From assembly GCA_041320515.1 (NCBI GenBank), contig JBGLNR010000001.1, positions 578,405 through 642,404 on the forward strand: DNA of 64,000 nucleotides. Direction: 5' to 3'. Below the pieces are notes generated by a model that was given only the letters and a program-made list of their open reading frames with translations, had not been told where the DNA came from and did no database searches. This DNA comes from Planctomycetota bacterium. GTDB taxonomy: Bacteria; Planctomycetota; PUPC01; DSUN01. Below are positions 1 through 64,000 of this stretch, one piece after another (positions within the stretch are counted from its first letter, which is position 1; each line of letters starts with the position of its first letter). The translations under genes were made by a program, and so were the position numbers.

Positions 1-575
1 AGGCCCCAGCGGTCATCTTCCTCGACGACGGCGGCAAGGCCGCGGCCCGAGTGTCGCCCGTCGTGCGTGGGCTGTTGGACGCCGGACACGCCGTGCTGGC
101 GCTCGAGCCCAGGGCGCTCGGCGAGGGCGCCGTGAAGCTCAACCACTGCGCCAGCGACGCCGTGCTACTCGGCCGCCCGCTCCTCGCGCAGCAGGCTTGG
201 GACGTGCTGTGTGCGGCCCGCTGCCTGAAGGCGCGAGGCGCGGAAAGCGTAGCGGTGGTGGCTCGTGGGAGCGTGGGGCTGATCGCCGCCTTGGCCGGGG
301 CGCTTTCGGATGACCTCTGCGCCGGCGTCATCGAGGGCACGATGGCGAGCCTGCTCTATGCCATTGACGACCCGCTGCCCCTGCCGCAGTGGGCGTATGC
401 GGCGAACCTGCTCAAGGCGGCCGACGTGCCGCAGTTGCTGGCCCTCTGGGCGCCGCGGCCGCTCCTCTGGGCCGACCCGGTGGGCTCGGGGAAGCGGCCC
501 ATCGCGCAAGGCCAAGCCCCGGCCTCCGCCGACCGAGTAGTGCAGTTCATCGAGAATCAGAGCCGCCTGAAGTAG
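1..575 (+). CDS. alpha/beta-hydrolase fold protein, C-terminal part (5' end lies upstream of the window)
   Basis: Frame is open from position 3 to a stop at 573-575. Translation (…AVIFLDDGGKAAARV…GSVGLIAALAG…) has alpha/beta-hydrolase / dienelactone-hydrolase-like character. No start codon is present inside the window. Confidence 0.6.
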   Translation, partial: APAVIFLDDGGKAAARVSPVVRGLLDAGHAVLALEPRALGEGAVKLNHCASDAVLLGRPLLAQQAWDVLCAARCLKARGAESVAVVARGSVGLIAALAGALSDDLCAGVIEGTMASLLYAIDDPLPLPQWAYAANLLKAADVPQLLALWAPRPLLWADPVGSGKRPIAQGQAPASADRVVQFIENQSRLK

Positions 576-1351
576 GCCAGCCAGCGGGGCAGCGCGGTCT
601 CGATGGGCTCAATCTCGCAGATTTCGTACTCCAGCGCATAGTCGCCTCGATAGCCAAGCCCTTCCAACCGCGCGATGATCCAGGGATAGTCAATCTCCCC
701 CTCGCCCAGATGGGTGGCCTGGAACTTGTCGCCCGTCCAGCGACCGTCCTTGATGTGAATGTGGACGATCCAGGGGGCGAAGGCATCGAAGGCCGCCTTG
801 TAGTCCACCCGCGCGTGGGACAGGTTGGCCGGCTCGTAGAGGACGCCGAAGTGCTTGGAGCCGACGGCCTCGCACAGCCGCACCGTGGCCTCGACGTTCC
901 CCGCCAGGCTGCCTTTGTGATTCTCCATGCCGAGGTAGATGCCGCGTGGAGCGGCATAGGCCGCGCTCTCCGTGAAGAGCGGCGCGAGCCGCGGGATGAT
1001 GGCAGGGTCCTCGCCCGTCCCCGGCCGCACGCGGATCGAGCGAGAGCCGAAGCGGACGGCCAGGTCAATCGTCGCCTTCATCTCGGTGAGGCCCTTTGCC
1101 CGCGCCTCCTCCGAATCCGATGCGAAATCGCCGCCGCAATAGGTGCCCAGATTGGCGATGCGCACGCCCGCGGCCCTCGCCGCCGCCTCCAGCGCCGCGT
1201 GGTCGCACTTTGCCGGGTCCGCCGAGAAGTGCGGCACGTTACCCCAAAGGTCAACCTTCCTGAAGCCTGCGGCGGCTATCGTCTGCAGGGCCTCGGCGGC
1301 CGGCTTGGCCCGGAGGGGGTAGGTGCAGGTGGAGATGCGGGTGAGATGCAT
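557..1351 (-). CDS. sugar phosphate isomerase/epimerase (xylose-isomerase-like TIM barrel)
   Basis: 264-aa ORF. Motifs typical of the Xyl-isomerase-like TIM-barrel family (…IYLGMENHKGSLAGN…HIHIKDG…EGEIDYPWII…). AGGAGCC Shine-Dalgarno lies upstream of the ATG at 1351. Confidence 0.8.
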   Translation of the reverse strand: MHLTRISTCTYPLRAKPAAEALQTIAAAGFRKVDLWGNVPHFSADPAKCDHAALEAAARAAGVRIANLGTYCGGDFASDSEEARAKGLTEMKATIDLAVRFGSRSIRVRPGTGEDPAIIPRLAPLFTESAAYAAPRGIYLGMENHKGSLAGNVEATVRLCEAVGSKHFGVLYEPANLSHARVDYKAAFDAFAPWIVHIHIKDGRWTGDKFQATHLGEGEIDYPWIIARLEGLGYRGDYALEYEICEIEPIETALPRWLAYFRRL

Positions 1352-1375
1352 GGAAGGCTCCTGGTTTGTTGCCGT

Positions 1376-1411
1376 GATCCGACGGATCGGTCGGATCGGT
1401 CAGATCCGTCT
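1376..1411. repeat. tandem 9-mer repeat (GATCCGACG GATCGGTCG GATCGGTCA GATCCGTCT), 4 copies, each with a GATC core
   Basis: Read directly in the intergenic gap between the stop of the beta-propeller gene (1411) and the start of the isomerase gene (1351). The same 9-mer family recurs at 27172-27207 and 57144-57189. Confidence 0.8.
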
Positions 1412-2730
1412 CATTTCCCCGCCACAATGCAGTACAGGCTCTTCGCCGTGCGGATGAAGAGTCTGCCGCCGGCGATGGCGATGCTGGCTTGGCAGGGGCC
1501 TTCGCCCATCTGGATGCGCGAGAGGACCTTGAACTCGTCGCCCGCGGCGAGGACGGCGACTTCGCCGTTCTGGCTGATGACGTAGACCTTGCCGTCGCCT
1601 GCGGTGAATGAGGCGCGGAGGACGCCTTTCATTTCCAGGCTGTGCTCCCAGAGCTTCTTGCCTGTCTTGGCGTCGAGGCAGGCCATCACGCGGCTGCCGT
1701 CGTTGGCCACGTAGAGGCGGCCCTGGTAGAGGAGGGGGGTGAGCACGTCGGGCACGGTCTGGTCGAGGCGCCAGGCGAGATCGCCCGCGCCCAGCTCGCC
1801 CTTGCCGCCGCCCTTGATGGCGTAGACCGAGCGGTTCTTCGGCCGCACGGCGTAGATGAGTCCATCGCCCGGCGTGGCGGAGTTGACGGTGCGCTGCCAC
1901 ACCTGGCGGTCGGCCGGCTGATACCACCAGCGCCACAGTTCGGCGCCGGTCTCGGCGTCGTGCCCCGTCACGCACTCGCCGCCGGGGATGATGATTTCCG
2001 CCCGCCCGCTCCCCTCGTAGGGGATAGGCGAGAGATAGGTCTCCACTGATTCGTCGGTCGCTGTGGTCGGGCGGACATGCTTCCAGAGCGTCTTGCCCGT
2101 CGCGGGGTCGAGGGCGAGGAGGAACGATTCGAGGGGCTCGGACCGCTTGTCGTGGGTGCGGTTGTACTTCTGCGCACTCGCGTTCTGCATCACGAGGACG
2201 TAGAGCCTGCCCTTGTAGAGCAGCGGGCTGGAGCTGTAGCCGTACTTGACGACGAACTCGCCGTAGTCCTTCTCCAGCTCGCGCGACCACAGATCCTTCC
2301 CATCGAGGTCGAAGGCGATGAGTTGGCCTGTGCCATAGTAGAACCAGACCGTCTTGCCGTCGGTGACGGGGGAGGGGCAGGCCATGTTGTTGCCGCCGAC
2401 GGGCGCCTTGCGGTCCCTGCCGACGGCCTTCTGCCAGAGCACCTTGCCCGTCGCCCCATCGAGGCGGAGGGCGAGCAGGTCCTTCGTCTCCCTGTCCACG
2501 GAACTGACGAACACGCGGTCACCCCACACAATGGGCGTCGCCGCGCCGGGGCCGGGCATGGGCGCGACCCAAGCCACATTCGTCTTCTCCTTCACATCCC
2601 AGCTTGACGGCAGCCCCGGCTCCGTCGTCGAGCCGTTCGAGAACGGCCCGCGCCACTGCGGCCAGTTCTCCGCCCGAGCCGGACCCAAGCAGACCGCGAT
2701 CCAAAACAAAGACAGTCCGAATGCTCTCAT
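1411..2730 (-). CDS. secreted PQQ-like beta-propeller repeat protein (BamB/YVTN-like)
   Basis: 439-aa ORF. N-terminal signal peptide (MRAFGLSLFWIAVCLGPARA). Repeated 'G.LYVG…DG.L.A.DA.TGK.LW' blades typical of PQQ-enzyme-repeat beta-propellers. Confidence 0.8.
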   Translation of the reverse strand: MRAFGLSLFWIAVCLGPARAENWPQWRGPFSNGSTTEPGLPSSWDVKEKTNVAWVAPMPGPGAATPIVWGDRVFVSSVDRETKDLLALRLDGATGKVLWQKAVGRDRKAPVGGNNMACPSPVTDGKTVWFYYGTGQLIAFDLDGKDLWSRELEKDYGEFVVKYGYSSSPLLYKGRLYVLVMQNASAQKYNRTHDKRSEPLESFLLALDPATGKTLWKHVRPTTATDESVETYLSPIPYEGSGRAEIIIPGGECVTGHDAETGAELWRWWYQPADRQVWQRTVNSATPGDGLIYAVRPKNRSVYAIKGGGKGELGAGDLAWRLDQTVPDVLTPLLYQGRLYVANDGSRVMACLDAKTGKKLWEHSLEMKGVLRASFTAGDGKVYVISQNGEVAVLAAGDEFKVLSRIQMGEGPCQASIAIAGGRLFIRTAKSLYCIVAGK

Positions 2731-2760
2731 TGTTCGCCCCTCGGGGGTACGGGGGTCAGG

Positions 2761-3165
2761 TCATGCGTTCAGATGCGGGGCCTGCCAACTGGCGGGGGTG
2801 TAGCCGTGAAGCTCGATGCGGTTGCCGTCGGGGTCGCTGAGCCAGGCCTGCCAGCTCTGGTCGCTGCCGAGCTTGGGGTCGGTGGCCTCGACGCCCCTGG
2901 CCCGCAGGTCGGCGACGGTGGCCGCCACGTCGTCCACCTCGATGCAGATGTGGCGGAAGCTCTGGCCCTTGGCCGGCTCGGCCAGTTGGCCCGTGAACAG
3001 CTCGATGAAGCTGCGGCCGCCGAGGTGCAGGTAGACGCCAAAGCGCTCCCCCTTGTCGTTCACGAAGTCGAAGGCGCGCGTCAGGCCCAGCTTCTCGCAG
3101 TAGAAGGCGATGGACGCATCGAGGTCGCGGACCGTGAAGCAGACGTGTGCGAGGGCTTTGACCAT
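2761..3165 (-). CDS. VOC family protein (glyoxalase/bleomycin-resistance/dioxygenase fold)
   Basis: 134-aa ORF. 'HVCFTVRDLDASIAFY…LGL' and 'HICIEVDDV…GNRIEL' are the two VOC half-motifs. AGGAGCC Shine-Dalgarno before the ATG. Confidence 0.8.
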   Translation of the reverse strand: MVKALAHVCFTVRDLDASIAFYCEKLGLTRAFDFVNDKGERFGVYLHLGGRSFIELFTGQLAEPAKGQSFRHICIEVDDVAATVADLRARGVEATDPKLGSDQSWQAWLSDPDGNRIELHGYTPASWQAPHLNA

Positions 3166-3291
3166 GCAAGGCTCCTGTTCCTCCCGTGGGGCCGCGTACC
3201 AGGGCGCATATGGTGTCAGTTTCGCCGCGTCTTGTCAAAGGCCCTCCCTGTCTTGACACGCGCTCGGCAGAGGACTACCATCGAGAAGGCT

Positions 3292-3366
3292 CGTAGTGCG
3301 GGCTTCAGCCCGTATCTTCGCCGCCGCATCGGCAGCCCAAGATACGGCCTGAAGGCCGCACTACAA
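3292..3366. repeat. REP-like composite hairpin (GTAGTGCGGGCTTCAGCCCGTATCT … AGATACGGCCTGAAGGCCGCACTAC)
   Basis: Near-perfect 25-nt inverted arms, each with an internal GGGCT-TCA-AGCCC mini-palindrome. Member of a family seen at five sites in this window. Confidence 0.85.
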
Positions 3367-3408
3367 GCTCTGGCGTTCCGCTCCCGAGGAACTGGTAAAG
3401 GGTTCGAC

Positions 3409-5658
3409 ATGAGACTCAGCGTGTTGCTGGCGGCAGTTCTGCTGGCGAGCAGGGCCTGGGCGGCGGGGCTGCCCGTATCGGTGCCCATCGAGGGGATCAA
3501 GGAGCTGAACGCCGGGGCGTGGGGCGGCCCGGAGTTGGACGGGCAGCCCGCCTATCGCCTGGCGCTCAAGGGCAAGGATGCCTGGGTGCGCATTCCCGCC
3601 TGGTGGGGCGAGGGCGCTCGGCCACCACAGGGCGCACGCTATGTCGTCGAGGTCACGTTCAAGGATGTTGTGGAAGCCCCGATCGTTGCCGAGTCGTTCG
3701 GGGCGTTGGGCAGTTACTACGGCCGAAGCGAACTGCACCGCTTCGGGGGTGCGAACGACGGGCAGTGGAAGGTGGCTCAGGTGCCCGTGAGCTGGAACCT
3801 GCTGGTTGCGCCCAAGGGCACGAGGTCCGCCGAGCTTGCCTTCCGCGCGCCCGCCGACCTGCCCATTTCGCAGCTTGTCATCCGCGAGGCAAAGCTGCCC
3901 GAGGACCAGGCGCGTTACGAGGCCGAATCGCGGGCGTGGGTGGCGAAGGCCCAGGCGGCCAAGGCCACGGAGGCGGGGCAGATGAACGCCGACGAGACGG
4001 CCGTGGCGCCCGAGGGATACGTAGGGAGGGCCTTGGTGCCCTACGTCCGCGCCTACTACGACCGCATCTACCCGAACAGCGCGCCGCGCAAGGCGGAGGT
4101 CAGGGCGACCATCCACGTGCGCTTGGCCCGAAACGAGTTCGAGCCAGGCACCTTCGCCGTCTATGCCCAGGAGGATCTCAAGGGCGTGGACTTCGCGGTG
4201 TCGGAGCTGACTGGGCCGACGGGCACGCTGGCGTGCGAGATTCGCCGCCACACCATCGAGTACGCTCTGGAGCCGAAGGGGAAGGGCCTGGCCTGGGCGC
4301 CGCAGCGGCTCTGGCATGCATTCCCCGCGAGTATCAAGAAGGGGCAGTCGGCCTGGTTCTGGATAACCGTTCGCACCCTCGGCGAGGCGAGCCAGCCGGG
4401 GAAGTACCGCGGCAAAGTCATGATCGCCGCCGGGCAACAGACAGCCGAGTTGCCCATTCAGGTCGAGGTGCTGCCCATCACGCTCCTGACGATGGACGAG
4501 GCGGGGCTGCGGATGGGCGGCTGCGTGACCGGCCTCGCGACGGCAGGCGAGATGGCGACGATGCGCGAGCACAACCACAACATGGTCAACCTCTGGTTCG
4601 CAGGCGTCCAGCCCGAGATGAAGAAGGAGGGCGACCGAATCGTCCTCGACTTCCATTACCTCGACGACTGGATGAAGCTGGCCAGGGAGAACGGCCAGGG
4701 CGCCATCGTGTGGTTCCTCGGCGGCAACCCGAACGGCTTCCCGATGACCCTCTCGATGGAGCGCGACCTCTACGCCCTCGCCTGCGGCCCGCGAGACGAC
4801 TTCCTCAAGAAGGCCGGCTCCCAGGAGTTCCGCGGCAAGGTGCTGCCCGAGGTGCGGCCCCACTATGCACAGTGGCTCAAAGACGTGGTTGCGCACGCCA
4901 AGGAGAAGGGCTGGCCCGAGCTGATCTTCACCCCCTTCGACGAGCCGGCGAAGTGGGCCTATCCCGAGCCGCGGGCCGACAAGAGCTACAAGTTCGCCAT
5001 CGGCTGCGGCCCGTGGATTCGCGACCACTTCAAGGACGCTTGCGCCCTCATCCACGAGGCCGCGCCCGGCAGCAAGGTCTACGTCTCGATGCACCGCAAC
5101 TTCCACCGCAAGGTCCACGGGACCGACGGACGGGTCGGAGAGATCTTCATCCCCGACTGCGATGTCATCTGCACGAACGCGATTGACGAGGACAACGAAC
5201 TGGGGGACAAGGTGCGGAGCGCGGGCAAGGCATTCTGGCAGTACTCGGGCACCCGCAGCCGCCGATTCGGATTCGGCTTCTACTTCGGTGCCTGGGACTC
5301 CCGCGGCTCGCTCTGCTGGGCCTACAACTGGGGGCGGCGGTTCGACATCACGGAAGGCTCGAACTGGCAGTATGCCTGGTGCTCCCCCTTCGACACCATC
5401 CTCACGCCCGACTACGAGGAACTGCGCGAGGCCTGGGACGACCGCCGCTACATCGAGACCGCCAAGGCCGCGGCCAAGGCCGCGGGCAAGGACATCTCCG
5501 ACCTCCTCGCCCAGATACGCGCCGAGACCCTCGCCAACCAGGGCACGGGAGGCCGCGACCTCGTCAACGACTTCTGGGAGGAGGGCCGCCAGGCGAACAA
5601 GATGGACCAGTGGCGCGATCTGTTGGCGAAGAAGATCATTGAGCTGGCCCGCAGGTAG
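3409..5658 (+). CDS. secreted TIM-barrel protein, putative glycoside hydrolase (DUF4091-like)
   Basis: The long six-frame ORF (2773..5658) is antisense to the VOC gene at its 5' end. The true start is the ATG at 3409, followed by a signal peptide (MRLSVLLAAVLLASRAWAAG). The remainder is globular with many W/Y and a (beta/alpha)8-like pattern. Function is assigned by resemblance only. Confidence 0.6.
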   Translation: MRLSVLLAAVLLASRAWAAGLPVSVPIEGIKELNAGAWGGPELDGQPAYRLALKGKDAWVRIPAWWGEGARPPQGARYVVEVTFKDVVEAPIVAESFGALGSYYGRSELHRFGGANDGQWKVAQVPVSWNLLVAPKGTRSAELAFRAPADLPISQLVIREAKLPEDQARYEAESRAWVAKAQAAKATEAGQMNADETAVAPEGYVGRALVPYVRAYYDRIYPNSAPRKAEVRATIHVRLARNEFEPGTFAVYAQEDLKGVDFAVSELTGPTGTLACEIRRHTIEYALEPKGKGLAWAPQRLWHAFPASIKKGQSAWFWITVRTLGEASQPGKYRGKVMIAAGQQTAELPIQVEVLPITLLTMDEAGLRMGGCVTGLATAGEMATMREHNHNMVNLWFAGVQPEMKKEGDRIVLDFHYLDDWMKLARENGQGAIVWFLGGNPNGFPMTLSMERDLYALACGPRDDFLKKAGSQEFRGKVLPEVRPHYAQWLKDVVAHAKEKGWPELIFTPFDEPAKWAYPEPRADKSYKFAIGCGPWIRDHFKDACALIHEAAPGSKVYVSMHRNFHRKVHGTDGRVGEIFIPDCDVICTNAIDEDNELGDKVRSAGKAFWQYSGTRSRRFGFGFYFGAWDSRGSLCWAYNWGRRFDITEGSNWQYAWCSPFDTILTPDYEELREAWDDRRYIETAKAAAKAAGKDISDLLAQIRAETLANQGTGGRDLVNDFWEEGRQANKMDQWRDLLAKKIIELARR

Positions 5659-5667
5659 ACGGGTGTT

Positions 5668-5700
5668 GCAACTGGCCGTTGCGAGCGCTAGAATGAGGTA
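5668..5700 (+). promoter_or_regulatory. sigma70-like promoter TTGCAA-N17-TAGAAT with GTTGCAAC palindrome (candidate vapBC promoter/operator)
   Basis: TTGCAActggccgttgcgagcgcTAGAAT lies about 50 nt upstream of the antitoxin ATG. The -35 element sits in a perfect 8-bp palindrome, typical of TA autoregulation sites. Confidence 0.5.
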
Positions 5701-5748
5701 GAGGGAGGACGGCTAGGTGACTATGCGCCTCGGACGAAGGGATGGGGC

Positions 5749-5967
5749 ATGAGCACTGCGGTGAAAACACCCGCGAAGCGGCCTGCTACGCGAAGCAGAG
5801 CGTTGGCCCCCACGCGAGGCAGCGCGCGATTGAAGAGGCCCATGACGGTGCGCGACTTGCTCGAGAGCGGCCTCCCCGGACTCTGGAAAGACCGGACCGA
5901 CATCGATGATACACTTGCCTTCTGCCGGCAGTTGCGGGCGAGAGCGCAGAACCGCGGAATGGGATAG
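5749..5967 (+). CDS. type II antitoxin (VapB-like) partner of the downstream PIN toxin
   Basis: 72-aa ORF whose stop lies 4 nt before the PIN gene start. The N-terminus is basic and the C-terminal helix (…DIDDTLAFCRQLRARAQNRG) is typical of small antitoxins. An internal start (MTVRDLL…) is possible. Confidence 0.55.
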   Translation: MSTAVKTPAKRPATRSRALAPTRGSARLKRPMTVRDLLESGLPGLWKDRTDIDDTLAFCRQLRARAQNRGMG

Positions 5968-5973
5968 CTCCGT

Positions 5974-6363
5974 ATGTTGGTCCTCGATGCCGACGTGATC
6001 GTGGACATCCTTCGATGGTATCCACCTGCCATGGCATGGCTGAAATCCCTTCCGGTAGAGGAGCAGGTGGTCGTGCCTGGGTTCGTTGCCATGGAGTTGC
6101 TGGACGGCGAACCCGACAAGCAACGCGTGGCTCAGATGCAGCGGAAGCTGGCCCCATTCACCGTTTACTGGCCCACTGCGGGCGACTGCGAGCGGGCGCT
6201 ACAGGTTTTTCCCCGCGCGAAGCTCTCCCACGGCACGGGCATCCTGGACGCGCTGATCGCCGAGACCGCGAAGGGTCTCGGCCTTCCGCTGCACACCTTC
6301 AATGTGAAGCACTACAGACCCATCCCTGGCCTCAGGACGGTTCAGCCCTATAGCAGGCCCTAG
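5974..6363 (+). CDS. vapC: PIN-domain ribonuclease toxin VapC
   Basis: 129-aa ORF. 'MLVLDADVIVDIL…' gives the N-terminal acidic PIN residue, and later acidic positions (…DALIAETA…) follow the PIN pattern. Classic two-gene TA layout. Confidence 0.8.
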   Translation: MLVLDADVIVDILRWYPPAMAWLKSLPVEEQVVVPGFVAMELLDGEPDKQRVAQMQRKLAPFTVYWPTAGDCERALQVFPRAKLSHGTGILDALIAETAKGLGLPLHTFNVKHYRPIPGLRTVQPYSRP

Positions 6364-7180
6364 TTCCGTCTTCGACCAGAAGCTCCACGCACCGCTTCCC
6401 GAGATTCTCGTCGAGCTTCAGCTTCATACCTTCGACTCCGCGAGGGGAATCTCGACGTATCGCTCCCGCGACATCTCCGCTCCATAGGTTATGTGGCCCC
6501 GCGGGCGTTCATCCTCCTATCATGCTAAGTCGGGCCCCGGTCCAGAAACTTTAGCACTTTTCTTCACAAAACCCATGACCATGCACGCTAAATACGTACA
6601 GAGGGAGAGGGGTCCAAACACCCCCCTCCCTTTCAGGGAGGGGCAGGGGGAGGGTGGGGGCCCGCCGCCGCCCCACGGCGCCAGGAATAGGGGCCATACT
6701 CGAGGAGGGCTCGGCGGCCCCACGTGGCCGCGCCCTGCCCTGCACGGCCTGAAGGCCGCACTCCAAACAGAGTCCATCGCCCCTGCTCGCTGAAGCCCAT
6801 TCAGCTTCTGTCGCGGATTCCTGCAGCGACAAGCGTCCCGCTTGCCGAAGGGCCGAGGAAAGCCGCAGAAGGCAGTCGGCCAGGCTGAAGTGGCCGAGTA
6901 AGCGGCCGAGCCGGGCGGCGACGCGTGCCAGCTTCCTCACGACAACGCCCCCGAGGCCGAACCTGCCCCGACGCCCTCGCGCGAACGCGGCGAAGTCAAC
7001 GGGCGCGAGGAACCCCCAATGTGACAGGCACGATGCTGCGGACGCCCTGCTCCCGCTCCAGTCGCGGAAAGCCCCGGGTCCGCCACGCCCAAGCCGTGCT
7101 TGGCCGCGTCTTCCGCAACGGCAACTAATCCCGTATGATGGCCCCCGAACTGACCACAGGCACCCCCAGGACGGCATTCC

Positions 7181-8572
7181 TCATCGGGCAGGTGACTTGA
7201 GCGATCCGACTGCTTTCCTCAACCGATTGGCGTAGGCGGCTTGCCAATCCGAGAGCTGCCTCATCTTCGCCTGCGTGTCCTTGACCAACCTGTTGAAGGC
7301 TGGGTGATCCTCATCCCTCCCAAAGACGATGACCTTCCCAACCAGGGTGTACGTACCGAACTTGCTCTCGAGAAGCTCGAAGACTGCGCGCACGCTTCCT
7401 AGGAAACCCCGCAAGTGAAGCATGTATGCTGTGTTGGCTTCAGAGGCCTCTTGCATTCCTTCACGCCATTGTGCAATCACAGCATCCAACCCGCCCCTCG
7501 GCAGGGACAACTCGCGCAGCCGCCTGTCTCCCTCAGAAGCCATTGCCAGCACCTTGACCCAGTGCTCCGATATGACCTTCTCGTAGTGGTCAAGCATCGC
7601 TAGCCTTCCTCTGATCCCTTCAAGGCTCTTGGGCGCGTCGTCGCTCAGCAAAGTGGCCCAGGGAACACGGTTCTGTTCCGTCTTCAGAGCGGCGTCAAGC
7701 TCCTCATAGCGGGATTCGAACCAACAGAAGAAGTCAAGAACCGGGCGGTACCTGCCGTAGTCAGACGGATTCCGGTTCCGGAAGTGCTGGTAACGGCCTT
7801 CGCTCGCTCCCTCGAAAAGGGCCGCAAAATCGGCTTGAAACATCCCCGCCACTTCGGCACCTTCGGCCTGGGCGAGGGCTTGCTCCAGTCGGGCGGCGTC
7901 AAGCTTCATCATGACCCCACCCACTGCCCAGCATGTAAACAAGAAGAAGACCACAGAGACGACTGCCAGCGTCTTGGTCGCCATTCGCCAGAGGCGTATC
8001 AGGGGCACCCTTGCCCGCCACCACGAAATGCACGAAGGCAATTCCAGGAGCACCCAGAACACCAAGCAGTGACCCAACACTGCGCCCAGCGCGGATGCCG
8101 ACGGGTGTGTGCGGTTCAGTGTCCGATTCAGATCGCAGTGTGCAGAATAGAGCGTGTGAAGAGCCAGCAAGGTCAACAGACAGGAGATCCACCGCAGGGT
8201 CAGGGCTCCCACGCGAATGCCCTTCGGCGCGAGCGTACTATCCCTTCTCCCCTCTGATGCGGGCAACCTTGACGATGTGTCTGGGGGAACAGTTTCTGTT
8301 CCGACTATCTGGCCACCATCGCGCGCCGAAGACTCCATAGCCATGCTCGTCACAGGTGCCGGGTGGCGCAGCGCGGCCGCGGCCGGGGGTGCGGGTTCCT
8401 TGGTGGGCAACGGCGAGGGCGACGTCCGCTGCCCTTCGCTCAGAGACGCCACACGGCGCTGCGCGTGAGGCGCGATCACGTCGCGCCGACAATTGGGGCA
8501 TGTGGCCGCCAGCCCCGCCCACTCGTCGGGCACGTCGAGCGATGCTCCGCACTGGCACTTGAATGTGATCAT
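7181..8572 (-). CDS. membrane protein with N-terminal MJ0042-type CXXC zinc ribbon, 3 predicted TM helices and a C-terminal cytoplasmic domain of unknown function
   Basis: 463-aa ORF. 'MITFKCQCGASLDVPDEWAGLAATCPNCRR' matches the MJ0042/zinc_ribbon_4-5 pattern. Hydrophobic segments fall at roughly aa 125-215. Paralogous N-termini occur at 8757..9386 and 24306..26168. Confidence 0.75.
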   Translation of the reverse strand: MITFKCQCGASLDVPDEWAGLAATCPNCRRDVIAPHAQRRVASLSEGQRTSPSPLPTKEPAPPAAAALRHPAPVTSMAMESSARDGGQIVGTETVPPDTSSRLPASEGRRDSTLAPKGIRVGALTLRWISCLLTLLALHTLYSAHCDLNRTLNRTHPSASALGAVLGHCLVFWVLLELPSCISWWRARVPLIRLWRMATKTLAVVSVVFFLFTCWAVGGVMMKLDAARLEQALAQAEGAEVAGMFQADFAALFEGASEGRYQHFRNRNPSDYGRYRPVLDFFCWFESRYEELDAALKTEQNRVPWATLLSDDAPKSLEGIRGRLAMLDHYEKVISEHWVKVLAMASEGDRRLRELSLPRGGLDAVIAQWREGMQEASEANTAYMLHLRGFLGSVRAVFELLESKFGTYTLVGKVIVFGRDEDHPAFNRLVKDTQAKMRQLSDWQAAYANRLRKAVGSLKSPAR

Positions 8573-8617
8573 CCCGCTCCCCCCAACGACCGTTCGGATT
8601 GCTGAGGGCGCATCGGC

Positions 8618-8646
8618 AGTATCGCGCTCCCGCCGCCGCTTGTCAA
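8618..8646 (-). promoter_or_regulatory. sigma70-like promoter TTGACA-N17-GATACT (minus strand) with a conserved 5'-UTR
   Basis: Reverse complement reads TTGACAagcggcggcgggagcgcGATACTgccgatgcgccctcagcaatccgaacggtcgttggggggagcgggATG. It is almost identical to the region upstream of the 8757..9386 paralog. Confidence 0.65.
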
Positions 8647-8756
8647 CCGCGCACCGACCAGAAGGGCAGCAGTCCGCGGTTGCTCCGAATCGAGGCAGGG
8701 GCAGTGCTGGTGCTTATCGAACTCCTCAGTTGGTGATCCGTCCTATGAAGCCGCGG

Positions 8757-9386
8757 TCATTCGGGTCCATATGTGTTCCTGACACGCTTAGACGCCCTGA
8801 AGTACAGCCACCAGATCACAAACCAGATCACCGAACCGAGGAGGGTCTTAGGCAATTCTGCCAGGAACGCGTCCCGAACTGTAGGAGGCAGGTCATGAGC
8901 CATCAGTGGTATGCTGCCGGCATGCAGCACACTCCCAAAGAGCCTGACCAGGAGGAACTGTCTTGCCAGCCGCCTCCCATTAGGGTTGCCCGCCCAAATC
9001 ATGCAGCCAATCGCAAATCCATAGAGAAGCAGGCCCCCGGTCACGATCACGTCAACTGCACAGATGTAGCCCAGGGCCGGATACGACTCGAGCGCCCCAG
9101 ACGACGCTACCTCTCTCCACTTCAGCAGATCAGGAAGTGTGGATAGGGGAGCCAGTACCGTTAAGCCAACGCAGAAGAACGCCAGCCAGCCGCCGACACC
9201 AGAGACCTCTGGCTTTGGGAGGGGCAACAGTGCCTTCTCGTCAATGGCCCCCCCGCTGACCGCTGTGTCCACACTTGCCTCGGATACAGAGCCTTTGCGT
9301 CCGCAGGAATAGCATCGGTGTTCACCTCCAGCGTACCCCTCGTCGATTTCGTAGCGCGCGCCGCACGGGCACTTGAACGTGATCAT
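8757..9386 (-). CDS. MJ0042-type zinc-ribbon membrane protein, short paralog (4 TM)
   Basis: 209-aa ORF. 'MITFKCPCGARYEIDEGYAGGEHRCYSCGRKG' is followed by a linker and four hydrophobic helices. Confidence 0.75.
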   Translation of the reverse strand: MITFKCPCGARYEIDEGYAGGEHRCYSCGRKGSVSEASVDTAVSGGAIDEKALLPLPKPEVSGVGGWLAFFCVGLTVLAPLSTLPDLLKWREVASSGALESYPALGYICAVDVIVTGGLLLYGFAIGCMIWAGNPNGRRLARQFLLVRLFGSVLHAGSIPLMAHDLPPTVRDAFLAELPKTLLGSVIWFVIWWLYFRASKRVRNTYGPE

Positions 9387-9431
9387 GCCGCTTCCCCCAA
9401 CGACCGTTCAGATTGCTGCGGGCGCGTCGGT

Positions 9432-9460
9432 AGTATCGCGCCCCGTCGCTCGAAAGTCAA
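9432..9460 (-). promoter_or_regulatory. sigma70-like promoter TTGACT-N17-GATACT (minus strand) with a conserved 5'-UTR
   Basis: Reverse complement reads TTGACTttcgagcgacggggcgcGATACTaccgacgcgcccgcagcaatctgaacggtcgttgggggaagcggcATG. It is a paralog of the 8618..8646 promoter. Confidence 0.65.
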
Positions 9461-9738
9461 GCCCCCACAACACCTGCAAGCCGTGGCGACCCTGTCCCTG
9501 GCGCTTGGAGCACACCACCCTCGTTCTCTGACTCGCTTGCCCCTTCGTCGCGGGGCATTGGGGCCGGGCTTCTCGAGCGTAGCACGTGGCCGAGCAAGGC
9601 GTCGAGCCGAGCGGCGACGCGGGCGAGGCTGGGCCTGCGCCGATGCTACCGCGCGAGAACGGAGAAGTCAAGGGGCGCGAGGAATAGGGGCCATACTCAT
9701 GCGCGGCTTGCCCCCTCCACGAGCCGACACGCCCCTCG

Positions 9739-11142
9739 TCACTTCTTGCGCTCCGGGCCTTTCTTCTTGGGCGGCGGGGCGGGGCTGTCGAAGAGGGGAG
9801 GGACAAGTTCCTTGTCCCAGGCCGCGTAGGCGGCGACGAGGCGCTTGAGGATGTCGGGGTGGGCATCGGCGACGTTGGCGGTCTCGCGCGGGTCGGCCTC
9901 CAGGTCGTAGAGCATGGGGTCGCCGAGGCCGGTCTTGACGATCTTCCAGCGGCCCTCGCGGACGGCGTAGCTTGTGCCGCCGCCGGTGCGCCAGAAGAGG
10001 CGCTCGTGGGGCGGCGTCGCCCTTTCGCCCGTCACGTGCGGGATGAGATTCACCCCGTCAATCTTGCGGTCGGCGGGCAGTTGCGCGCCAGCCACGGCCG
10101 ACGCAGTGGCGAAGAGGTCGAGGGAGATGACGGGGTGCGCGTAGTCCTTGCCCTCTGGCAGGCGGCCGCGCCACTGGGCGGCGAAGGGGACGCGGATGCC
10201 GCCCTCGTGGAGCGCGCCCTTGCCGCCGCGGAGGATGCCGTTCGTGGCGCCGTAGCGGGTGGGGCCGCCGTTGTCGCTCAGGAAGACGACGAGGGTGTCG
10301 TTCTCCAGCTTGACGTCGCGGAGCGTGGCCAGGAGCAGGCCGACCCCATCGTCCAGCGCGCTCATCATGGCGGCATAGGCGCGGCGGCTGGGGTCCTCGA
10401 TCCTGGCGAAGCGGGCGAGATACTTGTCGGGGGCCTCGAGCGGCGTGTGGGGCGCGTTGTAGGCGAGGTAGAGGAAGAACGGCTTGGCCGCGTGGCGGCG
10501 CACGAAGGCCGCGGCCTCGCGCGAAAAGGCGTCCGTCAGATACTCGGTCTCCACTACGGGCTGGCCGTTGCGCTCGATGGGGATGAGGTATTCGCGGGTC
10601 TCGCCGGCGGGATTGGCCTTGAAGTAGTTGTGCCCGCCGCCGACGAAGCCGAACTGCTCGTCGAAGCCGCGCTTGAGGGGGTGGAACTCGGGCGCGCCGC
10701 CGAGGTGCCACTTGCCCACGATGCCCGTCACGTAGCCCGCCTGCTTGAGCACTTGGGGCAGGGTCGTCTCGGTGAGGGGCAGGCCAGCCTTGCGGTCGGT
10801 GGCGTCGTAGCGTGGGTTGTTCTCGTGCCCGAAGCGCTGCTGGTAGCGTCCCGTCAGCAGGCCGGCCCGCGTGGGGCTGCAGAAGGGGTGCGACACCAAG
10901 CCGTTGGTGAAGCGCACCCCGTGCTTGGCGATGGAGTCGAGGTTTGGGGTCGGGATGTCCTCGCAGCCCATGAACCCCACGTCGCCCGAGCCCAGGTCGT
11001 CGGCGACGATGAAGATGATGTTGGGCTTGCGCCCCGCGGCCGCCTCGGCGCCCCATGCCGCCCCGACTCGGGAGGCGAGGAGTCCCGCGAGCCCTCCAAT
11101 GGCCGCCTCCACGAACTCGCGGCGGGTGCGACTCGGACTCAT
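9739..11142 (-). CDS. arylsulfatase (Cys-type sulfatase family) with Tat-like signal
   Basis: 467-aa ORF. 'IIFIVADDLG…CSPTRAGLLTGR' carries the C-x-P-x-R formylglycine motif. 'GKWHLG' is also present. The N-terminus (SRTRREFVEAAIGGLAG) looks like a twin-arginine signal. AAGGAGG Shine-Dalgarno lies 7 nt before the ATG. Confidence 0.9.
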   Translation of the reverse strand: MSPSRTRREFVEAAIGGLAGLLASRVGAAWGAEAAAGRKPNIIFIVADDLGSGDVGFMGCEDIPTPNLDSIAKHGVRFTNGLVSHPFCSPTRAGLLTGRYQQRFGHENNPRYDATDRKAGLPLTETTLPQVLKQAGYVTGIVGKWHLGGAPEFHPLKRGFDEQFGFVGGGHNYFKANPAGETREYLIPIERNGQPVVETEYLTDAFSREAAAFVRRHAAKPFFLYLAYNAPHTPLEAPDKYLARFARIEDPSRRAYAAMMSALDDGVGLLLATLRDVKLENDTLVVFLSDNGGPTRYGATNGILRGGKGALHEGGIRVPFAAQWRGRLPEGKDYAHPVISLDLFATASAVAGAQLPADRKIDGVNLIPHVTGERATPPHERLFWRTGGGTSYAVREGRWKIVKTGLGDPMLYDLEADPRETANVADAHPDILKRLVAAYAAWDKELVPPLFDSPAPPPKKKGPERKK

Positions 11143-11170
11143 CGTTCACCTCCTTGGCGCGCACCTGTCT

Positions 11171-11228
11171 GTAGTGCGGCCTTCAGGCCGTATCCTCGCG
11201 AGACGGGCTAAAGCCCGCACTACAAACT
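11171..11228. repeat. REP-like hairpin (GTAGTGCGGCCTTCAGGCCGTATCC … GGGCTAAAGCCCGCACTAC)
   Basis: Same family as 3292..3366. Lies between the stop of the lipoprotein gene and the start of the sulfatase gene, both on the minus strand. Confidence 0.8.
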
Positions 11229-11231
11229 GAC

Positions 11232-12407
11232 TCACTCTCGAAGGCGCTCTGAGCGGCCGAGCACCTTGCCCAGGGCCTCGATGCGGGCGGCGCCCTCGGA
11301 GAGGGTGGGGCAGAGCCAGCCGCCCTCGTCGTGCTCGTTCCACGCGTAGATGATAACGGCCTGGGCGGGGCACACAAGAGGGTTGTCCCGTGCCCAGTCC
11401 ACGGCGCGGCCGACGTGCGCGGCCAACTCGGCGGGCGTGGGAGCCAGATAGTGCTTCTCGATGCCGACGCCGGGCTTCTGGTGCTTCTCCCACGGGACGG
11501 GGTGCTCGACGCGCGGACGGCGGTCCCAGCCCGACATGGCGATGGGCACGACGGACTTGCCGGTGGCCTTGCACTGGTCCCAGAAACGCTCGGCGTGCTT
11601 GGCAAGGCTCGCGTAGGGCGTGCCGTTGCCCGCCGCCTGCGTGGCGTAGGCGCTGAGGGCGTCGAGGCCCAGGGCGTCGGCCAGCTTCTTGCCGCGTGCG
11701 GCTGAGAACTCCATGAGGACGATGTAGGGGTTGCCGAGGCCGGCCTTCTGGGCGTCGGCGCGGAACTCGTCGAAGAGCTTGCGGGCGCCTTCCGCGCCGC
11801 CCCAGGCGTTCAGCCAGTTGTCACTCATGAAGCCCACGTAGAGGAGCGGGCGATTGCCGAGGACGCGCTGGTAGCTCGGCTCGGCCATGAGCTTGAGGAA
11901 GCGCTCGACTTTGGGCCGATGGGTGTCGGGCGTGCCCCACCTGCCGCACTCGGTGAGGAGGCAGAAGCGGATGCCGCCTTTTCGGGCGCTGGCGAGGTAG
12001 GCCTTGAGGGCGAGGCTCATCGAGGTGTCGGGCTCGTAGGTCACGAAGGCCCAGTAATCCAGCCCCGCCTGGCGGGCGTAGGCAATCTCCTGGTCCACGA
12101 TCTCCTGGGAGTAGCCGCGGATTTCCACCTGGGTGTCGGAGACGGCCTTGCCGAAGAAGGGGATGCGGGCGTGCCAGCGTTTCGGGCCGAGGGCGCGCTC
12201 GACCGCCTGCCCCGGCACCCCCTGGCCCCCGTGCCAGGCATCCCAACGGATGGCGCCGACGAGCGGCCGCGAGGGAGAGCGCATCATATCAGACTCCTTC
12301 GGTGCCGGCTCGCCGGCGCATGCGGCAAGCGCAAGCGCCGGGACAAGCACCCAAGCGGCCGAGCGTCGGGGGTCATACGTGAGTGCTATAGCTTGCCCCC
12401 TGTTCAC
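11232..12407 (-). CDS. lipoprotein, putative glycoside-hydrolase-like TIM barrel
   Basis: The first ATG of the ORF (12530) is preceded in frame by a lipoprotein signal. AGGAGG is followed 7 nt later by GTG at 12407, giving M-NRGQAIALTYDPRRSAAWVLVPALALAAC. The mature part (…AIRWDAWHGG…YWAFVTY…WNEHDEGG) is glycosidase-like. The exact family is not recognised. Confidence 0.6.
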   Translation of the reverse strand: MNRGQAIALTYDPRRSAAWVLVPALALAACAGEPAPKESDMMRSPSRPLVGAIRWDAWHGGQGVPGQAVERALGPKRWHARIPFFGKAVSDTQVEIRGYSQEIVDQEIAYARQAGLDYWAFVTYEPDTSMSLALKAYLASARKGGIRFCLLTECGRWGTPDTHRPKVERFLKLMAEPSYQRVLGNRPLLYVGFMSDNWLNAWGGAEGARKLFDEFRADAQKAGLGNPYIVLMEFSAARGKKLADALGLDALSAYATQAAGNGTPYASLAKHAERFWDQCKATGKSVVPIAMSGWDRRPRVEHPVPWEKHQKPGVGIEKHYLAPTPAELAAHVGRAVDWARDNPLVCPAQAVIIYAWNEHDEGGWLCPTLSEGAARIEALGKVLGRSERLRE

Positions 12408-12528
12408 GCGATGGCCTCCTGCGGGTGCTGGCGCCCGGCCCGCATGGATTATACCCCACCAGGGAGCAAGAGGGAAACGCCACTTCCCGCTCTTGACGCC
12501 GGCCGCGGAAACGGCATGATGGGGCGGC

Positions 12529-14097
12529 ATGAGAGCCTACCACGATCTCCACGCGTACTTCGGCGACCTGCACAGCCATTGCGGCATCTCCTACGGCCAC
12601 GGCTCGCTCGGCGAGGCCCTGGCCAACGCCCGCGAGCAGCTCGACTTCTGCTCCGTGACCGGCCACGCCCACTGGCCCGACATGCCGCCGCCCGACCCGC
12701 GCATCCAGCACATCCTGGACTTCCACCACGAGGGCTTCGCAAAGCTCAAGGCCGGCTGGCCCGCCGTGCTGGAGACGCTCCGCCGGGCCAACGAGGAGGG
12801 GCGCTTCGTCGTCTTCCCCAGCTTCGAGATTCACTTCTGCGCCACGGGGGACCGCACGGTGCTCTACCGCGACCTGGGGGGCGACATCCTCTACGCGGAC
12901 GATCTGGCTGACCTGCACCGGCGCCTCCGCGACCTGGCAGCGCAGGGCAAGGCCGCCATCGCCTTCCCCCACCACCTCGGCTACCGCCGCGGCGCAAGGG
13001 GCATCAACTGGGACGCCTTCGACCCCGCGTTCGCGCCCATCGTCGAGATCGTCTCGATGCACGGCTGCTCGGAGGGGAGCGAGAACCCGCGGCCCTTCCT
13101 GCACTCGATGGGGCCGTCGGACTGGGAGAGCACGGTGCAGTTCGGCCTCGGGCAGGGCCACGTGTTCGGGGTCGTGGGCGGCACCGACCACCACAGCGCC
13201 CATCCCGGCAGCTACGGCCACGGCCGGGCCGCCCTGTGGGCCACGGGCCTCACCCGCGAGGCCCTATGGGAGGCGCTGATGGCGCGGCGCACCTGCGCCC
13301 TGACGGGCGACCGCATCGCGGTCCAGTTCGCCCTCAACGACGCGCCGATGGGGGCCGTCGTGCCGCTCGCGCGGCAGCGGCACATCGAGATTCGGGCCGA
13401 GGCCGGCGGGGCGATTGACTGCCTGGACCTCGTGAAGAACAACCGCCTGCTCCGCCGGTGGTCCGAGTGCGACGTGCCGCAGGCCGCGCAGGGGTCACAT
13501 CTTCATTTGGCACTTGGCGGCGAAGTGCGAAATGAAGATGTGACCCCGCTGCGCACGAAGCTCTTCCTCGAGGTCGGCTGGGGCGAGAAGCGGAGGGAGA
13601 CGGCGTGGGACGTGTCCCTCGGCATCTCCGAGGGGCGCATCCTGGCCGTCGAGCCGCGCTTCCGGGGGCAGGAGGTCGTCTCCCCCATCGAGAAGGAGGC
13701 CGGCTCGTCCTCCCGCTACTACACCTCGCACTGGGAGCGCGACGGCGAGCGGGCCGTGCGCTTCACCACGCGAAGCATCGGGCACCCGAACAACGTGACG
13801 AACGCGGCGCAGGGCATGTGCCTGGAGGTCGAGATGCCGCTGGCTGGCGGGGTCGAGGCGGTCCTCAACGGCCAGCGGGCCGCCGTCCCGTTGCGGCGCC
13901 TCGTCGCGGGAGCCAAGAGCGGCAACCTGGGCGGCATAGACTCGCCCGCCTGGCGCCTCCACCGCGCCCCGCTGCCGTGGGAGTTCGGCTGGGAGGTGTC
14001 GCTCGACGACGCGGACGACGCCCCCGCCTTCTACTACGCCCGCGTGCGGCAGAAGAGCGACCAGTGGGCCTGGGCCTCCCCCATCTTCGTGCGGTGA
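12529..14097 (+). CDS. DUF3604/PHP-like metal-dependent phosphoesterase-fold protein
   Basis: 522-aa ORF. 'FGDLHSHCGISYGHG' and a later 'GGTDHHSAHPGSYG' follow the PHP/DUF3604 histidine-cluster pattern. Divergently transcribed from 11232..12407. Confidence 0.7.
   Translation: MRAYHDLHAYFGDLHSHCGISYGHGSLGEALANAREQLDFCSVTGHAHWPDMPPPDPRIQHILDFHHEGFAKLKAGWPAVLETLRRANEEGRFVVFPSFEIHFCATGDRTVLYRDLGGDILYADDLADLHRRLRDLAAQGKAAIAFPHHLGYRRGARGINWDAFDPAFAPIVEIVSMHGCSEGSENPRPFLHSMGPSDWESTVQFGLGQGHVFGVVGGTDHHSAHPGSYGHGRAALWATGLTREALWEALMARRTCALTGDRIAVQFALNDAPMGAVVPLARQRHIEIRAEAGGAIDCLDLVKNNRLLRRWSECDVPQAAQGSHLHLALGGEVRNEDVTPLRTKLFLEVGWGEKRRETAWDVSLGISEGRILAVEPRFRGQEVVSPIEKEAGSSSRYYTSHWERDGERAVRFTTRSIGHPNNVTNAAQGMCLEVEMPLAGGVEAVLNGQRAAVPLRRLVAGAKSGNLGGIDSPAWRLHRAPLPWEFGWEVSLDDADDAPAFYYARVRQKSDQWAWASPIFVR
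13491..13547. repeat. 57-bp near-perfect palindrome embedded in frame in the DUF3604 CDS (25-bp arms, 1 mismatch, with a nested 6-bp inner stem)
   Basis: GGGGTCACATCTTCATTTGGCACTT-GGCGGCG-AAGTGCGAAATGAAGATGTGACCCC. The segment is locally AT-richer than the gene. It encodes 'GSHLHLALGGEVRNEDVTP'. 57 nt equals 19 codons. Confidence 0.85.
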
Positions 14098-14108
14098 GGC
14101 CCACCAGC

Positions 14109-14759
14109 TTAGTGCTGGTGTTCTCTGGCGGCCTGCGGGCCGGCGATGAGGAGGGGGAACACGATGTCGCTGACGCAGCAGGGCACCCACACGGCGAAGA
14201 AGAGGATCGCGAAGATGGCGGGGAGCATGGGGAGCGACACCGCGCTGCCGAAGGCGGTCAGGTAGAACAGCGATGCCCAGGTGCTGATGAACACGTGGCC
14301 GGAGTGCGGGAGGCGAGTCCCCCTCCGCCACAGGCCGATGCCCACGCCCATGGCTGCCGCGGGCCACACCAGGAACCACTCCTCGATGAACGCCAGGTGC
14401 ATGTGGTCCATCTCGAGGCGCAGCAGCTTGCCGCCGAGGTAGGGCAGCACGATATCGCTCAGCGTGCCGAGCGGGACCGAGCCCGCCAGGCCCACCGCGA
14501 TGGCGGCCGCGAGGCCCTTGCGGTAGCGGCGGTACATGGCCGTTGTCACGATGGCGCTCAGCAGCACGTGGGCCGGGTGTGCGATCTCGAAGAACACCTT
14601 CGAGAGGTCAGGATGCACTTCGGCAAGGACGAAGATCGCCATGATGGCGATGCCGCTGAGCGCCCCGAGGGCGGTGAACGGCACGTGGTGGCGCAGCTCG
14701 GTGGCGATGATGTTCGGGCGGCTGCCCGACGCCACTTGGCACTTGTGTTCCTCGCTCAT
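14109..14759 (-). CDS. polytopic membrane protein with conserved His residues (unknown function, possibly metal-related)
   Basis: The start is taken at the internal ATG (MSEEHKCQ…), which is preceded by GAGGGA. The upstream part of the 250-aa ORF overlaps the 3' end of the next gene. Five to six hydrophobic helices carry HxxxH/HP motifs. Confidence 0.6.
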   Translation of the reverse strand: MSEEHKCQVASGSRPNIIATELRHHVPFTALGALSGIAIMAIFVLAEVHPDLSKVFFEIAHPAHVLLSAIVTTAMYRRYRKGLAAAIAVGLAGSVPLGTLSDIVLPYLGGKLLRLEMDHMHLAFIEEWFLVWPAAAMGVGIGLWRRGTRLPHSGHVFISTWASLFYLTAFGSAVSLPMLPAIFAILFFAVWVPCCVSDIVFPLLIAGPQAAREHQH

Positions 14760-14782
14760 AGCAGCCTTTCGTCCCTCTTGGT

Positions 14783-15118
14783 TCAAGGATGCCGCCGTCC
14801 GCCGGCCCGTTGTTTCGCGCGATTGGCGCAGACGACGTACATCGCATGGCACTCGCCGCATTCCTCGACCGCGTGGTCAGCGGCGAATGCCTTCCAGTGG
14901 CGGCGCTGCGCGGGCGTGAGGATGCCCGTGCCCTTGCACAGCGGGCACGCGCCGTCGAGCGCGGCCAGCACCGCCGCGCGGATGAACTCCGAGCGGTTCG
15001 CGATCCCCCGCATCGCCTCGACGAGCGAGGCATCGCCCTTGAACGTGATGATCTCTTGCTTGCCGCGCTTCGCTGCCACGTGGGCTCCCCGCAACCAACT
15101 GTTCGACCCATCCCGCAT
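14783..15118 (-). CDS. ribbon-helix-helix (CopG/NikR-like) DNA-binding protein with C-terminal Cys4 cluster
   Basis: 'KQEIITFKGDASLVEAM…NRSEFIRAAVLAAL' has the RHH beta-alpha-alpha pattern. It is followed by 'CPLCKGTG…ECGECH'. The likely true start is the GTG at 15079, which has GGGGAG 5 nt upstream. The ATG at 15118 coincides with the predicted transcription start. Confidence 0.6.
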   Translation of the reverse strand: MRDGSNSWLRGAHVAAKRGKQEIITFKGDASLVEAMRGIANRSEFIRAAVLAALDGACPLCKGTGILTPAQRRHWKAFAADHAVEECGECHAMYVVCANRAKQRAGGRRHP

Positions 15119-15123
15119 GCACT

Positions 15124-15152
15124 ATTATTACAAAGTATTACCGCCTTGTCAA
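15124..15152 (-). promoter_or_regulatory. sigma70-like promoter TTGACA-N17-AATAAT (minus strand) for the RHH/membrane-protein operon
   Basis: Reverse complement reads cTTGACAaggcggtaatactttgtAATAATagtgcATG. Both hexamers are near consensus. Confidence 0.65.
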
Positions 15153-15162
15153 GGCCATTCGC

Positions 15163-16587
15163 TCAGTCGTCGCCCCGGTTCTCCAGCCTTGCGAAGGGTT
15201 GCTGGAGCCTCTGTTCGGCATAGGCGGCGGCCGAGCCGATGCGGAGGCCGTACTGGTCGAACGACCATCCGCCCTGCCCGGCCGTCGCGGCCCTCTTGTA
15301 GCACTGGACCGCTTCCTCTCTGCGGTTGAGGAGATCGAGGACATGCCCCTGCCAGATCAGGGCCACTGCCTGACGCGACCTGTCGTCGCCCGCCTTCTCC
15401 AGCATCTTCCGGAACACGGCCAACGCGTCCTCGTACTTCTTGACATCATAGAGCGCGAACCCTGTCTTCAGAAGCAGGTCGGCGTCCAACTGGTCGGGCC
15501 ACGTCGCGGCATACCGCGCCGCGAGTCTCTCGCTCGACTTGCGTCCCCAGCCGCACGCCCGCACGATGCGGTCCGGCGAGTTCTCCCGCGCGGCCATCCA
15601 CGCGGCAAGGTGCGCCTTCCAGCGCGCGAGATCGAGCTTTGGCGGGTGGGCCATGAACTCCTCCACGGCACCGAAGAAGCGCTCCGGCTCGTCGCCGAAG
15701 GGGCTGTGGCCCGACCGCTCGAACATCACGAGGCGAGAGCCAGGGAAGCACGCCTGGAGCTTCTTCGGCTTGTCCGTGTTCCAGGTCAGGTCCCACTGCC
15801 CCTCCAGAAGGAGCACTGGGATCGGGCAGTTCTCGAACGCCCCACGCAGGTCAATCTCGCCCGACAACTGTCGGCAGATGCTTCGGCGGAATGCCTCGTC
15901 GTGCTTCCACTCGTAGAGGGCGCTCCGGGCGAACTCCTCGTTCGATGGCCTGTAGTAGCTCTGCCGCTTCCAGTCCCCATTGAGGTGCGCGTTGTAGACC
16001 CGTTGGGCCAGCGTGAGCCCCTGCTTCCCATAGACCGCTGAGATGCTCTTCCTCTCCGCTGCGGACATGTAGTCGAACTGCCTCGTCGGCTGGAGGCGGA
16101 GGTGCATGGCATCGGTGGCTGCCCCCACCAGGAGCAGCCCGGCCACGCGTTCGGGGTGCTCCACGACGTAACACTGTGCGACGACGCCGCCGTAGGAATG
16201 GCCGAGCACCACCCACTTGTCGAGCCCCAGCGCGGCGCGGAGCTTGTCCAGGTCCGCGACCGCCTGCTCGATCGTGTAGCCCTTGCCCTTCACATAGCCC
16301 GAAGCCCCGCACCCTCTCTGGTCGTAGTAGACCACTCGGGCGAAGCGAGCGGCTTGGGAGAAGTGCGGGTGGAAGCAGTGATGGGTGGCCCCCGGCCCGC
16401 CGTGGATGAGCACCAGGGGCGGCCCTTGCCCCTCCAGCTCGCAGTACAGCTCGCAGTCGCCAATGCTCACGCGGCGCTTCTCCAGCTTCAGCGCGTCGCA
16501 CAACGGCGGCACGGCTGGGACCTCCAGGGTCTTGCCCTCGATGTGTACCTTCCTGTCAAGCACCGTTTCACGCTGGCCATCGGGCAT
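15163..16587 (-). CDS. alpha/beta hydrolase (proline-iminopeptidase-like, HGGPG + GHSYGG) fused to a C-terminal TPR domain
   Basis: The start is taken at MPDGQRETVL (ATG at 16587, GGAGG upstream). The 5' extension of the 758-aa ORF has no protein-like composition. The nucleophile elbow GHSYGG and the 'LVLIHGGPG' oxyanion motif are present. Confidence 0.8.
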   Translation of the reverse strand: MPDGQRETVLDRKVHIEGKTLEVPAVPPLCDALKLEKRRVSIGDCELYCELEGQGPPLVLIHGGPGATHHCFHPHFSQAARFARVVYYDQRGCGASGYVKGKGYTIEQAVADLDKLRAALGLDKWVVLGHSYGGVVAQCYVVEHPERVAGLLLVGAATDAMHLRLQPTRQFDYMSAAERKSISAVYGKQGLTLAQRVYNAHLNGDWKRQSYYRPSNEEFARSALYEWKHDEAFRRSICRQLSGEIDLRGAFENCPIPVLLLEGQWDLTWNTDKPKKLQACFPGSRLVMFERSGHSPFGDEPERFFGAVEEFMAHPPKLDLARWKAHLAAWMAARENSPDRIVRACGWGRKSSERLAARYAATWPDQLDADLLLKTGFALYDVKKYEDALAVFRKMLEKAGDDRSRQAVALIWQGHVLDLLNRREEAVQCYKRAATAGQGGWSFDQYGLRIGSAAAYAEQRLQQPFARLENRGDD

Positions 16588-16590
16588 CTG

Positions 16591-18192
16591 AGCCTTGGCC
16601 TCCGCTGCGGACGCCGTCTGCCCGCCGCGCCCGCCGACGGGGAGAACCTGTGGGACGGCAAGCACCATATCCTGGGCTACGACTTCTGGAACCTGCGCGG
16701 GCTGCTCCTCACCGCCGACGCCGCGCGAATCCTGGGCAAGGCCGCCGAGGCCGACGAGTTGCTCGCCGAGGCGAAGCTCTACCGCGAGGCCATTGATGCG
16801 GCCCACAAGCGCACCGCCCTCCCCCATTTCCCGCCCAGTTGGGAGAAGGCGGGAACGCACTGGGGCGACACGGAGACGCTCTGGCCAACTGAGATTTTCG
16901 CCGCCGACGACCCACGTGTCACGGCGTCGCTCAAGCACGTGCGGGAGGACTTCGGCGGCGGCTTCGTCGAGGGCACCATCCGCTGGTCGCCCGGCGGCCA
17001 GCCCGTCATCCACCCCTACATGTCCGCCTACACCACGATGGCCTCGCTCGTCCGCGGCGAGGACGAGAAGGCCGTCGAGGAGTTCTACTGGCAACTGCTG
17101 CATTCGACCGCCGCGCACGCCTTCCCCGAGGGCATCTTCTACAAGCGGCGCTACGCCTGGAGCGAGACGATTCCCCACGTGACCGGCGCGTCGAACTACG
17201 CCCTGATGCTGCGCCACATGCTCCTCCACGAGCAGGGCGACGAGCTGCACCTGCTCCTCGCCGTGCCCGACTGGTGGCTGGGAGACGGACAGGAGATTCG
17301 CGTCGAGCGCGCCCCCACCCACTTCGGGCCGATGAGCTTCACCATTGCTGGCAAGGCGGCCGGCGTCGAACTCTCGCTCGACCCTGTAGGCGGGGCGTCT
17401 CTGCCCCGCGTTCGCCGCCCCAAGCGCATCATCCTGCACCTACCCAAGTCGCGGCCGCTCCTGAACAAGGTCGAAGGAATCGAGGTCGCCGCACGCGGCG
17501 ACCAATCGAAACGCTGGGACTTCCCCACAGTCGTCAAGCTCTACCAGGAGATGAAGCCGCAGGTGAAGCCGCTCCCCGGCCTCGTCAAGCTGCCGCTCGC
17601 GCCCGAACTGAAGCCTGAGCAATGCCAGACGCTCGACCTCGCGAAGCTCGCCAACACCGACCCCTTCACTGCCCCGTTCGGCGTCCCGAAGCCAGGCAAG
17701 TTCCTCTTCACCGGCCTCCGCGTCGGCGAGCAAACCGTCGGCGGCGTGCCGTTCCAGGTCATTGACCCCGCGAAGAATGGGGGCAAGGGACTCGTCGTGC
17801 TCCACAGCCCTCAAGCGCCGAAGGACATCAAGTGGCCGACGCAGGTCGAGATTCCCGTCAAGGCGCAGGGCAAGCGCCTGTTCGTCCTGGGCAACGTCAC
17901 CGGCTGGTCGCCCGACGACGAGGGCGCGGGCGAGTGGGGCGCCGTCGCCGAATACGTCATCCACTACGCCGATGGCCAGACCCAGGCCGTCCCCCTCATC
18001 AGCGGCCGCACGGCGGACGATTGGGTGCTCACCCCCGTGGCGACCGAGGCCCACTGCGGCCTGAGGGGCGAGCCGTGGCACCTCAACGTCCTCGGCGTCG
18101 CCCTCCGCCCCGTCGCCGTCGAGAAGCTCGTCTTCCGCGACCTCGGCACCCCCGCCGCGCCGCTGCTGGCTGCTATCACGATGGAGAAGTAG
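16591..18192 (+). pseudogene. 3' fragment (~530 codons) of a glycoside-hydrolase-like gene lacking a start codon (truncated at the start of the converging hydrolase gene)
   Basis: The frame carries clearly protein-like sequence (…ENLWDGKHHILGYDFWNLRG…(alpha/alpha)-barrel-like, then a C-terminal beta-sandwich). There is no ATG until deep inside, and the upstream in-frame sequence is antisense to the hydrolase gene. A GTG at 16543 is the only conceivable start. Confidence 0.45.
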
Positions 18193-18197
18193 GCCGC

Positions 18198-18226
18198 TTG
18201 ACAGTGCGGGAGCGGCCGGCTATCAT
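18198..18226 (+). promoter_or_regulatory. sigma70-like promoter TTGACA-N17-TATCAT
   Basis: cTTGACAgtgcgggagcggccggcTATCATtattgcg lies about 55 nt upstream of the kinase ATG at 18280. Confidence 0.55.
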
Positions 18227-18279
18227 TATTGCGTCTGCGAGGGGTTGACTTCCTCCATGTCCGTCTGGGGTACTGTGAC

Positions 18280-19650
18280 ATGCCGGGAGATAGCAAGCCT
18301 AGCGGGACCAGAGCGACCACGGCGATCCTGGAAATCTCGCAAGCCATAGTCGGGCCGGTCGGCCTCCAGGAACTCCTGGAGAGGGTTGTCAGGACCCTTG
18401 CTGAGCTGGCGAGTGCCGATGCGTGCAGCATCTGGCTGATTGATGCAGACAGGAAGGTCCGCATCAAGGCGGCCACAGGCTACCAGCAGCGCCTGTTGCC
18501 GACGTGCCCGGATTACGTCGCCGCGCTCAATGCAGGCAAACTCGATGACTACACCAAGGGTGCGAAGCTGCCTATCCCGGCGGAATATGAGCTGGGCGAA
18601 GGCATGACTGGCACAGTGGCGATGAATGGCGAAGCCGTCCGTACCACGGGACAGATTGAGCACCGCAAAGCGCACCCGCAGTGGAGAGGCAAGTATGACA
18701 GGGTGCAGTGGCCGCATGGCGGCGGAGAGTGCGTATCCTACGTTGCCATTCCCCTGAAGTTCACCGACCCGCTGTCTCGAGACCAGCGCGTCATCGGTGT
18801 TCTGAAGATCGAGAACAAGAGGGACCCAGACGGCACGCTCGCCAGAGCTTTCACAGCAGAAGATGAGGAAGTGATGACGATCCTCGCTAATGTCATCGCG
18901 GTGACGATTGAGAACCAGAGGTTGGCGGAAGAGCGGCGGAAGGAGGACCGGAAGCAAGCTGAAGACGTGTGGCGGTTGGTCTCTGCCCGCCTGGCGCACA
19001 AGATCGGCAACGAGAATTTCGCCGCGAAGGGGTTCCTGGACGACTTGAAGGGGTGGGTGGCACCGGAGGCTGCGAAGCTTCTGAATAGCCTCAGACAGTG
19101 CTACGATGCGATTGATCTGATCACTGGAGAGGCGAAACGCTTCTCCAGCGAACCTAAGATGAACAGACGGCTATGTCGGTTTGCGGAAGCCGTCGAGGCG
19201 GCGGTGCGAGGGTATCCAAACACGGCATGGGGGGCAGAACTGCAGTTCGAACACGAGGATAGCAAGAGGTTTAAGGACGAAGAGTTGTTGCGCGTGGAAC
19301 TTGACGAGGGCCAGATACGCCACGTCCTGATGGAACTCCTCGAGAACTCCCAGAGCTTCAAGCCACGAGATGCAAGGATAACGGTTCGCACTGGACGCGC
19401 ATCACGAGAGCTGACGGCTGGGTTCAGGCTCCAGGGCGAGAACGCGTTCATTGACTATCTTGACAACGGCCCAGGCGTGAAGGATAATATGAAGGAAGAG
19501 ATCTTCAAACCCTTTGTGTCCACCCGCCAGGGATCGGGTCTTGGGCTATCAATAGTCCGGCAGATTGTTGAGGCCCACGGCGGCAAGATAGCGGAGCGTG
19601 GGGAAGCTGGCACAGGGGCTCGGTTCCTCATCCTCTTCCCCCTCACTTGA
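18280..19650 (+). CDS. GAF-domain sensor histidine kinase
   Basis: GAF-like N-terminal half (…ACSIWLID…GMTGTVAMNGEAVR…GVLKIENK). The C-terminus has a HisKA H-box-like 'LAHKIGNENF' and an HATPase_c G-box 'GSGLGLSIVRQIVEAHGG'. An alternative upstream ATG exists at 18229. Confidence 0.8.
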   Translation: MPGDSKPSGTRATTAILEISQAIVGPVGLQELLERVVRTLAELASADACSIWLIDADRKVRIKAATGYQQRLLPTCPDYVAALNAGKLDDYTKGAKLPIPAEYELGEGMTGTVAMNGEAVRTTGQIEHRKAHPQWRGKYDRVQWPHGGGECVSYVAIPLKFTDPLSRDQRVIGVLKIENKRDPDGTLARAFTAEDEEVMTILANVIAVTIENQRLAEERRKEDRKQAEDVWRLVSARLAHKIGNENFAAKGFLDDLKGWVAPEAAKLLNSLRQCYDAIDLITGEAKRFSSEPKMNRRLCRFAEAVEAAVRGYPNTAWGAELQFEHEDSKRFKDEELLRVELDEGQIRHVLMELLENSQSFKPRDARITVRTGRASRELTAGFRLQGENAFIDYLDNGPGVKDNMKEEIFKPFVSTRQGSGLGLSIVRQIVEAHGGKIAERGEAGTGARFLILFPLT

Positions 19651-19663
19651 GTGAGGAATCGAC

Positions 19664-20287
19664 ATGGGTTCGAAAGTCCTGGTAGTTGACGACGAGCCTC
19701 GCGTGCGCGAGGCGCTACGGCTTCGGCTCGAGCACATGGGCTGCGAAGTCATCGAGGCGGACAGCCGAGCCAAGGCGGAAGAAGTTGTTTCGGGTCACAG
19801 ACCCGAAATTGGCCTTGTGATTCTGGACCTTCGCCTGGAGTCACTGTCAGAGGAAGATGGAAGCGAATCCGGTCTGCGGTTCTTGGAAGAGAGGCTGACA
19901 CTACAGATGATGTGCAGCGAGTGTGGTGTTGCCGAGTTCATGCCCCGGGTCATAGTTCTGACGTCGTACCCCAATTGGCCGAGCTGCCGGAAGGCGTTCC
20001 TTGCAGGAGTCTTCGACTACCTCGACAAGAATGACCCAGGCGTTTGGGACATCCTCCTGGAGGCGGTGAAGAACGCGCTTCGGCAGCCCTCTCTACGCAC
20101 CCTGTCGCTGAGGTGGATTGAGGACCACTTTGACGAAGTCCAGTCGAGGTACGGCGGAAGGATTCTGGCGCTCAGAGGCGAGGAGGTCGTGGCCGAAGGG
20201 CCGACGTTGGAGGAGGTGGGCCGCATCATGACAGAGAAGAGCCTGAGCCGCCAGGATTGCTTCCTTGTCCAGGTCCCGGAGTGCTAG
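19664..20287 (+). CDS. response regulator, REC domain with a C-terminal domain that is not an HTH
   Basis: 'KVLVVDDEP…' carries the phospho-acceptor Asp, 'LVILDLRL'. The C-terminal ~90 aa are not recognisable as a DNA-binding output. Gene follows the kinase by 13 nt. Confidence 0.8.
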   Translation: MGSKVLVVDDEPRVREALRLRLEHMGCEVIEADSRAKAEEVVSGHRPEIGLVILDLRLESLSEEDGSESGLRFLEERLTLQMMCSECGVAEFMPRVIVLTSYPNWPSCRKAFLAGVFDYLDKNDPGVWDILLEAVKNALRQPSLRTLSLRWIEDHFDEVQSRYGGRILALRGEEVVAEGPTLEEVGRIMTEKSLSRQDCFLVQVPEC

Positions 20288-20289
20288 CC

Positions 20290-20973
20290 ATGCCAAACCT
20301 AGATGCGCCGCTGGCCCCGGATATGACGCTTATCCCACATCGCAGACAACGACCCGCGCCAGGGAGCGGTCGGGAGGCGGTTGCCTGGCTGACGGAGGCC
20401 ATCCGGTCTGTCCAGACCAGGGAAGTCAGCGTTTCCCTCGGGTCCGGAGGCGGGGTGTCCGTGGCTATGAGCCCCGCGGACCCAGGTGCCCCAAGTCTCT
20501 TCACGGTCGAAGTCGCAGATCGGCTGGGGATGCCAGATTCCAGCAGACTCCTCCTCCCCTACCGCCAAGCGTCCCGCAAGATCGGCTGGGGATTCGATGA
20601 GTTCGTTCTTCTGAGACCCGCCGGTGATGAGAACGCCACACCTTGCCTGGAGCAAGTGCGGTTCGTGCTCCACGAGGCGCAGACCGTGTTGAGCCTCTGT
20701 GCCTGGTTCCAGTTGTTCCCTCGCGACGTGCGAGAAGTCGGTGAGGCCCTTTGGCGACGCCTGGTCGAAGAGGGGGAAGTGCCCGAGAAAGAGAAGGTGA
20801 CGGCTGTCGAGGTCGAGACAGGCGCCTACGCTGTGTTTGGCGGTCTGCACCAAGCTCTCGACTGGGCACAGCGGCAGCGCTTCCCAAGACCCACGGTGTA
20901 TCTCCGCGTCTACGACCCCATCTTCCCGTTCATTGCTGCGAGCAGGATGCGTGATGGCGAACGGGTCAGTTGA
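20290..20973 (+). CDS. hypothetical protein co-transcribed with the two-component system
   Basis: The ATG at 20290 overlaps the response-regulator stop. Protein-like composition. No family recognised. Confidence 0.5.
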   Translation: MPNLDAPLAPDMTLIPHRRQRPAPGSGREAVAWLTEAIRSVQTREVSVSLGSGGGVSVAMSPADPGAPSLFTVEVADRLGMPDSSRLLLPYRQASRKIGWGFDEFVLLRPAGDENATPCLEQVRFVLHEAQTVLSLCAWFQLFPRDVREVGEALWRRLVEEGEVPEKEKVTAVEVETGAYAVFGGLHQALDWAQRQRFPRPTVYLRVYDPIFPFIAASRMRDGERVS

Positions 20974-21346
20974 ACGTGTTACCATAGATGACGCCGACGG
21001 CCGGCCCAGGGTCACCCCTCGCGCGAGGTCAGCGACGCGAGGTGGCGCCATAGCCCTCCCTGCCGTCCTTGACACTGGGTCATCTTACCCACTCATCTTG
21101 TCCGACGAACTTGTCGCCACGATCAAGACGGGGCCCAAGTGTGTGGGAGAGATCGGAACCGCGGACGGCCGGCCCGTGCCTTGTGAGCTCTGCTTTGGCG
21201 AGGTCGAGTGGCTGGGCGCTTGGCGTGATGAGGTCATAGTGGTGGTGAGAGGTTGCCCCGTCCCGCTTCTGGGCATGCCACTGCTAAGAAGGACGATGAT
21301 TGCACTGCTCGACAAGAGCGGCTCGGTAAGTCCTCTTGAGGACTGA
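20954..21346 (+). CDS. retropepsin-like (clan AA) aspartic peptidase
   Basis: 130-aa ORF starting MANGSVERV. 'ALPAVLDTGSSYPLI' carries the D-T-G active-site motif, and the C-terminal 'GMPLLRR' is typical of bacterial retropepsin-like proteases. It overlaps the previous gene by 20 nt. Confidence 0.7.
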   Translation: MANGSVERVTIDDADGRPRVTPRARSATRGGAIALPAVLDTGSSYPLILSDELVATIKTGPKCVGEIGTADGRPVPCELCFGEVEWLGAWRDEVIVVVRGCPVPLLGMPLLRRTMIALLDKSGSVSPLED

Positions 21347-21387
21347 TCGCGCCAGAGAAGTGAGGCGCTTCCTCGCGTCAGCCGGGA

Positions 21388-22074
21388 TTACGCCTCGGGG
21401 TCGTCGCGGGACTGTCGCTGTTCGCCCCTCGCGCGCGCGTGGCCGCGGATGGCCGCGGTCTCGGCGAGGGCGGAGAGGAAGAGGGCGGGGAGGATGATCA
21501 TCCAGTAGGCGTGGGTGCGCTCGGCGAGAAGGGAGTTCACGTTGCCCAGCGTGTACTGCCCCGCGGCCGAGAGCTTGCGCGCCATGCCGATGCCCAGGCC
21601 CACCGAAATCCAGAAGCTCGGCAGCTCGAGGGCCAGCACCGCCATCCCACAGAAGTCCACCCAGCGCGGTATCCCGGCCGGCGCCGGCGGCGGCACCGAA
21701 GGGTCGCGCGGCGCCTCGACGACTGCGGCCAGGGCGCTCTCGCGGCCCTTCAGCACCACGACGCCGATGTTCAGCCCCGTGAGAAACGCCATCGCCGCGG
21801 GCAGCACGATGAGCACGCCCGAGGCCATGTAGAGGTAGATCGCCACGGAATTGAAGAGGAAGATGACCAGGAAGATGCGGACGGCGTGCATTCCTGGCCC
21901 GATGATCCGCATCACGCGCTTCACGAGCCAGAGAGGAAAGGCCATGAGCGCGCGGTAGTCGTGCCGAACCACCGGCCCCGCCGTGGCCAGCCCGGCCACG
22001 AACAGCGCCGCCGCCGCCACCCCCAGCCACATGTGGTCCACCAGCAGCCGCGCGGAGGAGTAGAAGGAGACCAT
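21388..22074 (-). CDS. multi-pass membrane protein, SpoIIM/DUF95-like
   Basis: Five to six hydrophobic helices. The start is taken at MVSFYSS, with the alternative ATG at 22116 being 14 codons longer. Family assignment is by overall architecture only. Confidence 0.55.
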   Translation of the reverse strand: MVSFYSSARLLVDHMWLGVAAAALFVAGLATAGPVVRHDYRALMAFPLWLVKRVMRIIGPGMHAVRIFLVIFLFNSVAIYLYMASGVLIVLPAAMAFLTGLNIGVVVLKGRESALAAVVEAPRDPSVPPPAPAGIPRWVDFCGMAVLALELPSFWISVGLGIGMARKLSAAGQYTLGNVNSLLAERTHAYWMIILPALFLSALAETAAIRGHARARGEQRQSRDDPEA

Positions 22075-22145
22075 GCATCGCCCCAAGGGGAGTGGAACCG
22101 ACGCCCATCGTAGCACGCGCGCGATCCGCGATCAAGGAGCATCGC

Positions 22146-22174
22146 TTGACCGCGCGCGGCGTGGCCTGTATACT
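22146..22174 (+). promoter_or_regulatory. sigma70-like promoter TTGACC-N17-TATACT upstream of recG
   Basis: Read directly. The -10 element ends 12 nt before the recG ATG. Confidence 0.55.
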
Positions 22175-22185
22175 CCGGCCCCGAG

Positions 22186-24246
22186 ATGAAGACTCCCCTC
22201 GACGAGCCCGTGAGCGCGGTGAAAGGCGTCGGCCCGGCGGTGGCCGAGCGCCTGGCAAAGCTCGGCATCACGACCGTGCGCGGCCTGCTCTGGCACTTCC
22301 CCCGCCTCTACCAGGACCGCTCGCGCCTGAAGCCCATCGCGCAACTCGCCCTCGGCCAGCACGAGGCGTTCGCCGGCCGCGTGCGCGACGTGCGGACCAC
22401 CTGGTGGCGCGGCCGCGGCGGCGTGCTCACGGCGATCATCGAGGACGCGACGGGGCAGGTCGCGGCGCTCTGGTTCGGCATGCCCTACCTTGCGAAACAG
22501 CTCAAGCCCGGCACCCAGCTCGTCCTCTGGGGCAAGGTGACGATGGGCAAGCGCCTCTCCGTCCTCTCGCCCGAGTTCGAGCTGGTCGGCGACGACGAGC
22601 CGCTCCACGCCCAGCGCATCGTGCCCATCTACCCGGCCACGGCGGGCATCGGCCAGAAGCGCTTCCGCCGGCTCATGCGGGCCGCACTCGACGCCTTGGG
22701 CGGCAATGTCCCCGAGATTTTCCCCGAACCGTTCCGCGAGAAGCGCCGCCTCATTCCTGCATCCCAAGCCATCGAGCAAATCCACTTCCCCGAGCAGATG
22801 AAAGCGGCGGAGATGGCTCGCCGCCGCCTCGCCTACGAGGAGTTCTTCGTCCTCGAGGCCGCCGTTGCCCTCCGCCGCCGCGCCCTTCAGCACGGCGTGA
22901 AGGGCATCGCGTTCGACATCTCGCCGAAGATTGACCAGCGCATCCGCCGCCGCTTCCCCTTCCGCCTCACGACGGCCCAGGAGCGGGCCATCGCCGAAAT
23001 CGCCGCCGACATGGCCGCGCCCCGCCCGATGAACCGCCTCCTCCAGGGCGACGTGGGGTCGGGCAAGACCGCCGTCGCCCTCTACGCCATGCTCGCCGCC
23101 GTGGCCAACAAGCACCAGGCCGCCCTCATGGCCCCCACCGAAATCCTCGCCGAGCAGCACTACCGCACCATCGAGGCCCTCCTCAGGGGCAGCCGCGTCC
23201 GCACCATGCTCCTCCTCGGCGGCGCGCCCGCCGCCGAGCGGAGAGAGAACCTCGCCGCCATCCGCGAGGGGCGCGTGGATATCGCCGTCGGCACCCACGC
23301 CCTCATCCAGAGCGACATCGGCTTCGCCCGCCTCGGCCTTGCCGTGGTGGACGAGCAGCACAAGTTCGGCGTCCTCCAGCGCGCCACGCTTCGCTGGAAG
23401 GGCGCCCGCCCCGACGTGCTGGTGATGACCGCCACGCCCATCCCCCGCTCCCTCGCCCTCACCGTCTTCGGCGACCTCGACCTCTCGACGCTCGACGAAA
23501 TGCCCGCCGGCCGCCAGCCCATCACGACCGCCATCGTGCCCCCGACCCGCCGCACCGACGCCTGGCAGGTCATCCGCCGCGAACTCGCCGCCGGCCGCCA
23601 AGCCTACATCGTCTACCCCCTCGTCGAGGAATCCGCGGCCTCCGACTTCAAGGCCGCCACGCAGATGGTCACACACCTCCAGCGCGACATCTTCCCCGCC
23701 CACCGCGTCGGCCTGCTCCACGGCCAGATGAAGGCCGAGGAGAAGCAGGAGCGCATGGCCGCCTTCCGCGCCGGCGACACCCACCTCCTCGTCGCCACCA
23801 CCGTCGTCGAGGTCGGCCTCGACGTGCCGAACGCCACGGTGATGGCCATCGAGCACGCCGAGCACTACGGCCTGAGCCAGCTCCACCAGCTTCGCGGCCG
23901 CATCGGCCGCGGCGAGCACCCCTCCCACTGCCTCCTGATGGTTGACGAAGCCGATGCATCGGAAAAGCTGGCCATCCTGGCCGAGACGAGCGACGGCTTC
24001 CGCATCGCCGAGGATGACCTCAGGCGTCGCGGCCCCGGCGAGTTCCTCGGCACCCGCCAGCACGGCCTGCCCCCCTTGGCCATCGGCGACTTCACGGAGG
24101 ACATTCGCCTCCTCATGGAGGCCCGCCACGACGCCTTCGCCCTCGTCGAGTCCGACCCCGCCCTCTCCAAGCCCGCCCATCGGCCCCTCAAGCGCGCCGT
24201 CCTCTCCCGCCACGGCGACGCCCTCGACCTGGCCTCGGTCGGCTAG
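22186..24246 (+). CDS. recG: ATP-dependent DNA helicase RecG
   Basis: 686 aa. Wedge domain, then Walker A 'GDVGSGKT', DEQH box 'VVDEQHKFGV' and helicase C motifs. Collinear with RecG. Confidence 0.95.
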   Translation: MKTPLDEPVSAVKGVGPAVAERLAKLGITTVRGLLWHFPRLYQDRSRLKPIAQLALGQHEAFAGRVRDVRTTWWRGRGGVLTAIIEDATGQVAALWFGMPYLAKQLKPGTQLVLWGKVTMGKRLSVLSPEFELVGDDEPLHAQRIVPIYPATAGIGQKRFRRLMRAALDALGGNVPEIFPEPFREKRRLIPASQAIEQIHFPEQMKAAEMARRRLAYEEFFVLEAAVALRRRALQHGVKGIAFDISPKIDQRIRRRFPFRLTTAQERAIAEIAADMAAPRPMNRLLQGDVGSGKTAVALYAMLAAVANKHQAALMAPTEILAEQHYRTIEALLRGSRVRTMLLLGGAPAAERRENLAAIREGRVDIAVGTHALIQSDIGFARLGLAVVDEQHKFGVLQRATLRWKGARPDVLVMTATPIPRSLALTVFGDLDLSTLDEMPAGRQPITTAIVPPTRRTDAWQVIRRELAAGRQAYIVYPLVEESAASDFKAATQMVTHLQRDIFPAHRVGLLHGQMKAEEKQERMAAFRAGDTHLLVATTVVEVGLDVPNATVMAIEHAEHYGLSQLHQLRGRIGRGEHPSHCLLMVDEADASEKLAILAETSDGFRIAEDDLRRRGPGEFLGTRQHGLPPLAIGDFTEDIRLLMEARHDAFALVESDPALSKPAHRPLKRAVLSRHGDALDLASVG

Positions 24247-24305
24247 GCGGCGCAGTGTACGTGCTCGTACGCTGGGGCTTCTTGCCGGGCGCAGCTCTCG
24301 GCCAA

Positions 24306-26168
24306 TCACCCCCTGGCTTGCTGAATGACCAAACGCTGAATGCCCAGCAGGATGTCGGCGGTCTTCTTCTTGGGGACGTTCGTGCCTGTCGTGTCGAGCT
24401 GCTGGCCATGGCCCACATGGACAATGTTCGGCTGGGACCAGGTGCCCGGAGCGAACTCTCGGCTCGCGAAGTCCTCATAGAGGATCACGCCCGCCCCCGC
24501 CGGGCGCGTCGAGCCGCCGAGGTGGTAGTACAGCCCCTTGCCGCCAAATACGACGCAGTCCTTCGCGGAGCCGAAGACCGTGCAGTCAATGAGGCCGAGG
24601 ACACGCTCGCCCTCGGGCAGACGACACTGCGCCATTGCACTGCCCAGCTTCTTGGCCGGGATATCCGGCGCGACGAACAGGTCGCTCTGGGGGAGACACA
24701 CTCTCAGGAGACCGATGATCGCGTCGTCGAGGCCGGGCGGCCGGGGTGGCTCCCCAGGCCGAGGAGCAGGGCGAGCCATCGCGCCGCCTTCGGCCGGTCC
24801 CTGGCTCGCGGCCGGGGCGGCCCGCCGGTTCATCAGCTCCTTGAGGCACATCAGCATGTCCACCGCCTTATCCCTCGGGACACTCGAGCCGCTGATGTTC
24901 ATGGACTCGCCGCGGTCCATCTCGATCTGGCCTGCGATGAGCAGAGCGCCCACCTTGAACGTCCGGTCGGGGAACTCCCGGTAGGGAATCGAGTGGACTC
25001 CCCCCTCGAGATGATAGTGGAGCGCCTGGCTGCAGAACACAAGGCAGTTCTTTGCGGAACCGAAGCACGTGCAGTCGATGAGGGCGACGACGCCCTCCCC
25101 CGCGGGGACGCGGGCGGCTGCGCAGGCATTCGCCAGCTTCTTGGGCGGAATGTCGGGAGCCACGAACAGCCCTGCCTGCGGAAGGTAGCTCTTCAGGAGA
25201 TGGTGGACCGCGTGTTCCTCAGAAAGCGGGAGGAGTCCGCAGGAAGGGAGCGCGGCGAGTCGGGCTACCCGCTCGTTCCGCCCAGGGTCCACAGCCGGGG
25301 CGCTCCGCGCATCGGGCTGAGCCAGACAGGCAGGAACCGAGTCGAAGACGCGGCCCTCGTTGACCGCGCGGAACTGCTTCGCGTAGTTGCCGTTCTGAAA
25401 TGTCACGACGACGCAGTCTTGCTCGGTCTCCATGCCCAGGATGACCGTGGAGCCGACCTCCACGGAGTCGCCGGCCGCCAGGTGGCCCGATGCGTCGTGG
25501 CCGGTCCGGGCGCGGCATCCCGCGCAGACGGGCACGCTGAGGGTCACAGCAGTCGCCTGGGCCGCCCCCTCCCCTTGGGACGCCCCTGCGCCCGCTACCT
25601 CGGCCCCGACAGCCCCACCGACGATCTCCCCAGCAATGTCCCCGACCAGCCCGCCCGTCGCCGCGCCCACGACCATGCCGACGAGCCAGCCTGCTGCCTT
25701 CCTGCCTTTATTGCCCTTGTGCGGCCGCGGTGCAGGCGCCGGAGCCGATGTGGCGATGTCCCAGGCTAACTCCTCCGTCGGCCCCTCCACGAAGCACCCC
25801 ACGCACCGCCGGGGCCACAACATGGCCGCGGAGGCCCGGAAGACGACTCGAACGGGTGCCTGGCACCCCTCATCCGTCAGCCGCAACGGCCCCTGTTCCA
25901 CGGCTGCCCTGAGAAGGGGCGCCCTGCGCTCCATCGGTGTCGGCGTCACGACAACGGGCGGCAAGCGGGGTGGCGCTGGCGGCGGCCCCCTGCGCTCAGG
26001 CGGCGTCGGCCGCACGACAACCGGGGGTGGCTGGTACGGGGCTCTCGGCGTCGCATGGGCAGGCGCCCGCGTGAACTGCTGGCACACGGGGCACTTGAAC
26101 AGCTTCCCCGCGTGCTGATCCCCGGTCTGGAGAAGGCGACCGCACGTGCACCGGAACGTGATAGCCAT
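24306..26168 (-). CDS. MJ0042-type zinc-ribbon protein with Pro-rich linker, glycine-zipper TM segment and two tandem copies of an uncharacterised ~110-aa domain
   Basis: 'MAITFRCTCGRLLQTGDQHAGKLFKCPVCQQF'. 'GWLVGMVVGAATGGLVGDIAGEIVGGAVG'. Then '…LPQAGLFVAPDIPPKKLANACAAARVPAGEGVVALIDCTCFGSAKNCLVF…' is repeated as '…LPQSDLFVAPDIPAKKLGSAMAQCRLPEGERVLGLIDCTVFGSAKDCVVF…'. Confidence 0.75.
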   Translation of the reverse strand: MAITFRCTCGRLLQTGDQHAGKLFKCPVCQQFTRAPAHATPRAPYQPPPVVVRPTPPERRGPPPAPPRLPPVVVTPTPMERRAPLLRAAVEQGPLRLTDEGCQAPVRVVFRASAAMLWPRRCVGCFVEGPTEELAWDIATSAPAPAPRPHKGNKGRKAAGWLVGMVVGAATGGLVGDIAGEIVGGAVGAEVAGAGASQGEGAAQATAVTLSVPVCAGCRARTGHDASGHLAAGDSVEVGSTVILGMETEQDCVVVTFQNGNYAKQFRAVNEGRVFDSVPACLAQPDARSAPAVDPGRNERVARLAALPSCGLLPLSEEHAVHHLLKSYLPQAGLFVAPDIPPKKLANACAAARVPAGEGVVALIDCTCFGSAKNCLVFCSQALHYHLEGGVHSIPYREFPDRTFKVGALLIAGQIEMDRGESMNISGSSVPRDKAVDMLMCLKELMNRRAAPAASQGPAEGGAMARPAPRPGEPPRPPGLDDAIIGLLRVCLPQSDLFVAPDIPAKKLGSAMAQCRLPEGERVLGLIDCTVFGSAKDCVVFGGKGLYYHLGGSTRPAGAGVILYEDFASREFAPGTWSQPNIVHVGHGQQLDTTGTNVPKKKTADILLGIQRLVIQQARG

Positions 26169-26219
26169 GCCTCACCCGCCGTGATGGCTTGGGGGCATCT
26201 GCGCACAGAAGTCACGCTA

Positions 26220-26247
26220 ATTATATTCCTCTGCGCAAGCCTGTCAA
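26220..26247 (-). promoter_or_regulatory. consensus sigma70 promoter TTGACA-N16-TATAAT (minus strand)
   Basis: Reverse complement reads cTTGACAggcttgcgcagaggaaTATAATtagcg, about 45 nt upstream of the ATG at 26168. Confidence 0.7.
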
Positions 26248-26437
26248 GAACCCCGGCCCCGGCTCCCATCACCGGCCCAGCCGTGAGTTCACCCGCAGGC
26301 TGCCGCTAATGGCTAATGAAGATCTGGCCCCAATGGCGCCTAGAAGCCGCCGAGGCGTTTGAGTTCCTGGGGCTGTTCCTTGGGCTCCTGCGGGGGCGTG
26401 GACTTGGCCATGGCAGTTCCTCCTCGGGGTTTGTAGT

Positions 26438-26490
26438 GCGGGCTTCAGCCCGTAGGGGATACGGCCTGAGGGCCGCACTACAAGCACCAT
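26438..26490. repeat. REP-like hairpin (GTAGTGCGGGCTTCAGCCCGTAGGGGATACGGCCTGAGGGCCGCACTAC)
   Basis: Compact form of the REP family: about a 23-bp stem with a 4-nt loop. Confidence 0.85.
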
Positions 26491-26632
26491 TATGCGCTGG
26501 GCGGGGCGAGAGTCAAGGGGGGAGCAAGATGCGGCGGGCGCTTTTGGGCTTGACATGGGGGAGCGGGCGCTTTAGCATAGGGGTGCCCCCGCAGGTCCCC
26601 CCATAGGCCCCAACCAAGGCCCCGGTTGCGCC

Positions 26633-27169
26633 ATGGACAGCGTGCAGGCCATCATGGGCTCGGGCGGACTCGTCGTGCTCGACGACACCGATTGCATGGT
26701 GGACATCGCGCACTACTTCCTGGAGTTCACGCAGAACCAGTCGTGCGGCCGCTGCACCTTCTGCCGCATCGGCACGAAGCGCATGCTCGACGTCCTGGAG
26801 CGCCTCACCCGTGGCGAGGGGAAAAAGGGCGACATCGAGGAACTCGAGCACCTGGCCGCGATGGTGAAGAAGGGCAGCCTGTGCGGCCTGGGCAAGACCG
26901 CGCCCAATCCAGTGCTGACCACCATCCGCTACTTCCGCGACGAGTACGAGGCCCACATCGCCGGCCGCTGCCCCGCCGGCCGCTGCAAGGCGCTCATCAA
27001 GTACGTCGTCACCGACGACTGCATCGGCTGCACCCTCTGCGCCCAGCACTGCCCCGTCGAGGCCATCGCCATGAAGCCCTATGAGAAGCACGAGATTGAC
27101 GCGGCCAAGTGCATCCGCTGCGGCACGTGCAAGGCCCTCTGCCCCGTGGCCGCGATCAAGGTGGAGTGA
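26633..27169 (+). CDS. NuoF/HndC C-terminal-like protein fragment (NADH_4Fe-4S region plus two [4Fe-4S] ferredoxin motifs) lacking the FMN/NAD-binding N-terminal two thirds
   Basis: '…GSGGLVVLDDTDCMVDIAHYFLEFTQNQSCGRCTFCRIGT' matches the 51-kDa-subunit region just before and including the 4Fe-4S motif. Two CxxCxxCxxxCP motifs follow. No upstream coding sequence for the N-terminal domains is present. Confidence 0.6.
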   Translation: MDSVQAIMGSGGLVVLDDTDCMVDIAHYFLEFTQNQSCGRCTFCRIGTKRMLDVLERLTRGEGKKGDIEELEHLAAMVKKGSLCGLGKTAPNPVLTTIRYFRDEYEAHIAGRCPAGRCKALIKYVVTDDCIGCTLCAQHCPVEAIAMKPYEKHEIDAAKCIRCGTCKALCPVAAIKVE

Positions 27170-27171
27170 AT

Positions 27172-27207
27172 GATCCGTCTGATCCGTCGGATCCGTCTGA
27201 TCTGTCC
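27172..27207. repeat. tandem 9-mer repeat (GATCCGTCT GATCCGTCG GATCCGTCT GATCTGTCC)
   Basis: Starts immediately after the stop of the NuoF-like ORF and lies 22 nt before the next ATG. Same family as 1376..1411. Confidence 0.8.
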
Positions 27208-27229
27208 CATTGGCTTCCAGGCTTAGGCC

Positions 27230-28915
27230 ATGCCCAAGCTGACGATTGACAACCGCCCGGTCGAGGTCCCCCCCGGCGCCACCGTGCTCGATGCCGCGCG
27301 CGCGCTCGGCATCGAGATCCCCACCCTCTGCCACCTCGACGGCTTCGAGCATTCCACCTCGTGCTTCGTCTGCGTCGTCAAGCTCAAGGGCAAACCCGGC
27401 CTCGTGCCCTCGTGCGCCACCGTCGCCACCGAGGGCATGGAGGTCGAGAGCGAGAGCGACGAGGTCCGCGACGCCCGGAAGATGGCCCTCGAGCTGCTCC
27501 TGAGCGACCACCTGGGCGACTGCATCGGCCCCTGCCACGCCGTGTGCCCCGCGCACATGAACATCCCGCTCATGATCCGCCAGATCGCCGCGGGCCGCCT
27601 CCGCGACGCGGTCGTCACGGTCAAGGAACACATCCCGCTGCCGTCGGTGCTCGGCCGCATCTGCCCGGCCCCGTGCGAGAAGGGCTGCCGCCGCGGCCAG
27701 CACGACGCGCCGCTCTCCATTTGCCTTCTGAAGCGGTTCGTCGGCGACGCCGACCTCGCCGCGCCCGAGCCGTGGTTGCCCGAACGCAAAGCCAGCACGG
27801 GCAAGCGCGTGGCCATCATCGGCGCTGGGCCGGCCGGCCTCTCCGCCGCCTGGTATCTGCTCCAGGACGGCCACGCGGTGACGCTCCACGATGACCACGA
27901 GAAGCCAGGCGGCATGCTCCAGTACGCCGTGCCGGAGGACAGGCTGCCGCGCGCCGCCCTCGACGCCGAGATCGCCCTCATCGCCCGCCTCGGGGCCGAG
28001 CTGCGCCTCGGCAAGCGGGTGGAGAGCGTCGCCGAGCTTCAGGGCGCCTTCGATGCCATTCTGGTCGCGGCGGGCGAGTTGCGGCCCGGCGACGCCGCCC
28101 GCCTCGGCCTGCCCGCCTCGAAGACTGGCGTCGAGGCCGACCGAGAGACCCTTGCCACGCCGATCGCCGGCGTCTTCGCCGCGGGCGGCGCCATCCGTTC
28201 CCAGAAGATGGCCGTCCGCTCCGTCGCCGAGGGCAAGTCCGCCGCCGCCTCGATTCATGCCTTTCTCTCCGCCTCTTGTCACGCGTCACGCGTCACGCGT
28301 CACGACTTCTCCATCCACATTGGGAAGTTGAGAGAAGGTGAGATGCCCGCCTTCCTCGCCGAGGCGAGCGCCGGCCCCCGCATCGAGCCTGCCGGCGGGG
28401 CGCCCGCCGGCTTCGCCGAGGCCGAGGCGCGCGAAGAGGCCCTCCGCTGCCTCCACTGCGACTGCCGCAAGCCCGGCGCGTGTCGCCTGCGCTGCTGGGC
28501 CGGCGCGCTCGACGCCAGCCCCAGCCGCTTCAAGGGCGAGCGCCGTTCCTTCGTCCAGCACCGGGCAGAGGCCAGAGGGCAGACGGCAGACGGCAGAGGG
28601 CAGAGGGCAGAGGGCAGTCCTGATGCCTTCGCGGCGTCGGCCGCGGCCGACGCTCTTCGTCTGCCATCTGTCATCTGCCATCTGCCGTCTGTGATCTACG
28701 AACCAGGCAAGTGCATCCGCTGCGGCCTGTGCATTCAGCTTTGCGCCAGGGCGAAGGAGGAGCTTGGCCTCACCTTTGTTGGCCGCGGCTTCGACGTCGT
28801 CGTGGGCGTGCCCTTCGAGCGCTCGCTCGCCGAGGGCCTGCGCAAAGTCGCTGCCGAGTGCGCCGCCGCCTGCCCCACCGGCGCCCTCGCCCTCCGCCAG
28901 GGCGAAGACCCCTGA
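27230..28915 (+). CDS. iron-sulfur flavoprotein oxidoreductase: N-terminal 2Fe-2S ferredoxin domain, GltD/NfnB-like FAD/NAD(P)-binding domain, C-terminal 4Fe-4S domain
   Basis: Plant-type 2Fe-2S motif (…CHLDGFEHSTSCFVCVV…SC…). 'CPAPCEKGC' 4Fe-4S. 'VAIIGAGPAGLSAAWYL' dinucleotide fold. C-terminal 'CIRCGLCIQLC'. A low-complexity insert is encoded by heptamer repeats. Confidence 0.8.
   Translation: MPKLTIDNRPVEVPPGATVLDAARALGIEIPTLCHLDGFEHSTSCFVCVVKLKGKPGLVPSCATVATEGMEVESESDEVRDARKMALELLLSDHLGDCIGPCHAVCPAHMNIPLMIRQIAAGRLRDAVVTVKEHIPLPSVLGRICPAPCEKGCRRGQHDAPLSICLLKRFVGDADLAAPEPWLPERKASTGKRVAIIGAGPAGLSAAWYLLQDGHAVTLHDDHEKPGGMLQYAVPEDRLPRAALDAEIALIARLGAELRLGKRVESVAELQGAFDAILVAAGELRPGDAARLGLPASKTGVEADRETLATPIAGVFAAGGAIRSQKMAVRSVAEGKSAAASIHAFLSASCHASRVTRHDFSIHIGKLREGEMPAFLAEASAGPRIEPAGGAPAGFAEAEAREEALRCLHCDCRKPGACRLRCWAGALDASPSRFKGERRSFVQHRAEARGQTADGRGQRAEGSPDAFAASAAADALRLPSVICHLPSVIYEPGKCIRCGLCIQLCARAKEELGLTFVGRGFDVVVGVPFERSLAEGLRKVAAECAAACPTGALALRQGEDP
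28573..28697. repeat. in-frame heptamer tandem repeats (CAGAGGG/CAGACGG x6) followed about 40 nt later by their inverted complement (CATCTGC/CCGTCTG x5)
   Basis: Read directly. Encodes 'RGQTADGRGQRAEG…LRLPSVICHLPSVI'. A (TCACGCG)x4 run lies in the same gene at 28277..28306. Confidence 0.8.
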
Positions 28916-29032
28916 AGCGAGTCTTTTGCGGGACCGGCTCTTGCATTTGCCCAGAGGCCACGCTACCATGAGGGCGCGCTGCGAAACAGACCCAGCGACC
29001 CGAACCATCGCGTTGCGTGGGGGCTCAACCCA

Positions 29033-29257
29033 ATGGCAGGCGAGTTCTCGATTTCGGACGTGCTGAAGTTGCCAGTCGGCGAGCGGATCCGACTCGTCGA
29101 GGACATTTGGGACAGCATTGCGTCCGTCCCCGAGGCCGTCCCGCTCACCGATGCCCAGCGTCGAGAACTCGACCGCCGCATCGAGGCGTACCACCGCGAC
29201 CCTCGGGCCGGCTCCCCCTGGCCCCAGGTCCGCAAGCGCATCAGGGCAGCCAGATGA
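29033..29257 (+). CDS. addiction-module antitoxin (TIGR02574-like)
   Basis: '…LKLPVGERIRLVEDIWDSI…LTDAQRRELDRRIEAYHRDP' fits the family pattern. Its stop overlaps the toxin start (ATGA). Confidence 0.75.
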   Translation: MAGEFSISDVLKLPVGERIRLVEDIWDSIASVPEAVPLTDAQRRELDRRIEAYHRDPRAGSPWPQVRKRIRAAR

Positions 29258-29568
29258 GTCGCAGGCTCATCATCCGCCCCGAGGCCGAAGCCGACCTGCG
29301 CGAAGCCTACACCTGGTACGAGCAGCAGAGACCGGGGCTGGGAGAAGAGCTGCTCCGCGCAGTGGACGACTGCCTTGCCGCCGTTCGCCGCTACCCGATG
29401 ATGCACCCCATCGTCCACAGGGAGGCCCGCCGAGCGCTTTCCCGCCGTTTCCCCTACGGCGTCTTCTATCTCCTTGGCCCCACAACCATCGCAGTCATCG
29501 CCGTTCTCCACTCGAGCAGAGACCCCGAACAATGGCGGGCCCGCCTTGATGGCCCAGCAGCCCAGTAG
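29254..29568 (+). CDS. RelE/ParE-family toxin
   Basis: 104 aa. 'IIRPEAEADLREAYTWY' at the N-terminus and a C-terminal 'R…FPYGVFY' segment match the RelE/ParE fold. Confidence 0.75.
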   Translation: MSRRLIIRPEAEADLREAYTWYEQQRPGLGEELLRAVDDCLAAVRRYPMMHPIVHREARRALSRRFPYGVFYLLGPTTIAVIAVLHSSRDPEQWRARLDGPAAQ

Positions 29569-29631
29569 GCGACGTAGCCTTGCAGTGAGCAAGTGAGCCT
29601 GTGGAAGTCGCATCCCCCCATGGCGGGGAAC

Positions 29632-30522
29632 TCAGCGGGGTGGAGGCTCCGCGGGAGTGCGCAGCGCCAACTCAATGGGCGGGGCGCTCAACTCCCCCTT
29701 CCAGGCATCAACGGGCGGGGCCTGCATGCCGACTGCTACCAGCAACACACCGTCACCTGCGTTCTGATAGGTCAGAGTCACCTGGTACTTGGCGGCGGGC
29801 GGGAATCTCCTATCCCCCTTCGTGTGGACGTAGTGCGATGCGACGTAGTGGAGTTGTCCCGGGGGCAACCGGTCGCAGTGGATGGCCTTGCATGGCTCTC
29901 CGCTCTTGAGGGGGAAGCTGAATTCCGTCCTATCGTCAAGCTTCACGCCTGCTGTAAGGATGTCCGCCCGGCAGTTCGCGCGGGGGAGGAACACGTCGCC
30001 CTTGGAGGAGTTCCTGACCACAAAGAGAAGGGTGAAGCCATCCGGGTCCTCGGGAGGGCTGAGGACGCCCGCCCATGCCTGGATGCCATTGACTTCGCCC
30101 GACCACTTCCTGTCCGCCAGGGCCTTCAGGATCCGCTGCACCACGGCCTTCTGGGTCTCCGGAAGGTGACCGTGGGGCCAGACCAACTGGCCGGCCGCAT
30201 CAATCAGCCAAATCCCGCGGTCGCCTGCGGAGAGCCGCTCATAACCGTAGGCTGTAGACCCGACCGTCTTGAGCGGCTTGCCCTTCAGCGTTTCCTCCAC
30301 GGATAGAGTCGTCCTTGTCCGGGGCTTGCCCTCCGGCTCCTCGGTCTTCTCCACTCGGGCAACCTGGCCCAGCACGACGCCGCTTGCCATGTCCAGGCGT
30401 ATCTCGAGTGGCTGCGGGGGCGGCACCGCGGCCGCCTGGCCAAGACCCAGGAGGACGAACAGCCCCAGATACAGCGTGGTCCGAACCAGCTTCCCGGAAC
30501 AGTATCCGCAGGGACTCACCAT
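29632..30522 (-). CDS. secreted hypothetical protein
   Basis: AAGGAGA Shine-Dalgarno. Signal peptide (…LYLGLFVLLGLGQAAA). Beta-rich composition. No family recognised. Confidence 0.6.
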   Translation of the reverse strand: MVSPCGYCSGKLVRTTLYLGLFVLLGLGQAAAVPPPQPLEIRLDMASGVVLGQVARVEKTEEPEGKPRTRTTLSVEETLKGKPLKTVGSTAYGYERLSAGDRGIWLIDAAGQLVWPHGHLPETQKAVVQRILKALADRKWSGEVNGIQAWAGVLSPPEDPDGFTLLFVVRNSSKGDVFLPRANCRADILTAGVKLDDRTEFSFPLKSGEPCKAIHCDRLPPGQLHYVASHYVHTKGDRRFPPAAKYQVTLTYQNAGDGVLLVAVGMQAPPVDAWKGELSAPPIELALRTPAEPPPR

Positions 30523-30736
30523 GGCTGCTCTCCTTGGTCTGCTGTGGCATTCGTGCCAGCAGCGGCTCTGTCCAGACCATACCTCCGGCGGGTCGGGAAT
30601 GCAAGCGCGGGGCCATCCCGATCCCAGGGGGGATGGGCGCGAAAATGGCCTTGTATTTTTTGCCCATTTTGGCTATCGTGTGCGGCAACCATTGCCGTGG
30701 GCATTCCGTGACAGCACTGGAGCAGAGGAGACTAGG

Positions 30737-31672
30737 GTGGACTGCAAGGCGTTCGTACTCAAGGAGGCCGAGGGAATCCGCCGCACGGTGGGCGAGGCGA
30801 CGGCCATCAGCGCGCTGTCGGGCGGGGTGGACAGCTCGGTGGTGACGGTGCTCGGCCACCTGGCCATCGGCAAGCAGATGACGGTCATCTTCATTGACGA
30901 CGGGCTGATGCGCCAGGACGAGCCGAAGCAGGTGAAGAGCATCTTCGCAAAGCTCGACATCAAGGTGAACGTGCTCGGCGCCCAGGAGCGCTTCTTCGAC
31001 GCCTTCAAGGGGCTCACCGATCCCGAGGAGAAGCGGAGGGCCTTCCGCGACACCTTCTACAAGGTGTTCGGCGACGCCGTGAAGGCATCGGGCGCACGCT
31101 TCCTGCTCCAAGGCACCATCGCGCCCGACATCATCGAGACGAAGAAGGGCGTGAAGACCCAGCACAACGTGCTGGCGCAGATCGGCATTGACCCCACGAG
31201 CGGCTACGGCTTCGGCGTGGTCGAGCCGATCAAGACGCTCTACAAGCCCGACGTGCGGCGCGTGGCCAGGTTCCTCGGCCTGCCGCCGGCCATTTCGCAG
31301 CGCATGCCCTTCCCCGGCCCCGGCCTGTCGGCGCGGTGCATGGGCGAGGTGACGCCCGAGCGCATCGCCATCGTGCGCAAGGCCTGTCTCATCGTCGAGC
31401 AGGAGATGGCGGGCAGCAAGGCATTCCAGGTGTTCGGCGTGCTCCTGGCCGACCGGCCGACGGGCATCACGAAGGACGGCCGCCGCCGCGAGGGCGACGC
31501 CGTGGCCATCCGTTGCGTGGACTCCGAGAAGGCCGTGCTGGCCACGCCGACCAAGGTGACGTGGGCCAAGCTCATGCGGATGCGCGACCGCATCCTCAAG
31601 GAAATCCCGACCGTGACCAAGGTGCTCTACGACTTGACCCCCAAGCCGCCGAGCACGATCGAGTACATCTAA
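30737..31672 (+). CDS. guaA: GMP synthase ATP-pyrophosphatase subunit (GuaA C-terminal domain only, no glutamine amidotransferase domain)
   Basis: GTG start preceded by GAGGAG at a 6-nt spacing. PP-loop 'SGGVDSSVV'. 'FLLQGTIAPDIIE…', and the C-terminal '…PPSTIEYI' resembles the GuaA C-terminus. No GATase sequence lies upstream. Confidence 0.75.
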   Translation: MDCKAFVLKEAEGIRRTVGEATAISALSGGVDSSVVTVLGHLAIGKQMTVIFIDDGLMRQDEPKQVKSIFAKLDIKVNVLGAQERFFDAFKGLTDPEEKRRAFRDTFYKVFGDAVKASGARFLLQGTIAPDIIETKKGVKTQHNVLAQIGIDPTSGYGFGVVEPIKTLYKPDVRRVARFLGLPPAISQRMPFPGPGLSARCMGEVTPERIAIVRKACLIVEQEMAGSKAFQVFGVLLADRPTGITKDGRRREGDAVAIRCVDSEKAVLATPTKVTWAKLMRMRDRILKEIPTVTKVLYDLTPKPPSTIEYI

Positions 31673-31678
31673 CCGCCG

Positions 31679-31715
31679 AACCTCCCGCAGGTTCCGTAAC
31701 CTGCGGGAGGTTAAG
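31679..31715 (+). terminator. perfect 15-bp stem hairpin (AACCTCCCGCAGGTT-ccgt-AACCTGCGGGAGGTT)
   Basis: Lies directly after the guaA-like stop. It is not followed by a T-run, so it may be a factor-dependent terminator or a processing site. Confidence 0.5.
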
Positions 31716-31726
31716 AGAGGGTGCTC

Positions 31727-32812
31727 ATGAGTTCAGACAAAGCAGTACTCCTGCTGGCAGACGGCACGGCGTTCGACGGGTTGGTCTTCGCCACGGCCGG
31801 CGAAGCCGTGGGCGAACTCGTGCTCTACACGGGCGTCGTCGGCTACCAGGAGGTGGTCACCAACCCCTCCTATCGCGGCGCCCTGGTCAACTTCACCTAC
31901 CCCATCATCGGCAGCTACGGCGTGAACGACGAGGACAACGAGTCGTCGGCCGTCCACGCCCGCGGCGTCGTCATCCGCGACTACAGCAGCATCGTGTCGA
32001 ACTTCCGCGCGACCGGCACGTTCGAGGACCTGTTGCGGAAGGCCGGCGTGGTCGGCATCCGCGAGATTGACACTCGCGCCGTGGCCGTGCACCTGCGCGA
32101 GCACGGCGAGATGTGCGCGATGATCGCCCCCGCCGACGCCGACCGCAAGGCGCTCGCCGAAAGACTCAAGTCCACGCCCTCACCCTTGGGCACCGATCTG
32201 GTGGCACAGGCCTCCGGCCTGTGGGGCACAGGCAAGATGCCTGTGCCACCGGCGGAGGCGAAGCATCGCGTCGCGGTCGTGGACCTGGGTGTCACCCGCA
32301 GCTTGCTCGCGCAACTGGCCCAGCTCGGCTGCGCGGTGGATGTTGTGGCCGCGACGGCGCCAGCGGCGGACATTCTGGCGGCCAAGCCCGACGGCGTGGT
32401 GCTGGCCGGCGGACCGGGCGACCCGCGGGTCCTCGGCTATGCCGTAGAAACCGTCCGCGCGCTCCTCGGCAAGCTCCCCATTCTGGGCATCGGCCTCGGG
32501 CACCAGGTCCTCGCCCTTGCTCTCGGCTGCAAGGTGCGGCGGATGAAGCTCGGCCACCGCGGCGTGAACTACCCCGTGCGCGACCTCCTGGCCAATCACT
32601 GCGACATCACCGTGCAGCACCACAGCTTCGTGGTGGACGAGGCGGCCGTGCCCGCCGCCGCCGAGGTCACCCACACGAACGTCAACGACCAGACCATCGA
32701 GGGCATCCGCGCCAAGGCCGCGCCCGCCGCGGGCGTGCAATTCCACCCGACGCCCGACGAGCACGGGCGACCGAGCAAGATTCTCGAGAGTTTCCTCGAA
32801 GGCCAGCGATAG
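31727..32812 (+). CDS. carA: carbamoyl-phosphate synthase small (glutaminase) subunit
   Basis: Collinear with CarA (…VGYQEVVTNPSYRGALVNFTYPIIGSYGVN…, class-I GATase C-terminal half). An alternative start lies 2 codons upstream. Confidence 0.9.
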   Translation: MSSDKAVLLLADGTAFDGLVFATAGEAVGELVLYTGVVGYQEVVTNPSYRGALVNFTYPIIGSYGVNDEDNESSAVHARGVVIRDYSSIVSNFRATGTFEDLLRKAGVVGIREIDTRAVAVHLREHGEMCAMIAPADADRKALAERLKSTPSPLGTDLVAQASGLWGTGKMPVPPAEAKHRVAVVDLGVTRSLLAQLAQLGCAVDVVAATAPAADILAAKPDGVVLAGGPGDPRVLGYAVETVRALLGKLPILGIGLGHQVLALALGCKVRRMKLGHRGVNYPVRDLLANHCDITVQHHSFVVDEAAVPAAAEVTHTNVNDQTIEGIRAKAAPAAGVQFHPTPDEHGRPSKILESFLEGQR

Positions 32813-32827
32813 CTGAGGGGACCCCAC

Positions 32828-36106
<3,279 letters not shown>

Positions 36107-36140
36107 CGCCTGGGCAAGACCGGTTCCGGCGCCCCAGTTT

Positions 36141-36300
36141 GGCGATTCTCGGCCATCCGGCTCAGAGTCGCGCGGGATTCTCCCTTTCCGGCGCACCCGT
36201 TTGCCCATTCTCCCCCTTCCGGCTCAGAGTCATAGGGGGTTCTTCGTTTCTCGACTCGCGGATCGGCGATTCTCCCCATTCCGGCTCAGTCTCATACAGA
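36141..36300. repeat. degenerate ~32-bp direct tandem array (unit ATTCTCCCC[A/T]TTCCGGCTCAGAGTCATA…), about 5 copies
   Basis: Read directly downstream of carB. Copies at about 36141, 36176, 36207, 36240 and 36269 diverge progressively. Shorter tandem repeats follow (cccagtcttc x2, actcggcag x3). Confidence 0.7.
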
Positions 36301-36914
36301 CTCTGCACATTCGGACGCTTTTCCGCGCGGCGGTGCCAGGCCGCAACTTACCCGTGCTCCACCAAAGCCCCGCCCCGCAGCCCCTACAGGCTGTGGCTGC
36401 CCGCGGACGCACCACAACCCGCTGAGTTTTCCCAGTCTTCCCAGTCTTCCCGGTTCTCGGTGAGGCCCCCTGCCCCCAGCAGGTTGTGGATGCCTCCAGG
36501 GCGAACCACAAATTGTTGACTCGGCAGACTCGGCAGAGTCGGCAGGTTCGTGCGCCCCCTGGGGTCAGGTCTTCAGTATCAGAACTCAGATCACGAATTG
36601 CGTGGAACGCCTGGAAAGTGCGATTCCGCAAGTCTATGCTGCATAAGAGCTTACGTTACCACTAACACCAGAAAAGGGGGCGGTCGTAGTTGCCAATCCC
36701 TCGCCCCACCGACGCGAGGTCGGTGGGGGCGGGGAAGTCCGGCGGGCCCGGGGTGGTTGCCCGCGTCCCCGGCTATCTGGTCCCCGCTGCCCTCTTCCTC
36801 CTGGCCTCAGCGAGTGGAGTGCCTGCCGCCTCGCGCGACCTTTCGTTGAGAAGGGACATGAAGCGCTCGCTCTGGCCCAGAGCGGCGGCCTCGCGGTCGA
36901 AGTCATCAGCCGGC

Positions 36915-36989
36915 GGGAGAGTTCGTAGTGCGAGCTTCAGCCCGTATTGGGAGCCCAGGATACGGCCTGAAGGCCGCACTACGAACTTA
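36915..36989. repeat. REP-like hairpin (GTAGTGCGAGCTTCAGCCCGTAT … ATACGGCCTGAAGGCCGCACTAC)
   Basis: Same family as 3292..3366. Lies just 3' of the stop of the giant gene on the minus strand. Confidence 0.85.
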
Positions 36990-37010
36990 CGCTTCATGGC
37001 TTTGCGCTCC

Positions 37011-40000
37011 TCACCGCGGGCGCGGGGCGGTCTGGATCATGGAGACGAGCTGCTGCTTGATGTGCACGGCGACATCCAGGATGTCGCCGCCGGCGAAGCT
37101 CTGGAGCTTTTCCGAGGCCGCGTGGGGGTCGGTGGCGCCTTCCTTGACGATGGTGAGGACTTTCTCGAAGTACGCCTTGTCGGCGCTGCCGTCCGGCAGG
37201 TTGTCCACGATCTTGGTCTCCAGCTCCTTCTTGGTCGAGCGGAAGGCCTCCGCCTGCCCCTCGCGGGTGCCCTTGGAGAGGGCGTGGCGGACCTTGTTGA
37301 CGTTCACCTGGCCCGTGTGGTGGGCCAGTTGGGGGTTGAGCTGCGACATCGGGTCAATGCCCTGGGCGCGCAGGTCGTTGAGCTTCAGCACCACTTTGTC
37401 CAGGTATGCCTCTTCGTCCACGCTCGTGGTGCCGCGCCAGTCGGCTGCCTTCGCGGCGCGGCCGCCCGCCTTCTCGCTGAACGCCTTGCCGAGGCACTTG
37501 TTGAGGTCCTTCTGGAACTCCTGGATGTTCATCTCCGTGCCGCCCTTCTTGGGCGTCCAGCCTTCCTCCTTGACGCCGATGTCCTTGTCGAAGCCCACCT
37601 TCTTCTTGTTGGCGGAGTGGCGGAACTGCATGAGTTCGAAGTCGTTCCAGCCCATCTCCTTCATCAACTGCTTGGTGCGCGACACAACGGGCTTCTCGAG
37701 GAAGACCTCCAGGTTCTTGCTGTAGGACTGCTTGGCGGCCCCTGTGACTTTCGGCGACTGGAAGGCCATCTTGGCGGGGTAGCTGGTCTCAACCTGTGAC
37801 ATGGCCTCGACGAGGGCGCGGCCCTCGCGGGTCTTGGCCAGGGCCTCGGAGTTGGCGGCCAGGTACTTCTCCATCGTCTGGTTCGGCGGCTTCTTCTGGG
37901 AGGCCATTTCGATGAAGGCGTTGTTGGCCTGCTGGTAGTTGCGGACCAGGTTCTCGCCGTGCTGCTGGTCCTGCTTGAAGTTGGCGTCCTTGACGAACTC
38001 GCTCCAGGCCTTGACCTTGCCCGGCCCCGTGGAGGGCGCGACGGCCCGGTTCAGACGCGCCTGCGTCAGCCTGTTGGCGGACAGCTCGCAGCCCTTGCGC
38101 ATCATGAGTTGAAGCATGGCATGCTTGGCCGCGCCCGTGAGGCTGCCGCCCGGCTCCGAGCGGTAGCCGTCCATCGCCGAGATCGCGACGTCCACGGCGG
38201 CGTATTTGAAGCGCAGCCCGGTCGTGATGGCGCCCTTCATGCCGCCCTCGACGTAGCCGGTCCCGCAGCCGTAGCCGAAGGAGATCAGGCCGGGGGCATG
38301 GACCCACGCGGGATAGTTCAGCACCGCACCCGCCGTGGCGTAGGGGGCGACGACCATCATGGCCATGTCGCACCCGAACTTGATCTCCTCCAGCGTCGTG
38401 ATCGTGTCCATCGCCTCGGCCTCGCGCTGGAACGTCTGGCCCTGCACCTTGGCGAGCATGGCGCTGGTCATCTGCTTCAGCTTCTTGGTGTCGCGCCCCA
38501 TGATCGCCTTGGCGTCGAGCTTCTCGCTGGCCCACTCGCGGTAGGTCTTCGCATCCGCGTCGTCGAGCATAGCGATGAGGTTGTGGAGGTTGCTCACGCC
38601 GCGGTCGAAGGACTTCTGGAGCTGGGCCACGCGCCGGGCGTTGTCGGCGATGATCTTCGCCTTCACCACGTCCCGGTGGCAGTCCTCGATGACTTGCTGG
38701 AACTGCACCTCCTCGGCTATCGAGCGGCGGTGGACGAGCGTGCCTGTCTCGAGCGAGGCGATCATGTCCTCGGCCCGGCTGATCTCAGTCAGGTTGTCAA
38801 TGATGCGGTTCCGCAGCTCCTTGGCCCTCGTCTCATCCCGCTCGGTCCCCAACTGGGCTCGAATGCGCTCGATGGTCTCCCGCATGAACTTGATGTCCTT
38901 GCGGAGCTGGTCGGTGCGGGCGGACTTCGGGTCGTCGGGGATCGTTGCCACTGGCTCCGCGTCCTCGTCCTTGAGGGCGATGGGCTGCTTCTGCCCGCTG
39001 GGGTCGAAGGCGTAGATGTAGCAGGTGTAGCCGTGCAGGTACGTCCCCCTTGCGAACACCACGACGGCCGCGATGGGGAAGTCTGCCCCGACGACTTTCA
39101 TTGCGTGCCCCGTGTGCGTCTCCCGGATGGGGAGTGCCTTCTTCTCCTCGGCGGTATCCACGATTACCGTCTCATCTGGCCGGCCCCTCATCGGCTCGTA
39201 GTCCCCGACGAGTTCGGAGCAGGGGCGCATCGCCCCCCGGCTCTCGATCACGGCCAGGCCGAGATCCGCGAATTTACACTTGCCCATCTTTTCCACAATA
39301 GCCAGTTCGTCGGGTCGGTAGAAGTAGATGCGGTACCTCATCGGGTGCCACACGGCCAGCCAGTCCCCGTCCGGCTCGGTGATCTCGATGGCGGACTTCA
39401 CCTGCACGCGGTTGAGGGTCGCCGGGTCGAGGCGGCCGGGCGGCGGGGTCCACGAGCACTTGAGGACGCAGGAGGCGGTCACTTTCTCGGGGTTCTTCTC
39501 GTCGTCGTGCTTCTCGAAGCGCTCGGTCATGACGGTGCCGCCCGCGCGCACGCTTGCGTGCGGTTCGACGAAGGTGCGGGAGCCAACCATCACGTAGCTG
39601 CCCTGGTTCGCGGCGACGGGCACGACGGAGACGTAGGCCGCGGCCTCGCCGACAACGCGGTTGGTCTCCGTGTCGCGCACGCTGAGCTTCACCTGGTACT
39701 TGCCGAGGTTGGGGTACTTGTGGGCAACGGTGTCGGTCGCGGTCCTCGCCTCACCGGCCCGGTCGCCGTAGCTCCACTCGTAGCTGGGCTTCTTCGGCGC
39801 GTCCTTCACGACGGGCATGAAGCGGCACACCCCGCCCGGCAGCACCTCCTGCCTGAGGGGCAGGATGCGCACGGTGGTGGCCCGCTTGAGGTAGGCAGCG
39901 AACACCTTCTGGCGCTTGTGGCGCGCGGCATAGGGGTTGGGCGGATCGCCCAGCTCCTCGATCTCCCTGCCGAGTTCCTCGAGGCGCTTGCGGAGCGAGG

Positions 40001-41432
40001 CCGCGGTGTCGCGGTGCGCCGCTGCCTCGGCCAGGGCGTCGGCCATCGAATCGAGGTCCTCGTAGCCCGCGGCCACGCCCGCCTCCTCCCCCGCCTCATC
40101 AAACTTGCCGAGGACGATCACCAGGGCGCCGCGGAGCTTCAGGAACTCCAGGAGGAGCGGATTCAGCTTGTTGAAGTACTCCACGGCCTCGACCGAGGGG
40201 AACTCCAGGATGGGCGCCCACTTGGCGTAGAGGCGCTGCACGTCCTCTTCCTCCATCTCCCCGTGGACGAGGCGCATGCAGGCAATCGCGGTGGTGACGC
40301 CGCGGTGGAACGCGCTGTAGTCGAGCTTCGTGACGTCGAACTGCGTGGCCAGGGCGGCCATCTGGGCCTCGTTCACGTTGTCCGGCAGCGGGGTGTCGCC
40401 CTTGCGCCACGGGGTGTCGGCCACGTTCCACGTCGCCACGTTGTTCGGGTCGCTGGGGAGGAACTCGACGGGCTTCGGCGGCTTGCGCGGCGGCGGGGGC
40501 GGCTCCGGTGGCTCGGGGCGGACGGGAGGCTGCACGGTGCGAGGCGGCGGCTCCGGCTCGACTGGCTCAACTGGGGCCGGGCGCGGTGTGACGGGTCTGG
40601 CCGGCGGCGGGCTCACCACGGCCGGCACCTCCTTGACGGGAGGCGGCGCGACGGCCACGCGGCCCTCCTTCGCCAGCTTCTCAGTGAGGCCCTGCGCGCG
40701 GGCCAGCGCCGCGGCGTTTGTGGGATCGAGTTCCAGCGCGCGCTGGAGGTCCTGCCAGGCGCCCGGCAGGTCGCCGGCCTGCTCGCGCACGAGGCTGCGC
40801 GCGTACCAGGCGCGGTGGTACTTCGGGTCGAGCCCGATGGCGCGGCTGGCGTCCGCCATGGCCCCTGCCAGGTTCCCCGTCATCCGCTTGATGTCGGCCC
40901 GAAGCACGTGGTTCGCCGGCGCCCCGGGGTCCAGCTCCAGAAGCGTGTTGGCATCCGCCAGGGCGCCTTCGCGCTCCCCGTTCAGGATGCGCAGGTATGC
41001 CCTGTTGTAGTAGGTCTGGTGGAACGTCGGGGCGACCGCGATGGCCCGGTCATAGTCCACCATCGCCTTCGCCAGGTCCTTCATCCTCAGGTAGGTGACG
41101 CCGCGGCTGTTGAGGGCAGAGGGGCTCTGGGGGTCCAGCCGGAGGGCACGATTGAGGTCCGCCAACGCCCCCGCGTAGTCGGGGGGCGTCAGGCTGCGCT
41201 TGCACTGCCCCCGGCGAACGCAGGTCTCCACGTCCCCGGAGTCGAGCCGGAGCGCGGCGTCGAAGAACGCGATGGCCCCCTTGAAGTCGCCCTTCTCCTG
41301 GAGCCGCTGCCCCGAGAGGAAGTGGGCGGCTGCCTGCTCCCGCGCCGACGGTGCGCCGCCCAGCGCCCCGGCGGCACACGCACACACGCAGCACGACGCG
41401 AACGCGACACAGCTTACGCGACGCTTGGCCAT
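37011..41432 (-). CDS. giant secreted protein (~1470 aa): signal peptide, TPR repeats, Pro-rich linker, PKD domain and ~900-aa C-terminal region of unknown function
   Basis: The start is at the second ATG (AGGAGG 6 nt upstream), giving MAKRRVSCVAFASCCVCACAAG. TPR consensus repeats follow. The PKD signature is '…WSYGDRAGEARTATDTVAHKYPNLGKYQVKLSVRDTETNRVVGEAAAYVSV'. The C-terminal region shares >60% identity with the upstream paralog. Confidence 0.85.
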   Translation of the reverse strand: MAKRRVSCVAFASCCVCACAAGALGGAPSAREQAAAHFLSGQRLQEKGDFKGAIAFFDAALRLDSGDVETCVRRGQCKRSLTPPDYAGALADLNRALRLDPQSPSALNSRGVTYLRMKDLAKAMVDYDRAIAVAPTFHQTYYNRAYLRILNGEREGALADANTLLELDPGAPANHVLRADIKRMTGNLAGAMADASRAIGLDPKYHRAWYARSLVREQAGDLPGAWQDLQRALELDPTNAAALARAQGLTEKLAKEGRVAVAPPPVKEVPAVVSPPPARPVTPRPAPVEPVEPEPPPRTVQPPVRPEPPEPPPPPRKPPKPVEFLPSDPNNVATWNVADTPWRKGDTPLPDNVNEAQMAALATQFDVTKLDYSAFHRGVTTAIACMRLVHGEMEEEDVQRLYAKWAPILEFPSVEAVEYFNKLNPLLLEFLKLRGALVIVLGKFDEAGEEAGVAAGYEDLDSMADALAEAAAHRDTAASLRKRLEELGREIEELGDPPNPYAARHKRQKVFAAYLKRATTVRILPLRQEVLPGGVCRFMPVVKDAPKKPSYEWSYGDRAGEARTATDTVAHKYPNLGKYQVKLSVRDTETNRVVGEAAAYVSVVPVAANQGSYVMVGSRTFVEPHASVRAGGTVMTERFEKHDDEKNPEKVTASCVLKCSWTPPPGRLDPATLNRVQVKSAIEITEPDGDWLAVWHPMRYRIYFYRPDELAIVEKMGKCKFADLGLAVIESRGAMRPCSELVGDYEPMRGRPDETVIVDTAEEKKALPIRETHTGHAMKVVGADFPIAAVVVFARGTYLHGYTCYIYAFDPSGQKQPIALKDEDAEPVATIPDDPKSARTDQLRKDIKFMRETIERIRAQLGTERDETRAKELRNRIIDNLTEISRAEDMIASLETGTLVHRRSIAEEVQFQQVIEDCHRDVVKAKIIADNARRVAQLQKSFDRGVSNLHNLIAMLDDADAKTYREWASEKLDAKAIMGRDTKKLKQMTSAMLAKVQGQTFQREAEAMDTITTLEEIKFGCDMAMMVVAPYATAGAVLNYPAWVHAPGLISFGYGCGTGYVEGGMKGAITTGLRFKYAAVDVAISAMDGYRSEPGGSLTGAAKHAMLQLMMRKGCELSANRLTQARLNRAVAPSTGPGKVKAWSEFVKDANFKQDQQHGENLVRNYQQANNAFIEMASQKKPPNQTMEKYLAANSEALAKTREGRALVEAMSQVETSYPAKMAFQSPKVTGAAKQSYSKNLEVFLEKPVVSRTKQLMKEMGWNDFELMQFRHSANKKKVGFDKDIGVKEEGWTPKKGGTEMNIQEFQKDLNKCLGKAFSEKAGGRAAKAADWRGTTSVDEEAYLDKVVLKLNDLRAQGIDPMSQLNPQLAHHTGQVNVNKVRHALSKGTREGQAEAFRSTKKELETKIVDNLPDGSADKAYFEKVLTIVKEGATDPHAASEKLQSFAGGDILDVAVHIKQQLVSMIQTAPRPR

Positions 41433-41512
41433 CTCGACCTCCTGACCGGCTGGGTGACGGGTCACCCGCCCTCATCCCGTCCTCTTCTGGGCACGCGGGA
41501 CCGCGCCGCGGG

Positions 41513-44500
41513 TCAGCGGGGGGCGGTCTTGATCATGTGGATGAGCTGCTGCTTCACCTGCAAGGCCAAATCGTGGATGTCGCCGCCGGTGAAGCTCTGG
41601 AGCTTTTGCATGGCCGCGTGCGGGTCGGTGGCGCCTTCCTCGACGATGGCAAGGGCTTTCTCGAAGTACGCCTTCTCGGGGCTGCCGTCGGGCAGGTCAT
41701 CAATGATCTTGGTCTCAATCTCCTTCTTGGTCGAGCGGAAGGCTTCCGCCTGGCCCTCGCGGGTGCCCTTGGCCAAGGCGTTCCGGACCTTGTTGACGTT
41801 CACCTGGCCCGTGTGGTCTGCCAGCCCGGGTTCGAGTTCCGACATCGGGTTCACGCCCTTCGCGCGCAGCTCGTTGAGCTTCAGCACCGTCTTGTCGAGG
41901 TACGCCTCTTCGTCCGCGAGCGTGGTGCCGCGCCAGTCGGCCGCCTTCGCCGTGCGGTTGCCGGCCTTCTCGCGGAACGCCTGGCCGAGGCACTTGTTGA
42001 GGTCCTTCTGGAAGTCCGCGGTCTCCATGATGGTGCCGTCTTTTCTGGGCAACCAGCCCTCCCCTTCCCCTGCCACGCCCAGGTCCTTGTCGAAGCCCAC
42101 CTTCTTCTGGTTGGCGGAGTGGCGGAACTGCTTGAGTTCGAACTCGTTCCAGCCCATCTTCGCCATCAACTCCTTGGTGCGCGCGATGACAGGCTTCTCG
42201 AGGAATGTCCCCAGGTTCTTGTTGTAGGAGTGCTTGACGGCTCCGGGGACGGACTGGGACTGGAAGCCCATCTTGGCCGTGTAGCTGGTCTCGACCTGTG
42301 CCATGGCGTCGGTGAGGGCGCGGCCCTCGGGGGTCTTGGCCAGGGCCTCGGCGTTGGCGGCGGTGTACTGGTCCATCGTCTGGCCCACCGGCTTTTTCTG
42401 CGAGGCCATCTCGATGAAGGCATTGTTGGCCTGCTGGTAGTTGCGGATGAGGTTCTCGCCGTGCTGCTGGTCCTGTTTGAAATTGGCGTCCTTCACGAAC
42501 TCGTTCCAGGCCTTGATCTTGCCCGGCCTCGCCGCGGCCGCGGAGGCGGCCGCCAGCCGCCCCTGGACGATGCGTTTCGCGGACAGCTCGCAGCTCTTGC
42601 GGAGCAGGAGCGTGAGGGCCGCGTGCTTGGCCGCGCCGGTGAAGCCGCCGCCCTCCTCCTGTTGGAACCCGTCCATCGCGGCCAGCGCCACGTCCACGGC
42701 GGCGAACTTGAAGCGCAGCCCAGTGAGCACGGCGCCCTTCACGCCGCCCTCGACGTAGCCCGTCCCAACGCCATAGACGGTGGCGGTGACGGTGGGGCCA
42801 TAGAGTTGGTAGGCCGTTGGCGCTTGGGCCAGGACGCCCTGCGCGGCTGCGAACGGGGCAACGGCCATGAGGGCGAGGCCGCACCCGAAGTTGACCTCCT
42901 CCAAGGTGTTGATCGTCCCCATGGCCTCGGCCTCTGCGCGGAAGGACTGTCCCTGCACCTTGCCGAGAATGGCGTTAGTCATCCGTTGCAGCTTCTTGGG
43001 GTCGCGCTCCATGATGGCCTTGGCGTCGAGCTTCTGGCCGGCCCACTCGCGGTAGGTCTTCGCGTCCTCCGGGTCGAGCAGGGCGATGAGGTTGTGCAGG
43101 TTGCCGACGCCGCGGTCGAAGGACTTCTGGAGCTGGGCCACGCGCCGGGCGTTGTCGGCGATTACCTTCGCGCGCAGCACGTCCTCGTGGCAGTCCTGGA
43201 TGACCTGCTGGAACTGCACGTCCTCGGCCACCGAGCGGCGGTGCACGATGGTGCCGGTCTCGATCGAGGCGATCGTGTCCTCGGCCCGGCTGATCTCGGT
43301 CAGGGCGTCAATGACCCGGTTGTTCAGCTCCTTGGCCCGCGTCGGGTCCTGCTCCGCCTTCGCCTCGGTCTGCCAGCGCTCCAGGCTGCCCTGGATGAAC
43401 TCGATGTTCTTGCGAAGCGCCTCGATGTCGGCGGTCCGCGGGTCGTCGGGGGCACCAAGGGCGATGGGCTCCTTCTGCCCGCTCGGGTCGAAGACGTAGA
43501 CGTAGGAGGCATGGCCATGTACGTACTCGCTCCCCACAAACACCTGCACGAGGGCGATCGGGAACTGGGCTGGCGCAGCCGACGTGTGCATCCATGTGAG
43601 TGTCTGCACCACGGGGAGGCCCCTCTCTTGTGCGCTCCTCGGGGGCCAGCAGCGGAAGGTGGTCTTTTCCAGCTCCGGGTCGTCTCCCTTCATGCGCCAC
43701 TTATTGTCGCCCTCCGCCCGACGCCATGCTGACGACGCGCCATCAATGTCGAACTCCCTCTCACCCTTTGCGAACTTCTCCACCAGGGCAGCCTTGTCCT
43801 GCTCGAAGAAGTACACAGAGCAGTGCATCGGGGCCCACGAAAACACATACCCACGCTTGGGCGCCTCCCCTCCCGATTCGATGACCTGGATGCTGGTCTT
43901 CACGTGCAGTGTTTTGCTGGCCTGGGGGTCGAAGCGCCCGGGCGGGCCGAGCCAGGAGAACTTAGCGACGGCGTAGCTGCTGCGCTTGTCAGGAGGATCT
44001 TTCTCGGACCGAACCTCGAGGCGCTGGGTCACAAAGTTGGCTCCAACGTCGATGCGTACGTCAGGAAAGTCGCCGGAGCCACGGTTGTGGAATGGGTTCG
44101 ACGAGACCAACACGTAGCTGCCGGTGCTCGTGGGTTTGGGGACCGTGGCCACCGGCACCGTGGGCACCGGCGCCGTGGCCACCGGCACCACGGAGACGGC
44201 GGCCGCGGCCGCGGCCTCGCCGACGACGCGGCCGGTCGCCGTGTCCCGCACGGTGAGCTTCACCTGGTACTTGCCGGGCTTGGGATAGGTGTGGGCGACG
44301 GTGTTCGGCGCGGTCTTCGCCGCCGTGCCCTGGTCGCCGAAGCTCCACTCGAAGCTGGCCTTCGGCGGCGCGCCCTTCACGACGGGCTGGAACTTGCACG
44401 CGGCGCCCGGGAGCACCTGCTGGTTGGGGGGCAGGATGCGGACGGCGGTGGCCCGCTTGAGGTAGGCTTCGAAGACCTTTCGGCGCCGGTGCCGCGCGGC

Positions 44501-46339
44501 GTAGGGGTTGGGCGGGTCGCCCAGGGCCTCGATGTCCTTGCCAATCCTCTCGAGCCGCTCGCGGAGGGAGACGGCGGTGTCCTTGTGCGCCGCGGCCTCG
44601 GCCAGGGCGTCGGACATCGCATCCAGGTTCTCGTAGCCGGCGGCGAGGCCCGCCTCCTGCCAGGCGCGGTCGAACTCGCCAAGGACGATCATCAGGGCGC
44701 CCCGCGCCTTGAGGAACTCCAGCAGGAGCGGGTTGAGCTTGTTGAAGTAGTCCACGCCCTCGGGCGAGGGGAACTCCTGGATCGGCGCCCACTTGGCGTG
44801 GAAGCGCTGCACGTCCTCCTCTTCCATGTCGCCGTGGACGAGTCGCATGCAGGCTATCGCGGTGGAGACGGCGCGGTAGTACTCATTGTAGTCGAGCTTC
44901 GTGACGTCGAACTGCTCGGCGAGGGTCTTCAACTGGGCGTCGGACAGATCGTCGGGCAGCGGCTTGTCGCCCTTGCGCCACGGGGTGTCGGGCAGGTTCC
45001 AGGTCGCCACGTTGTTCGGGTCGCTGGGCAGGAACTTAACGGGCTTGGGCGGCGTCCGCGGCGGCGGGGGCGGCAGCGGGGATGTGGGGCCGTCTGGGGG
45101 CACCACCACGGGGGTGGTGGGCTCGATGGGCATCGGGCGCGGCGTGTCGGGCGTGACGGGTGGGGGCGCCACGACCACGGCCGGCGGCTCTTCCTTGGCC
45201 GGCGGCGGCGCGACGGCCACGCCCTCCCTCTTGAGCCTCGCGGCCAACTGGCGCCCGCGGGCCAGCGCCCTGTCGTCGGTGGGGGCAAGCTCCAGCGCGC
45301 GCTGGAGGTCCTGCCACGCGCCTGCCAGGTCGCCCGTGGCCTCGCGCACGAGGCTGCGGTTCTGGTAGGGCGTGGCGTACGAGGGAGCGATCTCGATGGC
45401 GCGGTTGCAGTCCGCCATCGCCCTGGCTAAGTCACCCATCGCCATGTAGGTGGTCGCGCGGCTATTGCACACCCGGGCGTCATTGGGGTTGAGCTTGAGC
45501 GCCGTGGTGAAGTCGGCGAGGGCGCCCGCGTTATCGGGCGGCGCCAGTCTGCCCTTGCACTGCCCGCGTTGCACGTAGCCATCCACGTTGCCAGGGTCGA
45601 GCCGTATCGCGGCGTCGAAGAACGCGATGGCCCCCCTGTAGTCCCCCTTCCCCTTCAGTTGGCACCCTGAAGCGACGTGGGCGGCTGCCTGCTCGCGCGC
45701 GGCGGGGTCGGCCGGCGGCGCCGCGGGCGGCGGCCCCTGTTTGGCCGGCGGCGCGACGGCCACGCCCTCCTTCTTGAGCCTCACGGCCAGCTCGCGCGCG
45801 TACGTCAGCGTCCTTTCGTTCGTGGGGTCCAACTCCAGCGCGCGCTGGAGGTCCTGCCACGCCCCCGCCAGATCGCCGGCGCGCTCGCGCAGGAGGGCGC
45901 GGTTGTGGTAGGGCGTGACGTACGTGGGAGCGATCTCGATGGCCCGGTTGCAGTCCGCGATCGCCTTCGCGGAGTCCCCCACCGCCATGTAAGCGGTCGC
46001 GCGGCTGTTGTATGCCCAGGCGGACTTGGGGTCGAGCTGGACCGCCGTGGTGAAGTCGGCCACGGCGCCCGCGTGATCGGGCGGCGTCTGCCTGCCCTTG
46101 CACTGGCCACGATGGACATAGGCATTCACGTTGCCTGGGTCGAGCTGGATCGCGGCGGTGAAGTACGCAATGGCCCCCTTGAGGTCCCCCTTTCCTTGCA
46201 GTTGCTGCCCAGCAGCGACGTGGGCGGCTGCCTGCTCCCGCGCCGAGAGTTCGCCCCCCAGCGCGCCCGAAGCCCGGACGACCGCCCACACGCACCACGC
46301 CACGGCAGCGCCGCGGAACGCGGAGGACTTGCTTGCCAT
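41513..46339 (-). CDS. giant secreted paralog (~1610 aa) with an internally duplicated TPR block, Pro-rich linker, PKD domain and conserved C-terminal region
   Basis: The start is at MASKSSAF (GGGGAG/AAGAGG Shine-Dalgarno). Two nearly identical ~170-aa TPR blocks both begin 'AREQAAAHV…'. PKD signature 'FEWSFGDQGTAAKTAPNTVAHTYPKPGKYQVKLTVRDTATGRVVG'. The C-terminus is collinear with 37011..41432. Confidence 0.85.
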   Translation of the reverse strand: MASKSSAFRGAAVAWCVWAVVRASGALGGELSAREQAAAHVAAGQQLQGKGDLKGAIAYFTAAIQLDPGNVNAYVHRGQCKGRQTPPDHAGAVADFTTAVQLDPKSAWAYNSRATAYMAVGDSAKAIADCNRAIEIAPTYVTPYHNRALLRERAGDLAGAWQDLQRALELDPTNERTLTYARELAVRLKKEGVAVAPPAKQGPPPAAPPADPAAREQAAAHVASGCQLKGKGDYRGAIAFFDAAIRLDPGNVDGYVQRGQCKGRLAPPDNAGALADFTTALKLNPNDARVCNSRATTYMAMGDLARAMADCNRAIEIAPSYATPYQNRSLVREATGDLAGAWQDLQRALELAPTDDRALARGRQLAARLKREGVAVAPPPAKEEPPAVVVAPPPVTPDTPRPMPIEPTTPVVVPPDGPTSPLPPPPPRTPPKPVKFLPSDPNNVATWNLPDTPWRKGDKPLPDDLSDAQLKTLAEQFDVTKLDYNEYYRAVSTAIACMRLVHGDMEEEDVQRFHAKWAPIQEFPSPEGVDYFNKLNPLLLEFLKARGALMIVLGEFDRAWQEAGLAAGYENLDAMSDALAEAAAHKDTAVSLRERLERIGKDIEALGDPPNPYAARHRRRKVFEAYLKRATAVRILPPNQQVLPGAACKFQPVVKGAPPKASFEWSFGDQGTAAKTAPNTVAHTYPKPGKYQVKLTVRDTATGRVVGEAAAAAAVSVVPVATAPVPTVPVATVPKPTSTGSYVLVSSNPFHNRGSGDFPDVRIDVGANFVTQRLEVRSEKDPPDKRSSYAVAKFSWLGPPGRFDPQASKTLHVKTSIQVIESGGEAPKRGYVFSWAPMHCSVYFFEQDKAALVEKFAKGEREFDIDGASSAWRRAEGDNKWRMKGDDPELEKTTFRCWPPRSAQERGLPVVQTLTWMHTSAAPAQFPIALVQVFVGSEYVHGHASYVYVFDPSGQKEPIALGAPDDPRTADIEALRKNIEFIQGSLERWQTEAKAEQDPTRAKELNNRVIDALTEISRAEDTIASIETGTIVHRRSVAEDVQFQQVIQDCHEDVLRAKVIADNARRVAQLQKSFDRGVGNLHNLIALLDPEDAKTYREWAGQKLDAKAIMERDPKKLQRMTNAILGKVQGQSFRAEAEAMGTINTLEEVNFGCGLALMAVAPFAAAQGVLAQAPTAYQLYGPTVTATVYGVGTGYVEGGVKGAVLTGLRFKFAAVDVALAAMDGFQQEEGGGFTGAAKHAALTLLLRKSCELSAKRIVQGRLAAASAAAARPGKIKAWNEFVKDANFKQDQQHGENLIRNYQQANNAFIEMASQKKPVGQTMDQYTAANAEALAKTPEGRALTDAMAQVETSYTAKMGFQSQSVPGAVKHSYNKNLGTFLEKPVIARTKELMAKMGWNEFELKQFRHSANQKKVGFDKDLGVAGEGEGWLPRKDGTIMETADFQKDLNKCLGQAFREKAGNRTAKAADWRGTTLADEEAYLDKTVLKLNELRAKGVNPMSELEPGLADHTGQVNVNKVRNALAKGTREGQAEAFRSTKKEIETKIIDDLPDGSPEKAYFEKALAIVEEGATDPHAAMQKLQSFTGGDIHDLALQVKQQLIHMIKTAPR

Positions 46340-46984
46340 GTCACCTCTTCTCCCCTCCCAGACGCACACACCCACGACCCACAAGCAGAAGCAGACCGCC
46401 CTCCGCGATCCTAACACTTTCCTGTGCCGGTTGCCATCGGAAATGCACGGGAGCCAGGCGGGCGGTCACAGCAGGTTCCAGATCAGCTCCGCCAGTTTTT
46501 CGGGGTCGTGGCGCAGGAGGTCCTGCTTTTCCCACAGGATGCGCTTGTGGTCGAGGTTCTCGACGAGGTCGTCGAGGATGATCTGGACGCGGTGGGCGCC
46601 GAGCTGGTCGTCTATGCGGACGAGTTCGGCCGCCTCGCCGTGGTAGCGCGCGAGGATGGCCATCCTCGGCCTGCCCCCCACCATCTCCATCACCGACAAG
46701 AGCGGCGTGGCCGGCATCGCCGCCTGGCTCGGCCTCGAACTCCGCGAGCAAGGCGTCCAGATCGCCAAGGACCACCCTGGCGTCATCGCCATCAAGGACT
46801 CCGTAGACGCCCAATTCGCCTCCGGCCGCCTCACCGCCATGTCCCGCGAAGAACTCCTCCTCCTCGCCCGCAAACACTTGCCCGAACACTTCGGCCAGTG
46901 AGCGCGCGCAGTCAAAGAGGGCAGAGGGCAGACGGCAGAGGGCAGAGGGGGAGGTCGAAGGAAAGAGCCGGCCCGCGGAACACG

Positions 46985-47065
46985 CGAGATGCCGCGAAAC
47001 GGAAGCGGCGGTAGGGCGTGCAAACCTGCACGCGGAACGCGAGACCCGAAACGCGAAACCGATTC
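46985..47065. repeat. GC-rich dispersed repeat (…CGGTAGGGCGTGCAAACCTGCACGCGGAACGCGAGACCCGAAACGCGAAACC…), inverted relative to copies at 49500..49680
   Basis: Its reverse complement matches GTTTCGCG…TTCCGCGTGCAGGTTTGCACGCCCTACCG found twice at 49530-49680. Contains a CGTGCA-ggtt-TGCACG hairpin. Confidence 0.8.
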
Positions 47066-47122
47066 CTCACGCCGAGGCAGCGGAGCCAGCAGAGAAGTCG
47101 GGTTCAACCGCGGATTACGCGG

Positions 47123-47260
47123 ATGGCCGCGGACAGGAACCACGCCGGCACTGCCGAGGTATGGGTCGTCGACCCCGCCTGGCGCACCGTCAGCATCTAT
47201 CGCTCTGCGAACGACATGCACACCCTCACCGAAGGGGATGAACTCGTCCCTCCCCTACCT
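47123..47260 (+). pseudogene. C-terminal fragment of a Uma2-family (DUF820) endonuclease
   Basis: 'AEVWVVDPAWRTVSIYRSANDMHTLTEGDEL' is the characteristic Uma2 C-terminus. No N-terminal portion is present, and the upstream ORF sequence is not protein-like. Confidence 0.5.
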
Positions 47261-49030
47261 CAGAGCTTGTGTGACGCGGTACAGCGCAATGCTATCTCCT
47301 TCCCTCTCCGTGGCCAAGTACTCCAGCACGCCGTCGGAGCGGAACACAGGACCGCAGGCGACCTCATGGAAGTTTGGCCCTGGCTGGTGATCGAGGACCA
47401 CAAGCTGCCTAGTCACCTTCCTTGCCCCATATGCGACATGGCGCCCGTCGGCACTTAGCGTGAGGGTGCCTTCGCCGATCGCGTCATGCGGCGGCCCTGG
47501 CCGACCATCCACAACGACAAGTTGTTTGTTGCCCTTCCCGGCAGAATACGTCAGGTGTTGGCTGTCGAGACTGAACATTGGCCCGGCCTTGGCGATTGCC
47601 TCGAACTCCGGCCCGGATTGGCCATCCACAACCACGAACTGCTTGTGGCCTGCAATTGCCCCGTACGCTACGCGGTGCCCGTCTGGGCTGAAAACGAAGG
47701 TACCTACTCCGTCGTATTCGGGGCCTGCCTGGCCATCCACGACCACGAGCTGCTTCCCTCCACGCAAGGCCACATATGCCACGCGCCCGATCGCGCTGAA
47801 CGCAGGGAAGCCTTTCGCGATCTCGTCATACTCCGGCCCTGGCTGGCCGTTGACCACCACAAGCGCCCTGTCGCCTTTCCTGGCCGCGTATGCCACATGG
47901 CGGCCATCGGCACTCAGCACAGGGGAACCCGTCGCAATCCCATCCCAACCTGGTCCGGGTTGGCCATCCACCACGACATGCCACTCCTCTCCCTTCTTGG
48001 CTGCGTACGCCACGTGGCGACCGTCAGCACTAACGGTAACCCCAGCAACAACGTCGCAAGGCGACTCGGGACGGCCATCTACCACAACGACCGCCTCCCC
48101 ACCATGGCTGGCTGTGTACACTATGCGGTGGCCATCCGCACTGAAAACTGGCTCGCCTTTGCGAATGCCGTCGTATTCCGCCCCTTCCCTGCCATCAACG
48201 ACCACAAGCCACTTCGCGCCCCTCCTGACTACATATGCCACACGCTTGCCATGCGCACTGAGCACAGGGGACCCTTGAGCCATCCCATCGTACACCGGCC
48301 CTGGCTTGCCATCAGCAACCACGAGCCACTCCCCACCCTTGCTTGCCGCATACGCCACGCAGCCGCCGTCGCTACTGAAGACGGGACTGCCTTGCCCAAT
48401 GGCGTCGTACTTGGGCCCGGGCTCACCATCCACGACCACAAGGCGGGCCATCCCTAAGGTGGCCAAGTTCTCCCTAAAGGCAACGTATGCCACATGCCGA
48501 CCATCTGGAGAGAAAACGGGGCCGCCTACGCCAATGTTGTCGTACTCAGGCCCGGGCCGGCCATCCACAACGACGAGGACCTTCTCACCCCTCCTCGCCA
48601 CATATGCCACGCGTCGGCCGTCGGGAGAGAGAACGAGGTCGCCCTCGGGAATCCCGTCATACTCCGGGCCTGGCCGGCCATCGAGAACAACGAGTCGCTT
48701 CTCGCCGCGCTGCACCACCGCAGCGATCCGGCAACCATTTGAGGTCGCCGACCTGACGACCCGAATAGGCTCCGCAGGAAGCAAGCCCAGCCGCTGTTTC
48801 CGGATGGGCGCGCAGGAGACACCCACCCCAGCCACTGCCGCGCCATCGGGTGTGCCATCCGGCCGGCTGTTCTTGCCCTCGTCTGTTGCCGGTGATCTGC
48901 ATGTTCGGGCAAGAATGGCCACCGTGGCCAGGGCCAGGCAGAACGCCCCAATGATAGGAACCAACAGCCTGCGGTCACCTGGGTGTAACACTACTCTGTT
49001 CTTCCTCATCGCAAGACGATCCGGCCGCAT
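47255..49030 (-). CDS. membrane-anchored beta-propeller protein with ~12 PD40/TolB-like repeats
   Basis: 591 aa. N-terminal TM segment (LLVPIIGAFCLALATVAILA), then a reiterated ~45-aa unit 'LVVVDGQPGPEYDGI..GSPVFSPDGRHVAYAA.KG'. Confidence 0.8.
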   Translation of the reverse strand: MRPDRLAMRKNRVVLHPGDRRLLVPIIGAFCLALATVAILARTCRSPATDEGKNSRPDGTPDGAAVAGVGVSCAPIRKQRLGLLPAEPIRVVRSATSNGCRIAAVVQRGEKRLVVLDGRPGPEYDGIPEGDLVLSPDGRRVAYVARRGEKVLVVVDGRPGPEYDNIGVGGPVFSPDGRHVAYVAFRENLATLGMARLVVVDGEPGPKYDAIGQGSPVFSSDGGCVAYAASKGGEWLVVADGKPGPVYDGMAQGSPVLSAHGKRVAYVVRRGAKWLVVVDGREGAEYDGIRKGEPVFSADGHRIVYTASHGGEAVVVVDGRPESPCDVVAGVTVSADGRHVAYAAKKGEEWHVVVDGQPGPGWDGIATGSPVLSADGRHVAYAARKGDRALVVVNGQPGPEYDEIAKGFPAFSAIGRVAYVALRGGKQLVVVDGQAGPEYDGVGTFVFSPDGHRVAYGAIAGHKQFVVVDGQSGPEFEAIAKAGPMFSLDSQHLTYSAGKGNKQLVVVDGRPGPPHDAIGEGTLTLSADGRHVAYGARKVTRQLVVLDHQPGPNFHEVACGPVFRSDGVLEYLATEREGDSIALYRVTQALR

Positions 49031-49499
49031 GCCAAGCGCCGCAGCGTTCAGAAACCGACAGGAACAGCCGCTGTCCTCTTCCGCACATTATGCCACGCGC
49101 CCGCGGCGGCGTCAACCGCGACCAGGGGTCTGGATATGGGGTCTGGTCTACATTCTACCCTCTGCGGGATCCGCCTGTCTTTGCGGCTGTGGCGGCGGCG
49201 GGGTCTGATCTGCACTCTACACTTTGCGGCATTTGCTTGTGGTTCTCGTCGGCATTCCCTTACCCCCATTCCCCTGTCGCGTTCGGCGGACGGGAGAGGA
49301 GGGACGGGGGAATGGCAGATGAGGGAAGCAGGTGTTCGGTGATCGGTGTTCGGTGTTGGGGGTACGGACTCACATCTCGTCCCGATGCTCCGCGTCGGGA
49401 CGGGGCGTCTTGGACGCTCCCGCGTCCTGCCTGCCTACGTCGGCGTGCAGGGATGGCAGCGGTCGCTGGAGCGTCCAGGGCGGCGCGTCCCCACGCGGG

Positions 49500-49680
49500 A
49501 GCGTAGGGACGAGAGGTGTTTCGGGTTTCGCGTGGTTTCGCATGTTCCGCGGGCGGTTCCGCGTGCAGGTTTGCACGCCCTACCGGCTGCGTGAGGAAGA
49601 GGGTTCCGCGTTGTTTCGCGTGTTCCGCGGGCGGTTCGGCGTGCAGGTTTGCACGCCCTACCGGTTCCGCCATCCGTGCC
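49500..49680. repeat. two direct copies of the GC-rich repeat (GTGTTCCGCGGGCGGTTCCGCGTGCAGGTTTGCACGCCCTACCGG), plus CATCCGTGS x3
   Basis: Read directly. Inverted with respect to the copy at 46985..47065. Together they bracket the beta-propeller gene. Confidence 0.8.
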
Positions 49681-49819
49681 CATCCGTGGCATCCGTGGTC
49701 AGGCCCATCTTCTCTGCTGCCTCTCTCTGGCCCTCTCTGCGTGCTCTGCGTGAGGAATCCCGTTCCGGGTTCCGCGTGGTTCGCGGGCATGAGATCGGGC
49801 GCGCAGGCGAAGGGAGACG

Positions 49820-49978
49820 CTATAAGGAAGCCAGGAAGGCAGGTAAGGAGTGGGCGAGATGAGAATGCCAGAGCAGTGAAGGCCCCTTGAGGTGGACGCG
49901 CCGAGGGGCTCCTCGGCTGGGCAAGGGGGCAGCCCGTTCCATCCTTCGTCCTTTCCTGGCTTCCTGAGTTCCTTATAG
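49820..49978. mobile_element. MITE-like element (~160 bp) bounded by ~20-bp terminal inverted repeats CTATAAGGAAGCCAGGAAGG / CCTTTCCTGGCTTCC(tgagtt)CCTTATAG
   Basis: The inverted repeats are read directly. The internal part has no ORF and contains a small GC hairpin (CCGAGGggctCCTCGG). Confidence 0.5.
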
Positions 49979-50836
49979 CCCTTTCTTTCCCCGCGGCTCC
50001 TCGCCGGGGTCGGGGCGCGGGGGGATGTTGGGGCCGTGGATGTGGGGGGAGAGGCGGCTGAGGACGTGGGCGTAGGCCAGGAGGTCGGGGGGGAAGAGGC
50101 TGCGGGCGTTGAGTTGGTGCAGGAGGAAGAGGTAGAAGAGGAGGAGTGTGTCCGGGCCGGAGTCGTACCAGCCGAGACAGGCGTCCTCGAGGTGGCTGGT
50201 GGGCGCCCAGCCGCCGCTGCGCTCGACGGGGAGAAAGTGGTAGACGAGGGCCTTGTCGAGGACGCAGATGCAGTCAATCCAGGCGTCGGGGACCTTGCCG
50301 CGGTGGAGTTCGGCGAGCCTCGGGACGAGGGCGGTGGAGATGTTTGGGGCGTTGAGGGCGAAGACGGCGGCGAAGGGGGCGGGGTTCTCCTTGGGGCCGT
50401 GGTAGAGGGCGTGGCCGTCGTGCTGGGCGACGATGGCGTGGCGGAGGAGTTTCTTGGCGGAGGTGGCGTTGACGACGGACTCCTCGAGTTCGTGGGAGTC
50501 GAGGAAGGGGGTGAAGGCGATGGCGGCGTAGACGGCTTCGGCAGGGAAGATGCGGGAGGCCGCGGAGTCTTGGAGGAGCGGGGCGTGGTGGGCGTCGTAG
50601 ATCACGATGTCTATCTGCTTGCTGTACCAGCCCTGGGAATCCACGATTTCGCCCGTGCCGACGCCGTAGCAGGGGGGGAGGTAGCGGACGAGGAAGTCGC
50701 GGAGGACTTGCTCGCGGCGGACGCCTTTTTCGGCGGAGTGGACTCCGCCGACGGATTCGGCGTCGAAGCTGACGCGGAGGGCCTTGGCGATGGCGCGGAA
50801 CTTGGCTCGCAGGTTCAGGGGCACGTGGTCGGGCAT
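49973..50836 (-). CDS. hypothetical protein, possible PD-(D/E)XK-type nuclease (DUF6602-like)
   Basis: The start is at the second ATG, with GGAGAG 8 nt upstream. '…GTGEIVDSQGWYSKQIDIVIYD…' resembles a restriction-endonuclease-like core. The assignment is tentative. Confidence 0.5.
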   Translation of the reverse strand: MPDHVPLNLRAKFRAIAKALRVSFDAESVGGVHSAEKGVRREQVLRDFLVRYLPPCYGVGTGEIVDSQGWYSKQIDIVIYDAHHAPLLQDSAASRIFPAEAVYAAIAFTPFLDSHELEESVVNATSAKKLLRHAIVAQHDGHALYHGPKENPAPFAAVFALNAPNISTALVPRLAELHRGKVPDAWIDCICVLDKALVYHFLPVERSGGWAPTSHLEDACLGWYDSGPDTLLLFYLFLLHQLNARSLFPPDLLAYAHVLSRLSPHIHGPNIPPRPDPGEEPRGKKGL

Positions 50837-50965
50837 GCGGAGTCTCTCCGGGGGGTGACGGGTCTCCCGCATCGGATGATAGGGGGGCGGTGGCGAGTTG
50901 TCAAGTCGGCCGCCGGGCTGAGGACGCGCGGGACGGCTGCAGGCGACCGTGCCTGGCTTCCGTGC

Positions 50966-50993
50966 TTGACATTCGGGCTCAGATGGCTAGAAT
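50966..50993 (+). promoter_or_regulatory. strong sigma70-like promoter TTGACA-N16-TAGAAT
   Basis: gcTTGACAttcgggctcagatggcTAGAATgcagg lies 55 nt upstream of the first gene of the HExxH-protein operon. Confidence 0.65.
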
Positions 50994-51048
50994 GCAGGTA
51001 GAGAGGTGGTCGAGGGGGGCCTCGGGGAGCCCGTAGGGGAAGCTGCCG

Positions 51049-51396
51049 TTGCTGCGCATCCGCAGGGAACAGATGGCGGCGTTCGAAGCGCACTCGATGC
51101 GGCGGTACGAGGACCGCGTGATTCGGAAGATCGCGCGCGCGTTCCCCATACGGTACAAGCTCGATGGCGAGGAGGGCACCCGCAAGTTCGTCCAGGCCGG
51201 CATCCGCAAGGCCGGGGGGTACGGGATCGCGGCGGACGACGACGTGGAGCGGTTCATCCTGGTGCTGGCCGAGCGGGGCATGGACTTCGAGCAGGCCCCC
51301 GGGATGGCCGAGTGCCGGAAGATTCTCGAGAACAAGGACTTGCCACCCGACGCGAAGGTGGCCTTGGTTTGCCGGCGGCTTCCCCCGGCGTTCTAG
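51049..51396 (+). CDS. small hypothetical protein (115 aa), first gene of the operon
   Basis: Protein-like composition. The start is ambiguous (MLRIRREQMAAF…). No family recognised. Confidence 0.5.
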   Translation: MLRIRREQMAAFEAHSMRRYEDRVIRKIARAFPIRYKLDGEEGTRKFVQAGIRKAGGYGIAADDDVERFILVLAERGMDFEQAPGMAECRKILENKDLPPDAKVALVCRRLPPAF

Positions 51397-51418
51397 CGAC
51401 GCACCGAGGACACACGCC

Positions 51419-54400
51419 ATGCCTGGAAACGCCACAGTGAAGTGCCCCAAGCAGTTCGGGCATCTCTACGTCGAGGTCCGGCGCCAGAACAGGAAGGTCA
51501 GCGCCCAGTGGGACACACTGAAGACCCCCTGCACGCTCAAGCTCACGGGCGGCAAGGTGGACAACCGGGACGCCTCGACGGCGGACTCGACGACGTACGA
51601 CAACCTGTGCGCGGGCGGCTACACGCTCAACCTTACGCCGGCGACCGAGGAGACCGAGTGCGATATCGAGGTGGAGATCGAGCAGAAGGGGACGCCGAAG
51701 ACGGCCGGAGTCGCCGTTGGCGCGAAGAAGCCGAGCAGCGGGGTGACGATCGAGCACGAGAAGACGCAGATGCAGTACTTCCGGTTCTACCCCTACGAGC
51801 TGCTCGTGGAGGTGGTGGCCAAGGACACGAAGAAGAAGCTCAAGGGTGTCACGGTCAAGGCGACAGCAGTCAAGGGCGGGAAGCAACTGGCGGCGCAAGT
51901 GACCGGAGAGAACGGGTTGGCGGATTTCGGCGTTGTGGCCAGCGGCAGCCAGTACAACCTGGCGATCACGCTGAGCGAGGAGGACGCCAAGAAGTACGGA
52001 GCGGAGGAGAAGTATGGGCCGGCCCCGGCGAAGCGGTTCTTCAGCAAGCCTTACTTGCTCGAGGTAGACGCGGTCAGCAAGGTCACGCCGAAGATCGAGA
52101 TGGAGTACAAGGTGGTCCTGCTCGATCGGAACCTCGCGCAGTACCAGGAGACGGGCGAGGCCAAGATATATGCCGACCCGACGTACATCAAGCTGTCGCT
52201 CGAGCACAGCAACAGCGCGCGACTCTTCAAGAAGGGCGGCACGGTGAAGTTCGCGCCGGAGAATGTGGACGCGTACACGGACAAGGAGTGCAAGACGAAG
52301 CTGAAAGACAAGAAGCTGACGAACGACCAGCTCAAGAAGGGGCTGAAGCTGTACCTGAAGGGCAAGACGGCCGGCAAGTTCAACGTGACTCTGGACCTGG
52401 AGGACCCTGGCGACAAGATGCTCGCCCGCGAGAAGAACCCCGCCAAGGAGGAGATGGGGGTGGTGGAGCTGAAGGCGGAACTCCACCAGCACGACATGAC
52501 CGCGGTCGGCGCCATCAAGGTCGATCCGGACACCGATCCCATCGGCACGTATCACACGAATCTGAGGGACAAGGCCCTCCCCGCCCAGAAGGCGCTCACG
52601 GACCAAGAGAAGGTGAAGGTCGGGCGCCTGTTGCACGCACAGGCCGCGGGCAGCCACGGCCGCGCCAAGCTCCTGGTCAAGAAGATCGACGCCAGCCAGT
52701 GGCCGGATGGCACGGACGACTATGAGCTGGTGCTCAACAAGACCAATGTCAGCGGCGCCGTGGCAATCTACGACAAGGAGTTCGACGATCCCGCGCCGGC
52801 GGGTACGCTTCAGGCATTCCCAGTCAAGGCCAAGGTCAAGGACCTGAAGGCGCAGGATAAGGAGCTGTGGGTGGAGGGCACGACCGCGACCAAGAAGCGG
52901 CGCGAAGTGCGGCTGGACCTGGGGCTGGACCGGGCGGAGCCGATGGACAAGCACGCCACGAAGGAGAGCGCGAAGCGGAATGGCGACTGGGCGCGCTTCA
53001 CCGTGGTCAAGATCAACGAGGTCAAGCTGGACTATACCGCGCCCAGGGGCAAGGCCAACGCGTGGGATGCGGCTCGTGAGAGGTTCTACATCAACTTCAA
53101 GGCAGATTCGGACGGCCGGAAGGTGACGATTCAGGCCCAGCTTAGCGAGAAGATCAAGGACGTGACGCTCCACTTCATGCTGGCGGAGGACAAGGACAAC
53201 CGCCTGACCGCCAACTGGGGCGTGGACCTGCCCGCGACGTGGAAGTGGAAGGGCATCGCCGCGGCGGTCAAACACACAGACAAGGCGGACCGTAAGGACC
53301 TGCTGCACCTCTCGGCCACGACGGACGCCAACGGCAAGGCGAGCAAGGAACTGACCCTCTCGCGGTTCGGGGGCGACAAGTTCCTTCCTGCCTGCTACAT
53401 TGACCAGGACCCACACCTCGCCAAGTACATCCACGGGCATGCGGACCTGCAGAAGAAGAAGCCCGTGTTCGCCGCCAAGGCGATCAACGTGTGGCGCAAG
53501 TTCTGGTATAAGGAAGTGAAGGTCAAGGGGATCGTCGTGGCAGGCTTCGGGAATGCGGCCGATACATACGTCACTGTCAAGGCGGAGATGGTCGCCGCTA
53601 CGGCTGTGGAAATGACCCGTAACGCCGCGAATGCCCTGGCGACTCGCGCCATCTTCAAGAAGCACATGGTAAGCTTCTATCTGAATGACGCTGGGACAGA
53701 CTACGTCAACAACTACCCGAACGATAACGGGGATGCCCTTGTCGTGGGCGATGACAATGAGTCGAGTTTCTTCGCACTCGCGACGGCCGAGGCCGACAAG
53801 CCGGTCATGATCCCCATGCTCAATGCGCACGCCCTGTGGGTGGCCGACGGCGTGACTGCGTCTCAAGCCGTACCTTGGTTCAGAACAACCGGATTCCCGT
53901 TGAGTTTGACGGCCGACAAAGAACTCATAGACCCGCCGATACAGGGCGGCACTCTTTTCTCAGCCGGCCTATGGGTGGCGCAGGATTGGGACCCGGCTGC
54001 GAATGGCGGTGCGGGAGCATGGGGCAATGCGCGAAACGGTAATCTCGCCGCGGCGGACATTTCGCTGGATCCTGGCCGAAGCGATCCGAGGGCCTTCCAG
54101 GTCAAGAAGCCGGCGGGGATTGTGGTGTCGGCGAACGGTACGAGGGTGAAGATTGCGGGTCTGACGTTGCGGGCGGGGAAGACGTATCTGGGCACCTCCT
54201 ATGATGACGGAATCGTCAACTCTTATTCGCCGAATAACTTGCCGGATTTCATCGATACGATCGACCACGAAGTCGGGCACTCCTTCAAACAGGTCACCAA
54301 GGTCCGGCCGGCCGGCATCCCCGCTCATCCGAACCAGTACGACAAAGACGGATCGCACTGCAATTACAACAACAAGTCTTGCCTCATGTACGAGTCCGGC

Positions 54401-54478
54401 CCCCAAGCGACTGCGATACACCGGTATTGCTCTATCTGCCACCCCTATGTCCTTGTTCAGGACATGTCCAGCGTGTGA
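51419..54478 (+). CDS. large (1019 aa) lysine-rich multidomain protein with PEGA/carboxypeptidase-regulatory-like beta-sandwich modules and a C-terminal HExxH zincin-like metallopeptidase motif, no signal peptide
   Basis: The ATG at 51419 is in frame with the 1104-aa ORF, whose upstream part overlaps the small gene. 'TIDHEVGHSF…HPNQYDKDGSHCNYNNKSCLMYESG' lies near the C-terminus. N-terminal modules include 'YVEVRRQNRKVSA…TPCTLKLTGGK'. No signal peptide is evident. Confidence 0.75.
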   Translation: MPGNATVKCPKQFGHLYVEVRRQNRKVSAQWDTLKTPCTLKLTGGKVDNRDASTADSTTYDNLCAGGYTLNLTPATEETECDIEVEIEQKGTPKTAGVAVGAKKPSSGVTIEHEKTQMQYFRFYPYELLVEVVAKDTKKKLKGVTVKATAVKGGKQLAAQVTGENGLADFGVVASGSQYNLAITLSEEDAKKYGAEEKYGPAPAKRFFSKPYLLEVDAVSKVTPKIEMEYKVVLLDRNLAQYQETGEAKIYADPTYIKLSLEHSNSARLFKKGGTVKFAPENVDAYTDKECKTKLKDKKLTNDQLKKGLKLYLKGKTAGKFNVTLDLEDPGDKMLAREKNPAKEEMGVVELKAELHQHDMTAVGAIKVDPDTDPIGTYHTNLRDKALPAQKALTDQEKVKVGRLLHAQAAGSHGRAKLLVKKIDASQWPDGTDDYELVLNKTNVSGAVAIYDKEFDDPAPAGTLQAFPVKAKVKDLKAQDKELWVEGTTATKKRREVRLDLGLDRAEPMDKHATKESAKRNGDWARFTVVKINEVKLDYTAPRGKANAWDAARERFYINFKADSDGRKVTIQAQLSEKIKDVTLHFMLAEDKDNRLTANWGVDLPATWKWKGIAAAVKHTDKADRKDLLHLSATTDANGKASKELTLSRFGGDKFLPACYIDQDPHLAKYIHGHADLQKKKPVFAAKAINVWRKFWYKEVKVKGIVVAGFGNAADTYVTVKAEMVAATAVEMTRNAANALATRAIFKKHMVSFYLNDAGTDYVNNYPNDNGDALVVGDDNESSFFALATAEADKPVMIPMLNAHALWVADGVTASQAVPWFRTTGFPLSLTADKELIDPPIQGGTLFSAGLWVAQDWDPAANGGAGAWGNARNGNLAAADISLDPGRSDPRAFQVKKPAGIVVSANGTRVKIAGLTLRAGKTYLGTSYDDGIVNSYSPNNLPDFIDTIDHEVGHSFKQVTKVRPAGIPAHPNQYDKDGSHCNYNNKSCLMYESGPQATAIHRYCSICHPYVLVQDMSSV

Positions 54479-54488
54479 GGCACTGAGG

Positions 54489-55553
54489 ATGAAACGCTAT
54501 CCATGGATCCTGTGCGCCCTTGTTGTGTCAGGTTGCGGAGCGCCCGGTTGCTTCGTCTCAAATGCAGCCACAAGTGAGGTGAACGACATGACGACCAAAC
54601 AGAAACAGGCCGTGCAGATGCTGGACGTGCCGCCTGCTGACTTCTTCTCGTTCAATGAGGCCACACAGCTCAGGCTCCAAGAAGCCTTGAGCACGTTGGT
54701 CGGCGGCGGCGAGCCGCCAGGGCAGGCTGAGGCCGCGCCGCAACCCATTGTGGCGCTGGGTGCTCCAAAGCGCGTGGACATTGACAAACAGGACGTCGTG
54801 CCGCTCCTCCTGGGCCGCGTGCAGACAGGACTTCGCTCCTGGCAAGTCAACGACAGGACGAACCTGCACCTGTTTGTCAGAGAACTGGCAACCGGCGAGC
54901 TGTGGATTGTCCAGCCGCTCACCGACCTGCGCCGTGGCAAACTAGAGTTGCGGTCGGGCGCTGGGAAGCCGCCTGACGATTTGAATGCGCGGACCTTGCA
55001 GTCCTCCGTGACCTTCATCGATCTGCGGAAGAGACTTGATGGGCGCATGAAGGCGGGCCGATTTCTGGTCACGGCCGCTGCCTATGACGTGCTTTCCAAC
55101 AGCGTTGAAATCCACGTGGAGAGCAGCGCCGAACCCGTGAAGGCCGCCATCATGGCCACGCCACAGCCATACGTAACGCCTGTGCTCGACAAGCGCGCGC
55201 ACTTGGAAACCAGGGTTGAGGTGCCGAAGGAAGTATCCAAGGACGGCAGGGGCTCAATTGATGTCGCCATTCAGGTGAGCGAGGACAGCGGCGTACGCAA
55301 GGCTGAATCCGGGGACGCATTCTGGACCTGTCACCTGATACTCGTGAAACTCGATGCGCGACCCGATGTTGTCCCTGCGTCAGTGCCGGTGCAGGCGATC
55401 TCCACCGTGGATGGGAAGTCGGCATTCAACGCGGTGTTCCGGCTCGATCTCGCCGCGATCGCGAAGACCACGGAGGCCGGACAGTACCAAGTGTATCTGG
55501 ATGCTGGAGGAGGAGTCCTTGGCCCCTATCCGCTCGCCATCGGCGCCCCGTAG
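54489..55553 (+). CDS. lipoprotein of unknown function, immediately downstream of the HExxH protein
   Basis: Start MKRYPWILCALVVSGCGAP (lipobox LVVSGC) lies 8 nt after the preceding stop. 354 aa. No family recognised. Confidence 0.7.
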   Translation: MKRYPWILCALVVSGCGAPGCFVSNAATSEVNDMTTKQKQAVQMLDVPPADFFSFNEATQLRLQEALSTLVGGGEPPGQAEAAPQPIVALGAPKRVDIDKQDVVPLLLGRVQTGLRSWQVNDRTNLHLFVRELATGELWIVQPLTDLRRGKLELRSGAGKPPDDLNARTLQSSVTFIDLRKRLDGRMKAGRFLVTAAAYDVLSNSVEIHVESSAEPVKAAIMATPQPYVTPVLDKRAHLETRVEVPKEVSKDGRGSIDVAIQVSEDSGVRKAESGDAFWTCHLILVKLDARPDVVPASVPVQAISTVDGKSAFNAVFRLDLAAIAKTTEAGQYQVYLDAGGGVLGPYPLAIGAP

Positions 55554-55588
55554 TCTATCACGCAGGCCCCTACGCCCTGAGGCATTGC

Positions 55589-56588
55589 TCACAGCCGGCC
55601 TGCGCGGAGGCGGGCGACGCGGTCGGTGATGTGGGTGACTCTGGCGCGATTGTCGAGGCGCAGGCCGACGACCCACGCGATGCCCGCCTCGCCCTCGACG
55701 AGCAGAAGGCGGTCCCGCTCGGCGCGGGGCACCCGCTGGCCGATGAGAAAGTCCTTGAGCTTCGTGGGGTCGCTCTGGCCCAGAGGCACGAAGCGGTCGC
55801 CGGGACGGCGGGTGCGCACCCCCAGAACATCCCCCACGCTATCCAGGTCCACCACCTCCTCCCAGCGGTCCTTCTGGGGCGCCGGCCGGCAATGGACGGC
55901 CGGCCGCCGGCAGATGAGGGGCGTGGCTTCGACCCAGAGGCCGACCTCGGGGATCTCGACGCGGCCGGGAACCGCGAGCGTGACGGCGACCTGGGGCGGC
56001 GCGCCGGGGCGCGGGTGCAGGACGAGGGCGTCGTAGCCGCGCTCGGCGATGAGGCCGCCGGCGAGGGAAACGCTTCGGCCCGAGGGGGACGCCAGGAGGG
56101 CTTCGGCGGCGTCGAGTGCGCGGCGGGTGAGGTCGCCGGTCCCGCCTGCGGCGGCGTAGGCGTGGCGAATGGCCTGGCTGCGGATGAGGCGCGGCTCCTC
56201 GGCGAGGCGGGCGGGGTCCAGGCGGGCGCCCTCGTCTCCCGCGGCCACGAGGCGGCTGGCTTGGGCGCCGACCGCATCGAAGAGCACGCGGGCGCGCTCG
56301 ACGGCGCCGAGGAGCGCGGCTCGCACGTTGGCGTCACGGGCTTCGAGGAGGGGCAGAAGCTCGTGGCGGACCCAGTTGCGGAGAAACGCGCGGTCGGCGT
56401 TCGTGGCGTCGGAGCGCCAGGGGATGTTGCGGGCGGCAAGGTAGCCGAGTACCTCGGCCCTGGTGACGTCGAGGAGCGGGCGAATGAGCGTGGCGCTGGA
56501 CGTGGGCGAGAGGGGCCTGGCGATGGGCATGCCGCGCAGGGCGGCCAGCTCGCCGCCGCGGAGGAGGCGGAGGAGAATGGTCTCGGCC
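55589..56588 (-). pseudogene. tilS: tRNA(Ile)-lysidine synthetase (tilS) 3' fragment lacking the N-terminal PP-loop domain
   Basis: '…[27 protein letters not shown]…[16 protein letters not shown]…WRSDATNAD…[14 protein letters not shown]' and the C-terminal 'RTRRPGDRFVPLGQSDPTKLKDFLIGQRVPR' are diagnostic of TilS. The frame is open upstream of the first ATG but runs into purB-like sequence in another frame. Confidence 0.6.
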
Positions 56589-57128
56589 TGCCTCCTGGTA
56601 GTCGAGCACGAAGTCGTAGAGCCACAGGCAGGCCCGCTTGCCCACGGTGGTGGGCTGGGCGGGCTGGAAGTGGGTGTAGCCGAGGGTGACGAGGCCGCGG
56701 TGCTCGCGGGCGAAGGCGGCGAGAGCTTGGATGAGGTTGACCAGCTTAGCCCGCAGGAGGCCCAGGGCGTCCCGCATGATCAGCAGGTCGGCGTTGTCGG
56801 TCACGTAGCAACTGGTGGCGCCCAGGTGAATGATGGGCTTGGCCGTGGAGCACTGGGCGGCGAGGGCGTGGACGTGGGCCATCACGTCGTGGCGGAGTTC
56901 GGCCTCGAGCTTCTCGGCGAGAGGGAAATCAATGTCGTCGAGGTGGGCGCGAAGCTCGCCGAGCTGCCTGTCGCTGATGGCCAGGCCCAGCTCCTGCTCG
57001 GCCTCGGCCAGGGCGAGCCAGAGGCGGCGCCACGTGGAGTGCTTCCGCTGGGGCGAGAACGCCTCGCTCATCTCGCGGCTGGCGTAGCGGGTGACGAGGG
57101 GGTTGTCGTATTGCCCATAATCGCCCAT
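56589..57128 (-). pseudogene. purB: adenylosuccinate lyase (purB) 5' fragment (~180 codons) joined out of frame to the tilS fragment
   Basis: The N-terminal 180 aa (…[13 protein letters not shown]…[10 protein letters not shown]…[12 protein letters not shown]…[16 protein letters not shown]…[10 protein letters not shown]) are collinear with PurB. After 'DYQEA' the frame runs into low-complexity junk, while the -1 frame continues as TilS 'AETILLRLL'. Confidence 0.6.
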
Positions 57129-57143
57129 AGTGTTCCGCTCTCT

Positions 57144-57189
57144 ATTCGATTCACTCGATTGATTCGATTGATTCGACGGATTCGACGGA
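57144..57189. repeat. tandem 9-mer repeat (TCGATTCAC TCGATTGAT TCGATTGAT TCGACGGAT TCGACGGAT), reverse-complement orientation of the GATCCGTCN family
   Basis: Lies directly upstream of the purB-fragment start codon (57128). Contains GANTC and GATC cores. Confidence 0.8.
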
Positions 57190-57194
57190 TCGTA

Positions 57195-57554
57195 CTATGC
57201 CCTCATGCACGCGGGCGAGGGGTACGTGGGATTGCCCCAGTGGTTGCGCACGCAGTCGCAGCAGGTGCCGCGGTTCCCGCAGGGCTCGTAGTCGCAGGGG
57301 CAGAACTCCAGGTTCGCCCCGTGCAGCTCGCACTTCTCCGTCGCGATGCCCTTGAGGGAACGCGTGGCGGCGGGGCGCTCGCCGCCGCGCATGCAGAAAC
57401 TCTTCTGGCCCTTGGCCACGTGGTTCTGGATGCACAGGCAGCAGATGCCGCGGCGCTCGCACTTCTCGTTGGTGCACGGGCACATCTGGAGGTTGGCCTC
57501 GCGGTTCGGGCACTCGACGGTTGCGGCCATGGGCAGCGCACTCCTGTAAGACAC
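57195..57554 (-). CDS. small cysteine-rich protein with an internal tandem duplication (2 x CP..(6-7)CPC(4-5)C(4-5)CC.C..NH), putative metal-binding
   Basis: 119 aa with 20 Cys. The two halves align: 'ECPNREANLQMCPCTNEKCERRGICCLCIQNH' and 'KCELHGANLEFCPCDYEPCGNRGTCCDCVRNH'. Confidence 0.6.
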   Translation of the reverse strand: MSYRSALPMAATVECPNREANLQMCPCTNEKCERRGICCLCIQNHVAKGQKSFCMRGGERPAATRSLKGIATEKCELHGANLEFCPCDYEPCGNRGTCCDCVRNHWGNPTYPSPACMRA

Positions 57555-57711
57555 TCGGGGAAGCTACAGGATTATAGTGGACAGGGCGCGCGCATTCAAG
57601 CGCCACTTGACTTTCCGGCCCGTCCGGCGCATCATGGGCGGGCAGTTTCCGCGAGCGCGCGGGCGAGGGCGGCGCAAACCCGCCCGTGGCTATTGTGCAG
57701 GAGAGCACGGG

Positions 57712-58122
57712 ATGGTCAAGCATGGCGTGCGGGTGTTGGCGGGCCTCATCATGCTCCTTGGGCTTTCGGCGTCCGCCCCCGCCGGCGAAGGGGAGGCGCC
57801 GAAGGAGGTGGTCAAGAAGGACGAGCCGGCCGCCAAGGAGAAGCCGGTGGACGAGTATCGCTCGGTGGTCGGCAAGCTGAATGCCGCCCGACAGAAGCTC
57901 ATCAAGGACAAGCCCGAACTCGCTCAGGAGTACAAGCAGTTCGCCGACCGCATGAAGCAGATCGAGAAGGACCGCGAGACGTTCTACGCGAAGCTCCGGA
58001 CGATGTCGCCCGACATTGACAAGCTGGAGAAAGAGAAGGAGGCACTCGAGGCCGAGCGCAAGCGCAAGGACGAAGAGGCCCGCAAGGCCAAGGCCCCGCG
58101 CAAGGCCAAGGCCAAGGAATGA
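57712..58122 (+). CDS. secreted lysine/glutamate-rich coiled-coil protein
   Basis: GGAGAG Shine-Dalgarno. Signal peptide (MVKHGVRVLAGLIMLLGLSASAPA). The remainder is predicted helical and charged (…EKDRETFYAKLRTMSPDIDKLEKEKEALEAERKRKDEEARKAKA). Confidence 0.65.
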   Translation: MVKHGVRVLAGLIMLLGLSASAPAGEGEAPKEVVKKDEPAAKEKPVDEYRSVVGKLNAARQKLIKDKPELAQEYKQFADRMKQIEKDRETFYAKLRTMSPDIDKLEKEKEALEAERKRKDEEARKAKAPRKAKAKE

Positions 58123-58318
58123 GTCCGCGGCGGGCACACAGGCTCCCTTCCCGAGGCGGCGCGCGCGAGCGCGCCGCCTCGCGCGTTGGCGCCGCGTCGG
58201 CGGCAGTTGCCCCCAATCGCCCCCGACGTATAATGGGGGGAGGCGAACAGGGCTGTCCCCACGAGCCTTGCTTCTGCGTATTTTCACGGGGGGACTTGCT
58301 GCGGGGCGTCAGGCGGCG

Positions 58319-58981
58319 ATGGTGCAACTTGAGGAAGTCACGAAGCTCTATCGCGGCCCTCAGGGCGAGGTCCGCGCCCTCGACTGCGTGAGCCTTCGCG
58401 TCGCCGAGGGCGAGTTCATCGCCGTCAGGGGCGCCAGCGGCAGCGGCAAGTCCACCCTCCTGCTCACCCTCGGCGCGATGGTCAGGCCGACGAGGGGCCG
58501 CGTGACCGTGGCCGGCTCGGATGTCTACGCCCTATCGCCGGGCGAGCGGGCGCGGTTCCGGGCCGAGAACATCGGCTTCGTCTTCCAGCTCTTCCACCTC
58601 ATTCCCTACCTGAGCGTGCTGGAGAACGTCCTGGTGCCGACCCTGGCGGCCCGAGGGCGCGAGCGGCCATCGGCGCCGGCGCTCCTGGAGCGCTACGGCC
58701 TGGGCCACCGCATCCACCACCGGCCGGCCGAGCTGAGCATCGGCGAGCGCCAGCGCGTGGCCATGGCCCGCGCCCTGCTCAACCAGCCCAGGCTCATCCT
58801 GGCCGACGAGCCGACCGGCAACCTCGACCCCGCCAACGCGACCGAGGTGATGAACCACCTGGCCGACCTCCACCGCTCGGGAACCACCATCGTGGTCGTG
58901 ACCCACGAGGAGTTGGCCGCGCGCTACGCGCAACGCACCGTGGAGATCCGCGAGGGGCGCATCGTGACGCGTGACCCGTGA
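58319..58981 (+). CDS. ABC transporter ATP-binding protein (LolD/FtsE/MacB-type)
   Basis: Walker A 'GASGSGKST'. Signature 'LSIGERQRVAMARAL'. Walker B 'ILADEPTGNLD'. H-loop. No cognate permease gene is adjacent. Confidence 0.85.
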   Translation: MVQLEEVTKLYRGPQGEVRALDCVSLRVAEGEFIAVRGASGSGKSTLLLTLGAMVRPTRGRVTVAGSDVYALSPGERARFRAENIGFVFQLFHLIPYLSVLENVLVPTLAARGRERPSAPALLERYGLGHRIHHRPAELSIGERQRVAMARALLNQPRLILADEPTGNLDPANATEVMNHLADLHRSGTTIVVVTHEELAARYAQRTVEIREGRIVTRDP

Positions 58982-59009
58982 CGCGTGACTGGAAAGGAGA
59001 AGAGGGAGC

Positions 59010-60581
59010 ATGGCGCATCGCTTCGATCGGTCCCCCACAGCGGCAGCATTGCTGTCGGCGTGGCTCACACTCGTCGGCGGCTGCGGCTCGGATGAGGAGG
59101 CCAAGCTGCTGTGCCACGTGGGCGGCACCATGCGGCCAGCGATGGAGGAACTCGCCAGGCGCTACAAGGCCGAGACGGGGCGGGAGGTGCAGTTCAACTA
59201 CGGCGACTCGGGCGCCCTGCTCACCCAGATCGAGCAGGCGAAGCGGGGCGACCTTTACGTGTGCCACGACCCCTTCGGCGGCGGCGCCCAGAAGAAGGGG
59301 CTCGCCGAAAAGGTGTGGACCATCGCCTCCCTCACGCCCACCATCGCAGTCGCCAAGGGGAACCCGAAGGGCATCCACGGCCTGCGCGACCTGGCCAAGC
59401 CCAAGCTCCGCCTCGGCCTGACCGACGAGATGTACTCCACGCTCGGCCACATCAACCCAGTGATGTTCGAGAAGGCGGGCCTGCGCAAGGAGATCGAGAA
59501 GAACGTCGTCACCCGCACCCGCATGGGCGGCGAGGTCGCCACCGCCGTCGGCATCGGCACCCTCGACGCCACGATCGCCTGGAACGCCGTCATCCACCTG
59601 CGCAAGGACAAGCTCGACGCCATCCCAATCGAGCCAGCGTTCCTCCTCCAGTCGGGCGTGGACGCGGTCACCACGGCGACGTTCGGGGTGATCGACATGG
59701 GCTGCGTCAAGGTGACCATCGCCACGCTGAAGTGCTCGAAGCAGCCCGCGGCGGCCGCCGCCTTCGCCCAGTATGTGGCCTCGGAGAAGGCCCGCGCCGT
59801 CTTCGCCGAGTTCGGCTTCTCCCCGGCGCCCGCCGGGACAGTTGAGGCCCCGCCGGAGGCCGCGACGCCGCCCACGTCGAGCCGCGAGGGGCTGCACCTC
59901 TACTGCGGCGCCGGCATCCGCCCCGCCGTCGCCGAGGCAATTCAAGCCTTCGAGAGGGAAGCCAAGACCAGCGTGCGGGCCGACTATGGGGGCTCCGGCA
60001 CCCTCCTGTCCAACATCCGGGCCTCCAAGCGCGGCGACCTGTATATGCCCGGCGAATCGGAGTACGTGGACCGAGCCGAGGGCTTCGGCCTCATCGCCTC
60101 GCGCCGCAACGTCTGCTACTTCATCCCCGTCATCCTCGTGGCCAAGGGCAATCCCAAGGGCATCAAGTCGCTCCAGGACCTCACGAAGGCCGGCCTGCGC
60201 CTCGGCCTGGGCAACCTCGACGCCTGCGCTATCGGGCAGACGTGCGTCAAGCTCTTCCAGAGGAACGCCATCCCGCTCGACGCCATCGAGAAGAACACGG
60301 TGGTGAAGACCCTGACTGTGAACGAGCTGGGCGTCCAAGTGAAGCTCGGGCAGACTGATGCGGCGATCGTGTGGGACGCCATCGCGGCCTACTACGCCGA
60401 CAGCGCCGACGCGGTGGCCATCCCGCGCGCCAAGAACGTCGTGTCGCAGGTGGCCATCAGCATCCTCAACAGCGCCCGGGACCGCGACCTCGCGATGAAG
60501 TTCGTGAGCTTCCTGGCCAGCCCGGCCGGCCAGGCGATCTTCCAGAAGCACCACTACGCCACCAGCCTTCCCGCGGAGTGA
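59010..60581 (+). CDS. modA: molybdate ABC transporter substrate-binding lipoprotein, tandem-duplicated (two ModA domains in one polypeptide)
   Basis: Lipoprotein signal (LTLVGGCGS). Two consecutive ModA-like units: '…YGDSGALLTQIEQAKRGDLYVCHDP…IAVAKGNPKGIHGLRDL…' and '…YGGSGTLLSNIRASKRGDLYMPGES…VAKGNPKGIKSLQDL…'. Confidence 0.8.
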   Translation: MAHRFDRSPTAAALLSAWLTLVGGCGSDEEAKLLCHVGGTMRPAMEELARRYKAETGREVQFNYGDSGALLTQIEQAKRGDLYVCHDPFGGGAQKKGLAEKVWTIASLTPTIAVAKGNPKGIHGLRDLAKPKLRLGLTDEMYSTLGHINPVMFEKAGLRKEIEKNVVTRTRMGGEVATAVGIGTLDATIAWNAVIHLRKDKLDAIPIEPAFLLQSGVDAVTTATFGVIDMGCVKVTIATLKCSKQPAAAAAFAQYVASEKARAVFAEFGFSPAPAGTVEAPPEAATPPTSSREGLHLYCGAGIRPAVAEAIQAFEREAKTSVRADYGGSGTLLSNIRASKRGDLYMPGESEYVDRAEGFGLIASRRNVCYFIPVILVAKGNPKGIKSLQDLTKAGLRLGLGNLDACAIGQTCVKLFQRNAIPLDAIEKNTVVKTLTVNELGVQVKLGQTDAAIVWDAIAAYYADSADAVAIPRAKNVVSQVAISILNSARDRDLAMKFVSFLASPAGQAIFQKHHYATSLPAE

Positions 60582-60590
60582 AGCCCCGCC

Positions 60591-61433
60591 GTGACCCGCC
60601 GCGCCCCCAGGAGCGAAGCCCCCCGAGGCCCCGTCGCGGGCCGCCGCGTCACCGCGTTCTCCGTCGCCACCGTCGCCTTCCTGGCCGTGTTCCTGCTCCT
60701 GGTCGTGGTGCTGCTCGCCACGGACCTGTGGTACACCGACGCCAAGTCGTTCCGCGAGGCCCTCACCTCGCGCGAGGTGCTCCACGCGCTCTGGCTCAGC
60801 CTCTTCACCTCGCTCGTCTCCGTGGCCCTCATCGTGCTCTTCGCCGTTCCCGTGGGCTACGCGCTCAGCCGCTATCGCTTCCCAGGCCACGCGGTGGTGG
60901 AGGCGCTGGTGGACCTCCCCATCGTGCTCCCCCCCGTGGTCATCGGCCTCTCGCTCCTCGTCTTCTTCAGCACCAGGGTCGGGCAGTGGATTCAGACGAA
61001 TTGGATCGAGTTCGTCTACTCGGTCCCTGGCATCATCCTGTGCCAGTTCCTCGTCTCGGCCTCGTTCGGCATCCGGGCGGCGGCGGCGGCGTTCGACAGC
61101 GTGGACCGGCGGCTCGAGGACCTGGCGCTCACGCTCGGCTGCACGCGCGGCCAGGCATTCTGGCGCGTGGCGCTGCCCATGGCCCGCAACGGCATCGTGG
61201 CGGGCGCCATCGTCGCCTGGGCGCACGCCGTCGGCCTCTTCGGCCCCCTGATGATCTTCGCCGGCACCACGCGCATGAAGACCGAGGTGCTGCCGACCAC
61301 GATCGCCCTCGAACTCTCGATTGGGCGCATCGAGGTCGCACTCGCCGTCGCCATGCTCATGCTGGCCACGGCCGCCGCCGCTCTCGTGCTCGTGCACGCG
61401 CTCGCGGGCGCCCGGAGGTGGTGGCCAGGATGA
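60591..61433 (+). CDS. modB: molybdate ABC transporter permease
   Basis: GTG start. Six TM segments. EAA-like loop '…LEDLALTLGCTRGQAFWRVALPMARNGIVAG'. Confidence 0.8.
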   Translation: MTRRAPRSEAPRGPVAGRRVTAFSVATVAFLAVFLLLVVVLLATDLWYTDAKSFREALTSREVLHALWLSLFTSLVSVALIVLFAVPVGYALSRYRFPGHAVVEALVDLPIVLPPVVIGLSLLVFFSTRVGQWIQTNWIEFVYSVPGIILCQFLVSASFGIRAAAAAFDSVDRRLEDLALTLGCTRGQAFWRVALPMARNGIVAGAIVAWAHAVGLFGPLMIFAGTTRMKTEVLPTTIALELSIGRIEVALAVAMLMLATAAAALVLVHALAGARRWWPG

Positions 61434-62491
61434 TCCGCGTGCGCGGCCTCGACCTTCGCATCGGCACCTTCGCACTCCGCGGCCTCTCCCTCGACGTCGC
61501 GCAGGGCGACTACTTCGTCCTCCTCGGCCCCACGGGCTCGGGCAAGACGCTCTTCATCGAGTGCCTCTGCGGCCTCCTTCGCCCCGACGCCGGCTCCATC
61601 GAGATTGGCGGGCGCGACGTGACGGCTCTCGCCCCGCGCCTGCGCGGGATCGGCTACGTGCCCCAACACCAGGGCCTCTTCCCCCACCTGAGCGTGGCGG
61701 ACAACATCGCCTTCCCGCTCCGCGCGCGCCGCTGGCCGCGCGATATGATGAGGGAGCGAACCGGCCCGCTCGTGGACCTGTTGGGCATCGGCCACTTGCT
61801 CGGGCGCTGGCCCGCGCACCTCAGCGGCGGCGAGCGCCAGAAGGTGGCCCTCGCCCGCGCCCTGGCCCCGCGCCCGGAGGTCCTGCTCCTCGACGAGCCG
61901 GTGAGCGCCCTGGACGAATCGAGCCGCGAGCGCCTCTGCCGCGAACTCCGCCGAATCCACGAGGAACTCCACGTCACCACCCTCCACGTCAGCCACAGCG
62001 TCGAGGAAGCCCTCAGCACCGGCAACCGCGCGGGCGTGATGAACGACGGACAGGTCGTCCAGACCGGCGCCCTCACCGAGCTGCTCCGCCGCCCGGCCAG
62101 CGAATTCGTCGCCCGCTTCTTCCGCACCGAGAACATCGTTCCCGCCACCGCCACGCCGCTGCCCGGCGGCGGCTCCGAGCTGGCCTTCGCCACCCATCGC
62201 CTCACCGTCCCCGGCCGCCACGACGGCCCCGTCACCTTCGCCATCCGCCCCGAAAGCCTGCAGGTGGAACCCGCTGTGGGCGGGGCGTCTCTGCCCCGCG
62301 CGAACGCCATCCCCGCCCTCCTCAAGCATGTCGGCGACCGCGGCCTCTACCGCCGCCTTGAGTTGGACGCCGGCCTCCCCCTCGTCGCCTTCAGCACGCT
62401 CTCCGCCGAGGCATTCCAGGTCGGCCAGAGCTGCCGCGTCGCCCTGCCCGCCGAGGCCATTCACGTGCTGCCGCCCGCCAGCGTTTCTTGA
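61430..62491 (+). CDS. modC: molybdate ABC transporter ATP-binding protein with C-terminal TOBE-like domain
   Basis: The start overlaps the modB stop (ATGA). Walker A 'GPTGSGKT'. Signature 'LSGGERQKVALARAL'. Walker B 'LLLDEP'. The C-terminal ~120 aa are a transport-associated OB domain. Confidence 0.85.
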   Translation: MIRVRGLDLRIGTFALRGLSLDVAQGDYFVLLGPTGSGKTLFIECLCGLLRPDAGSIEIGGRDVTALAPRLRGIGYVPQHQGLFPHLSVADNIAFPLRARRWPRDMMRERTGPLVDLLGIGHLLGRWPAHLSGGERQKVALARALAPRPEVLLLDEPVSALDESSRERLCRELRRIHEELHVTTLHVSHSVEEALSTGNRAGVMNDGQVVQTGALTELLRRPASEFVARFFRTENIVPATATPLPGGGSELAFATHRLTVPGRHDGPVTFAIRPESLQVEPAVGGASLPRANAIPALLKHVGDRGLYRRLELDAGLPLVAFSTLSAEAFQVGQSCRVALPAEAIHVLPPASVS

Positions 62492-62526
62492 CACAGCTCC
62501 GGCGCCCGGCTACACTGCGGCAGTGG

Positions 62527-62583
62527 CACAGGCATCTTGCCTGTGGGCCCACAGGCTGGAAGCCTGTGCCACCAGAGGGGTAA
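62527..62583 (+). terminator. nested inverted-repeat structure (TGGCACAGGC … CCTGTGGgccCACAGG … GCCTGTGCCA) between modC and the glycosyltransferase gene
   Basis: Outer 10-bp and inner 7-bp perfect stems are read directly. No U-tract follows. Confidence 0.45.
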
Positions 62584-62585
62584 GC

Positions 62586-63710
62586 ATGCGCGTCGTCTAC
62601 TCCATCGGCTCGCGGCTGGCCGGCGGCGGAATCGGCAACACCGCCTACCACGCCGCCCGCGGCATCTGGCAGGCCGGGCACCTAGACCGGCTCCTGTGCC
62701 TGGGCTACGCGCCGAGCGACATCTCCCCCGGCCTCATCCGCTCCCTCTGGTTCCCCTCGCGCCGCTACCTGCGCCTCCCCGTCCATACCTACTGGCGGCT
62801 GAAGGACTGGGCGTTCGACCGCCGGGCCGCCAGGCTGCTCCCCGACTCGTTCGACGTGTTTCACGGCTGGAACTCCCATTGCCTCCACACGCTCGGCCAG
62901 GCCCGCGCTCGCGGGGCAGTGACGTTCGTCGAGCGCGGCTCCGCCCACGCCACCGTCCAGGCCCGCCTGCTCGAAGAGGAGCACGAGCGTCTCGGCCTTC
63001 CTAAGCCGCGGGGCATGCGCCGCCTCGTCGAGCGCTGCCTCGCCGAGTACGAGATCGCCGACTACGTTCACGTGCCCTCCTCGTTCTGCCGCCAGAGCTT
63101 TCTCGACGCCGGCTACCCCGCGAGCAAGATCGTCCAAAGCCCCTACGGCGTGGACCTGGGCCGCTTCGCTCCCCAGCCCCAGCCAGCCCAGTTCACGGTG
63201 CTCTACGTCGGCGAGATCGGTGTCCGCAAGGGGGCGCTCGACCTGTTGGAGGCCTGGGCCAGGCTCCAGCTCACCGGCAGCCGCCTCGTCCTCCTCGGCG
63301 GCATCGAGCCAGCCATCGCCTCGCGGGTGGACGCCTATCGCCGCCGCTGCGCCTTCGAGACGCCTGGCTTCGGCACCGACATGCCCGCCGCCTACGCCGA
63401 CGCCTCGGTGCTGGCCCTGCCCGCCATCGAGGACGGCTTTCCCCTCGTCGTCCTCGAGGCGATGGCCAGCAGCCGCCCAGTCGTCGTCTCCGAAAACACC
63501 GGCTCGAAGGACGCCATGGAGCCGGGCGTGAGCGGCTTCGTCGTGCCCATCTGGTCGCCCGACTCCATCGCCGAGCGGCTCCAATGGCTCCACGACCACC
63601 CCGCCGAGCGTGCGGCGATGGGCGTCGCCGCCCGCCGCCAGGCCGAGAACTACCCCTGGGAACGCCACGGGGCCGACCTCGTGGCCTTCTACGAGAAGGC
63701 GCTCCAATGA
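62586..63710 (+). CDS. glycosyltransferase family 4 (GT-B fold)
   Basis: C-terminal '…GLDLLEAWARL…PAIEDGFPLVVLEAMASSRPVVVSENTGSKDAMEPGVSGFVVP' matches the GT4 EX7E region. Confidence 0.8.
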   Translation: MRVVYSIGSRLAGGGIGNTAYHAARGIWQAGHLDRLLCLGYAPSDISPGLIRSLWFPSRRYLRLPVHTYWRLKDWAFDRRAARLLPDSFDVFHGWNSHCLHTLGQARARGAVTFVERGSAHATVQARLLEEEHERLGLPKPRGMRRLVERCLAEYEIADYVHVPSSFCRQSFLDAGYPASKIVQSPYGVDLGRFAPQPQPAQFTVLYVGEIGVRKGALDLLEAWARLQLTGSRLVLLGGIEPAIASRVDAYRRRCAFETPGFGTDMPAAYADASVLALPAIEDGFPLVVLEAMASSRPVVVSENTGSKDAMEPGVSGFVVPIWSPDSIAERLQWLHDHPAERAAMGVAARRQAENYPWERHGADLVAFYEKALQ

Positions 63711-64000
63711 GCGGCCTAGCCCAACAAGCCGTCCGCGGCACGATGGCCGTCCTCGTCGCCAACACCGTCTCACGCCTCGTGGCCACCCTTGGCCAGCTCT
63801 ACTTGCGCGGCAGGGTCACGCCCGAGGAGTTCGGCATCGTGGCCTTCGCGGCCTCGCTCCTGGCCATCTGCGATGCGATGGCCAACTGGGGCTTCTCCCA
63901 GGCCGCCACCCATCGGCAGGAGCGCGTGCCCGAGACCTTCTGCGCGTTCCTTCTCCTCCGCGTGGCGATGCTGCTCGGCGTCTTCTGCGTCCTGGGCCTC
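63707..64000 (+). CDS. polysaccharide biosynthesis protein / Wzx-like flippase, N-terminal part (3' end beyond window)
   Basis: The ATG overlaps the glycosyltransferase stop (ATGA). 'MAVLVANTVSRLVATLGQLYLRGRVTPEEFGIVAFA' is a typical PST-family flippase N-terminus. The frame is open to the window end. Confidence 0.65.
   Translation, partial: MSGLAQQAVRGTMAVLVANTVSRLVATLGQLYLRGRVTPEEFGIVAFAASLLAICDAMANWGFSQAATHRQERVPETFCAFLLLRVAMLLGVFCVLGL

Follow-up and report, generated by a model that had tools for sequence, protein, structure and literature searches.

Two neighbouring genes on the minus strand, which we call A and B, lie within the 64-kb stretch of DNA from a GC-rich bacterium analysed here (the window). 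Each consists of a predicted promoter, a short leader and a reading frame that opens with a zinc-ribbon head, as follows.

8618–8646, minus strand: predicted promoter of A, TTGACA-N17-GATACT, 10/12 to consensus
8573–8617, minus strand: leader of A, 45 nt from the −10 hexamer to the ATG, with a G-run ribosome-binding region
7181–8572, minus strand: gene A, an open reading frame of 463 aa beginning MITFKCQCGA
8468–8572, minus strand: ribbon head of A, codons 1–35, C6-x-C8 ... C25-x2-C28
9432–9460, minus strand: predicted promoter of B, TTGACT-N17-GATACT, 9/12 to consensus
9387–9431, minus strand: leader of B, equal to that of A in length and register
8757–9386, minus strand: gene B, an open reading frame of 209 aa beginning MITFKCPCGA
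9282–9386, minus strand: ribbon head of B, codons 1–35, C6-x-C8 ... C25-x2-C28

Reading frames, hydropathy and BLASTP agree with the original prediction that both proteins start with MITFKC.CGA, continue into transmembrane (TM) helices and have unrelated C-termini: protein similarity is confined to residues 1–60 (35% identity, E 7e-07), and the hydropathy scan places three TM segments in A and four in B. Protein A is made up of the zinc-ribbon head (residues 1–35), a low-complexity linker (~37–116), TM segments at ~121–141, ~158–176 and ~202–220, and a helical C-terminal domain. Its body is an orphan: an HMMER search of 1.84 billion representatives gave, besides A itself, no match other than a 77-aa fragment (P0028); the AlphaFold single-sequence model is poor (pLDDT 47.5), being helical after residue 117, and a fold search was ruled out because of this low model quality. 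Three 53-aa cluster members (P0024, P0026 and P0027), considered as strain variants of A, show no similarity to the window and represent a clustering artefact.

In protein B the head (residues 1–35) is joined to a four-TM body (residues 62–206) belonging to the DUF2569 family of inner-membrane proteins. The match to PF10754 is full-length and above the gathering score (E 3e-12, 47.6 bits against a cut-off of 26.5, profile positions 2–142 of 143), and the family motifs GGWL.FFCVGL and W.YF..S.RV.NTY are kept. The structure model of B (pLDDT 81) contains a four-helix membrane bundle at pLDDT >90, for which a search against PDB folds gave no match at E ≤ 0.001. Twenty homologues of the B body bear other N-terminal heads; whereas B carries a zinc ribbon, most of the DUF2569 homologues found have a GYF_2 domain or extra TM helices, and two have ribbons of other types. 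We know of no signalling role for the DUF2569 family, and a literature search on DUF2569 and MJ0042 returned nothing informative. The codon composition of both genes is atypical, with GC3 values of 0.72 for A and 0.67 for B compared with 0.85–0.95 in the neighbouring genes.

The ribbon head of A and B belongs to a large generic ribbon family, and is found on many unrelated bodies. With the MJ0042, FmdB, LysW and RpoP ribbons (TIGR02098, PF13717/PF13719, TIGR02605) it has in common a length of ~35 residues, two zinc knuckles, an A-G pair between the knuckles, and an N-terminal position followed by a low-complexity linker. All four Cys residues are invariant in the family alignment, and the best relative of solved structure is of the LysW type (5k2m_E, E 3e-4). 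With the exception of the P0028 fragment, all 47 non-self HMMER matches of A fall on the ribbon head, and the 47 ribbon relatives are N-terminal parts of other proteins, with hydrophobic, membrane-like segments present in many of these. The heads had been assigned to the MJ0042 type with a CxxC first knuckle; only the second knuckle is CxxC, and the first is C-x-C in both A and B (Cys6, Cys8). The same C-x-C-G first knuckle, where MJ0042-type ribbons have CxxC, occurs in a third ribbon-headed gene of the window, gene C (24306–26168), as C7-x-C9, and is common among the relatives (58/96 ribbons). Neither A nor B reaches the curated cut-offs of the generic ribbon families: PF13717 scores 15.0 bits on B (cut-off 30.3) and has no match on A, and TIGR02098 gives none at E ≤ 1 with the full proteins A and B and none at E ≤ 0.01 with the head of A. 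Some CxxC relatives do pass the curated cut-off for an MJ0042-type ribbon (e.g., P0031, with 34.4 bits against 20.9), and of 65 ribbons taken from the relatives TIGR02098 recognises 11 and TIGR02605 recognises 20 at E ≤ 0.01.

The promoters of A and B are predicted to be of sigma70 type and near-consensus, with transcription starts expected from the sequence near 8611 (A) and 9425 (B). A further promoter-like site, TTGACT-17-TAGCAT at 9671–9643 on the minus strand, with a start predicted near 9636, lies inside a flanking module, R, described below. All three sites were found exactly where they had been proposed; they are all on the minus strand, and their number in 3.5 kb compares with an expectation of 0.4. 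As 45 nt separate the −10 hexamer from the ATG, the 5′ UTR is predicted to be ~39 nt long.

Alignment of the two upstream regions, which had been described as near-identical, gives 81% identity over 111 nt (8544–8654 vs 9358–9468), rising to 90.7% over a core block of 54 nt (8574–8627 vs 9388–9441); a leader position reported as T or C is T/G. A 25-nt leader pattern has two matches in the window against 0.00 expected. When the identity profile is taken in register with the ATG, the two copies agree at 24% of positions far upstream, 5/6 in the −35 hexamer, 9/17 in the spacer, 6/6 in the −10 hexamer, 39/45 with no indels in the leader, 26/33 in codons 1–11, and 30/72 (42%) in codons 12–35. High identity is found only from the −10 region through the leader to codon 10, and upstream of the −35 hexamer agreement is at the random level. 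The similarity, which takes in no more than the core promoter, the leader and ten codons, is not a uniform recent segmental duplication.

Conservation within this region is not uniform. At four-fold sites in codons for the same residue 5/6 positions differ, compared with 6/45 in the leader (Fisher p = 0.001), and all of the four-fold sites within 30 nt of the ATG differ (3/3); adjacent synonymous sites are saturated between A and B. The leader is thus better conserved than adjacent neutral positions, which argues that it is probably under selection and not freshly copied, although with two copies the comparison draws on six four-fold sites. No repressor-operator-type dyad is evident in the leader. 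An upstream open reading frame can be read in the leader of A only, since B reads ACG where A has the ATG. An origin as a template/variable repeat pair of a diversity-generating (DGR-like) system was rejected, as the differences are not adenine-specific and no reverse transcriptase was found among the neighbours scanned.

The proposal of a modular cassette serving a family of genes was not supported within the window, where only two copies of the leader were found by pattern search and by nhmmer at relaxed thresholds; gene C has its own promoter (TTGACA-16-TATAAT) and an unrelated leader. Exact matches to the leader core in GTDB representative genomes (8), JGI metagenomes (28) and viral contigs (2) are all chance occurrences with unrelated flanks, and the leader was not found upstream of the related ribbon genes in loci L039 and L040. 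A MAG contig and a Logan contig are 99.95–100% identical to the window, and no diverged orthologous locus was found in a second genome; a tblastn search of A and B against PLSDB, bearing on a plasmid origin, gave no match. The shared 5′ module is real but, as far as the window and these collections show, local and fairly ordinary, and does not appear to be a widespread regulatory element.

To characterize the leader as a possible riboregulator, its RNA fold was predicted. In A, the arms CCCUCAGC and GUUGGGGG, with the loop AAUCCGAACGGUC, may form a hairpin that occludes the G-run of the ribosome-binding region, and when folded in isolation each of the two leaders is predicted to pair its G-run in a hairpin. 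The predicted folds (A, −16.2 kcal/mol, z −0.77; B, z −1.19) are no better than those of shuffled sequences. With coding sequence included the hairpin persists in A, where the Shine–Dalgarno (SD) region has an unpaired probability of 0.24; in B, with 30 nt of coding sequence, it is displaced by alternative folds, and the corresponding probability is 0.73 at 37 °C. The hairpin of B has a G.G mismatch, and the sole stem substitution between the two sequences (U to G) is disruptive and not compensatory. Rfam 15 gave no match at the gathering score in the whole window and none at E ≤ 1 in 6300–9800. The short leaders (~39 nt) resemble SD-pairing leaders and RNA thermometers in that a 5′-proximal C-rich arm (CCCUCAGC) can pair with the G-run. 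They differ from such systems in that the fold is not significantly stable, has no covariation and is not kept in B with coding sequence, in that the leader of A has no temperature response in silico (20–55 °C), and in that no Rfam family is matched. On these models, the hairpin over the ribosome-binding site is not robust.

The gene pair is flanked by copies of another repeat, module R, the 25-nt head of which reads GAGTATGGCCCCTATTCCTSGCGCC.

9586–9698, minus strand: module R, upstream of B, holding the promoter-like site at 9671–9643
6890–7012, minus strand: module R′, a further copy of R, lying downstream of A
6677–6701, minus strand: module R″, where the 25-nt head of R recurs by itself with 24/25 positions identical

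R and R′ (9698–9586 vs 7012–6890) align in two blocks, with ~80% identity over 61 nt and 83% over 42 nt (nhmmer E 1.1e-05). R′ is without the first 14 nt of R, carries a ~21-nt insertion, and has its −10 hexamer destroyed, so that only the copy at 9671–9643 looks like a promoter. Both of the shared flanking modules originally proposed are present. R was found nowhere else in the 64-kb window (nhmmer, relaxed thresholds) and had no match in viral contigs. The modules were rejected as structured RNA or attC sites, with fold z values of −0.6 to +1.0 on both strands and no long hairpins.

The neighbours scanned comprise genes for a sulfatase, a WbsX-like protein, VapBC, a PQQ propeller, a TIM-barrel protein, a GAF histidine kinase, a response regulator, and several proteins without a family match. 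Strains differ in this neighbourhood, with the MAG contig departing from the window at 6494, and REP-like palindromes occur in the window at 3282, 11160, 26422 and 36914. The closest homologue of the B body, P0002 (50% identity), is the first cassette beside an integron-type integrase in locus L048, which has an array with ~10 attC sites. A and B are like integron cassettes in being small, co-oriented and compositionally atypical, and in adjoining a toxin–antitoxin pair; however, the window has neither an attC-like site nor an integrase, and both genes have predicted promoters of their own, which typical cassettes do not. We rejected A and B as integron cassettes: a pattern-plus-fold scan for RYYYAAC...GTTRRRY hairpins found 0 attC candidates in the window, and recovered the sites in L048 as a positive control.

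An anti-sigma or signalling function with a dedicated regulatory cassette, as suggested in the original prediction, appears very improbable. The cytoplasmic zinc-binding head, the linker and the TM helices loosely resemble membrane anti-sigma factors, but searches of Pfam, NCBIfam and PADLOC found neither zf-HC2 nor any other anti-sigma match, with zf-HC2 absent from the Pfam results at E ≤ 0.1 for the full proteins and at E ≤ 10 for the heads alone. Direct reading shows that the HxxxCxxC motif is absent from both heads: neither CxxC, within LAATCPNC in A and GEHRCYSC in B, has a His at the position four residues ahead of it. No sigma factor gene is present among the neighbours scanned, the B body belongs to the DUF2569 family noted above, and the ribbon is a generic module carried by many unrelated bodies.

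The explanation we favour, although we put it at about an even chance, is a duplicated promoter–leader–ribbon module placed on two different bodies, with the leader held by selection and shared control of the two genes. A and B form a small two-gene block of atypical composition, in which the same 5′ module, made up of a predicted sigma70-type core promoter, a ~39–45-nt leader and a four-cysteine zinc-ribbon head, is fused to different membrane-protein bodies. The module would have been duplicated locally and long ago, after which the ribbon may have diverged except at the zinc ligands and a few structural residues, while purifying selection would have allowed very little change in the two promoter hexamers (−35 and −10), in the leader and in codons 1–10. 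Equivalent promoters would transcribe both genes, and the leader could be recognised in both by one trans-acting factor and/or fold into a 5′ hairpin that pairs the G-rich ribosome-binding region. With equivalent promoters and the same leader control, the two membrane proteins would be made co-ordinately.

One point against this explanation is that the leader and codons 1–10 are both ~13% diverged (4/30 differences in the latter), as would equally be expected from a conversion tract of ~90 nt. A history without function is a somewhat unlikely rival: gene conversion or a partial duplication would have carried a block of ~90 nt (−57 to +30) from one older ribbon paralogue to another, and the block would have drifted by ~13% since, with the leader merely carrying a promoter and a ribosome-binding site. 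Besides the fairly even divergence, this would fit the position of the two copies, only 814 nt apart on the same strand, in a locus rich in other local duplications (R, R′ and R″), as well as the lack of further leader copies in the window, GTDB representatives, JGI metagenomes and viral contigs and of structural or covariation support for an RNA element. It fits less well with the four-fold sites, since differences at 3/3 of those in the block would have a probability of ~0.002–0.02 at ~13% neutral divergence. Outside the block the two copies can essentially not be aligned (24% upstream, 42% in codons 12–35), leaving little homology to start or resolve conversion. Furthermore, the block ends on its 5′ side within the spacer of the promoter, and the −35 hexamer, farther out, is conserved on its own, a pattern that looks like selection on functional elements.

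It is improbable, in our estimate, that the leader block and/or R are copies of a dispersed promoter-carrying repeat that landed by chance in front of two ribbon genes. R does occur three times within 3 kb, in full or in part, other short dispersed repeats (the REP-like palindromes) are present, and the neighbourhood varies between strains (at 6494 in the MAG contig); but relaxed nhmmer searches found neither the leader block nor R elsewhere in the window, public collections held no genuine match to the exact core, and neither element has terminal inverted repeats or significant structure. In both genes, moreover, the conserved block continues in frame, and at an identical register, into the coding sequence, which fits gene duplication and not the insertion of an element.

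A bolder version of the favoured explanation would make the block from −10 to +30 (the 54-nt core) a new, lineage-specific cis-regulatory leader through which one trans-acting factor controls a few ribbon-headed membrane proteins. This is a long shot; the factor might be the ribbon heads themselves, binding their own mRNA or DNA in an autoregulation of the paralogue pair, and more copies might exist in the source genome. If the leader is truly regulatory, the locus would offer a compact case of a promoter, a leader and an N-terminal domain moving as one evolutionary unit onto different bodies, and a handle on the regulation of very common, uncharacterised ribbon-headed membrane proteins. If it is not, this is an ordinary pair of genes in a variable region.

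The genes also bear on annotation. NCBI-source proteins P0001 (171 aa) and P0022 (267 aa) correspond to B and A, respectively, but are shorter, as they begin at internal codons and leave out the ribbon heads. The ribbon head appears to be translated, evolving at the amino-acid level with synonymous changes, and the longer reading frames of A and B are better supported than the shorter forms.

Genes A and B are paralogues that share a duplicated module of 5' regulatory region and head domain, an arrangement of an already known kind of which this is a new instance. Both proteins begin MITFKC.CGA, with a second CxxC about 16 residues further on, and their similarity in BLASTP is confined to residues 1-60 (35% identity, E 7e-07), the remainder giving no match. 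Upstream, 8544-8654 and 9358-9468 are 81% identical over 111 nt, rising to 90.7% over the 54 nt of a core block (8574-8627 and 9388-9441), and a 25-nt pattern from the leader, the 45 nt between the -10 hexamer and the ATG, has two matches in the window, where 0.00 would be expected. When 6300-9800 was scanned for the promoter consensus, three promoter-like sites emerged where chance predicts 0.4, each of them on the minus strand and at the position given in the original prediction; the duplicated ribbon genes with near-identical upstream regions, unrelated C-termini and transmembrane helices described there are likewise borne out.

Ribbon-headed genes and promoter-like sites
9386-8757, minus: gene B, 209 aa, with gene A downstream of it
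8572-7181, minus: gene A, 463 aa
24306-26168, minus: gene C, ribbon-headed, 620 aa, MAITFRCTCG...
9460-9432, minus: promoter-like site of gene B, TTGACT-17-GATACT
8646-8618, minus: promoter-like site of gene A, TTGACA-17-GATACT
9671-9643, minus: promoter-like site in the repeat module R, TTGACT-17-TAGCAT

The upstream regions of A and B were compared in a fixed register from the ATG, which is free of indels back to the -35 hexamer.

Identity between genes A and B, from upstream to coding sequence
Far upstream: 24%
15 nt preceding the -35 hexamer: 40%
-35 hexamer: 5/6
Spacer: 9/17, conserved in the 3' half only
-10 hexamer: 6/6
45-nt leader: 39/45
Codons 1-11: 26/33
Codons 12-35: 30/72
Past codon 35: random

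Among codons with the same residue in both ribbons, five of six four-fold third positions differ, including T3, G9 and A10, all less than 30 nt from the ATG; the ribbons therefore appear to be old paralogues whose similarity is maintained at the protein level. This uneven profile, together with the divergence at four-fold sites, is unlike that of a simple recent segmental duplication, in keeping with the earlier view that the shared promoter and leader are not trivially duplicated. Only six of 45 leader positions differ (Fisher p = 0.001), so that the non-coding leader is more conserved than the adjoining neutral sites, albeit on a tiny sample of six such sites, and we take this as a probable sign that the leader and core promoter are under purifying selection. 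A serious rival is a gene-conversion tract some 90 nt long that later drifted by about 13%, which would account for the shared block. Our preferred reading is that the leader and promoter are a shared, selected control region of A and B, which would co-ordinate their expression. The A leader also contains a 14-codon upstream ORF (8571-8612, minus; ATG CGC CCT ... GGA TGA), which begins with an ATG approximately where transcription is predicted to start and ends in a TGA that overlaps the main ATG (ATGA); it is confined to this leader, the corresponding triplet in B being ACG, not ATG.

A riboregulator had been suggested for the leader and gained no support here. Both isolated leaders are predicted to form a hairpin in which CCC[U/G]CAGC pairs with GUUGGGGG, covering the G-run at -12 to -8, with fold energies (-16.2 and -17.1 kcal/mol) no better than those of shuffled sequences (z -0.77 and -1.19). 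Extending the fold in silico by 30 nt into the coding sequence leaves the A hairpin in place at every temperature tried (unpaired probability of the Shine-Dalgarno region about 0.24); in B other folds displace it at 37 C (0.73). The sole stem difference between the leaders, U to G, breaks a pair and is not compensatory. Given these z-scores, the loss of the hairpin in B and the disruptive substitution, the conservation is one of sequence, not of demonstrable structure, and Rfam gave no matches, whether at the gathering score in the whole window or at E <= 1 in 6300-9800. A protein or small RNA that recognises both leaders would explain this conservation at least as well as a self-contained riboregulator.

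The proposal of a family-wide cassette gained no support from the sequences searched. An nhmmer search of the 64-kb window with the two-copy leader profile returned nothing further except a marginal match (E 0.054) that is largely the beginning of the gene C reading frame; this gene has a promoter of its own (TTGACA-16-TATAAT), and its leader is unrelated. Exact-core scans gave eight matches in GTDB representative genomes, 28 in JGI metagenomes and two in viral contigs, all attributable to chance with unrelated flanks, and the closest ITFKC-type ribbon genes in other samples (loci L039 and L040) differ in what lies upstream of them. No evidence for the leader as a wider element was found across the window, these three collections and Rfam, and we consider it improbable that the leader is a motif specific to this lineage and served by a factor of its own. 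The C-terminal half of gene C carries two repeats matching the PADLOC model BnzA (E 2.4e-18), a candidate anti-phage defence protein.

The ribbon itself is a very common module. A HMMER search with A against 1.84 billion representatives returned, besides itself and a 77-aa metagenomic fragment (A residues 387-461), 47 proteins matching the ribbon only. In these it is N-terminal or tandem, and after it come a low-complexity linker and, in many cases, hydrophobic, membrane-like segments (approximate consensus h-I-x-F-x-C-x-C-G ... A-G ... C-P-x-C ... P). The first knuckle of A and B is C-x-C, not CxxC as originally stated; among the relatives C-x-C occurs 58 times and CxxC 38 times. The MJ0042 model is passed by 11 of 65 ribbons and the FmdB model by 20 of 65, some CxxC members among them, whereas A and B reach no curated cut-off; the family is accordingly one of generic zinc ribbons, with ties to MJ0042, to which it had been assigned, but not formally within it.

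A hydropathy scan places three transmembrane segments in A (about 121-141, 158-176 and 202-220) and four in B (61-79, 108-126, 144-162 and 173-191). The B body consists of a complete DUF2569 domain (PF10754; 47.6 bits, cut-off 26.5) and has 20 homologues at 31-50% identity, the majority bearing other heads (GYF_2, extra transmembrane helices or other ribbon types). Its alignment-based structure model has a confident membrane bundle (pLDDT > 90 from residue 80), with no matching fold among solved structures. Two NCBI-source proteins listed for a 5.97-Mb contig, P0001 (171 aa, a shorter B from an internal GTG) and P0022 (267 aa, a shorter A from a Met inside the third transmembrane helix), lack the ribbon heads, and their starts are probably mis-annotated. 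The longer frames are better supported because the ribbon is conserved at the amino-acid level with synonymous changes between the copies and has many relatives in other organisms, and because of the promoter placement and the G-rich ribosome-binding region directly 5' of the ATG.

A and B are bracketed by repeats. Module R (9698-9586) recurs 3' of gene A as R' (7012-6890), in which the initial 14 nt are missing, some 21 nt are inserted and the -10 hexamer is gone; the 25-nt head of R alone recurs at 6701-6677 (R'', 24/25 identical). The predicted extra shared modules are thus real, with only the R copy at 9671-9643 still promoter-like. GC3 is 0.72 in A and 0.67 in B against 0.85-0.95 in neighbouring genes, and overall GC falls to 57-60% within their bodies; a GAF histidine kinase and response regulator (18229-20287, plus) are similarly low (0.71-0.73), so the atypical composition is not peculiar to this block. 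The pair adjoins vapBC (5749-6363) and a junction at 6494: MAG contig JBFZBU010000643.1 (L009) is 99.95% identical to 10754-6494 and then diverges (L009 4262-4301), an ORF with an AGGAGG ribosome-binding site (ATGAACGCCCGCGGGGCC...) running on in the MAG and ending after seven codons in the window, where different DNA with vapBC follows. Judged from these two sequences, 6494 is a strain-variable insertion point.

In another organism, the closest homologue of the B body occupies the first cassette position of a chromosomal integron (L048 3479-10789, JGI Ga0209810_1001139), which has an integrase (Phage_int_SAM_4 and Phage_integrase domains), roughly ten attC sites, each some 95 nt long (CCTAAC...GTTAGG), and further cassettes including HicAB, glyoxalase and ScoMcrA_N. 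The attC scan that recovers these sites in L048 found none in the window, which also has no integrase, and A and B have no plasmid matches. With their low GC3, the R/R' bracket, vapBC and the variable junction, A and B therefore seem to belong to a small region that is variable, possibly acquired, and not a recognisable mobile element. An anti-sigma role was not sustained: the scanned neighbouring genes include no sigma factor, and neither protein matches an anti-sigma or defence family.

Several other repeats occur in the window. Paired, intergenic REP-like palindromic units (GTAGTGCGGSCTTCAGSCCGTAT) lie at 3282-3369, 11160-11228, 26422-26486 and 36914-36987, with a degenerate copy at about 6740-6775 in the spacer 3' of gene A. 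Two tandem giant paralogous ORFs (37011-41465, minus, 1484 aa; 41513-46417, minus, 1634 aa) share 81-87% nucleotide identity across long stretches. A perfect 30-nt inverted repeat (47009-47038 and 49556-49585) flanks about 2.5 kb that could be an invertible or mobile segment; it contains 117-nt (39-aa) tandem coding repeats (47364-48731), and a 97% third copy of the inverted repeat (49634-49663) and a 69-nt direct repeat (49523-49669) lie close by.

Follow-up and report, generated by a model that had tools for sequence, protein, structure and literature searches.

A 64,000-nt stretch of a Planctomycetota contig (hereafter, the window) contains a gene into which a 57-nt, near-perfect palindrome is built without loss of the reading frame, raising the question of where such a sequence came from and how it persists within a coding region. 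The sequence-only reading of this stretch had likened the palindrome to an in-frame palindromic mobile element or a transposon excision footprint, and had added that it could form an mRNA hairpin regulating translation. Our analysis favors the first of these: the palindrome is very probably a mobile, non-autonomous hairpin element that survives in frame.

The palindrome was confirmed by recomputing its arms and its fold, and its letters (GGGGTCACATCTTCATTTGGCACTTGGCGGCGAAGTGCGAAATGAAGATGTGACCCC) are exactly those that had been quoted (Table 1). An inverted-repeat search returned arms of 28 nt that are 93% complementary and lie 1 nt apart. The predicted fold leads from an 18-bp stem through a G·G mismatch (13509/13529) and a 6-bp stem (13510–13515 with 13523–13528) to a small apex. 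Folding energies were −42.9 kcal/mol as RNA (z = −10.3) and −26.1 kcal/mol as DNA (z = −10.1), with 0 of 200 shuffles as good in either case, and an 18-nt arm of this kind is expected by chance 0.01 times in the 64-kb window. The base composition also departs from that of the host gene, as the sequence-only reading had noticed, with a GC content of 54% in the palindrome and 72% in the rest of the gene. The label of a DUF3604 gene needed some qualification: the Pfam match of the host protein itself is marginal (20.8 bits against a cut-off of 20.4), but PF12228 is present in most of the best 120 of its 1,463 homologs (E ≤ 1e-10 among 8,000 candidates scored).

The first base of the palindrome is the third of a Gln codon; its 19 codons therefore span 13492–13548 and are translated as GSHLHLALGGEVRNEDVTP. 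It had been described as an insert of exactly 19 codons in frame, of which the in-frame part stands and the plain addition does not, since three codons are replaced. Because 57 nt take the place of 9 nt, the net gain relative to orthologs is 16 codons (48 nt). An AlphaFold2 model of the host protein built from 78 homologs (mean pLDDT 90.6, pTM 0.92) placed the insert between strands 306–312 and 341–351, where the two 10-residue blocks that bear it, 321–330 and 331–340, had mean pLDDT values of 53 and 63.

Table 1. Positions of the host gene, the palindromic element and its parts in the window
Feature	Position	Strand	Remarks
Host gene, DUF3604-like, 522 aa	12529..14097	+	Insert corresponds to residues 322–340
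57-nt palindromic element	13491..13547	+	'Forward' polarity (G at element positions 19 and 39)
Left outer arm, GGGGTCACATCTTCATTT	13491..13508	+	First 16 nt are the terminus conserved across the family
Right outer arm, AAATGAAGATGTGACCCC	13530..13547	+	Reverse complement of the left arm
Variable centre	13509..13529	+	G·G mismatch, inner 6-bp stem, apex GGCGGCG
Second site, empty in the window (CAGGGCAAGGCCGCCATC)	12943..12960	+	Filled in MAG SMAG_U14257 (L001 10417–10473)

An alignment with orthologs, which the sequence-only reading had proposed, identified the 19-residue segment as an insertion missing from orthologs. In this alignment of 14 protein sequences, 12 orthologs with alignment identities of 58–91% lacked the segment at the window's site, and one protein of 94% identity (P0001) carried it there in the same form as the host protein. 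One of the 12, from a Planctomycetota MAG (P0003; 91% identity in the alignment, and 86% by BLASTP, a figure that counts both inserts as gaps), was empty at the window's site and bore the same 19 residues after residue ~141. The gene of P0003 thus contains an identical 57-mer, roughly 550 nt upstream of the window's site. In the DNA, the 57-mers of the window and of two orthologous loci, L003 and L001, were identical at 57 of 57 nt; L003 and L007 hold the identical copy at the window's site, and L001 holds it at the different site in the same gene. The filled allele was 48 nt longer than the empty allele at both sites, and an empty ortholog was available for 14 site clusters. Judged from these alignments, the palindrome is an insertion and not ancestral sequence. 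In the model of the host protein, the alternative site around residue 141 lies between helix 126–138 and strand 143–147. Both insertion sites are loops between structural elements in the model, consistent with neutral tolerance.

We then asked whether the palindrome has copies elsewhere. A protein-database search with a 57-aa concatenate of the peptide yielded only 5 candidates, and the breadth of the family was therefore gauged on DNA. Scans of two collections were performed with an exact pattern in which the arm cores were fixed and the centre was free, so that the sample comprises relatives with conserved arm cores and leaves those with diverged ends outside. Among GTDB genomes, one per species, the scan detected 85 loci, 7 of them resembling chance matches, and the metagenome scan detected at least 120 matching stretches. 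The motif GGGGT/ACCCC, which lies outside the search pattern, was present in nearly all family matches and missing from the chance matches, and it thereby serves as an internal control for homology. Additional, slightly diverged copies were picked up with an HMM made from the copies.

Copy numbers reached about 32 in SMAG_U14257 (DATKZY01) and about 38 in M_DeepCast_400m_m2_195 (VGYV01). They were smaller in MAGs labelled Coprothermobacterota, in unclassified MAGs, and in one MAG each labelled Phycisphaerae and Chloroflexota. Within SMAG_U14257 and M_DeepCast_400m_m2_195, the copies sit on different contigs with unrelated flanks. All share an architecture of 16-nt ends (GGGGTCACATCTTCAT and its complement) around a varying centre. 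Among the matches listed, total length ranged from 53 to 99 nt and local flank GC content from 35% to 73%. The plasmid, phage and viral-contig collections contained no match to the element, and a literal sequence search of papers retrieved unrelated primer matches only. In the 64-kb window itself there was no further copy of the 57-mer; a match to the arm at 26314 with 3 mismatches has no partner arm and was dismissed as a copy. The search for other copies suggested by the sequence-only reading thus came up empty in the remainder of the window and found dozens in related genomes.

The presence of a single copy in the window would suit an excision footprint, or a palindrome produced once by template switching and confined to this gene. 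Such an origin is almost certainly wrong, as 57-mers that are identical or nearly so, and that agree in their ends and length, were located at dozens of unrelated loci across several independent assemblies. The suggestion of a transposon excision footprint was accordingly not borne out: the 57 nt make up the whole conserved unit of a family with many copies and are no remnant. That of an in-frame palindromic mobile element proved correct, given the multiple copies and the presence/absence pattern among orthologs, and it is from presence and absence between genomes that we infer the mobility of the element.

To characterize the insertions, the flanks of every copy were mapped onto all other loci. 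The filled site was shared in 191 locus pairs, and 70 pairs had 9 nt instead of 57. This exchange of 57 for 9 nt was found at seven independent sites (0, 1, 7, 18, 45, 51 and 52). One site had 12 nt and a few others 5–13 nt, mostly with at least one poorly conserved flank (67–88% identity). Neither the comparison of filled and empty alleles nor the nested copies revealed direct repeats beside the element, that is, a target-site duplication, and no common motif or target consensus was evident in the replaced 9-mers of non-nested sites. Two other interpretations of the length difference were rejected. A clean 48-nt insertion fails, as removing any 48-nt block does not restore the empty sequence, and a 39-nt core with 9-bp duplications fails, as the termini are constant and not target-derived.

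Nested copies exhibited the same replacement. At four loci (L171, L045, L057 and L127), a resident copy has lost 9 (or 10) nt and holds a complete 57-mer in the gap, and in three of the four the lost segment is resident positions 10–18 or its mirror, 40–48. By our reading of the junctions, one extra A or T that is missing from the empty allele is present at 5 of the 6 resolved ones. By a rough estimate, nested copies are far commoner than the tiny genome share of the element predicts, an excess to which relaxed selection within an already tolerated loop could add. In one MAG, two contigs have common flanks (L057 25–130 and L070 7845–7901) and are set apart by 40 nt belonging to a nested partial copy, suggesting either heterogeneity among strains or recombination of nested arms in one population.

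We next examined where the copies lie relative to genes, judging genic status by ORF length and GC3 signature. Coding-like ORFs (GC1 ~0.7, GC2 ~0.5, GC3 ~0.9) contained 52 of the 73 unique high-GC 57-nt copies, and 59 of 83 (~71%) in an enlarged set. All genic copies were in phase 2, with the first base of the element at the third codon position. By our reading of the sequence, TGA is present in both of the other phases in either orientation, and these stops account for the single phase used in genes. Eight host ORFs were assigned by Pfam: FdhD, GH32, HUMPS + RraA, AMP-ligase, V/A-ATPase B, Old Yellow Enzyme, PPK1 and a FolC-like Mur ligase. The Pfam match runs across the insert in five of the eight (GH32, HUMPS/OMPdecase, ATP-synt_ab, PP_kinase and Mur_ligase_M), and the best Pfam stretch shown for the FdhD, AMP-ligase and Old Yellow Enzyme hosts does not span it. 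Three copies were located in a single stop-to-stop ORF of 1,304 codons. The coding strand of genic copies read the element in the 'forward' direction (L..R peptide) in 31 cases and in reverse (F..P) in 12 (p = 0.005), and the consensus of the 19-residue insert was G/V-S-H-L-H-L/F-A-x4-V-R/P-N-E-D-V-T-P.

This peptide could itself be what is selected, as a His-rich surface loop (SHLHLAHGGHV...) adding a metal-binding or interaction site; a role of this kind was once proposed for the peptides encoded by Rickettsia palindromic elements (RPEs). Translation always in one phase, common variants with 3–4 histidines and the location of the insert in a loop would agree with such a function. We nevertheless regard it as highly unlikely. 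The single phase is explained by the stops in the other two, conservation is seen at the nucleotide level with third codon positions included, the element is read in both orientations, with different residues resulting (L..R or F..P), and compensatory changes in the stem alter amino acids (G to V). Moreover, the lower-GC members of the family are non-coding: relatives of 53–68 nt with the same 16-nt ends were intergenic in 25 of 27 cases, and their lengths are mostly incompatible with frame preservation.

Other inserts related to the element by sequence or by location were also observed. Longer high-GC relatives of 66–99 nt (L046 138–203, L064 2940–2997, L176 238–311, L179 812–885, and L009 275–371 / L126 817–915) have the same ends and other centres (e.g., ...TTTATCATTTATTC...GAATAAATGATAAATG...). 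Their lengths are not multiples of 3 under the 9-nt rule, and most lie outside ORFs. At L021 5329–5471, a different insert of 143 nt with CCCTCCC/GGGAGGG hairpins occupies the place where the ortholog L015 holds the 57-mer (3331–3387), and the peptide PLPRGEGRGEG, the same motif as in the L021 insert, is translated in the PPK1 host ORF of L067. Inserts of the L021 type may represent a second in-frame repeat family and the site an insertion hot spot.

The copies were then compared for constraint on the hairpin. Across 46 distinct 57-mers, 96% of stem cells were paired, and changes on both sides were found in six stem pairs, amounting to 31 cells; 0 of 500 shuffles reached this cell count or the covariation score. 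These compensatory changes affected pairs 3/55 (G:C to T:A), 7/51 (A:T to G:C) and 24/34 (four pair types), as well as 16/42, 22/36 and 23/35. The mismatch at 19/39 (G·G, or C·C on the other strand) was kept in 57 of 66 copies, giving the element a defined polarity. In three of four orthologous copy pairs, the copy was more conserved than its flanks (0, 1 and 4 differences in 57 nt against a flank identity of 82–94%), and the fourth had decayed with 12 differences, a small sample of 4 independent pairs.

A hairpin under such constraint might be kept for work at the RNA level, as an RNase III or RNA-binding site or a translational pause that tunes its hosts, with dispersal being secondary. The mRNA stem of 24–28 bp is very stable at the RNA folding energy given above, its pairing is maintained by compensatory changes, three of the four orthologous pairs of copies have changed less than the sequence beside them, and the 31:12 orientation bias on the coding strand (p = 0.005) is also in line with such a role. 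We consider it unlikely, since a maintained strong stem is equally expected of a DNA hairpin needed for mobility, and the compensatory changes consist of paired transversions, with G·U intermediates nearly absent, as for DNA pairing. The hosts are functionally unrelated and thus suggest no shared regulon; the lower-GC relatives lie between genes; and no Rfam family reached its gathering score, the only matches being to miRNA hairpins at ≤26.6 bits against thresholds of 67–90. As an RNA-level role also leaves the arrival of the copies unexplained, it would at best add to the explanation by a mobile element.

No transposase or other candidate enzyme was found beside the copies. When all ORFs of 120 aa or more from 90 loci were clustered, no neighbouring gene family recurred: the largest cluster includes an antisense ORF of L001 (2429–3185) whose + strand coordinates coincide with a gene matching PF00005 (ABC_tran; L001 17759–18514), and the remaining clusters group orthologs of the host gene and of the genes next to it. 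The 211 loci contained no long element bounded by the arms and no solo or far-apart arms, and inspection of the paired copies in L078 and L008 for a transposase was negative. At L001 4470–5460, a 150-aa Y1_Tnp gene (IS200/IS605-type, RAYT-like; 4885–5337) lies 5 kb from the L001 copy and is bordered on both sides by a 22-nt GTAG-ended repeat and a ~53-nt repeat, each in inverted copies. This arrangement in the MAG SMAG_U14257 resembles a RAYT accompanied by REPs of its own. As its flanking GTAG-type repeats are unrelated to the 57-mer, this gene was rejected as its partner, and a tblastn search with the L001 Y1 protein detected no second Y1 transposase near any other copy.

Several features of the 57-mer would fit a REPIN or REP doublet that depends for its movement on a RAYT, which is a Y1 HUH transposase, in the manner of the GTAG-tagged REPs of the same genome. 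Like REPINs, it is a short non-autonomous hairpin present in tens to hundreds of copies, with compensated stems and conserved ends around a freer centre (PMC3116915, PMC3733652). The compensatory changes within its hairpin are those of REPIN architecture (PMC3116915), and REPs are occasionally found inside ORFs (PMC3733652), although the 57-mer is mostly genic and not extragenic. The conserved stem mismatch confers polarity, as in single-strand transposase substrates, and a Y1_Tnp gene lies near the L001 copy. Against this, the ends of the 57-mer (GGGGTCAC.../...GTGACCCC) lack the GTAG or CGTC tag; by our reading of the sequence, its single arms have no internal palindrome and are not palindromic REP units. 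No RAYT was found beside the element, the repeat on either side of the L001 Y1_Tnp gene being a different, GTAG-ended one, and no Y1 gene adjoining any other copy. In addition, insertion of the IS200/IS605 type neither duplicates nor deletes target bases and would not yield the 9-nt replacement. We therefore judge a RAYT-moved REPIN to be quite improbable.

For the mobile hairpin element that we prefer, the following course can be envisaged. Very small non-autonomous DNA hairpins would have spread, and in a high-GC Planctomycetota lineage the length would have become fixed at 57 nt, which preserves the frame of a gene that gives up 9 nt in exchange. Copies landing in the stop-free phase and in tolerant protein loops would survive and be read as a 19-residue insert, and purifying selection would account for the bias in phase and toward loops. 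An enzyme acting in trans may recognize the conserved termini or the folded hairpin, and integration would comprise two cuts in the target 9 nt apart, with loss of the bases between. In DDE transposition, a 5′-staggered attack yields a target duplication. Here, the cut might be staggered opposite to that of ordinary DDE transposases, with removal of the flaps producing a deletion; alternatively, the same product would arise if a folded single strand filled a gap of 9 nt. Our confidence in any specific mechanism of integration is low, and the proposed chemistry is speculative because the 9-nt replacement is, to our knowledge, without precedent among bacterial MITEs. A bolder and somewhat doubtful possibility is a new transposition chemistry, in which hairpins of 50–100 nt with conserved 16-nt ends, found in several bacterial phyla, are integrated by a putative enzyme that removes exactly 9 nt of target and does not duplicate them, resident copies are preferentially re-targeted at a fixed position (nt 10–18 or the mirror 40–48), and one lineage has specialized to coding sequence.

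We further compared the 57-mer with known systems, of which RPEs are the closest in behaviour and REPINs the closest in architecture. The RPEs of Ogata et al. are ~100–150 bp long and restricted to Rickettsia (PMC10969869, PMC3733652). As described there, they are dispersed palindromes lying in frame in unrelated, apparently functional genes, to which they add peptide, as the 57-mer does (PMC10969869, PMC3733652). RPEs are not known to have a transposase, just as none was found for the 57-mer, and we found no 9-nt target replacement reported for them in these papers (PMC10969869, PMC3733652). On this basis, the likeness is claimed for behaviour only, and the 57-mer is set apart by host phylum, length and GC content: it measures 57 bp, inhabits free-living, high-GC Planctomycetota and has 16-nt termini in common with intergenic relatives in much lower-GC hosts.

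Typical MITEs are 70–400 bp long, are flanked by direct-repeat target duplications and derive from a recognizable IS (PMC10969869, PMC5896051). The 57-mer shares with MITEs such as Correia, RUP and Coxiella QMITE1/2 the terminal inverted repeats, the lack of its own coding capacity and the multiple copies, and some MITE insertions likewise give in-frame fusions (PMC10969869, PMC5896051). In contrast to classical MITEs, it is whole at 57 bp, shows a loss of 9 nt of target instead of a duplication, and has no parent IS that we found. As the 57-mer fits the definition of neither a REP/REPIN nor a classical MITE, we filed it as an in-frame coding palindromic repeat or hairpin MITE outside any named family.

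Until now, selfish palindromes lying in frame were regarded mainly as an oddity of Rickettsia and a handful of further reduced genomes. The same in-frame behaviour is now seen in free-living, high-GC Planctomycetota, where ~70% of copies lie in coding-like ORFs and the hosts include conserved enzymes such as V-ATPase B, polyphosphate kinase and a FolC-like Mur ligase. The copies constitute a natural data set of tolerated loop insertions of 16 residues net, and in these lineages they can mislead the annotation of genes, the alignment of orthologs and the assembly of metagenomes. The constant 9-nt target loss, together with termini conserved across distant hosts and no visible transposase, presents a mechanistic puzzle that could lead to a new DNA-integration enzyme.

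Several other repeats were observed in the window. A GTAG-tagged REP (GTAGTGCGGSCTTCAGSCCGTAT), unrelated in sequence to the 57-mer, is present as 9 units against 0 expected by chance: four inverted, REPIN-like doublets at 3289–3368, 11167–11227, 26426–26488 and 36920–36987, and a single unit at 6742–6764. One of the doublets is located just downstream of a sulfatase-like ORF ending at 11142. A second palindrome family (GGTGGCACAGGC...GCCTGTGCCACC, with arms of 24–26 nt) occurs at 32200–32250 and 62523–62572; a pattern with a fixed 6-nt centre missed both copies, indicating that the spacing differs between the two. Inverted heptamer arrays (CAGACGG / CAGAGGG, with the complement opposite) form 32-nt arms 48 nt apart at 28580–28691, and a GC-rich inverted repeat of 38 nt, 82% complementary with a 33-nt spacer, lies at 49390–49498.

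Follow-up and report, generated by a model that had tools for sequence, protein, structure and literature searches.

Among long simple repeats, heptamers are reported to be the most abundant class in many bacteria, and in Xanthomonas they form convergent inverted pairs, with 7-11% of the copies intragenic (PMC4692102, PMC4679880). In Rickettsia, palindromic elements are inserted in frame (Ogata et al. 2000, 2002, as summarised in PMC10969869), and at the Haemophilus hmw promoters heptanucleotide repeats drive phase variation (PMC8262952). The 64-kb stretch of planctomycete DNA analysed here (the window) resembles the described heptanucleotide families (cyanobacterial STRR, Xanthomonas GGGAATC, Nostoc GGGGAYT, and Beggiatoaceae TAACTGA) in its dispersed 7-nt units, in copies that are mostly intergenic or at gene ends with few in ORFs, in convergent pairs able to form hairpins, in a G-rich unit with some quadruplex potential, and in the dominance of heptamers among its repeats. 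It differs from them in its high-GC planctomycete host and in that two opposed arrays make up a 130-nt hairpin fixed in frame in an enzyme. We regard this feature as probably a hairpin-forming simple-repeat element whose in-frame insertion was tolerated, a passenger at a permissive site and no on/off switch.

The host gene and its arrays

The host protein is encoded by a single ORF in which Pfam detects Fer2_4, Fer4_20, and Pyr_redox_2, in addition to a C-terminal 4Fe-4S motif. Its domains are ordered as an N-terminal 2Fe-2S domain, a GltD-like FAD/NAD module, and a C-terminal CxxCxxC...CP 4Fe-4S domain. The top Foldseek matches (9bov_A, 8oh5_C, and 9n5u_A) are NfnABC/StnABC A subunits, with TM-scores of 0.79-0.84 (normalised by query length), and dN/dS against four orthologs is ~0.2; the protein is predicted to be a cytoplasmic redox subunit under purifying selection. 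The AlphaFold model has a mean pLDDT of 91.3 and a pTM of 0.88, and was obtained from a run with 117 sequences. Synteny appears to break 600 nt upstream of the gene (~26630-26648). Coordinates of all features are collected in Table 1.

Table 1. Features located in the window, with strand and the analyses that define them.
Feature	Positions	Strand	Basis
Host gene, NfnA/StnA-like Fe-S flavoprotein, 561 aa	27230-28915	+	single ORF; Pfam; Foldseek
Array 1, (GTCACGC)x3.9, 100% match	28278-28304	+	TRF
Left arm, (GGGCAGA/CGGCAGA)x7.9, 91% match, encodes AEARGQTADGRGQRAEG	28563-28617	+	TRF, repeat families
Whole insert, 130 nt in place of 16 nt CAGCACGGCCTGATCC	28565-28694	+	five-way DNA alignment, protein alignments
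Apical spacer, 42 nt	28618-28659	+	sequence, fold
Right arm, (TCTGCCA)x4.6, 88% match, encodes LPSVICHLPSV	28660-28691	+	TRF, inverted repeat
Intergenic array, (AGAGGGC)x4.9 = (GGCAGAG/GGCAGAC) family	46916-46949	+	TRF
Degenerate CTCTGC-type run, inverse of GGCAGAG family, in second composite repeat copy	49700-49752	+	
(GTCACGC)-family array, reads (GTGACGC)x3.9 on the + strand	58963-58989	-	TRF

A reading of the letters alone, made before this analysis (the sequence-only reading), had placed heptamer arrays in frame within an Fe-S flavoprotein gene, and three TRF period-7 arrays do lie inside the 561-aa ORF. Array 1 (codons 350-358) encodes HASRVTRH, a linker following the flavin domain, where pLDDT is ~66. 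The arrays of the hairpin span codons 445-488, near the 3' end of the gene. The left one had been described as six units beginning at 28573; the array is real, and its extent was underestimated, the TRF call being both longer and earlier in its start. An inverted partner had been noted about 40 nt downstream and was found across a 42-nt gap, with inverted repeat arms (28580-28611 and 28660-28691) of 32 nt each that are 88% complementary. Nested in the apical spacer is a perfect 20-nt palindrome, GCGTCGGCCGCGGCCGACGC (28634-28653). Peptides encoded by the insert include GQTADGR and LPSVICHLPSVIYEPGK. The longest perfect tracts of the three arrays are 27, 26, and 15 nt, equal to 3.9, 3.7, and 2.1 units, respectively. 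Chance is excluded as a source of the heptamer arrays because GGCAGASGGCAGASGGCAG, with up to 2 mismatches, has 8 matches against 0.02 expected, and GTCACGCGTCACGCGTCACG has 4 against 0.00 expected.

As had been proposed, the opposed arrays can pair: positions 28555-28705 fold into one long hairpin, with -87.2 kcal/mol (z -5.4) as RNA and -48.5 kcal/mol (z -5.8) as DNA. Rfam and tRNA scans gave no match, and scans for promoter-like or terminator-like sites found none. A G-quadruplex was considered as the conserved feature and not retained; consecutive GGG tracts number three in the window, with others at a distance, and the corresponding copy in the related contig L001 is mostly made of CGGCAGA units.

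The position of the insert fits the fold of the protein. Residues 449-483 are the segment of lowest confidence and the only stretch of the model with pLDDT below 50, and the equivalent connector is ~8 residues long in the solved homologs 9bov_A and 8oh5_C versus 46 in the window protein. In the model, the insert is thus predicted to add a 38-residue disordered loop to the connector preceding the C-terminal 4Fe-4S domain.

Filled and empty alleles among orthologs

Orthologous proteins are labelled P0001-P0008 and fetched loci carry L-numbers, L001 being the contig that encodes P0004. The insert is present in the window protein and P0004 and absent from P0001-3 and P0005-8. In the DNA alignment, L124, L125, L126, and L127 carry the 16-nt empty site, and the net gain from the insert is 114 nt, or 38 codons. 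No target-site duplication flanks the insert in the five-way alignment, in which the 16 nt of the empty site are missing from the filled alleles. Filled alleles were confined to the window and L001 among the matches listed. A metagenome scan with the C-terminal 161 aa gave, among the matches listed, only distant orthologs (at most 65% identity) and no further filled allele, and a protein search centred on the insert returned 12 short fragments, none of them with the insert.

P0004 is 83% identical to the window protein (dS ~0.44). Its insert has identical junctions and equal unit counts (7 left, 5 right), with an apical spacer 33 nt shorter than that of the window, and the L001 host gene is identical in three metagenome assemblies (L001, L002, and L003). 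For the window protein itself, a look-up gave no existing record. Array 1 is more widely shared: it is found with 4 units in 5 of 5 close orthologs, and the HASRVTRH linker that it encodes is conserved. The L125 version, (TCACGCA)x4, shows a concerted change, and in L126 a 66-nt insert containing a hairpin lies inside array 1. That the feature is an artefact of assembling or sequencing low-complexity DNA is extremely improbable: the synteny break upstream of the gene leaves some doubt about the assembly, but contigs assembled independently for three samples of another lineage carry the same in-frame insert, and array 1 is present in all five orthologs.

These comparisons also bear on the switch that the sequence-only reading had proposed, namely a contingency locus subject to phase variation, whose C-terminal Fe-S domain would be reversibly turned off when slipped-strand events add or remove 7 nt. 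The underlying frame argument holds: 7 is not a multiple of three, and in simulations the addition or removal of one unit leads either to a product cut short at 364-485 aa or to a scrambled C terminus. Concerted array changes imply unit turnover over evolutionary time, and the hmw promoters provide a heptanucleotide precedent. We nevertheless consider such a locus very doubtful. The perfect tracts are shorter than 4 units, no change of unit number is seen across a dS of ~0.44 or among three assemblies of one population, and the arrays sit mid-gene and near the 3' end, not in a promoter or 5' coding region. The product is a predicted cytoplasmic redox subunit with low dN/dS, outside the surface, host-interaction, and restriction-modification classes, and arrays of this kind occur genome-wide, mostly between genes. 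Conservation of the encoded linker, named beforehand as an observation that would speak against switching, is found for array 1 in the five orthologs and for the hairpin in L001. The locus is like the contingency loci of Haemophilus and Neisseria in having a frame-shifting repeat unit within a reading frame, and unlike them in its short imperfect tracts, in a unit number that is constant among the sequences compared, in its non-surface protein, and in its environmental host. The comparison removes a false lead: a 7-nt repeat within a gene is insufficient to call phase variation in an environmental bacterium.

The stem has changed less than the unpaired positions. RNAalifold on the window and L001 gives 33 pairs, of which one is compensatory, two are wobble, and none is broken. 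Paired stem columns differ between the two at 4 of 62 positions, all still pairing, one of them by a compensatory G-C to A-U change, and unpaired columns differ at 7 of 14 (Fisher p = 3.5e-4 against the stem); for scale, synonymous divergence of the host gene is 0.33. The bulged seventh bases of the units are not conserved, whereas the stem positions are, in what is a comparison of two sequences of a repetitive array. A neutral passenger would be expected to decay, yet the stem is conserved, which counts against reading the insert as a passenger. The stem or its 6-nt core could be kept intact by selection, by concerted evolution, or by recent independent origin.

The first of these corresponds to a functional nucleic-acid element kept by selection at the level of the host, with the encoded peptide incidental; its possible forms include an mRNA structure slowing ribosomes before the C-terminal 4Fe-4S domain is synthesised, a role in mRNA stability or processing, and a DNA structure. 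Such a function is consistent with stem columns evolving ~5-fold more slowly than synonymous sites next to freely evolving bulged bases, with the compensated pair, with folds far better than those of shuffled sequences in both copies (z -5.4 in the window and -7.4 in L001), and with unrelated hairpins at the same site in distant orthologs. We judge it fairly unlikely, given that most orthologs, including three at 87-88% identity, have no hairpin at the insert site, and that the case rests on two repetitive sequences in which unit turnover alone can mimic both core conservation and divergence at the variable site. The scans for terminator-like and promoter-like sites and for Rfam families were negative, and the histidine in the right-arm peptide CHLPSVIY may impose a constraint at the protein level.

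Informative sites number 22 for (win,L001), 19 for (win,L124), and 18 for (L001,L124), and an NJ tree, with bootstrap values below 50%, does not place the two carriers together; with the gene tree so weakly supported, a single ancestral insertion is not proven. In a sliding-window comparison, identity to L001 does not rise around the insert, and hence there is no sign of recent recombination.

A discrete, site-specific mobile element, gained by the window and L001 independently or by transfer at the same nucleotide, would account for the patchy distribution, for the separation of the carriers in the NJ tree, and for the identical junctions and arm lengths. The arrays look young, with nearly uniform cores, and the same heptamer-hairpin architecture occurs in intergenic DNA of an acidobacterium (L081). 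We hold this quite improbable, however. The tree that separates the carriers is poorly supported and the pairing of the window with L001 has the most informative sites; 16 nt of target are missing, with no duplication; and no second full-length hairpin was found in the 64-kb window, where only array modules recur, nor was the composite repeat motif found in any fetched locus. A Pfam scan of the seven ORFs near the arrays revealed no linked transposase, the ORFs being PD40, DUF6602, toxin-antitoxin, and Fe-S genes.

Heptamer families and an insertion hot spot

Elsewhere in the window, GGCAGAS units occur at 28563 and 46916, with inverse forms at 28660 and ~49700, and GTCACGC units at 28278 and 58963. 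The related runs of which the sequence-only reading had spoken are thus real at 46916, where the array is intergenic, and at 58963, where an array of the reverse-complement family of array 1 spans the stop of an ABC ATPase gene. The run placed at 49700-49745 is present but merely a degenerate CTCTGC stretch. The 46916 array begins 15 nt past a stop codon and forms the outer end of a composite repeat, and the array at 58963 supplies the TGA (58979-58981) of the ABC ATPase ORF and lies 20 nt upstream of the ATG of the next gene. Composite hairpin repeats flank a gene in the window. Four of the seven period-7 arrays in the window are intergenic or at a stop codon.

In the close clade (19 of 53 arrays in 151 kb) and in unselected orthologous loci (18 of 39 arrays in 389 kb) alike, period 7 outnumbers every other tandem-repeat class. 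Units such as GAGTGCG and ATTCCAG occur in different genes of relatives. L001 also holds in-frame (GAGTGCG)4.6 and (AATCAGC)4.6 arrays, and L207 an in-frame (CCAGATT)5.9 array, in the host gene or its neighbours; L125 and L126 have heptamer arrays in a NuoF-like gene. The (CCAGCAT)5.6 arrays of L144 and L156 lie at the upstream edge of the matched C-terminal region and are probably inside the orthologous gene. Avoidance of stop codons was considered as the reason for the units found in genes and dropped, since hand-translated units are mostly free of stops in all frames, as befits high GC, and the property does not discriminate.

Among 121 orthologs, internal insertions of at least 8 residues cluster at few sites, of which residues 446-450 have more than any other (10 sequences). 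The site of the insert is occupied in L130 by a perfect 28-nt palindrome and in L131/L132 by a sequence with 13-bp terminal inverted repeats, all unrelated to the window hairpin, and further inserts in L137, L156, and L162 each have a short palindrome. The L208 version of the protein contains an in-frame REPIN-like doublet.

One orthologous site carries (ATTCCAG)4, (ATTTCCG)4, or a degenerate 4-unit version. Such concerted changes inside arrays demonstrate slippage or conversion within them on evolutionary time scales. Together with the conserved stem and its free seventh bases, these variants are also the ground for reading the opposed arrays as a discrete, actively maintained nucleic-acid element, whose stem either would serve some RNA- or DNA-level function or would be kept intact by a mechanism dedicated to homogenising or inserting such arrays. 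A mechanism of this sort would alter the units of heptamer arrays and leave array length as it is, even in reading frames. We think this unlikely; if true, it would help to explain the so far puzzling spread of particular heptamer families over bacterial phyla.

For the tolerated passenger insertion that we prefer, the following course may be envisaged. The genomes of the clade carry tandem heptanucleotide families, most copies being intergenic and some coding. A two-armed hairpin, with 7 units of GGCAGAS in the left arm and 5 units of TCTGCCN in the right, would have replaced 16 nt in the connector preceding the C-terminal 4Fe-4S domain. With a net gain that is a multiple of three and no in-frame stop in either arm, a full-length protein would still be made, and the insert would persist because the site is permissive. 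Replication slippage and template switching, inside each arm and from one arm to the other, most probably made the arrays and maintained their uniformity; selection would remove only length variants that break the frame. Array 1, with its four GTCACGC units, may be an older event of the same kind, now a fixed linker. The anatomy, the empty sites, the disordered loop, the constant unit count, the recurring families, and the hot spot come directly from the data; from them we infer both this mode of origin and the absence of a function.

In the planctomycete clade, heptamer families and other hairpins have been fixed in frame repeatedly, in flexible connectors of two redox subunits of the electron-bifurcation type, a parallel to the protein-coding palindromes of Rickettsia. 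The conserved stem and length-preserving homogenisation bear on how heptamer families arise and persist, which is left unexplained in PMC4692102 and PMC4679880. In genome annotation, inserts of this type make proteins longer and may be confused with domain linkers or frameshift sites.

Comparison with described repeat systems

Among heptanucleotide families, the contrast with Xanthomonas lies in stability: unit number and stem are conserved in the window at dS ~0.44, whereas array length varied widely between related Xanthomonas species. REP/REPIN and MITE elements resemble the insert in being imperfect hairpins with nested palindromes, and a REPIN-like doublet does occur in the same protein of a relative. 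The insert differs from these elements in having no target-site duplication, in arms that are tandem arrays, and in having no RAYT or transposase among the ORFs scanned.

The Rickettsia palindromic elements share more with it. Both are in-frame palindromes of ~100-150 nt in a housekeeping gene, absent from orthologs, that add a peptide where the fold can accommodate it and recur in several genes of their clade. The window insert has no sequence relation to them; its arms are arrays of a 7-nt unit and not a unique palindrome, the peptides that it encodes were not seen to form a conserved family, and what recurs is the array modules alone, the 64-kb window having no full-length second copy. By analogy with these systems, the best reading is that the closest fit is a heptanucleotide simple-repeat family fixed in frame, resembling the Rickettsia palindromic elements.

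Period-7 arrays in the flavoprotein gene

Three period-7 arrays, array 1 and the opposed left and right arms (see table), lie within a single 561-aa ORF (27230-28915) with Fer2_4, Fer4_20, and Pyr_redox_2 domains and a CxxCxxC...CP motif at its C terminus. The left- and right-arm arrays are mutually inverted and separated by a 42-nt gap, with 32-nt arms (28580-28611 / 28660-28691) that are 88% complementary, which confirms the sequence-only reading of intragenic heptamers with an inverted partner about 40 nt downstream. The related runs which that reading placed elsewhere in the window include two real arrays and a third that is present as a degenerate run. The two heptamer families yielded 8 and 4 matches vs 0.02 and 0.00 expected, respectively, from dinucleotide-preserving shuffles, and an artefact is a very unlikely source of the repeats.

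A structure model built from 117 orthologs (mean pLDDT 91.3, pTM 0.88) resembles the A subunits of electron-bifurcating NfnABC/StnABC transhydrogenases (9bov_A, 8oh5_C, 9n5u_A; TM-scores normalised by query length 0.79-0.84). Homologs of the flavoprotein number in the thousands and are mostly about 520 aa, the closest coming from Planctomycetota metagenome bins, and dN/dS is 0.18-0.25 in each pairwise comparison, indicating purifying selection.

Repeat features and an associated gene in the window (period-7 arrays with match percentages from Tandem Repeats Finder)
Feature	Position	Remarks
Array 1, (GTCACGC) x3.9	28278-28304	perfect, period 7
Left arm, (GGGCAGA) x7.9	28563-28617	91% matches, period 7
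Right arm, (TCTGCCA) x4.6	28660-28691	88% matches, period 7
(GGCAGAG/GGCAGAC) x4.9	46916-46949	begins 15 nt past a stop codon
Degenerate CTCTGC run	near 49700-49752	
Array-1 family, reverse complement	58963-58989	supplies TGA stop of ABC ATPase ORF
Composite repeat, about 200 nt, inverted copies	46916-47133 and 49523-49772	flank PD40 beta-propeller gene
PD40 beta-propeller repeat gene	47255-49030	minus strand
9-nt array TGATCCGTC	27171-27206	between truncated NuoF-like stop and flavoprotein start
9-nt array AGTCTTCCC	36425-36451	apparently intergenic
9-nt array GACTCGGCA	36518-36545	apparently intergenic
9-nt array CCATCCGTG	49669-49697	apparently intergenic
9-nt array ATTCGATTG/GATTCGACG	57144-57190	apparently intergenic

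A hairpin insert in a disordered connector

Alignments revealed that 130 nt (28565-28694) stand where the three closest orthologs (87-88% identical) have 16 nt (CAGCACGGCCTGATCC), a net gain of 114 nt or 38 codons. No target-site duplication was seen in alignment to these empty orthologs, and the insert is absent from every distant ortholog aligned. The sole relative found with it is P0004, encoded on contig L001 (83% protein identity, dS 0.44), where the junctions are identical and the arms match the window with seven full units on the left and five on the right; three metagenome assemblies from a single lake population agree completely on the L001 gene. The apical spacer is 33 nt shorter in L001, and the additional stretch in the window includes a perfect 20-nt palindrome (28634-28653). 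The phylogeny fits one ancestral insertion and two gains alike. With the insert, the near-invariant His of a QHP motif is lost, and in both carriers the right arm encodes CHL(P/S)SVIY, a peptide on which protein-level constraint is possible.

Residues 449-483, which correspond to the insert, are the sole segment of the model with pLDDT below 50 (array 1 lies in a block of about 66), and the connector here is 46 residues long vs about 8 in solved homologs. Across 121 orthologs, internal insertions of at least 8 residues are restricted to few sites, the most used being residues 446-450 (10 sequences; three at the array-1 site). Exactly at 446-450, one ortholog locus (L130) has a perfect 28-nt palindrome unrelated to the window hairpin and two (L131, L132) have an insert with 13-bp terminal inverted repeats, while further inserts at this site (L137, L156, L162) each have short palindromes. 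Because distant orthologs have unrelated hairpins there, the site is a permissive connector that gathers any small structured repeats a genome makes. That the hairpin is itself a site-specific mobile element is quite unlikely.

Array length and stem evolution

Gain or loss of one unit would, as the sequence-only reading held, shift the frame, truncating the protein at 364-485 aa or scrambling its C terminus. The further proposal of a phase-variation switch found no support and is improbable: the defining features of contingency loci are lacking, with perfect tracts of only 2.1 to 3.9 units, hairpin arm unit number is constant between the window and L001 at dS 0.44, and the product is a cytoplasmic redox subunit. 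Array 1 counts against a switch too, having four units in 5/5 close orthologs and encoding a conserved linker, HASRVTRH.

Unit sequence does change. Array 1 in close relative L125 is (TCACGCA) x4 vs (TCACGCG) in other orthologs, and the orthologous 5' end (signal-peptide n-region) of an NHL lipoprotein gene carries four units each of (ATTCCAG)4.4 in L124 (2672-2702) and (ATTTCCG)4.3 in L126 (2864-2893), with a degenerate four-unit version in L125 (about 2560-2590); units here are homogenised without length change inside a reading frame. The changed units in L125 array 1 and in the lipoprotein 5' ends show slippage or conversion operating on the arrays over evolutionary time, with length kept each time.

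The window and L001 hairpins both fold far better than shuffles, bearing out the suggested pairing of the opposed arrays. Only 4/62 paired stem columns differ between them, all four still pairing and one being a G-C to A-U double change, vs 7/14 unpaired columns (Fisher p = 3.5e-4); gene-wide synonymous divergence is 0.33. This pattern could come from selection on the structure, from concerted evolution, in which unit turnover gives invariant cores a conserved look, from quasi-palindrome template switching, or from recent independent insertion. It is unlikely that the hairpin acts as a functional RNA or DNA element.

Genomic surroundings and heptamer families

Upstream of the flavoprotein gene, in the region 26170-27169, the neighbouring gene comprises just the C-terminal 179 aa (NADH_4Fe-4S and two 4Fe-4S domains) of a NuoE/F-like partner that all relatives have at 797-930 aa. 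Homology to relatives begins abruptly at about 26630-26648 and their upstream synteny (FtsX, PQQ, NHL, and Fer4 genes) is missing, reflecting either an assembly join or a rearrangement that cut the partner subunit short. A strong 57-nt hairpin lies in non-coding sequence about 150 nt ahead of this break (26429-26485; stem TTTGTAGTGCGGG...CCGCACTACAAG; -45.2 kcal/mol, z -4.2 for an 86-nt stretch) with no match in Rfam or a tRNA scan. Directly 3' of the flavoprotein gene is a toxin-antitoxin pair (29033-29568; Unstab_antitox antitoxin, ParE-like toxin), and since relatives have a prenyltransferase or amino-acid kinase gene there, the context in this genome differs on both sides. The composite repeat consists of heptamer and 9-mer arrays and a perfectly matching 30-nt core (GTTCCGCGTGCAGGTTTGCACGCCCTACCG), with the core module duplicated in tandem in the right copy (49523-49591 and 49601-49669); its 22-nt core motif (GTGCAGGTTTGCACGCCCTACC) was not found in 206 fetched loci.

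Period-7 is the commonest short tandem-repeat class in these genomes, with 19/53 arrays in 151 kb of the window and close relatives and 18/39 arrays in 389 kb of loci picked solely for encoding an ortholog. GGCAGAS and GTCACGC each recur at non-orthologous places inside the window, GAGTGCG occurs in the L001 flavoprotein gene and in the L125 and L126 NuoF-like genes, and ATTCCAG occurs in the L124 lipoprotein gene as well as inside and just upstream of the start of the L207 flavoprotein gene, where (CCAGATT)5.9 and (ATCCGAA)2.3 lie in the Fer4_20 domain with an inverse array just before the start codon (2689-2743 and 2193-2213). Besides the L207 Fer4_20 arrays, in-frame repeat inserts in these two redox genes of relatives, which share an operon, include a REPIN-like doublet of CCCTCCCGCGGG...CCCGCGGGAGGG hairpins in the L208 flavoprotein gene (2083-2217) and six tandem 63-nt hairpin units in the L001 NuoF-like gene (about 5290-5730).

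A scan of species-representative genomes for (GGCAGAS)3GGCAG matched at least 120 loci, where the arrays run from 4 to about 97 units; the matches listed include cyanobacteria, Streptomyces, Gemmatimonadota, Acidobacteriota, Chloroflexota, Planctomycetota, and others. Among these (L004-L123, e.g. L081, L017, L066, L056), some arrays have an inverted partner array, others fall within very long ORFs of low-GC cyanobacteria, and others sit at contig ends. An acidobacterial intergenic hairpin (L081, 7159-7253) has the same design as that of the window.

Published work reports heptamers as the most abundant class of long simple repeat in many bacteria, forming dispersed unit-specific families with convergent inverted pairs and an intragenic minority (PMC4692102, PMC4679880), and their abundance in these genomes agrees with those reports. 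The best-supported reading, and a probable one, is that a hairpin of heptanucleotide simple repeats became fixed in frame within a permissive, disordered connector. On this reading the insert belongs to the already known heptamer-repeat phenomenon and, by analogy, behaves like the protein-coding palindromes of Rickettsia.

Follow-up and report, generated by a model that had tools for sequence, protein, structure and literature searches.

Operon layout

The question raised by this locus is what function is served by three genes of the same strand which follow a promoter and code for a 115-aa protein, a 1019-aa Lys-rich protein with an HExxH motif and a 354-aa lipoprotein. The answer we favor, with a probability of roughly 0.7, is that the operon is a T6SS effector module composed of an adaptor-linked helper, a cargo metallopeptidase effector and a periplasmic immunity lipoprotein, present here as an orphan copy. 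In what follows, the window is the whole stretch of DNA that was analyzed, 64 kb in length. The operon consists of the following features:

50966..50993, + strand: Sigma-70-like promoter TTGACA-N16-TAGAAT of the three-gene operon (11/12 matches)
51049..51396, + strand: small accessory protein, 115 aa, TTG start, without signal peptide (basis: upstream conservation and a DUF4123 fusion in locus L040)
51419..54478, + strand: 1019-aa putative T6SS cargo effector, metzincin-type metallopeptidase, without signal peptide (basis: homologs, AF2 model and T6SS linkage)
54489..55553, + strand: 354-aa lipoprotein, putative periplasmic immunity protein (basis: homolog conserved directly downstream)

This arrangement, i.e. 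a promoter followed by genes for a small protein, an HExxH protein without a signal peptide and a lipoprotein, had already been given in a preliminary description of this DNA and was confirmed from the sequence. The promoter is situated 56 nt 5' of the TTG codon at which the first gene starts, and five sites with its motif were found in the region, compared with 0.8 expected from shuffles. Scans of all three operon proteins against Pfam, NCBIfam and PADLOC returned no significant family, and the function of the operon, which has no direct PADLOC or Pfam annotation, therefore rests on gene association and predicted fold. The upstream neighbor gene does have a PADLOC match, to NucC/PD_DExK. This gene, mentioned earlier as a possible PD-(D/E)XK protein next to the operon, is unrelated to the conserved module: as a candidate member it was rejected, since among the homologous loci only L001 and L002, contigs of the same species, have it.

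Domains and catalytic site of the large protein

We found 79 homologs of the 1019-aa protein and 49 genome loci, and for its catalytic domain 980 cluster representatives at 50% identity. The lack of a signal peptide, previously noted for the protein of the window, also holds for its homologs, in all 40 + 7 sequences read. Its AF2 model has a pLDDT of 88. Three regions can be distinguished in the protein:

51419..52051, + strand: variable N-terminal region, aa 1-211, with a 'CP' motif and then two transthyretin/CnaB-like beta-sandwich domains
52052..53470, + strand: strongly conserved central beta-rich region, aa 212-684, with most of the invariant columns of alignment A1
53471..54475, + strand: C-terminal catalytic domain, aa 685-1019, a metzincin fold with inserted beta elements

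The central region, modeled with pLDDT mostly above 90, gave structural matches only to pilin, Ig-like and macroglobulin-like folds, and is a candidate for the part which binds the spike or adaptor or, alternatively, the substrate. Among 10 atypical architectures examined with Pfam, none had the catalytic domain fused to VgrG, PAAR or Rhs. Two groups of conserved residues mark the putative active site:

54266..54280, + strand: HEVGH zinc-binding/catalytic motif, aa 950-954 (H, E and H invariant in alignment A2)
54356..54439, + strand: H980-C981-x6-C988-x-M990-x13-C1004-x2-C1007, putative third His ligand, Met-turn and Cys4 site

HEVGH falls inside a predicted helix (941-955). The contiguous metzincin motif HExxHxxGxxH/D is absent: in the sequence HEVGHSFKQVT the Gly at +3 is missing, and position +6 is neither His nor Asp. 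Beyond HExxH, a loop of about 25 residues leads to an invariant G-x-H(980), and by analogy H980 is the probable third zinc ligand. G978, H980, C981, C988, C1004 and C1007 are all invariant among homologs, while M990, the putative Met-turn residue in C-x-M-(Y/F), is at least 90% conserved. Structure comparison assigned the catalytic domain to the metzincins, with archaemetzincin as the closest fold and adamalysins/ADAMs, fragilysin and CpaA as other near ones. The zincin subtypes proposed earlier, aspzincin and anthrax-LF-like, are wrong, the modeled fold being that of a metzincin. In sequence searches the full protein had only spurious aspartase matches in the PDB (E ~0.01), a profile of the C-terminus had only a marginal match to myroilysin there, and Pfam Peptidase_M54 was matched neither by the full protein at E<=1 nor by the C-terminal 335 aa at E<=10. 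The HC...C-x-M...C-x-x-C part of the archaemetzincin signature is present and invariant, with different spacings and with the 25-residue insertion.

Distribution and linkage to T6SS genes

The homologous loci come from at least 8 phyla and show a patchy spread at 50-68% identity, the carriers including Planctomycetota, Acidobacteriota, Bacteroidota, Myxococcota, Desulfobacterota, Verrucomicrobiota and tubeworm symbionts. Among the cultured carriers are Pseudoduganella aquatica FT127W (L027), Paraliomyxa miuraensis SMH-27-4 (L023) and Sorangium So ce131 (L046). At least one T6SS marker (VgrG, PAAR/DUF4280, DUF4123, ClpV, TssF/G or TagH) lies at most 10 kb away in 18/49 loci, and in 13 of the 30 loci whose flanks are 5 kb or longer on each side. 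Of the 49 loci, 10 have VgrG (Pfam Phage_GPD 4.5e-89) and 18 have the DUF4123 adaptor; PAAR, ClpV, TssG and TagH are each present in subsets. The remaining 31 loci have no T6SS marker within 10 kb, many of these being short contigs. All three metagenome contexts inspected contain T6SS genes. In L054-56 the DUF4280, small, effector and immunity genes lie between TagH and DUF4123/VgrG/ClpV/TssG/TssF, and one of the three contexts has the module within a T6SS core cluster. Loci L036 and L012 have colinear VgrG-DUF4123-PAAR-small-effector-immunity arrays, the Bacteroidetes loci L025 and L026 have PAAR-small-effector-immunity, and in tubeworm-symbiont loci DUF4123 is directly upstream of the effector gene.

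No homolog of VgrG, PAAR, ClpV, DUF4123, TagH or TssG was found anywhere in the window, a search which covered 64 kb of a 5.97-Mb contig. The operon also has the lowest G+C of all 4.5-kb windows of the 64 kb (62.0% vs a mean of 66.8%), and this, together with the orphan position of the copy, makes it probable that the module was acquired by horizontal transfer. The preliminary description had likened the operon to a non-classically exported metalloprotease toxin with accessory and possible immunity genes and had suggested looking for T6SS genes beside homologs. That comparison gave a positive result, and the T6SS linkage of the family supports the idea, with the caveat that the window copy has no T6SS gene in 64 kb and that toxicity and secretion are presumed.

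Proteins encoded on both sides of the putative effector gene

The three genes are a conserved module. In 34/47 homologous loci the effector gene is immediately preceded, on the same strand, by the small gene, and the N-terminus of the small protein, ML.IR.EQ, is conserved in the family. In one case, L040, the small-protein domain is fused to DUF4123 (hhalign 98.7%, E 3.5e-16; Pfam DUF4123 2.2e-31); the fusion was seen once and the small protein itself is not homologous to DUF4123. We regard the small protein as a putative helper or chaperone of the effector, linked to the T6SS adaptor. That it might be a general partner of other toxins was considered for a Myxococcus locus (L052), where it adjoins a Peptidase_C48 protein, and was rejected: a 94-aa CarboxypepD_reg fragment comes after the small gene, so that decay of this same module is the more likely origin of the locus.

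A homolog of the lipoprotein is found directly downstream of the effector gene, on the same strand, in 37/40 loci with enough sequence. In three further loci (L038, L044 and L046) a different exported family occupies that position, and in L021 the immunity-like gene is duplicated. Two features of this protein bear on its location:

54489..54536, + strand: lipoprotein signal peptide MKRYPWILCALVVSG followed by C, lipobox VSGC, Cys16
54588..54590, + strand: conserved Met34, start of the conserved mature region and possible internal start codon

About 31 of 33 downstream proteins have a signal peptide or lipobox, and the in-frame stretch before the conserved part is hydrophobic throughout the family (median maximum Kyte-Doolittle 2.6 vs 0.79 and 0.74 in the other frames). 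The position of Met34 is Met in 33/37 aligned homologs, and gene callers choose it as the start in L001, L053 and L057. The conservation of this residue suggests that the third protein could be at least partly cytoplasmic, which would weaken the case for a periplasmic target. On the basis of its linkage and export signal we consider the lipoprotein a putative immunity protein.

Proposed function and alternative explanations

The absence of T6SS genes from the window, the 31 marker-free loci and the closest homolog locus, L003, likewise without a T6SS marker, would all be in accordance with a toxin/antidote pair which in this genome does not use a T6SS, the large protein leaving the cell by another non-classical exit (an extracellular contractile injection system or eCIS, lysis or vesicles), or with a stranded orphan copy which persists chiefly because of its immunity gene. 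We consider this unlikely, given that the intact effector gene retains all catalytic residues and follows a near-consensus promoter, that the linked secretion genes, where present, are T6SS-specific (TssF/G, TagH, ClpV, DUF4123), that a set of eCIS sheath, tube or baseplate genes was not observed, and that orphan T6SS effector modules far from a core cluster are common. Slightly less probable again is a protease, delivered by a T6SS or acting at the surface, which is directed against eukaryotic host or prey proteins in the manner of ADAM and fragilysin-type metzincins and has the downstream exported protein as partner or chaperone. The near folds adamalysins/ADAMs, fragilysin and CpaA cut eukaryotic extracellular proteins, the chain of beta-sandwiches resembles adhesins and pilins, and tubeworm endosymbionts, Teredinibacter and predatory Myxococcota are among the bacteria with homologs, but most carriers are free-living bacteria of soil, sediment or water, and an exported downstream gene in close linkage, which co-varies and is at times duplicated or exchanged, is the hallmark of antibacterial effector-immunity pairs. 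As VgrG2b shows, the two kinds of target need not exclude each other (PMC6899460).

It is very improbable that the operon codes for a housekeeping or regulatory envelope protease, or for an anti-phage defense system, with no part in interbacterial attack. The neighboring NucC-like nuclease is of the kind known from defense systems, and archaemetzincins are described in PMC3427221 as cytosolic enzymes of unknown role. However, the NucC-like gene is not conserved beside the module, PADLOC has no match for the operon proteins, and the patchy, not universal distribution looks like one produced by horizontal transfer and is accompanied by strong T6SS linkage.

Under the T6SS effector module which we prefer, the 1019-aa protein would be the cargo effector, its transthyretin/CnaB-like N-terminus and conserved central region likely serving for loading or target binding and its C-terminal metzincin domain likely being the toxic part. 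It would be fired into neighboring Gram-negative cells, where it would probably cleave an envelope protein or peptide. The 115-aa protein would act as an effector-specific helper working with the DUF4123 adaptor machinery, while the lipoprotein in the periplasm of the producer would neutralize effector arriving from sister cells. That the large protein is secreted and toxic, where it acts and what it cleaves, the immunity role of the lipoprotein and the presence of a T6SS in this genome are all what we infer here. A wider proposal, which we put forward only tentatively and hold to be doubtful, is that of a T6SS effector superfamily spanning phyla (~1000 clusters at 50% identity), with an archaemetzincin-like Cys4 metzincin as its toxic core, a new adaptor-linked accessory domain and an immunity protein of dual form, i.e. 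an exported lipoprotein and a cytoplasmic form starting at Met34.

Little is known about the T6SS effector repertoires of bacteria other than Proteobacteria. The effector family is undescribed, with a protease core best known from archaea; if our interpretation is true, it adds a large family now annotated as 'hypothetical' or 'carboxypeptidase regulatory-like' and ties the archaemetzincin-type catalytic scaffold, the physiological role of which is unknown, to interbacterial antagonism. Should the superfamily exist, this would be the first clear biological context for an archaemetzincin-like scaffold. The new accessory domain, fused once to DUF4123, would be a genomic marker for finding further cargo effectors, and the substrate of a periplasm-acting metzincin could expose a new weak point of the Gram-negative envelope.

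Comparison with known systems

Archaemetzincins (MEROPS M54) include AmzA of Methanopyrus and Archaeoglobus and human AMZ1/2. Their consensus, as given in PMC3427221, is HEXXHXXGXXHCX4CXMX17CXXC with four conserved Cys. After HExxH they have xxGxx, whereas the family of the window has a loop of about 25 residues before G-x-H-C, and the Cys spacings are x6 and x13 in this family vs x4 and x17 in archaemetzincins. The catalytic domain described here is moreover the C-terminus of a 1019-aa multidomain protein of a T6SS-linked family, in contrast to the ~180-aa cytosolic archaemetzincin. Adamalysin/ADAM, ulilysin, fragilysin and CpaA are Sec/T2SS-secreted or eukaryotic, have the contiguous HExxHxxGxxH/D and disulfides instead of the Cys4 site, and none is T6SS-linked. 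The motifs of the Tox-MPTase1-5 families (Zhang et al. 2012) also differ from those of the window effector. A literature search for metzincins or archaemetzincins combined with T6SS effectors found nothing relevant.

The nearest functional parallel is the Tpe/Tpi family, i.e. the VgrG2b C-terminal metallopeptidase with PA0261 in P. aeruginosa and Tpe1-Tpi1 in A. baylyi (PMC6899460). VgrG2b C-ter/Tpe1 is a T6SS metallopeptidase which acts in the periplasm and is toxic only there, and its immunity protein PA0261/Tpi1 is periplasmic or, in some species, a lipoprotein (PMC6899460). Both systems have T6SS-linked HExxH zinc metallopeptidases and an exported immunity gene immediately downstream, putative in our case; homology of the window effector to the VgrG2b C-terminal metallopeptidase domain was not found. 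With cargo effectors that depend on DUF4123 (Tap-1/Tec), the module shares the order VgrG-DUF4123-(PAAR)-effector-immunity in L012, L036 and L054-58, and L007/8/11/17 likewise have DUF4123 directly upstream of the effector. The copy of the window differs from these in having no DUF4123, and most members of the family differ in having one more small protein, itself undescribed, encoded between the effector gene and those for the adaptor or PAAR.

The operon and its conservation

As in the preliminary description, whose account of the promoter, three-ORF layout, HEVGH motif and lipoprotein is borne out by ORF and motif reading, a promoter precedes three co-directional ORFs:

50966-50993, + strand, promoter TTGACA-N16-TAGAAT (11/12 consensus matches)
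51049-51396, + strand, ORF, small protein of 115 aa, TTG start
51419-54478, + strand, ORF, large protein of 1019 aa
54489-55553, + strand, ORF, third protein of 354 aa

Promoter-like sites number 5 in 7.5 kb against 0.8 expected, and 10 nt separate the large gene from the third. In this Planctomycetota window of ~67% G+C, whose carB shares a 90% cluster with 'Planctomycetes bacterium' proteins, the module (51049-55553) has 62.0%, the minimum over all 4.5-kb windows (mean 66.8%), and a strong positive AT skew whose source is Lys (AAG) codons; Lys makes up 10.4% of the large protein. Nothing significant was found for the three proteins in Pfam, NCBIfam or PADLOC.

In a set of 5.8 billion proteins, 79 homologs of the large protein were found, every one unnamed or "hypothetical"; species-representative genomes contain homologs at 49 distinct loci. 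These belong to Victivallales, Desulfobacterales, Acidobacteriota, Planctomycetota, Bacteroidota, Burkholderiales, Gammaproteobacteria (including tubeworm endosymbionts and Teredinibacter), Myxococcota, Verrucomicrobiales, Krumholzibacteriota and Acetobacteraceae, and identities of 50-68% between phyla point to horizontal spread. The ORFs of all loci were clustered and neighbours counted over loci with enough sequence: in 34 of 47 the small protein is encoded co-directionally, immediately 5' of the large one, and in 37 of 40 a third-protein homolog follows immediately 3'. The three genes are a conserved module. In three loci (L038, L044, L046) the 3' slot is taken by a signal-peptide protein of another, unrelated family (cluster 22), while a Cellvibrionaceae locus (L021) has the third gene in two copies (12358-13458 and 14931-15866); such replacement and duplication fits the pattern expected of immunity genes under diversifying pressure.

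In Myxococcus sp. CA056 (L052, beside dnaA) a small-protein homolog followed by a 94-aa CarboxypepD_reg-like fragment (10001-10693) lies immediately 3' of a 1098-aa Peptidase_C48/DUF3626 protein, and probably represents a decayed module.

Linkage to type VI secretion

The search of homolog neighbourhoods for T6SS (type VI secretion system) genes, suggested in the preliminary description, was positive. VgrG occurs within 10 kb in 10 of the 49 loci (Pfam Phage_GPD 4.5e-89 plus gp5 domains), the Pfam-confirmed DUF4123 adaptor in 18, a ClpV-type ATPase in six, PAAR in five, and TagH and TssG in some; 13 of the 30 loci having at least 5 kb on either side possess a T6SS marker. The gene orders ClpV-VgrG-DUF4123-PAAR-small-effector-immunity (L036), TssG-ClpV-VgrG-DUF4123-small-effector-immunity-DUF4280 (L012, Planctomycetaceae bacterium) and VgrG...PAAR-small-effector-immunity-DUF4123 (Bacteroidetes loci L025 and L026) are canonical; "effector" and "immunity" stand here for the large and the third gene, by their proposed roles. 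T6SS genes were present in all three metagenome contexts inspected; in L054-56, DUF4280-small-effector-immunity is flanked by TagH and by DUF4123-VgrG-ClpV-TssG-TssF.

The 115-aa family, with the N-terminus ML.IR.EQ, is without a Pfam match and has only hypothetical relatives. In a Planctomycetota MAG (L040, ~5980-4226, - strand) a single ORF, adjoining the effector homolog in divergent orientation, combines DUF4123 (2.2e-31) with a C-terminal domain of this family (hhalign 98.7%, E 3.5e-16). Four tubeworm endosymbiont loci (L007, L008, L011, L017; ~7840-13485) have no small accessory gene and show the order 310-aa protein-DUF4123-effector-exported protein, with DUF4123 immediately 5' of a shorter effector (842 aa) without the N-terminal sandwiches; the 310-aa protein is conserved, its family unassigned. 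Since the small protein and DUF4123 co-occur at other loci, the former is not a simple DUF4123 substitute, and we infer that it is an effector-specific helper acting with the adaptor.

The putative effector and its exported partner

The AlphaFold2 model of the effector, built from a 40-sequence alignment, is confident (pLDDT 88). From the N-terminus through the central part it is a string of beta-sandwiches, which resemble CnaB/pilin, the carboxypeptidase-D transthyretin-like domain and macroglobulin or invasin-type Ig folds. The first ~210 residues are variable, residues 212-684 are the family's best-conserved stretch, and many homologs begin with a Lys-rich tail and a 'CP' motif. A signal peptide is absent in all 47 homologs read, as the preliminary description had noticed for the protein of the window. 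HEVGH (aa 950-954) is followed by GSHC...C-L-M...C-S-I-C; H950, E951, H954, G978, H980, C981, C988, C1004 and C1007 are invariant, M990 and H970 at least 90% conserved. The catalytic-domain family comprises 980 representatives at 50% identity (205 at E<=1e-30). In nearly every one of the 150 representatives listed, which measure about 170 to 1700 aa and are in many cases fragmentary, the domain occupies the C-terminal end or lies close to it; one has an extra CBM5/12.

The third protein begins with a lipoprotein signal, MKRYPWILCALVVSGC, and nearly all homologs start with a signal peptide (lipobox or type I). In this family the in-frame region 5' of the conserved part is open and hydrophobic (median maximum Kyte-Doolittle 2.6, versus 0.79 and 0.74 in the other two frames), which argues that export is real and that the shorter starts from several gene callers are wrong or incomplete. 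Those callers take Met34 (54588-54590) as the only start and therefore miss the signal peptide. Met34 opens the conserved mature region, about 10-20 residues past the cleavage site. Of 37 homologs, 33 retain this Met, which may be a second, internal start giving a cytoplasmic isoform.

Surroundings in the window

The following features lie upstream:

47009-47038 / 49556-49585, perfect 30-nt inverted repeat flanking a PD40-repeat gene
47255-49030, - strand, 591-aa protein with PD40/TolB-like beta-propeller repeats
49973-50872, - strand, stand-alone DUF6602 / NucC-like PD-(D/E)XK nuclease (PADLOC PD_DExK 1.2e-30, NucC effector 8.9e-28)
50904-50876, - strand, near-consensus promoter TTGACA-N17-TATCAT of the NucC-like gene

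This nuclease is the PD-(D/E)XK protein suspected before. Its gene is divergent from the operon, not conserved with it and hence rejected as a module part; its vicinity showed neither a cyclase nor a CRISPR partner. Only 4 nt lie between the end of the promoter's -10 box and the annotated ATG, which makes Met13 (50836), the start used in the same-species homologous locus L001, the probable true start. The 591-aa protein has partial NCBIfam matches to TmcD-family repeats, and its own repeats are encoded by a ~117-nt periodic DNA repeat (7-9 copies, 60-76% identity). The 30-nt repeat recurs at 49634-49663 (97%); on the downstream side two 69-nt units with 91% identity stand in tandem. The repeat regions (46971-47038 and 49523-49669) have the look of REP or MITE-like elements, the latter already suspected in the preliminary description.

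Functional interpretation

An effector that acts in the periplasm and its immunity protein are typically encoded in just this order: a T6SS-linked hydrolase lacking a signal peptide, then directly an exported partner. We consider the operon, with a probability of about 0.7, a T6SS cargo effector module of helper, metzincin-type metallopeptidase effector and periplasmic immunity lipoprotein. The large protein would be secreted through a T6SS present in the same genome and be toxic to the target, its substrate would lie in the periplasm, and the third protein would confer immunity.

VgrG, PAAR, ClpV, DUF4123, TagH and TssG gave no tblastn match within the 64-kb window, where the module neighbours tilS, a lyase, TPR/PKD giants and carB; the copy is therefore an orphan, probably acquired horizontally and with a strong promoter. 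Delivery by another route, or a copy simply stranded, is the foremost alternative, although an improbable one beside the T6SS-linked orders of other loci. An anti-eukaryotic protease whose partner is not an immunity protein is somewhat less probable again, and a housekeeping or defence role is very improbable.

Comparison with known systems

No paper tying metzincins or archaemetzincins to T6SS effectors was found in the literature search. The catalytic-domain profile matches the astacin myroilysin weakly (edge strand and HExxH, E 0.005), and Tox-MPTase families have other motifs. Archaemetzincins carry the signature HEXXHXXGXXHCX4CXMX17CXXC (PMC3427221); the effector contains G-x-H-C, C-x-M and C-x-x-C elements but has a 25-residue loop in place of the short xxGxx linker and different Cys spacings. 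Since the Pfam M54 model gave no match to the effector, we call its domain archaemetzincin-like and do not place it in M54. VgrG2b C-ter/Tpe1, a family with no detectable sequence relation to the effector and absent from its top structural matches, is with PA0261/Tpi1 the closest precedent for effector and third protein; the immunity protein's Enterobacteriaceae homologs are likewise lipoproteins (PMC6899460).
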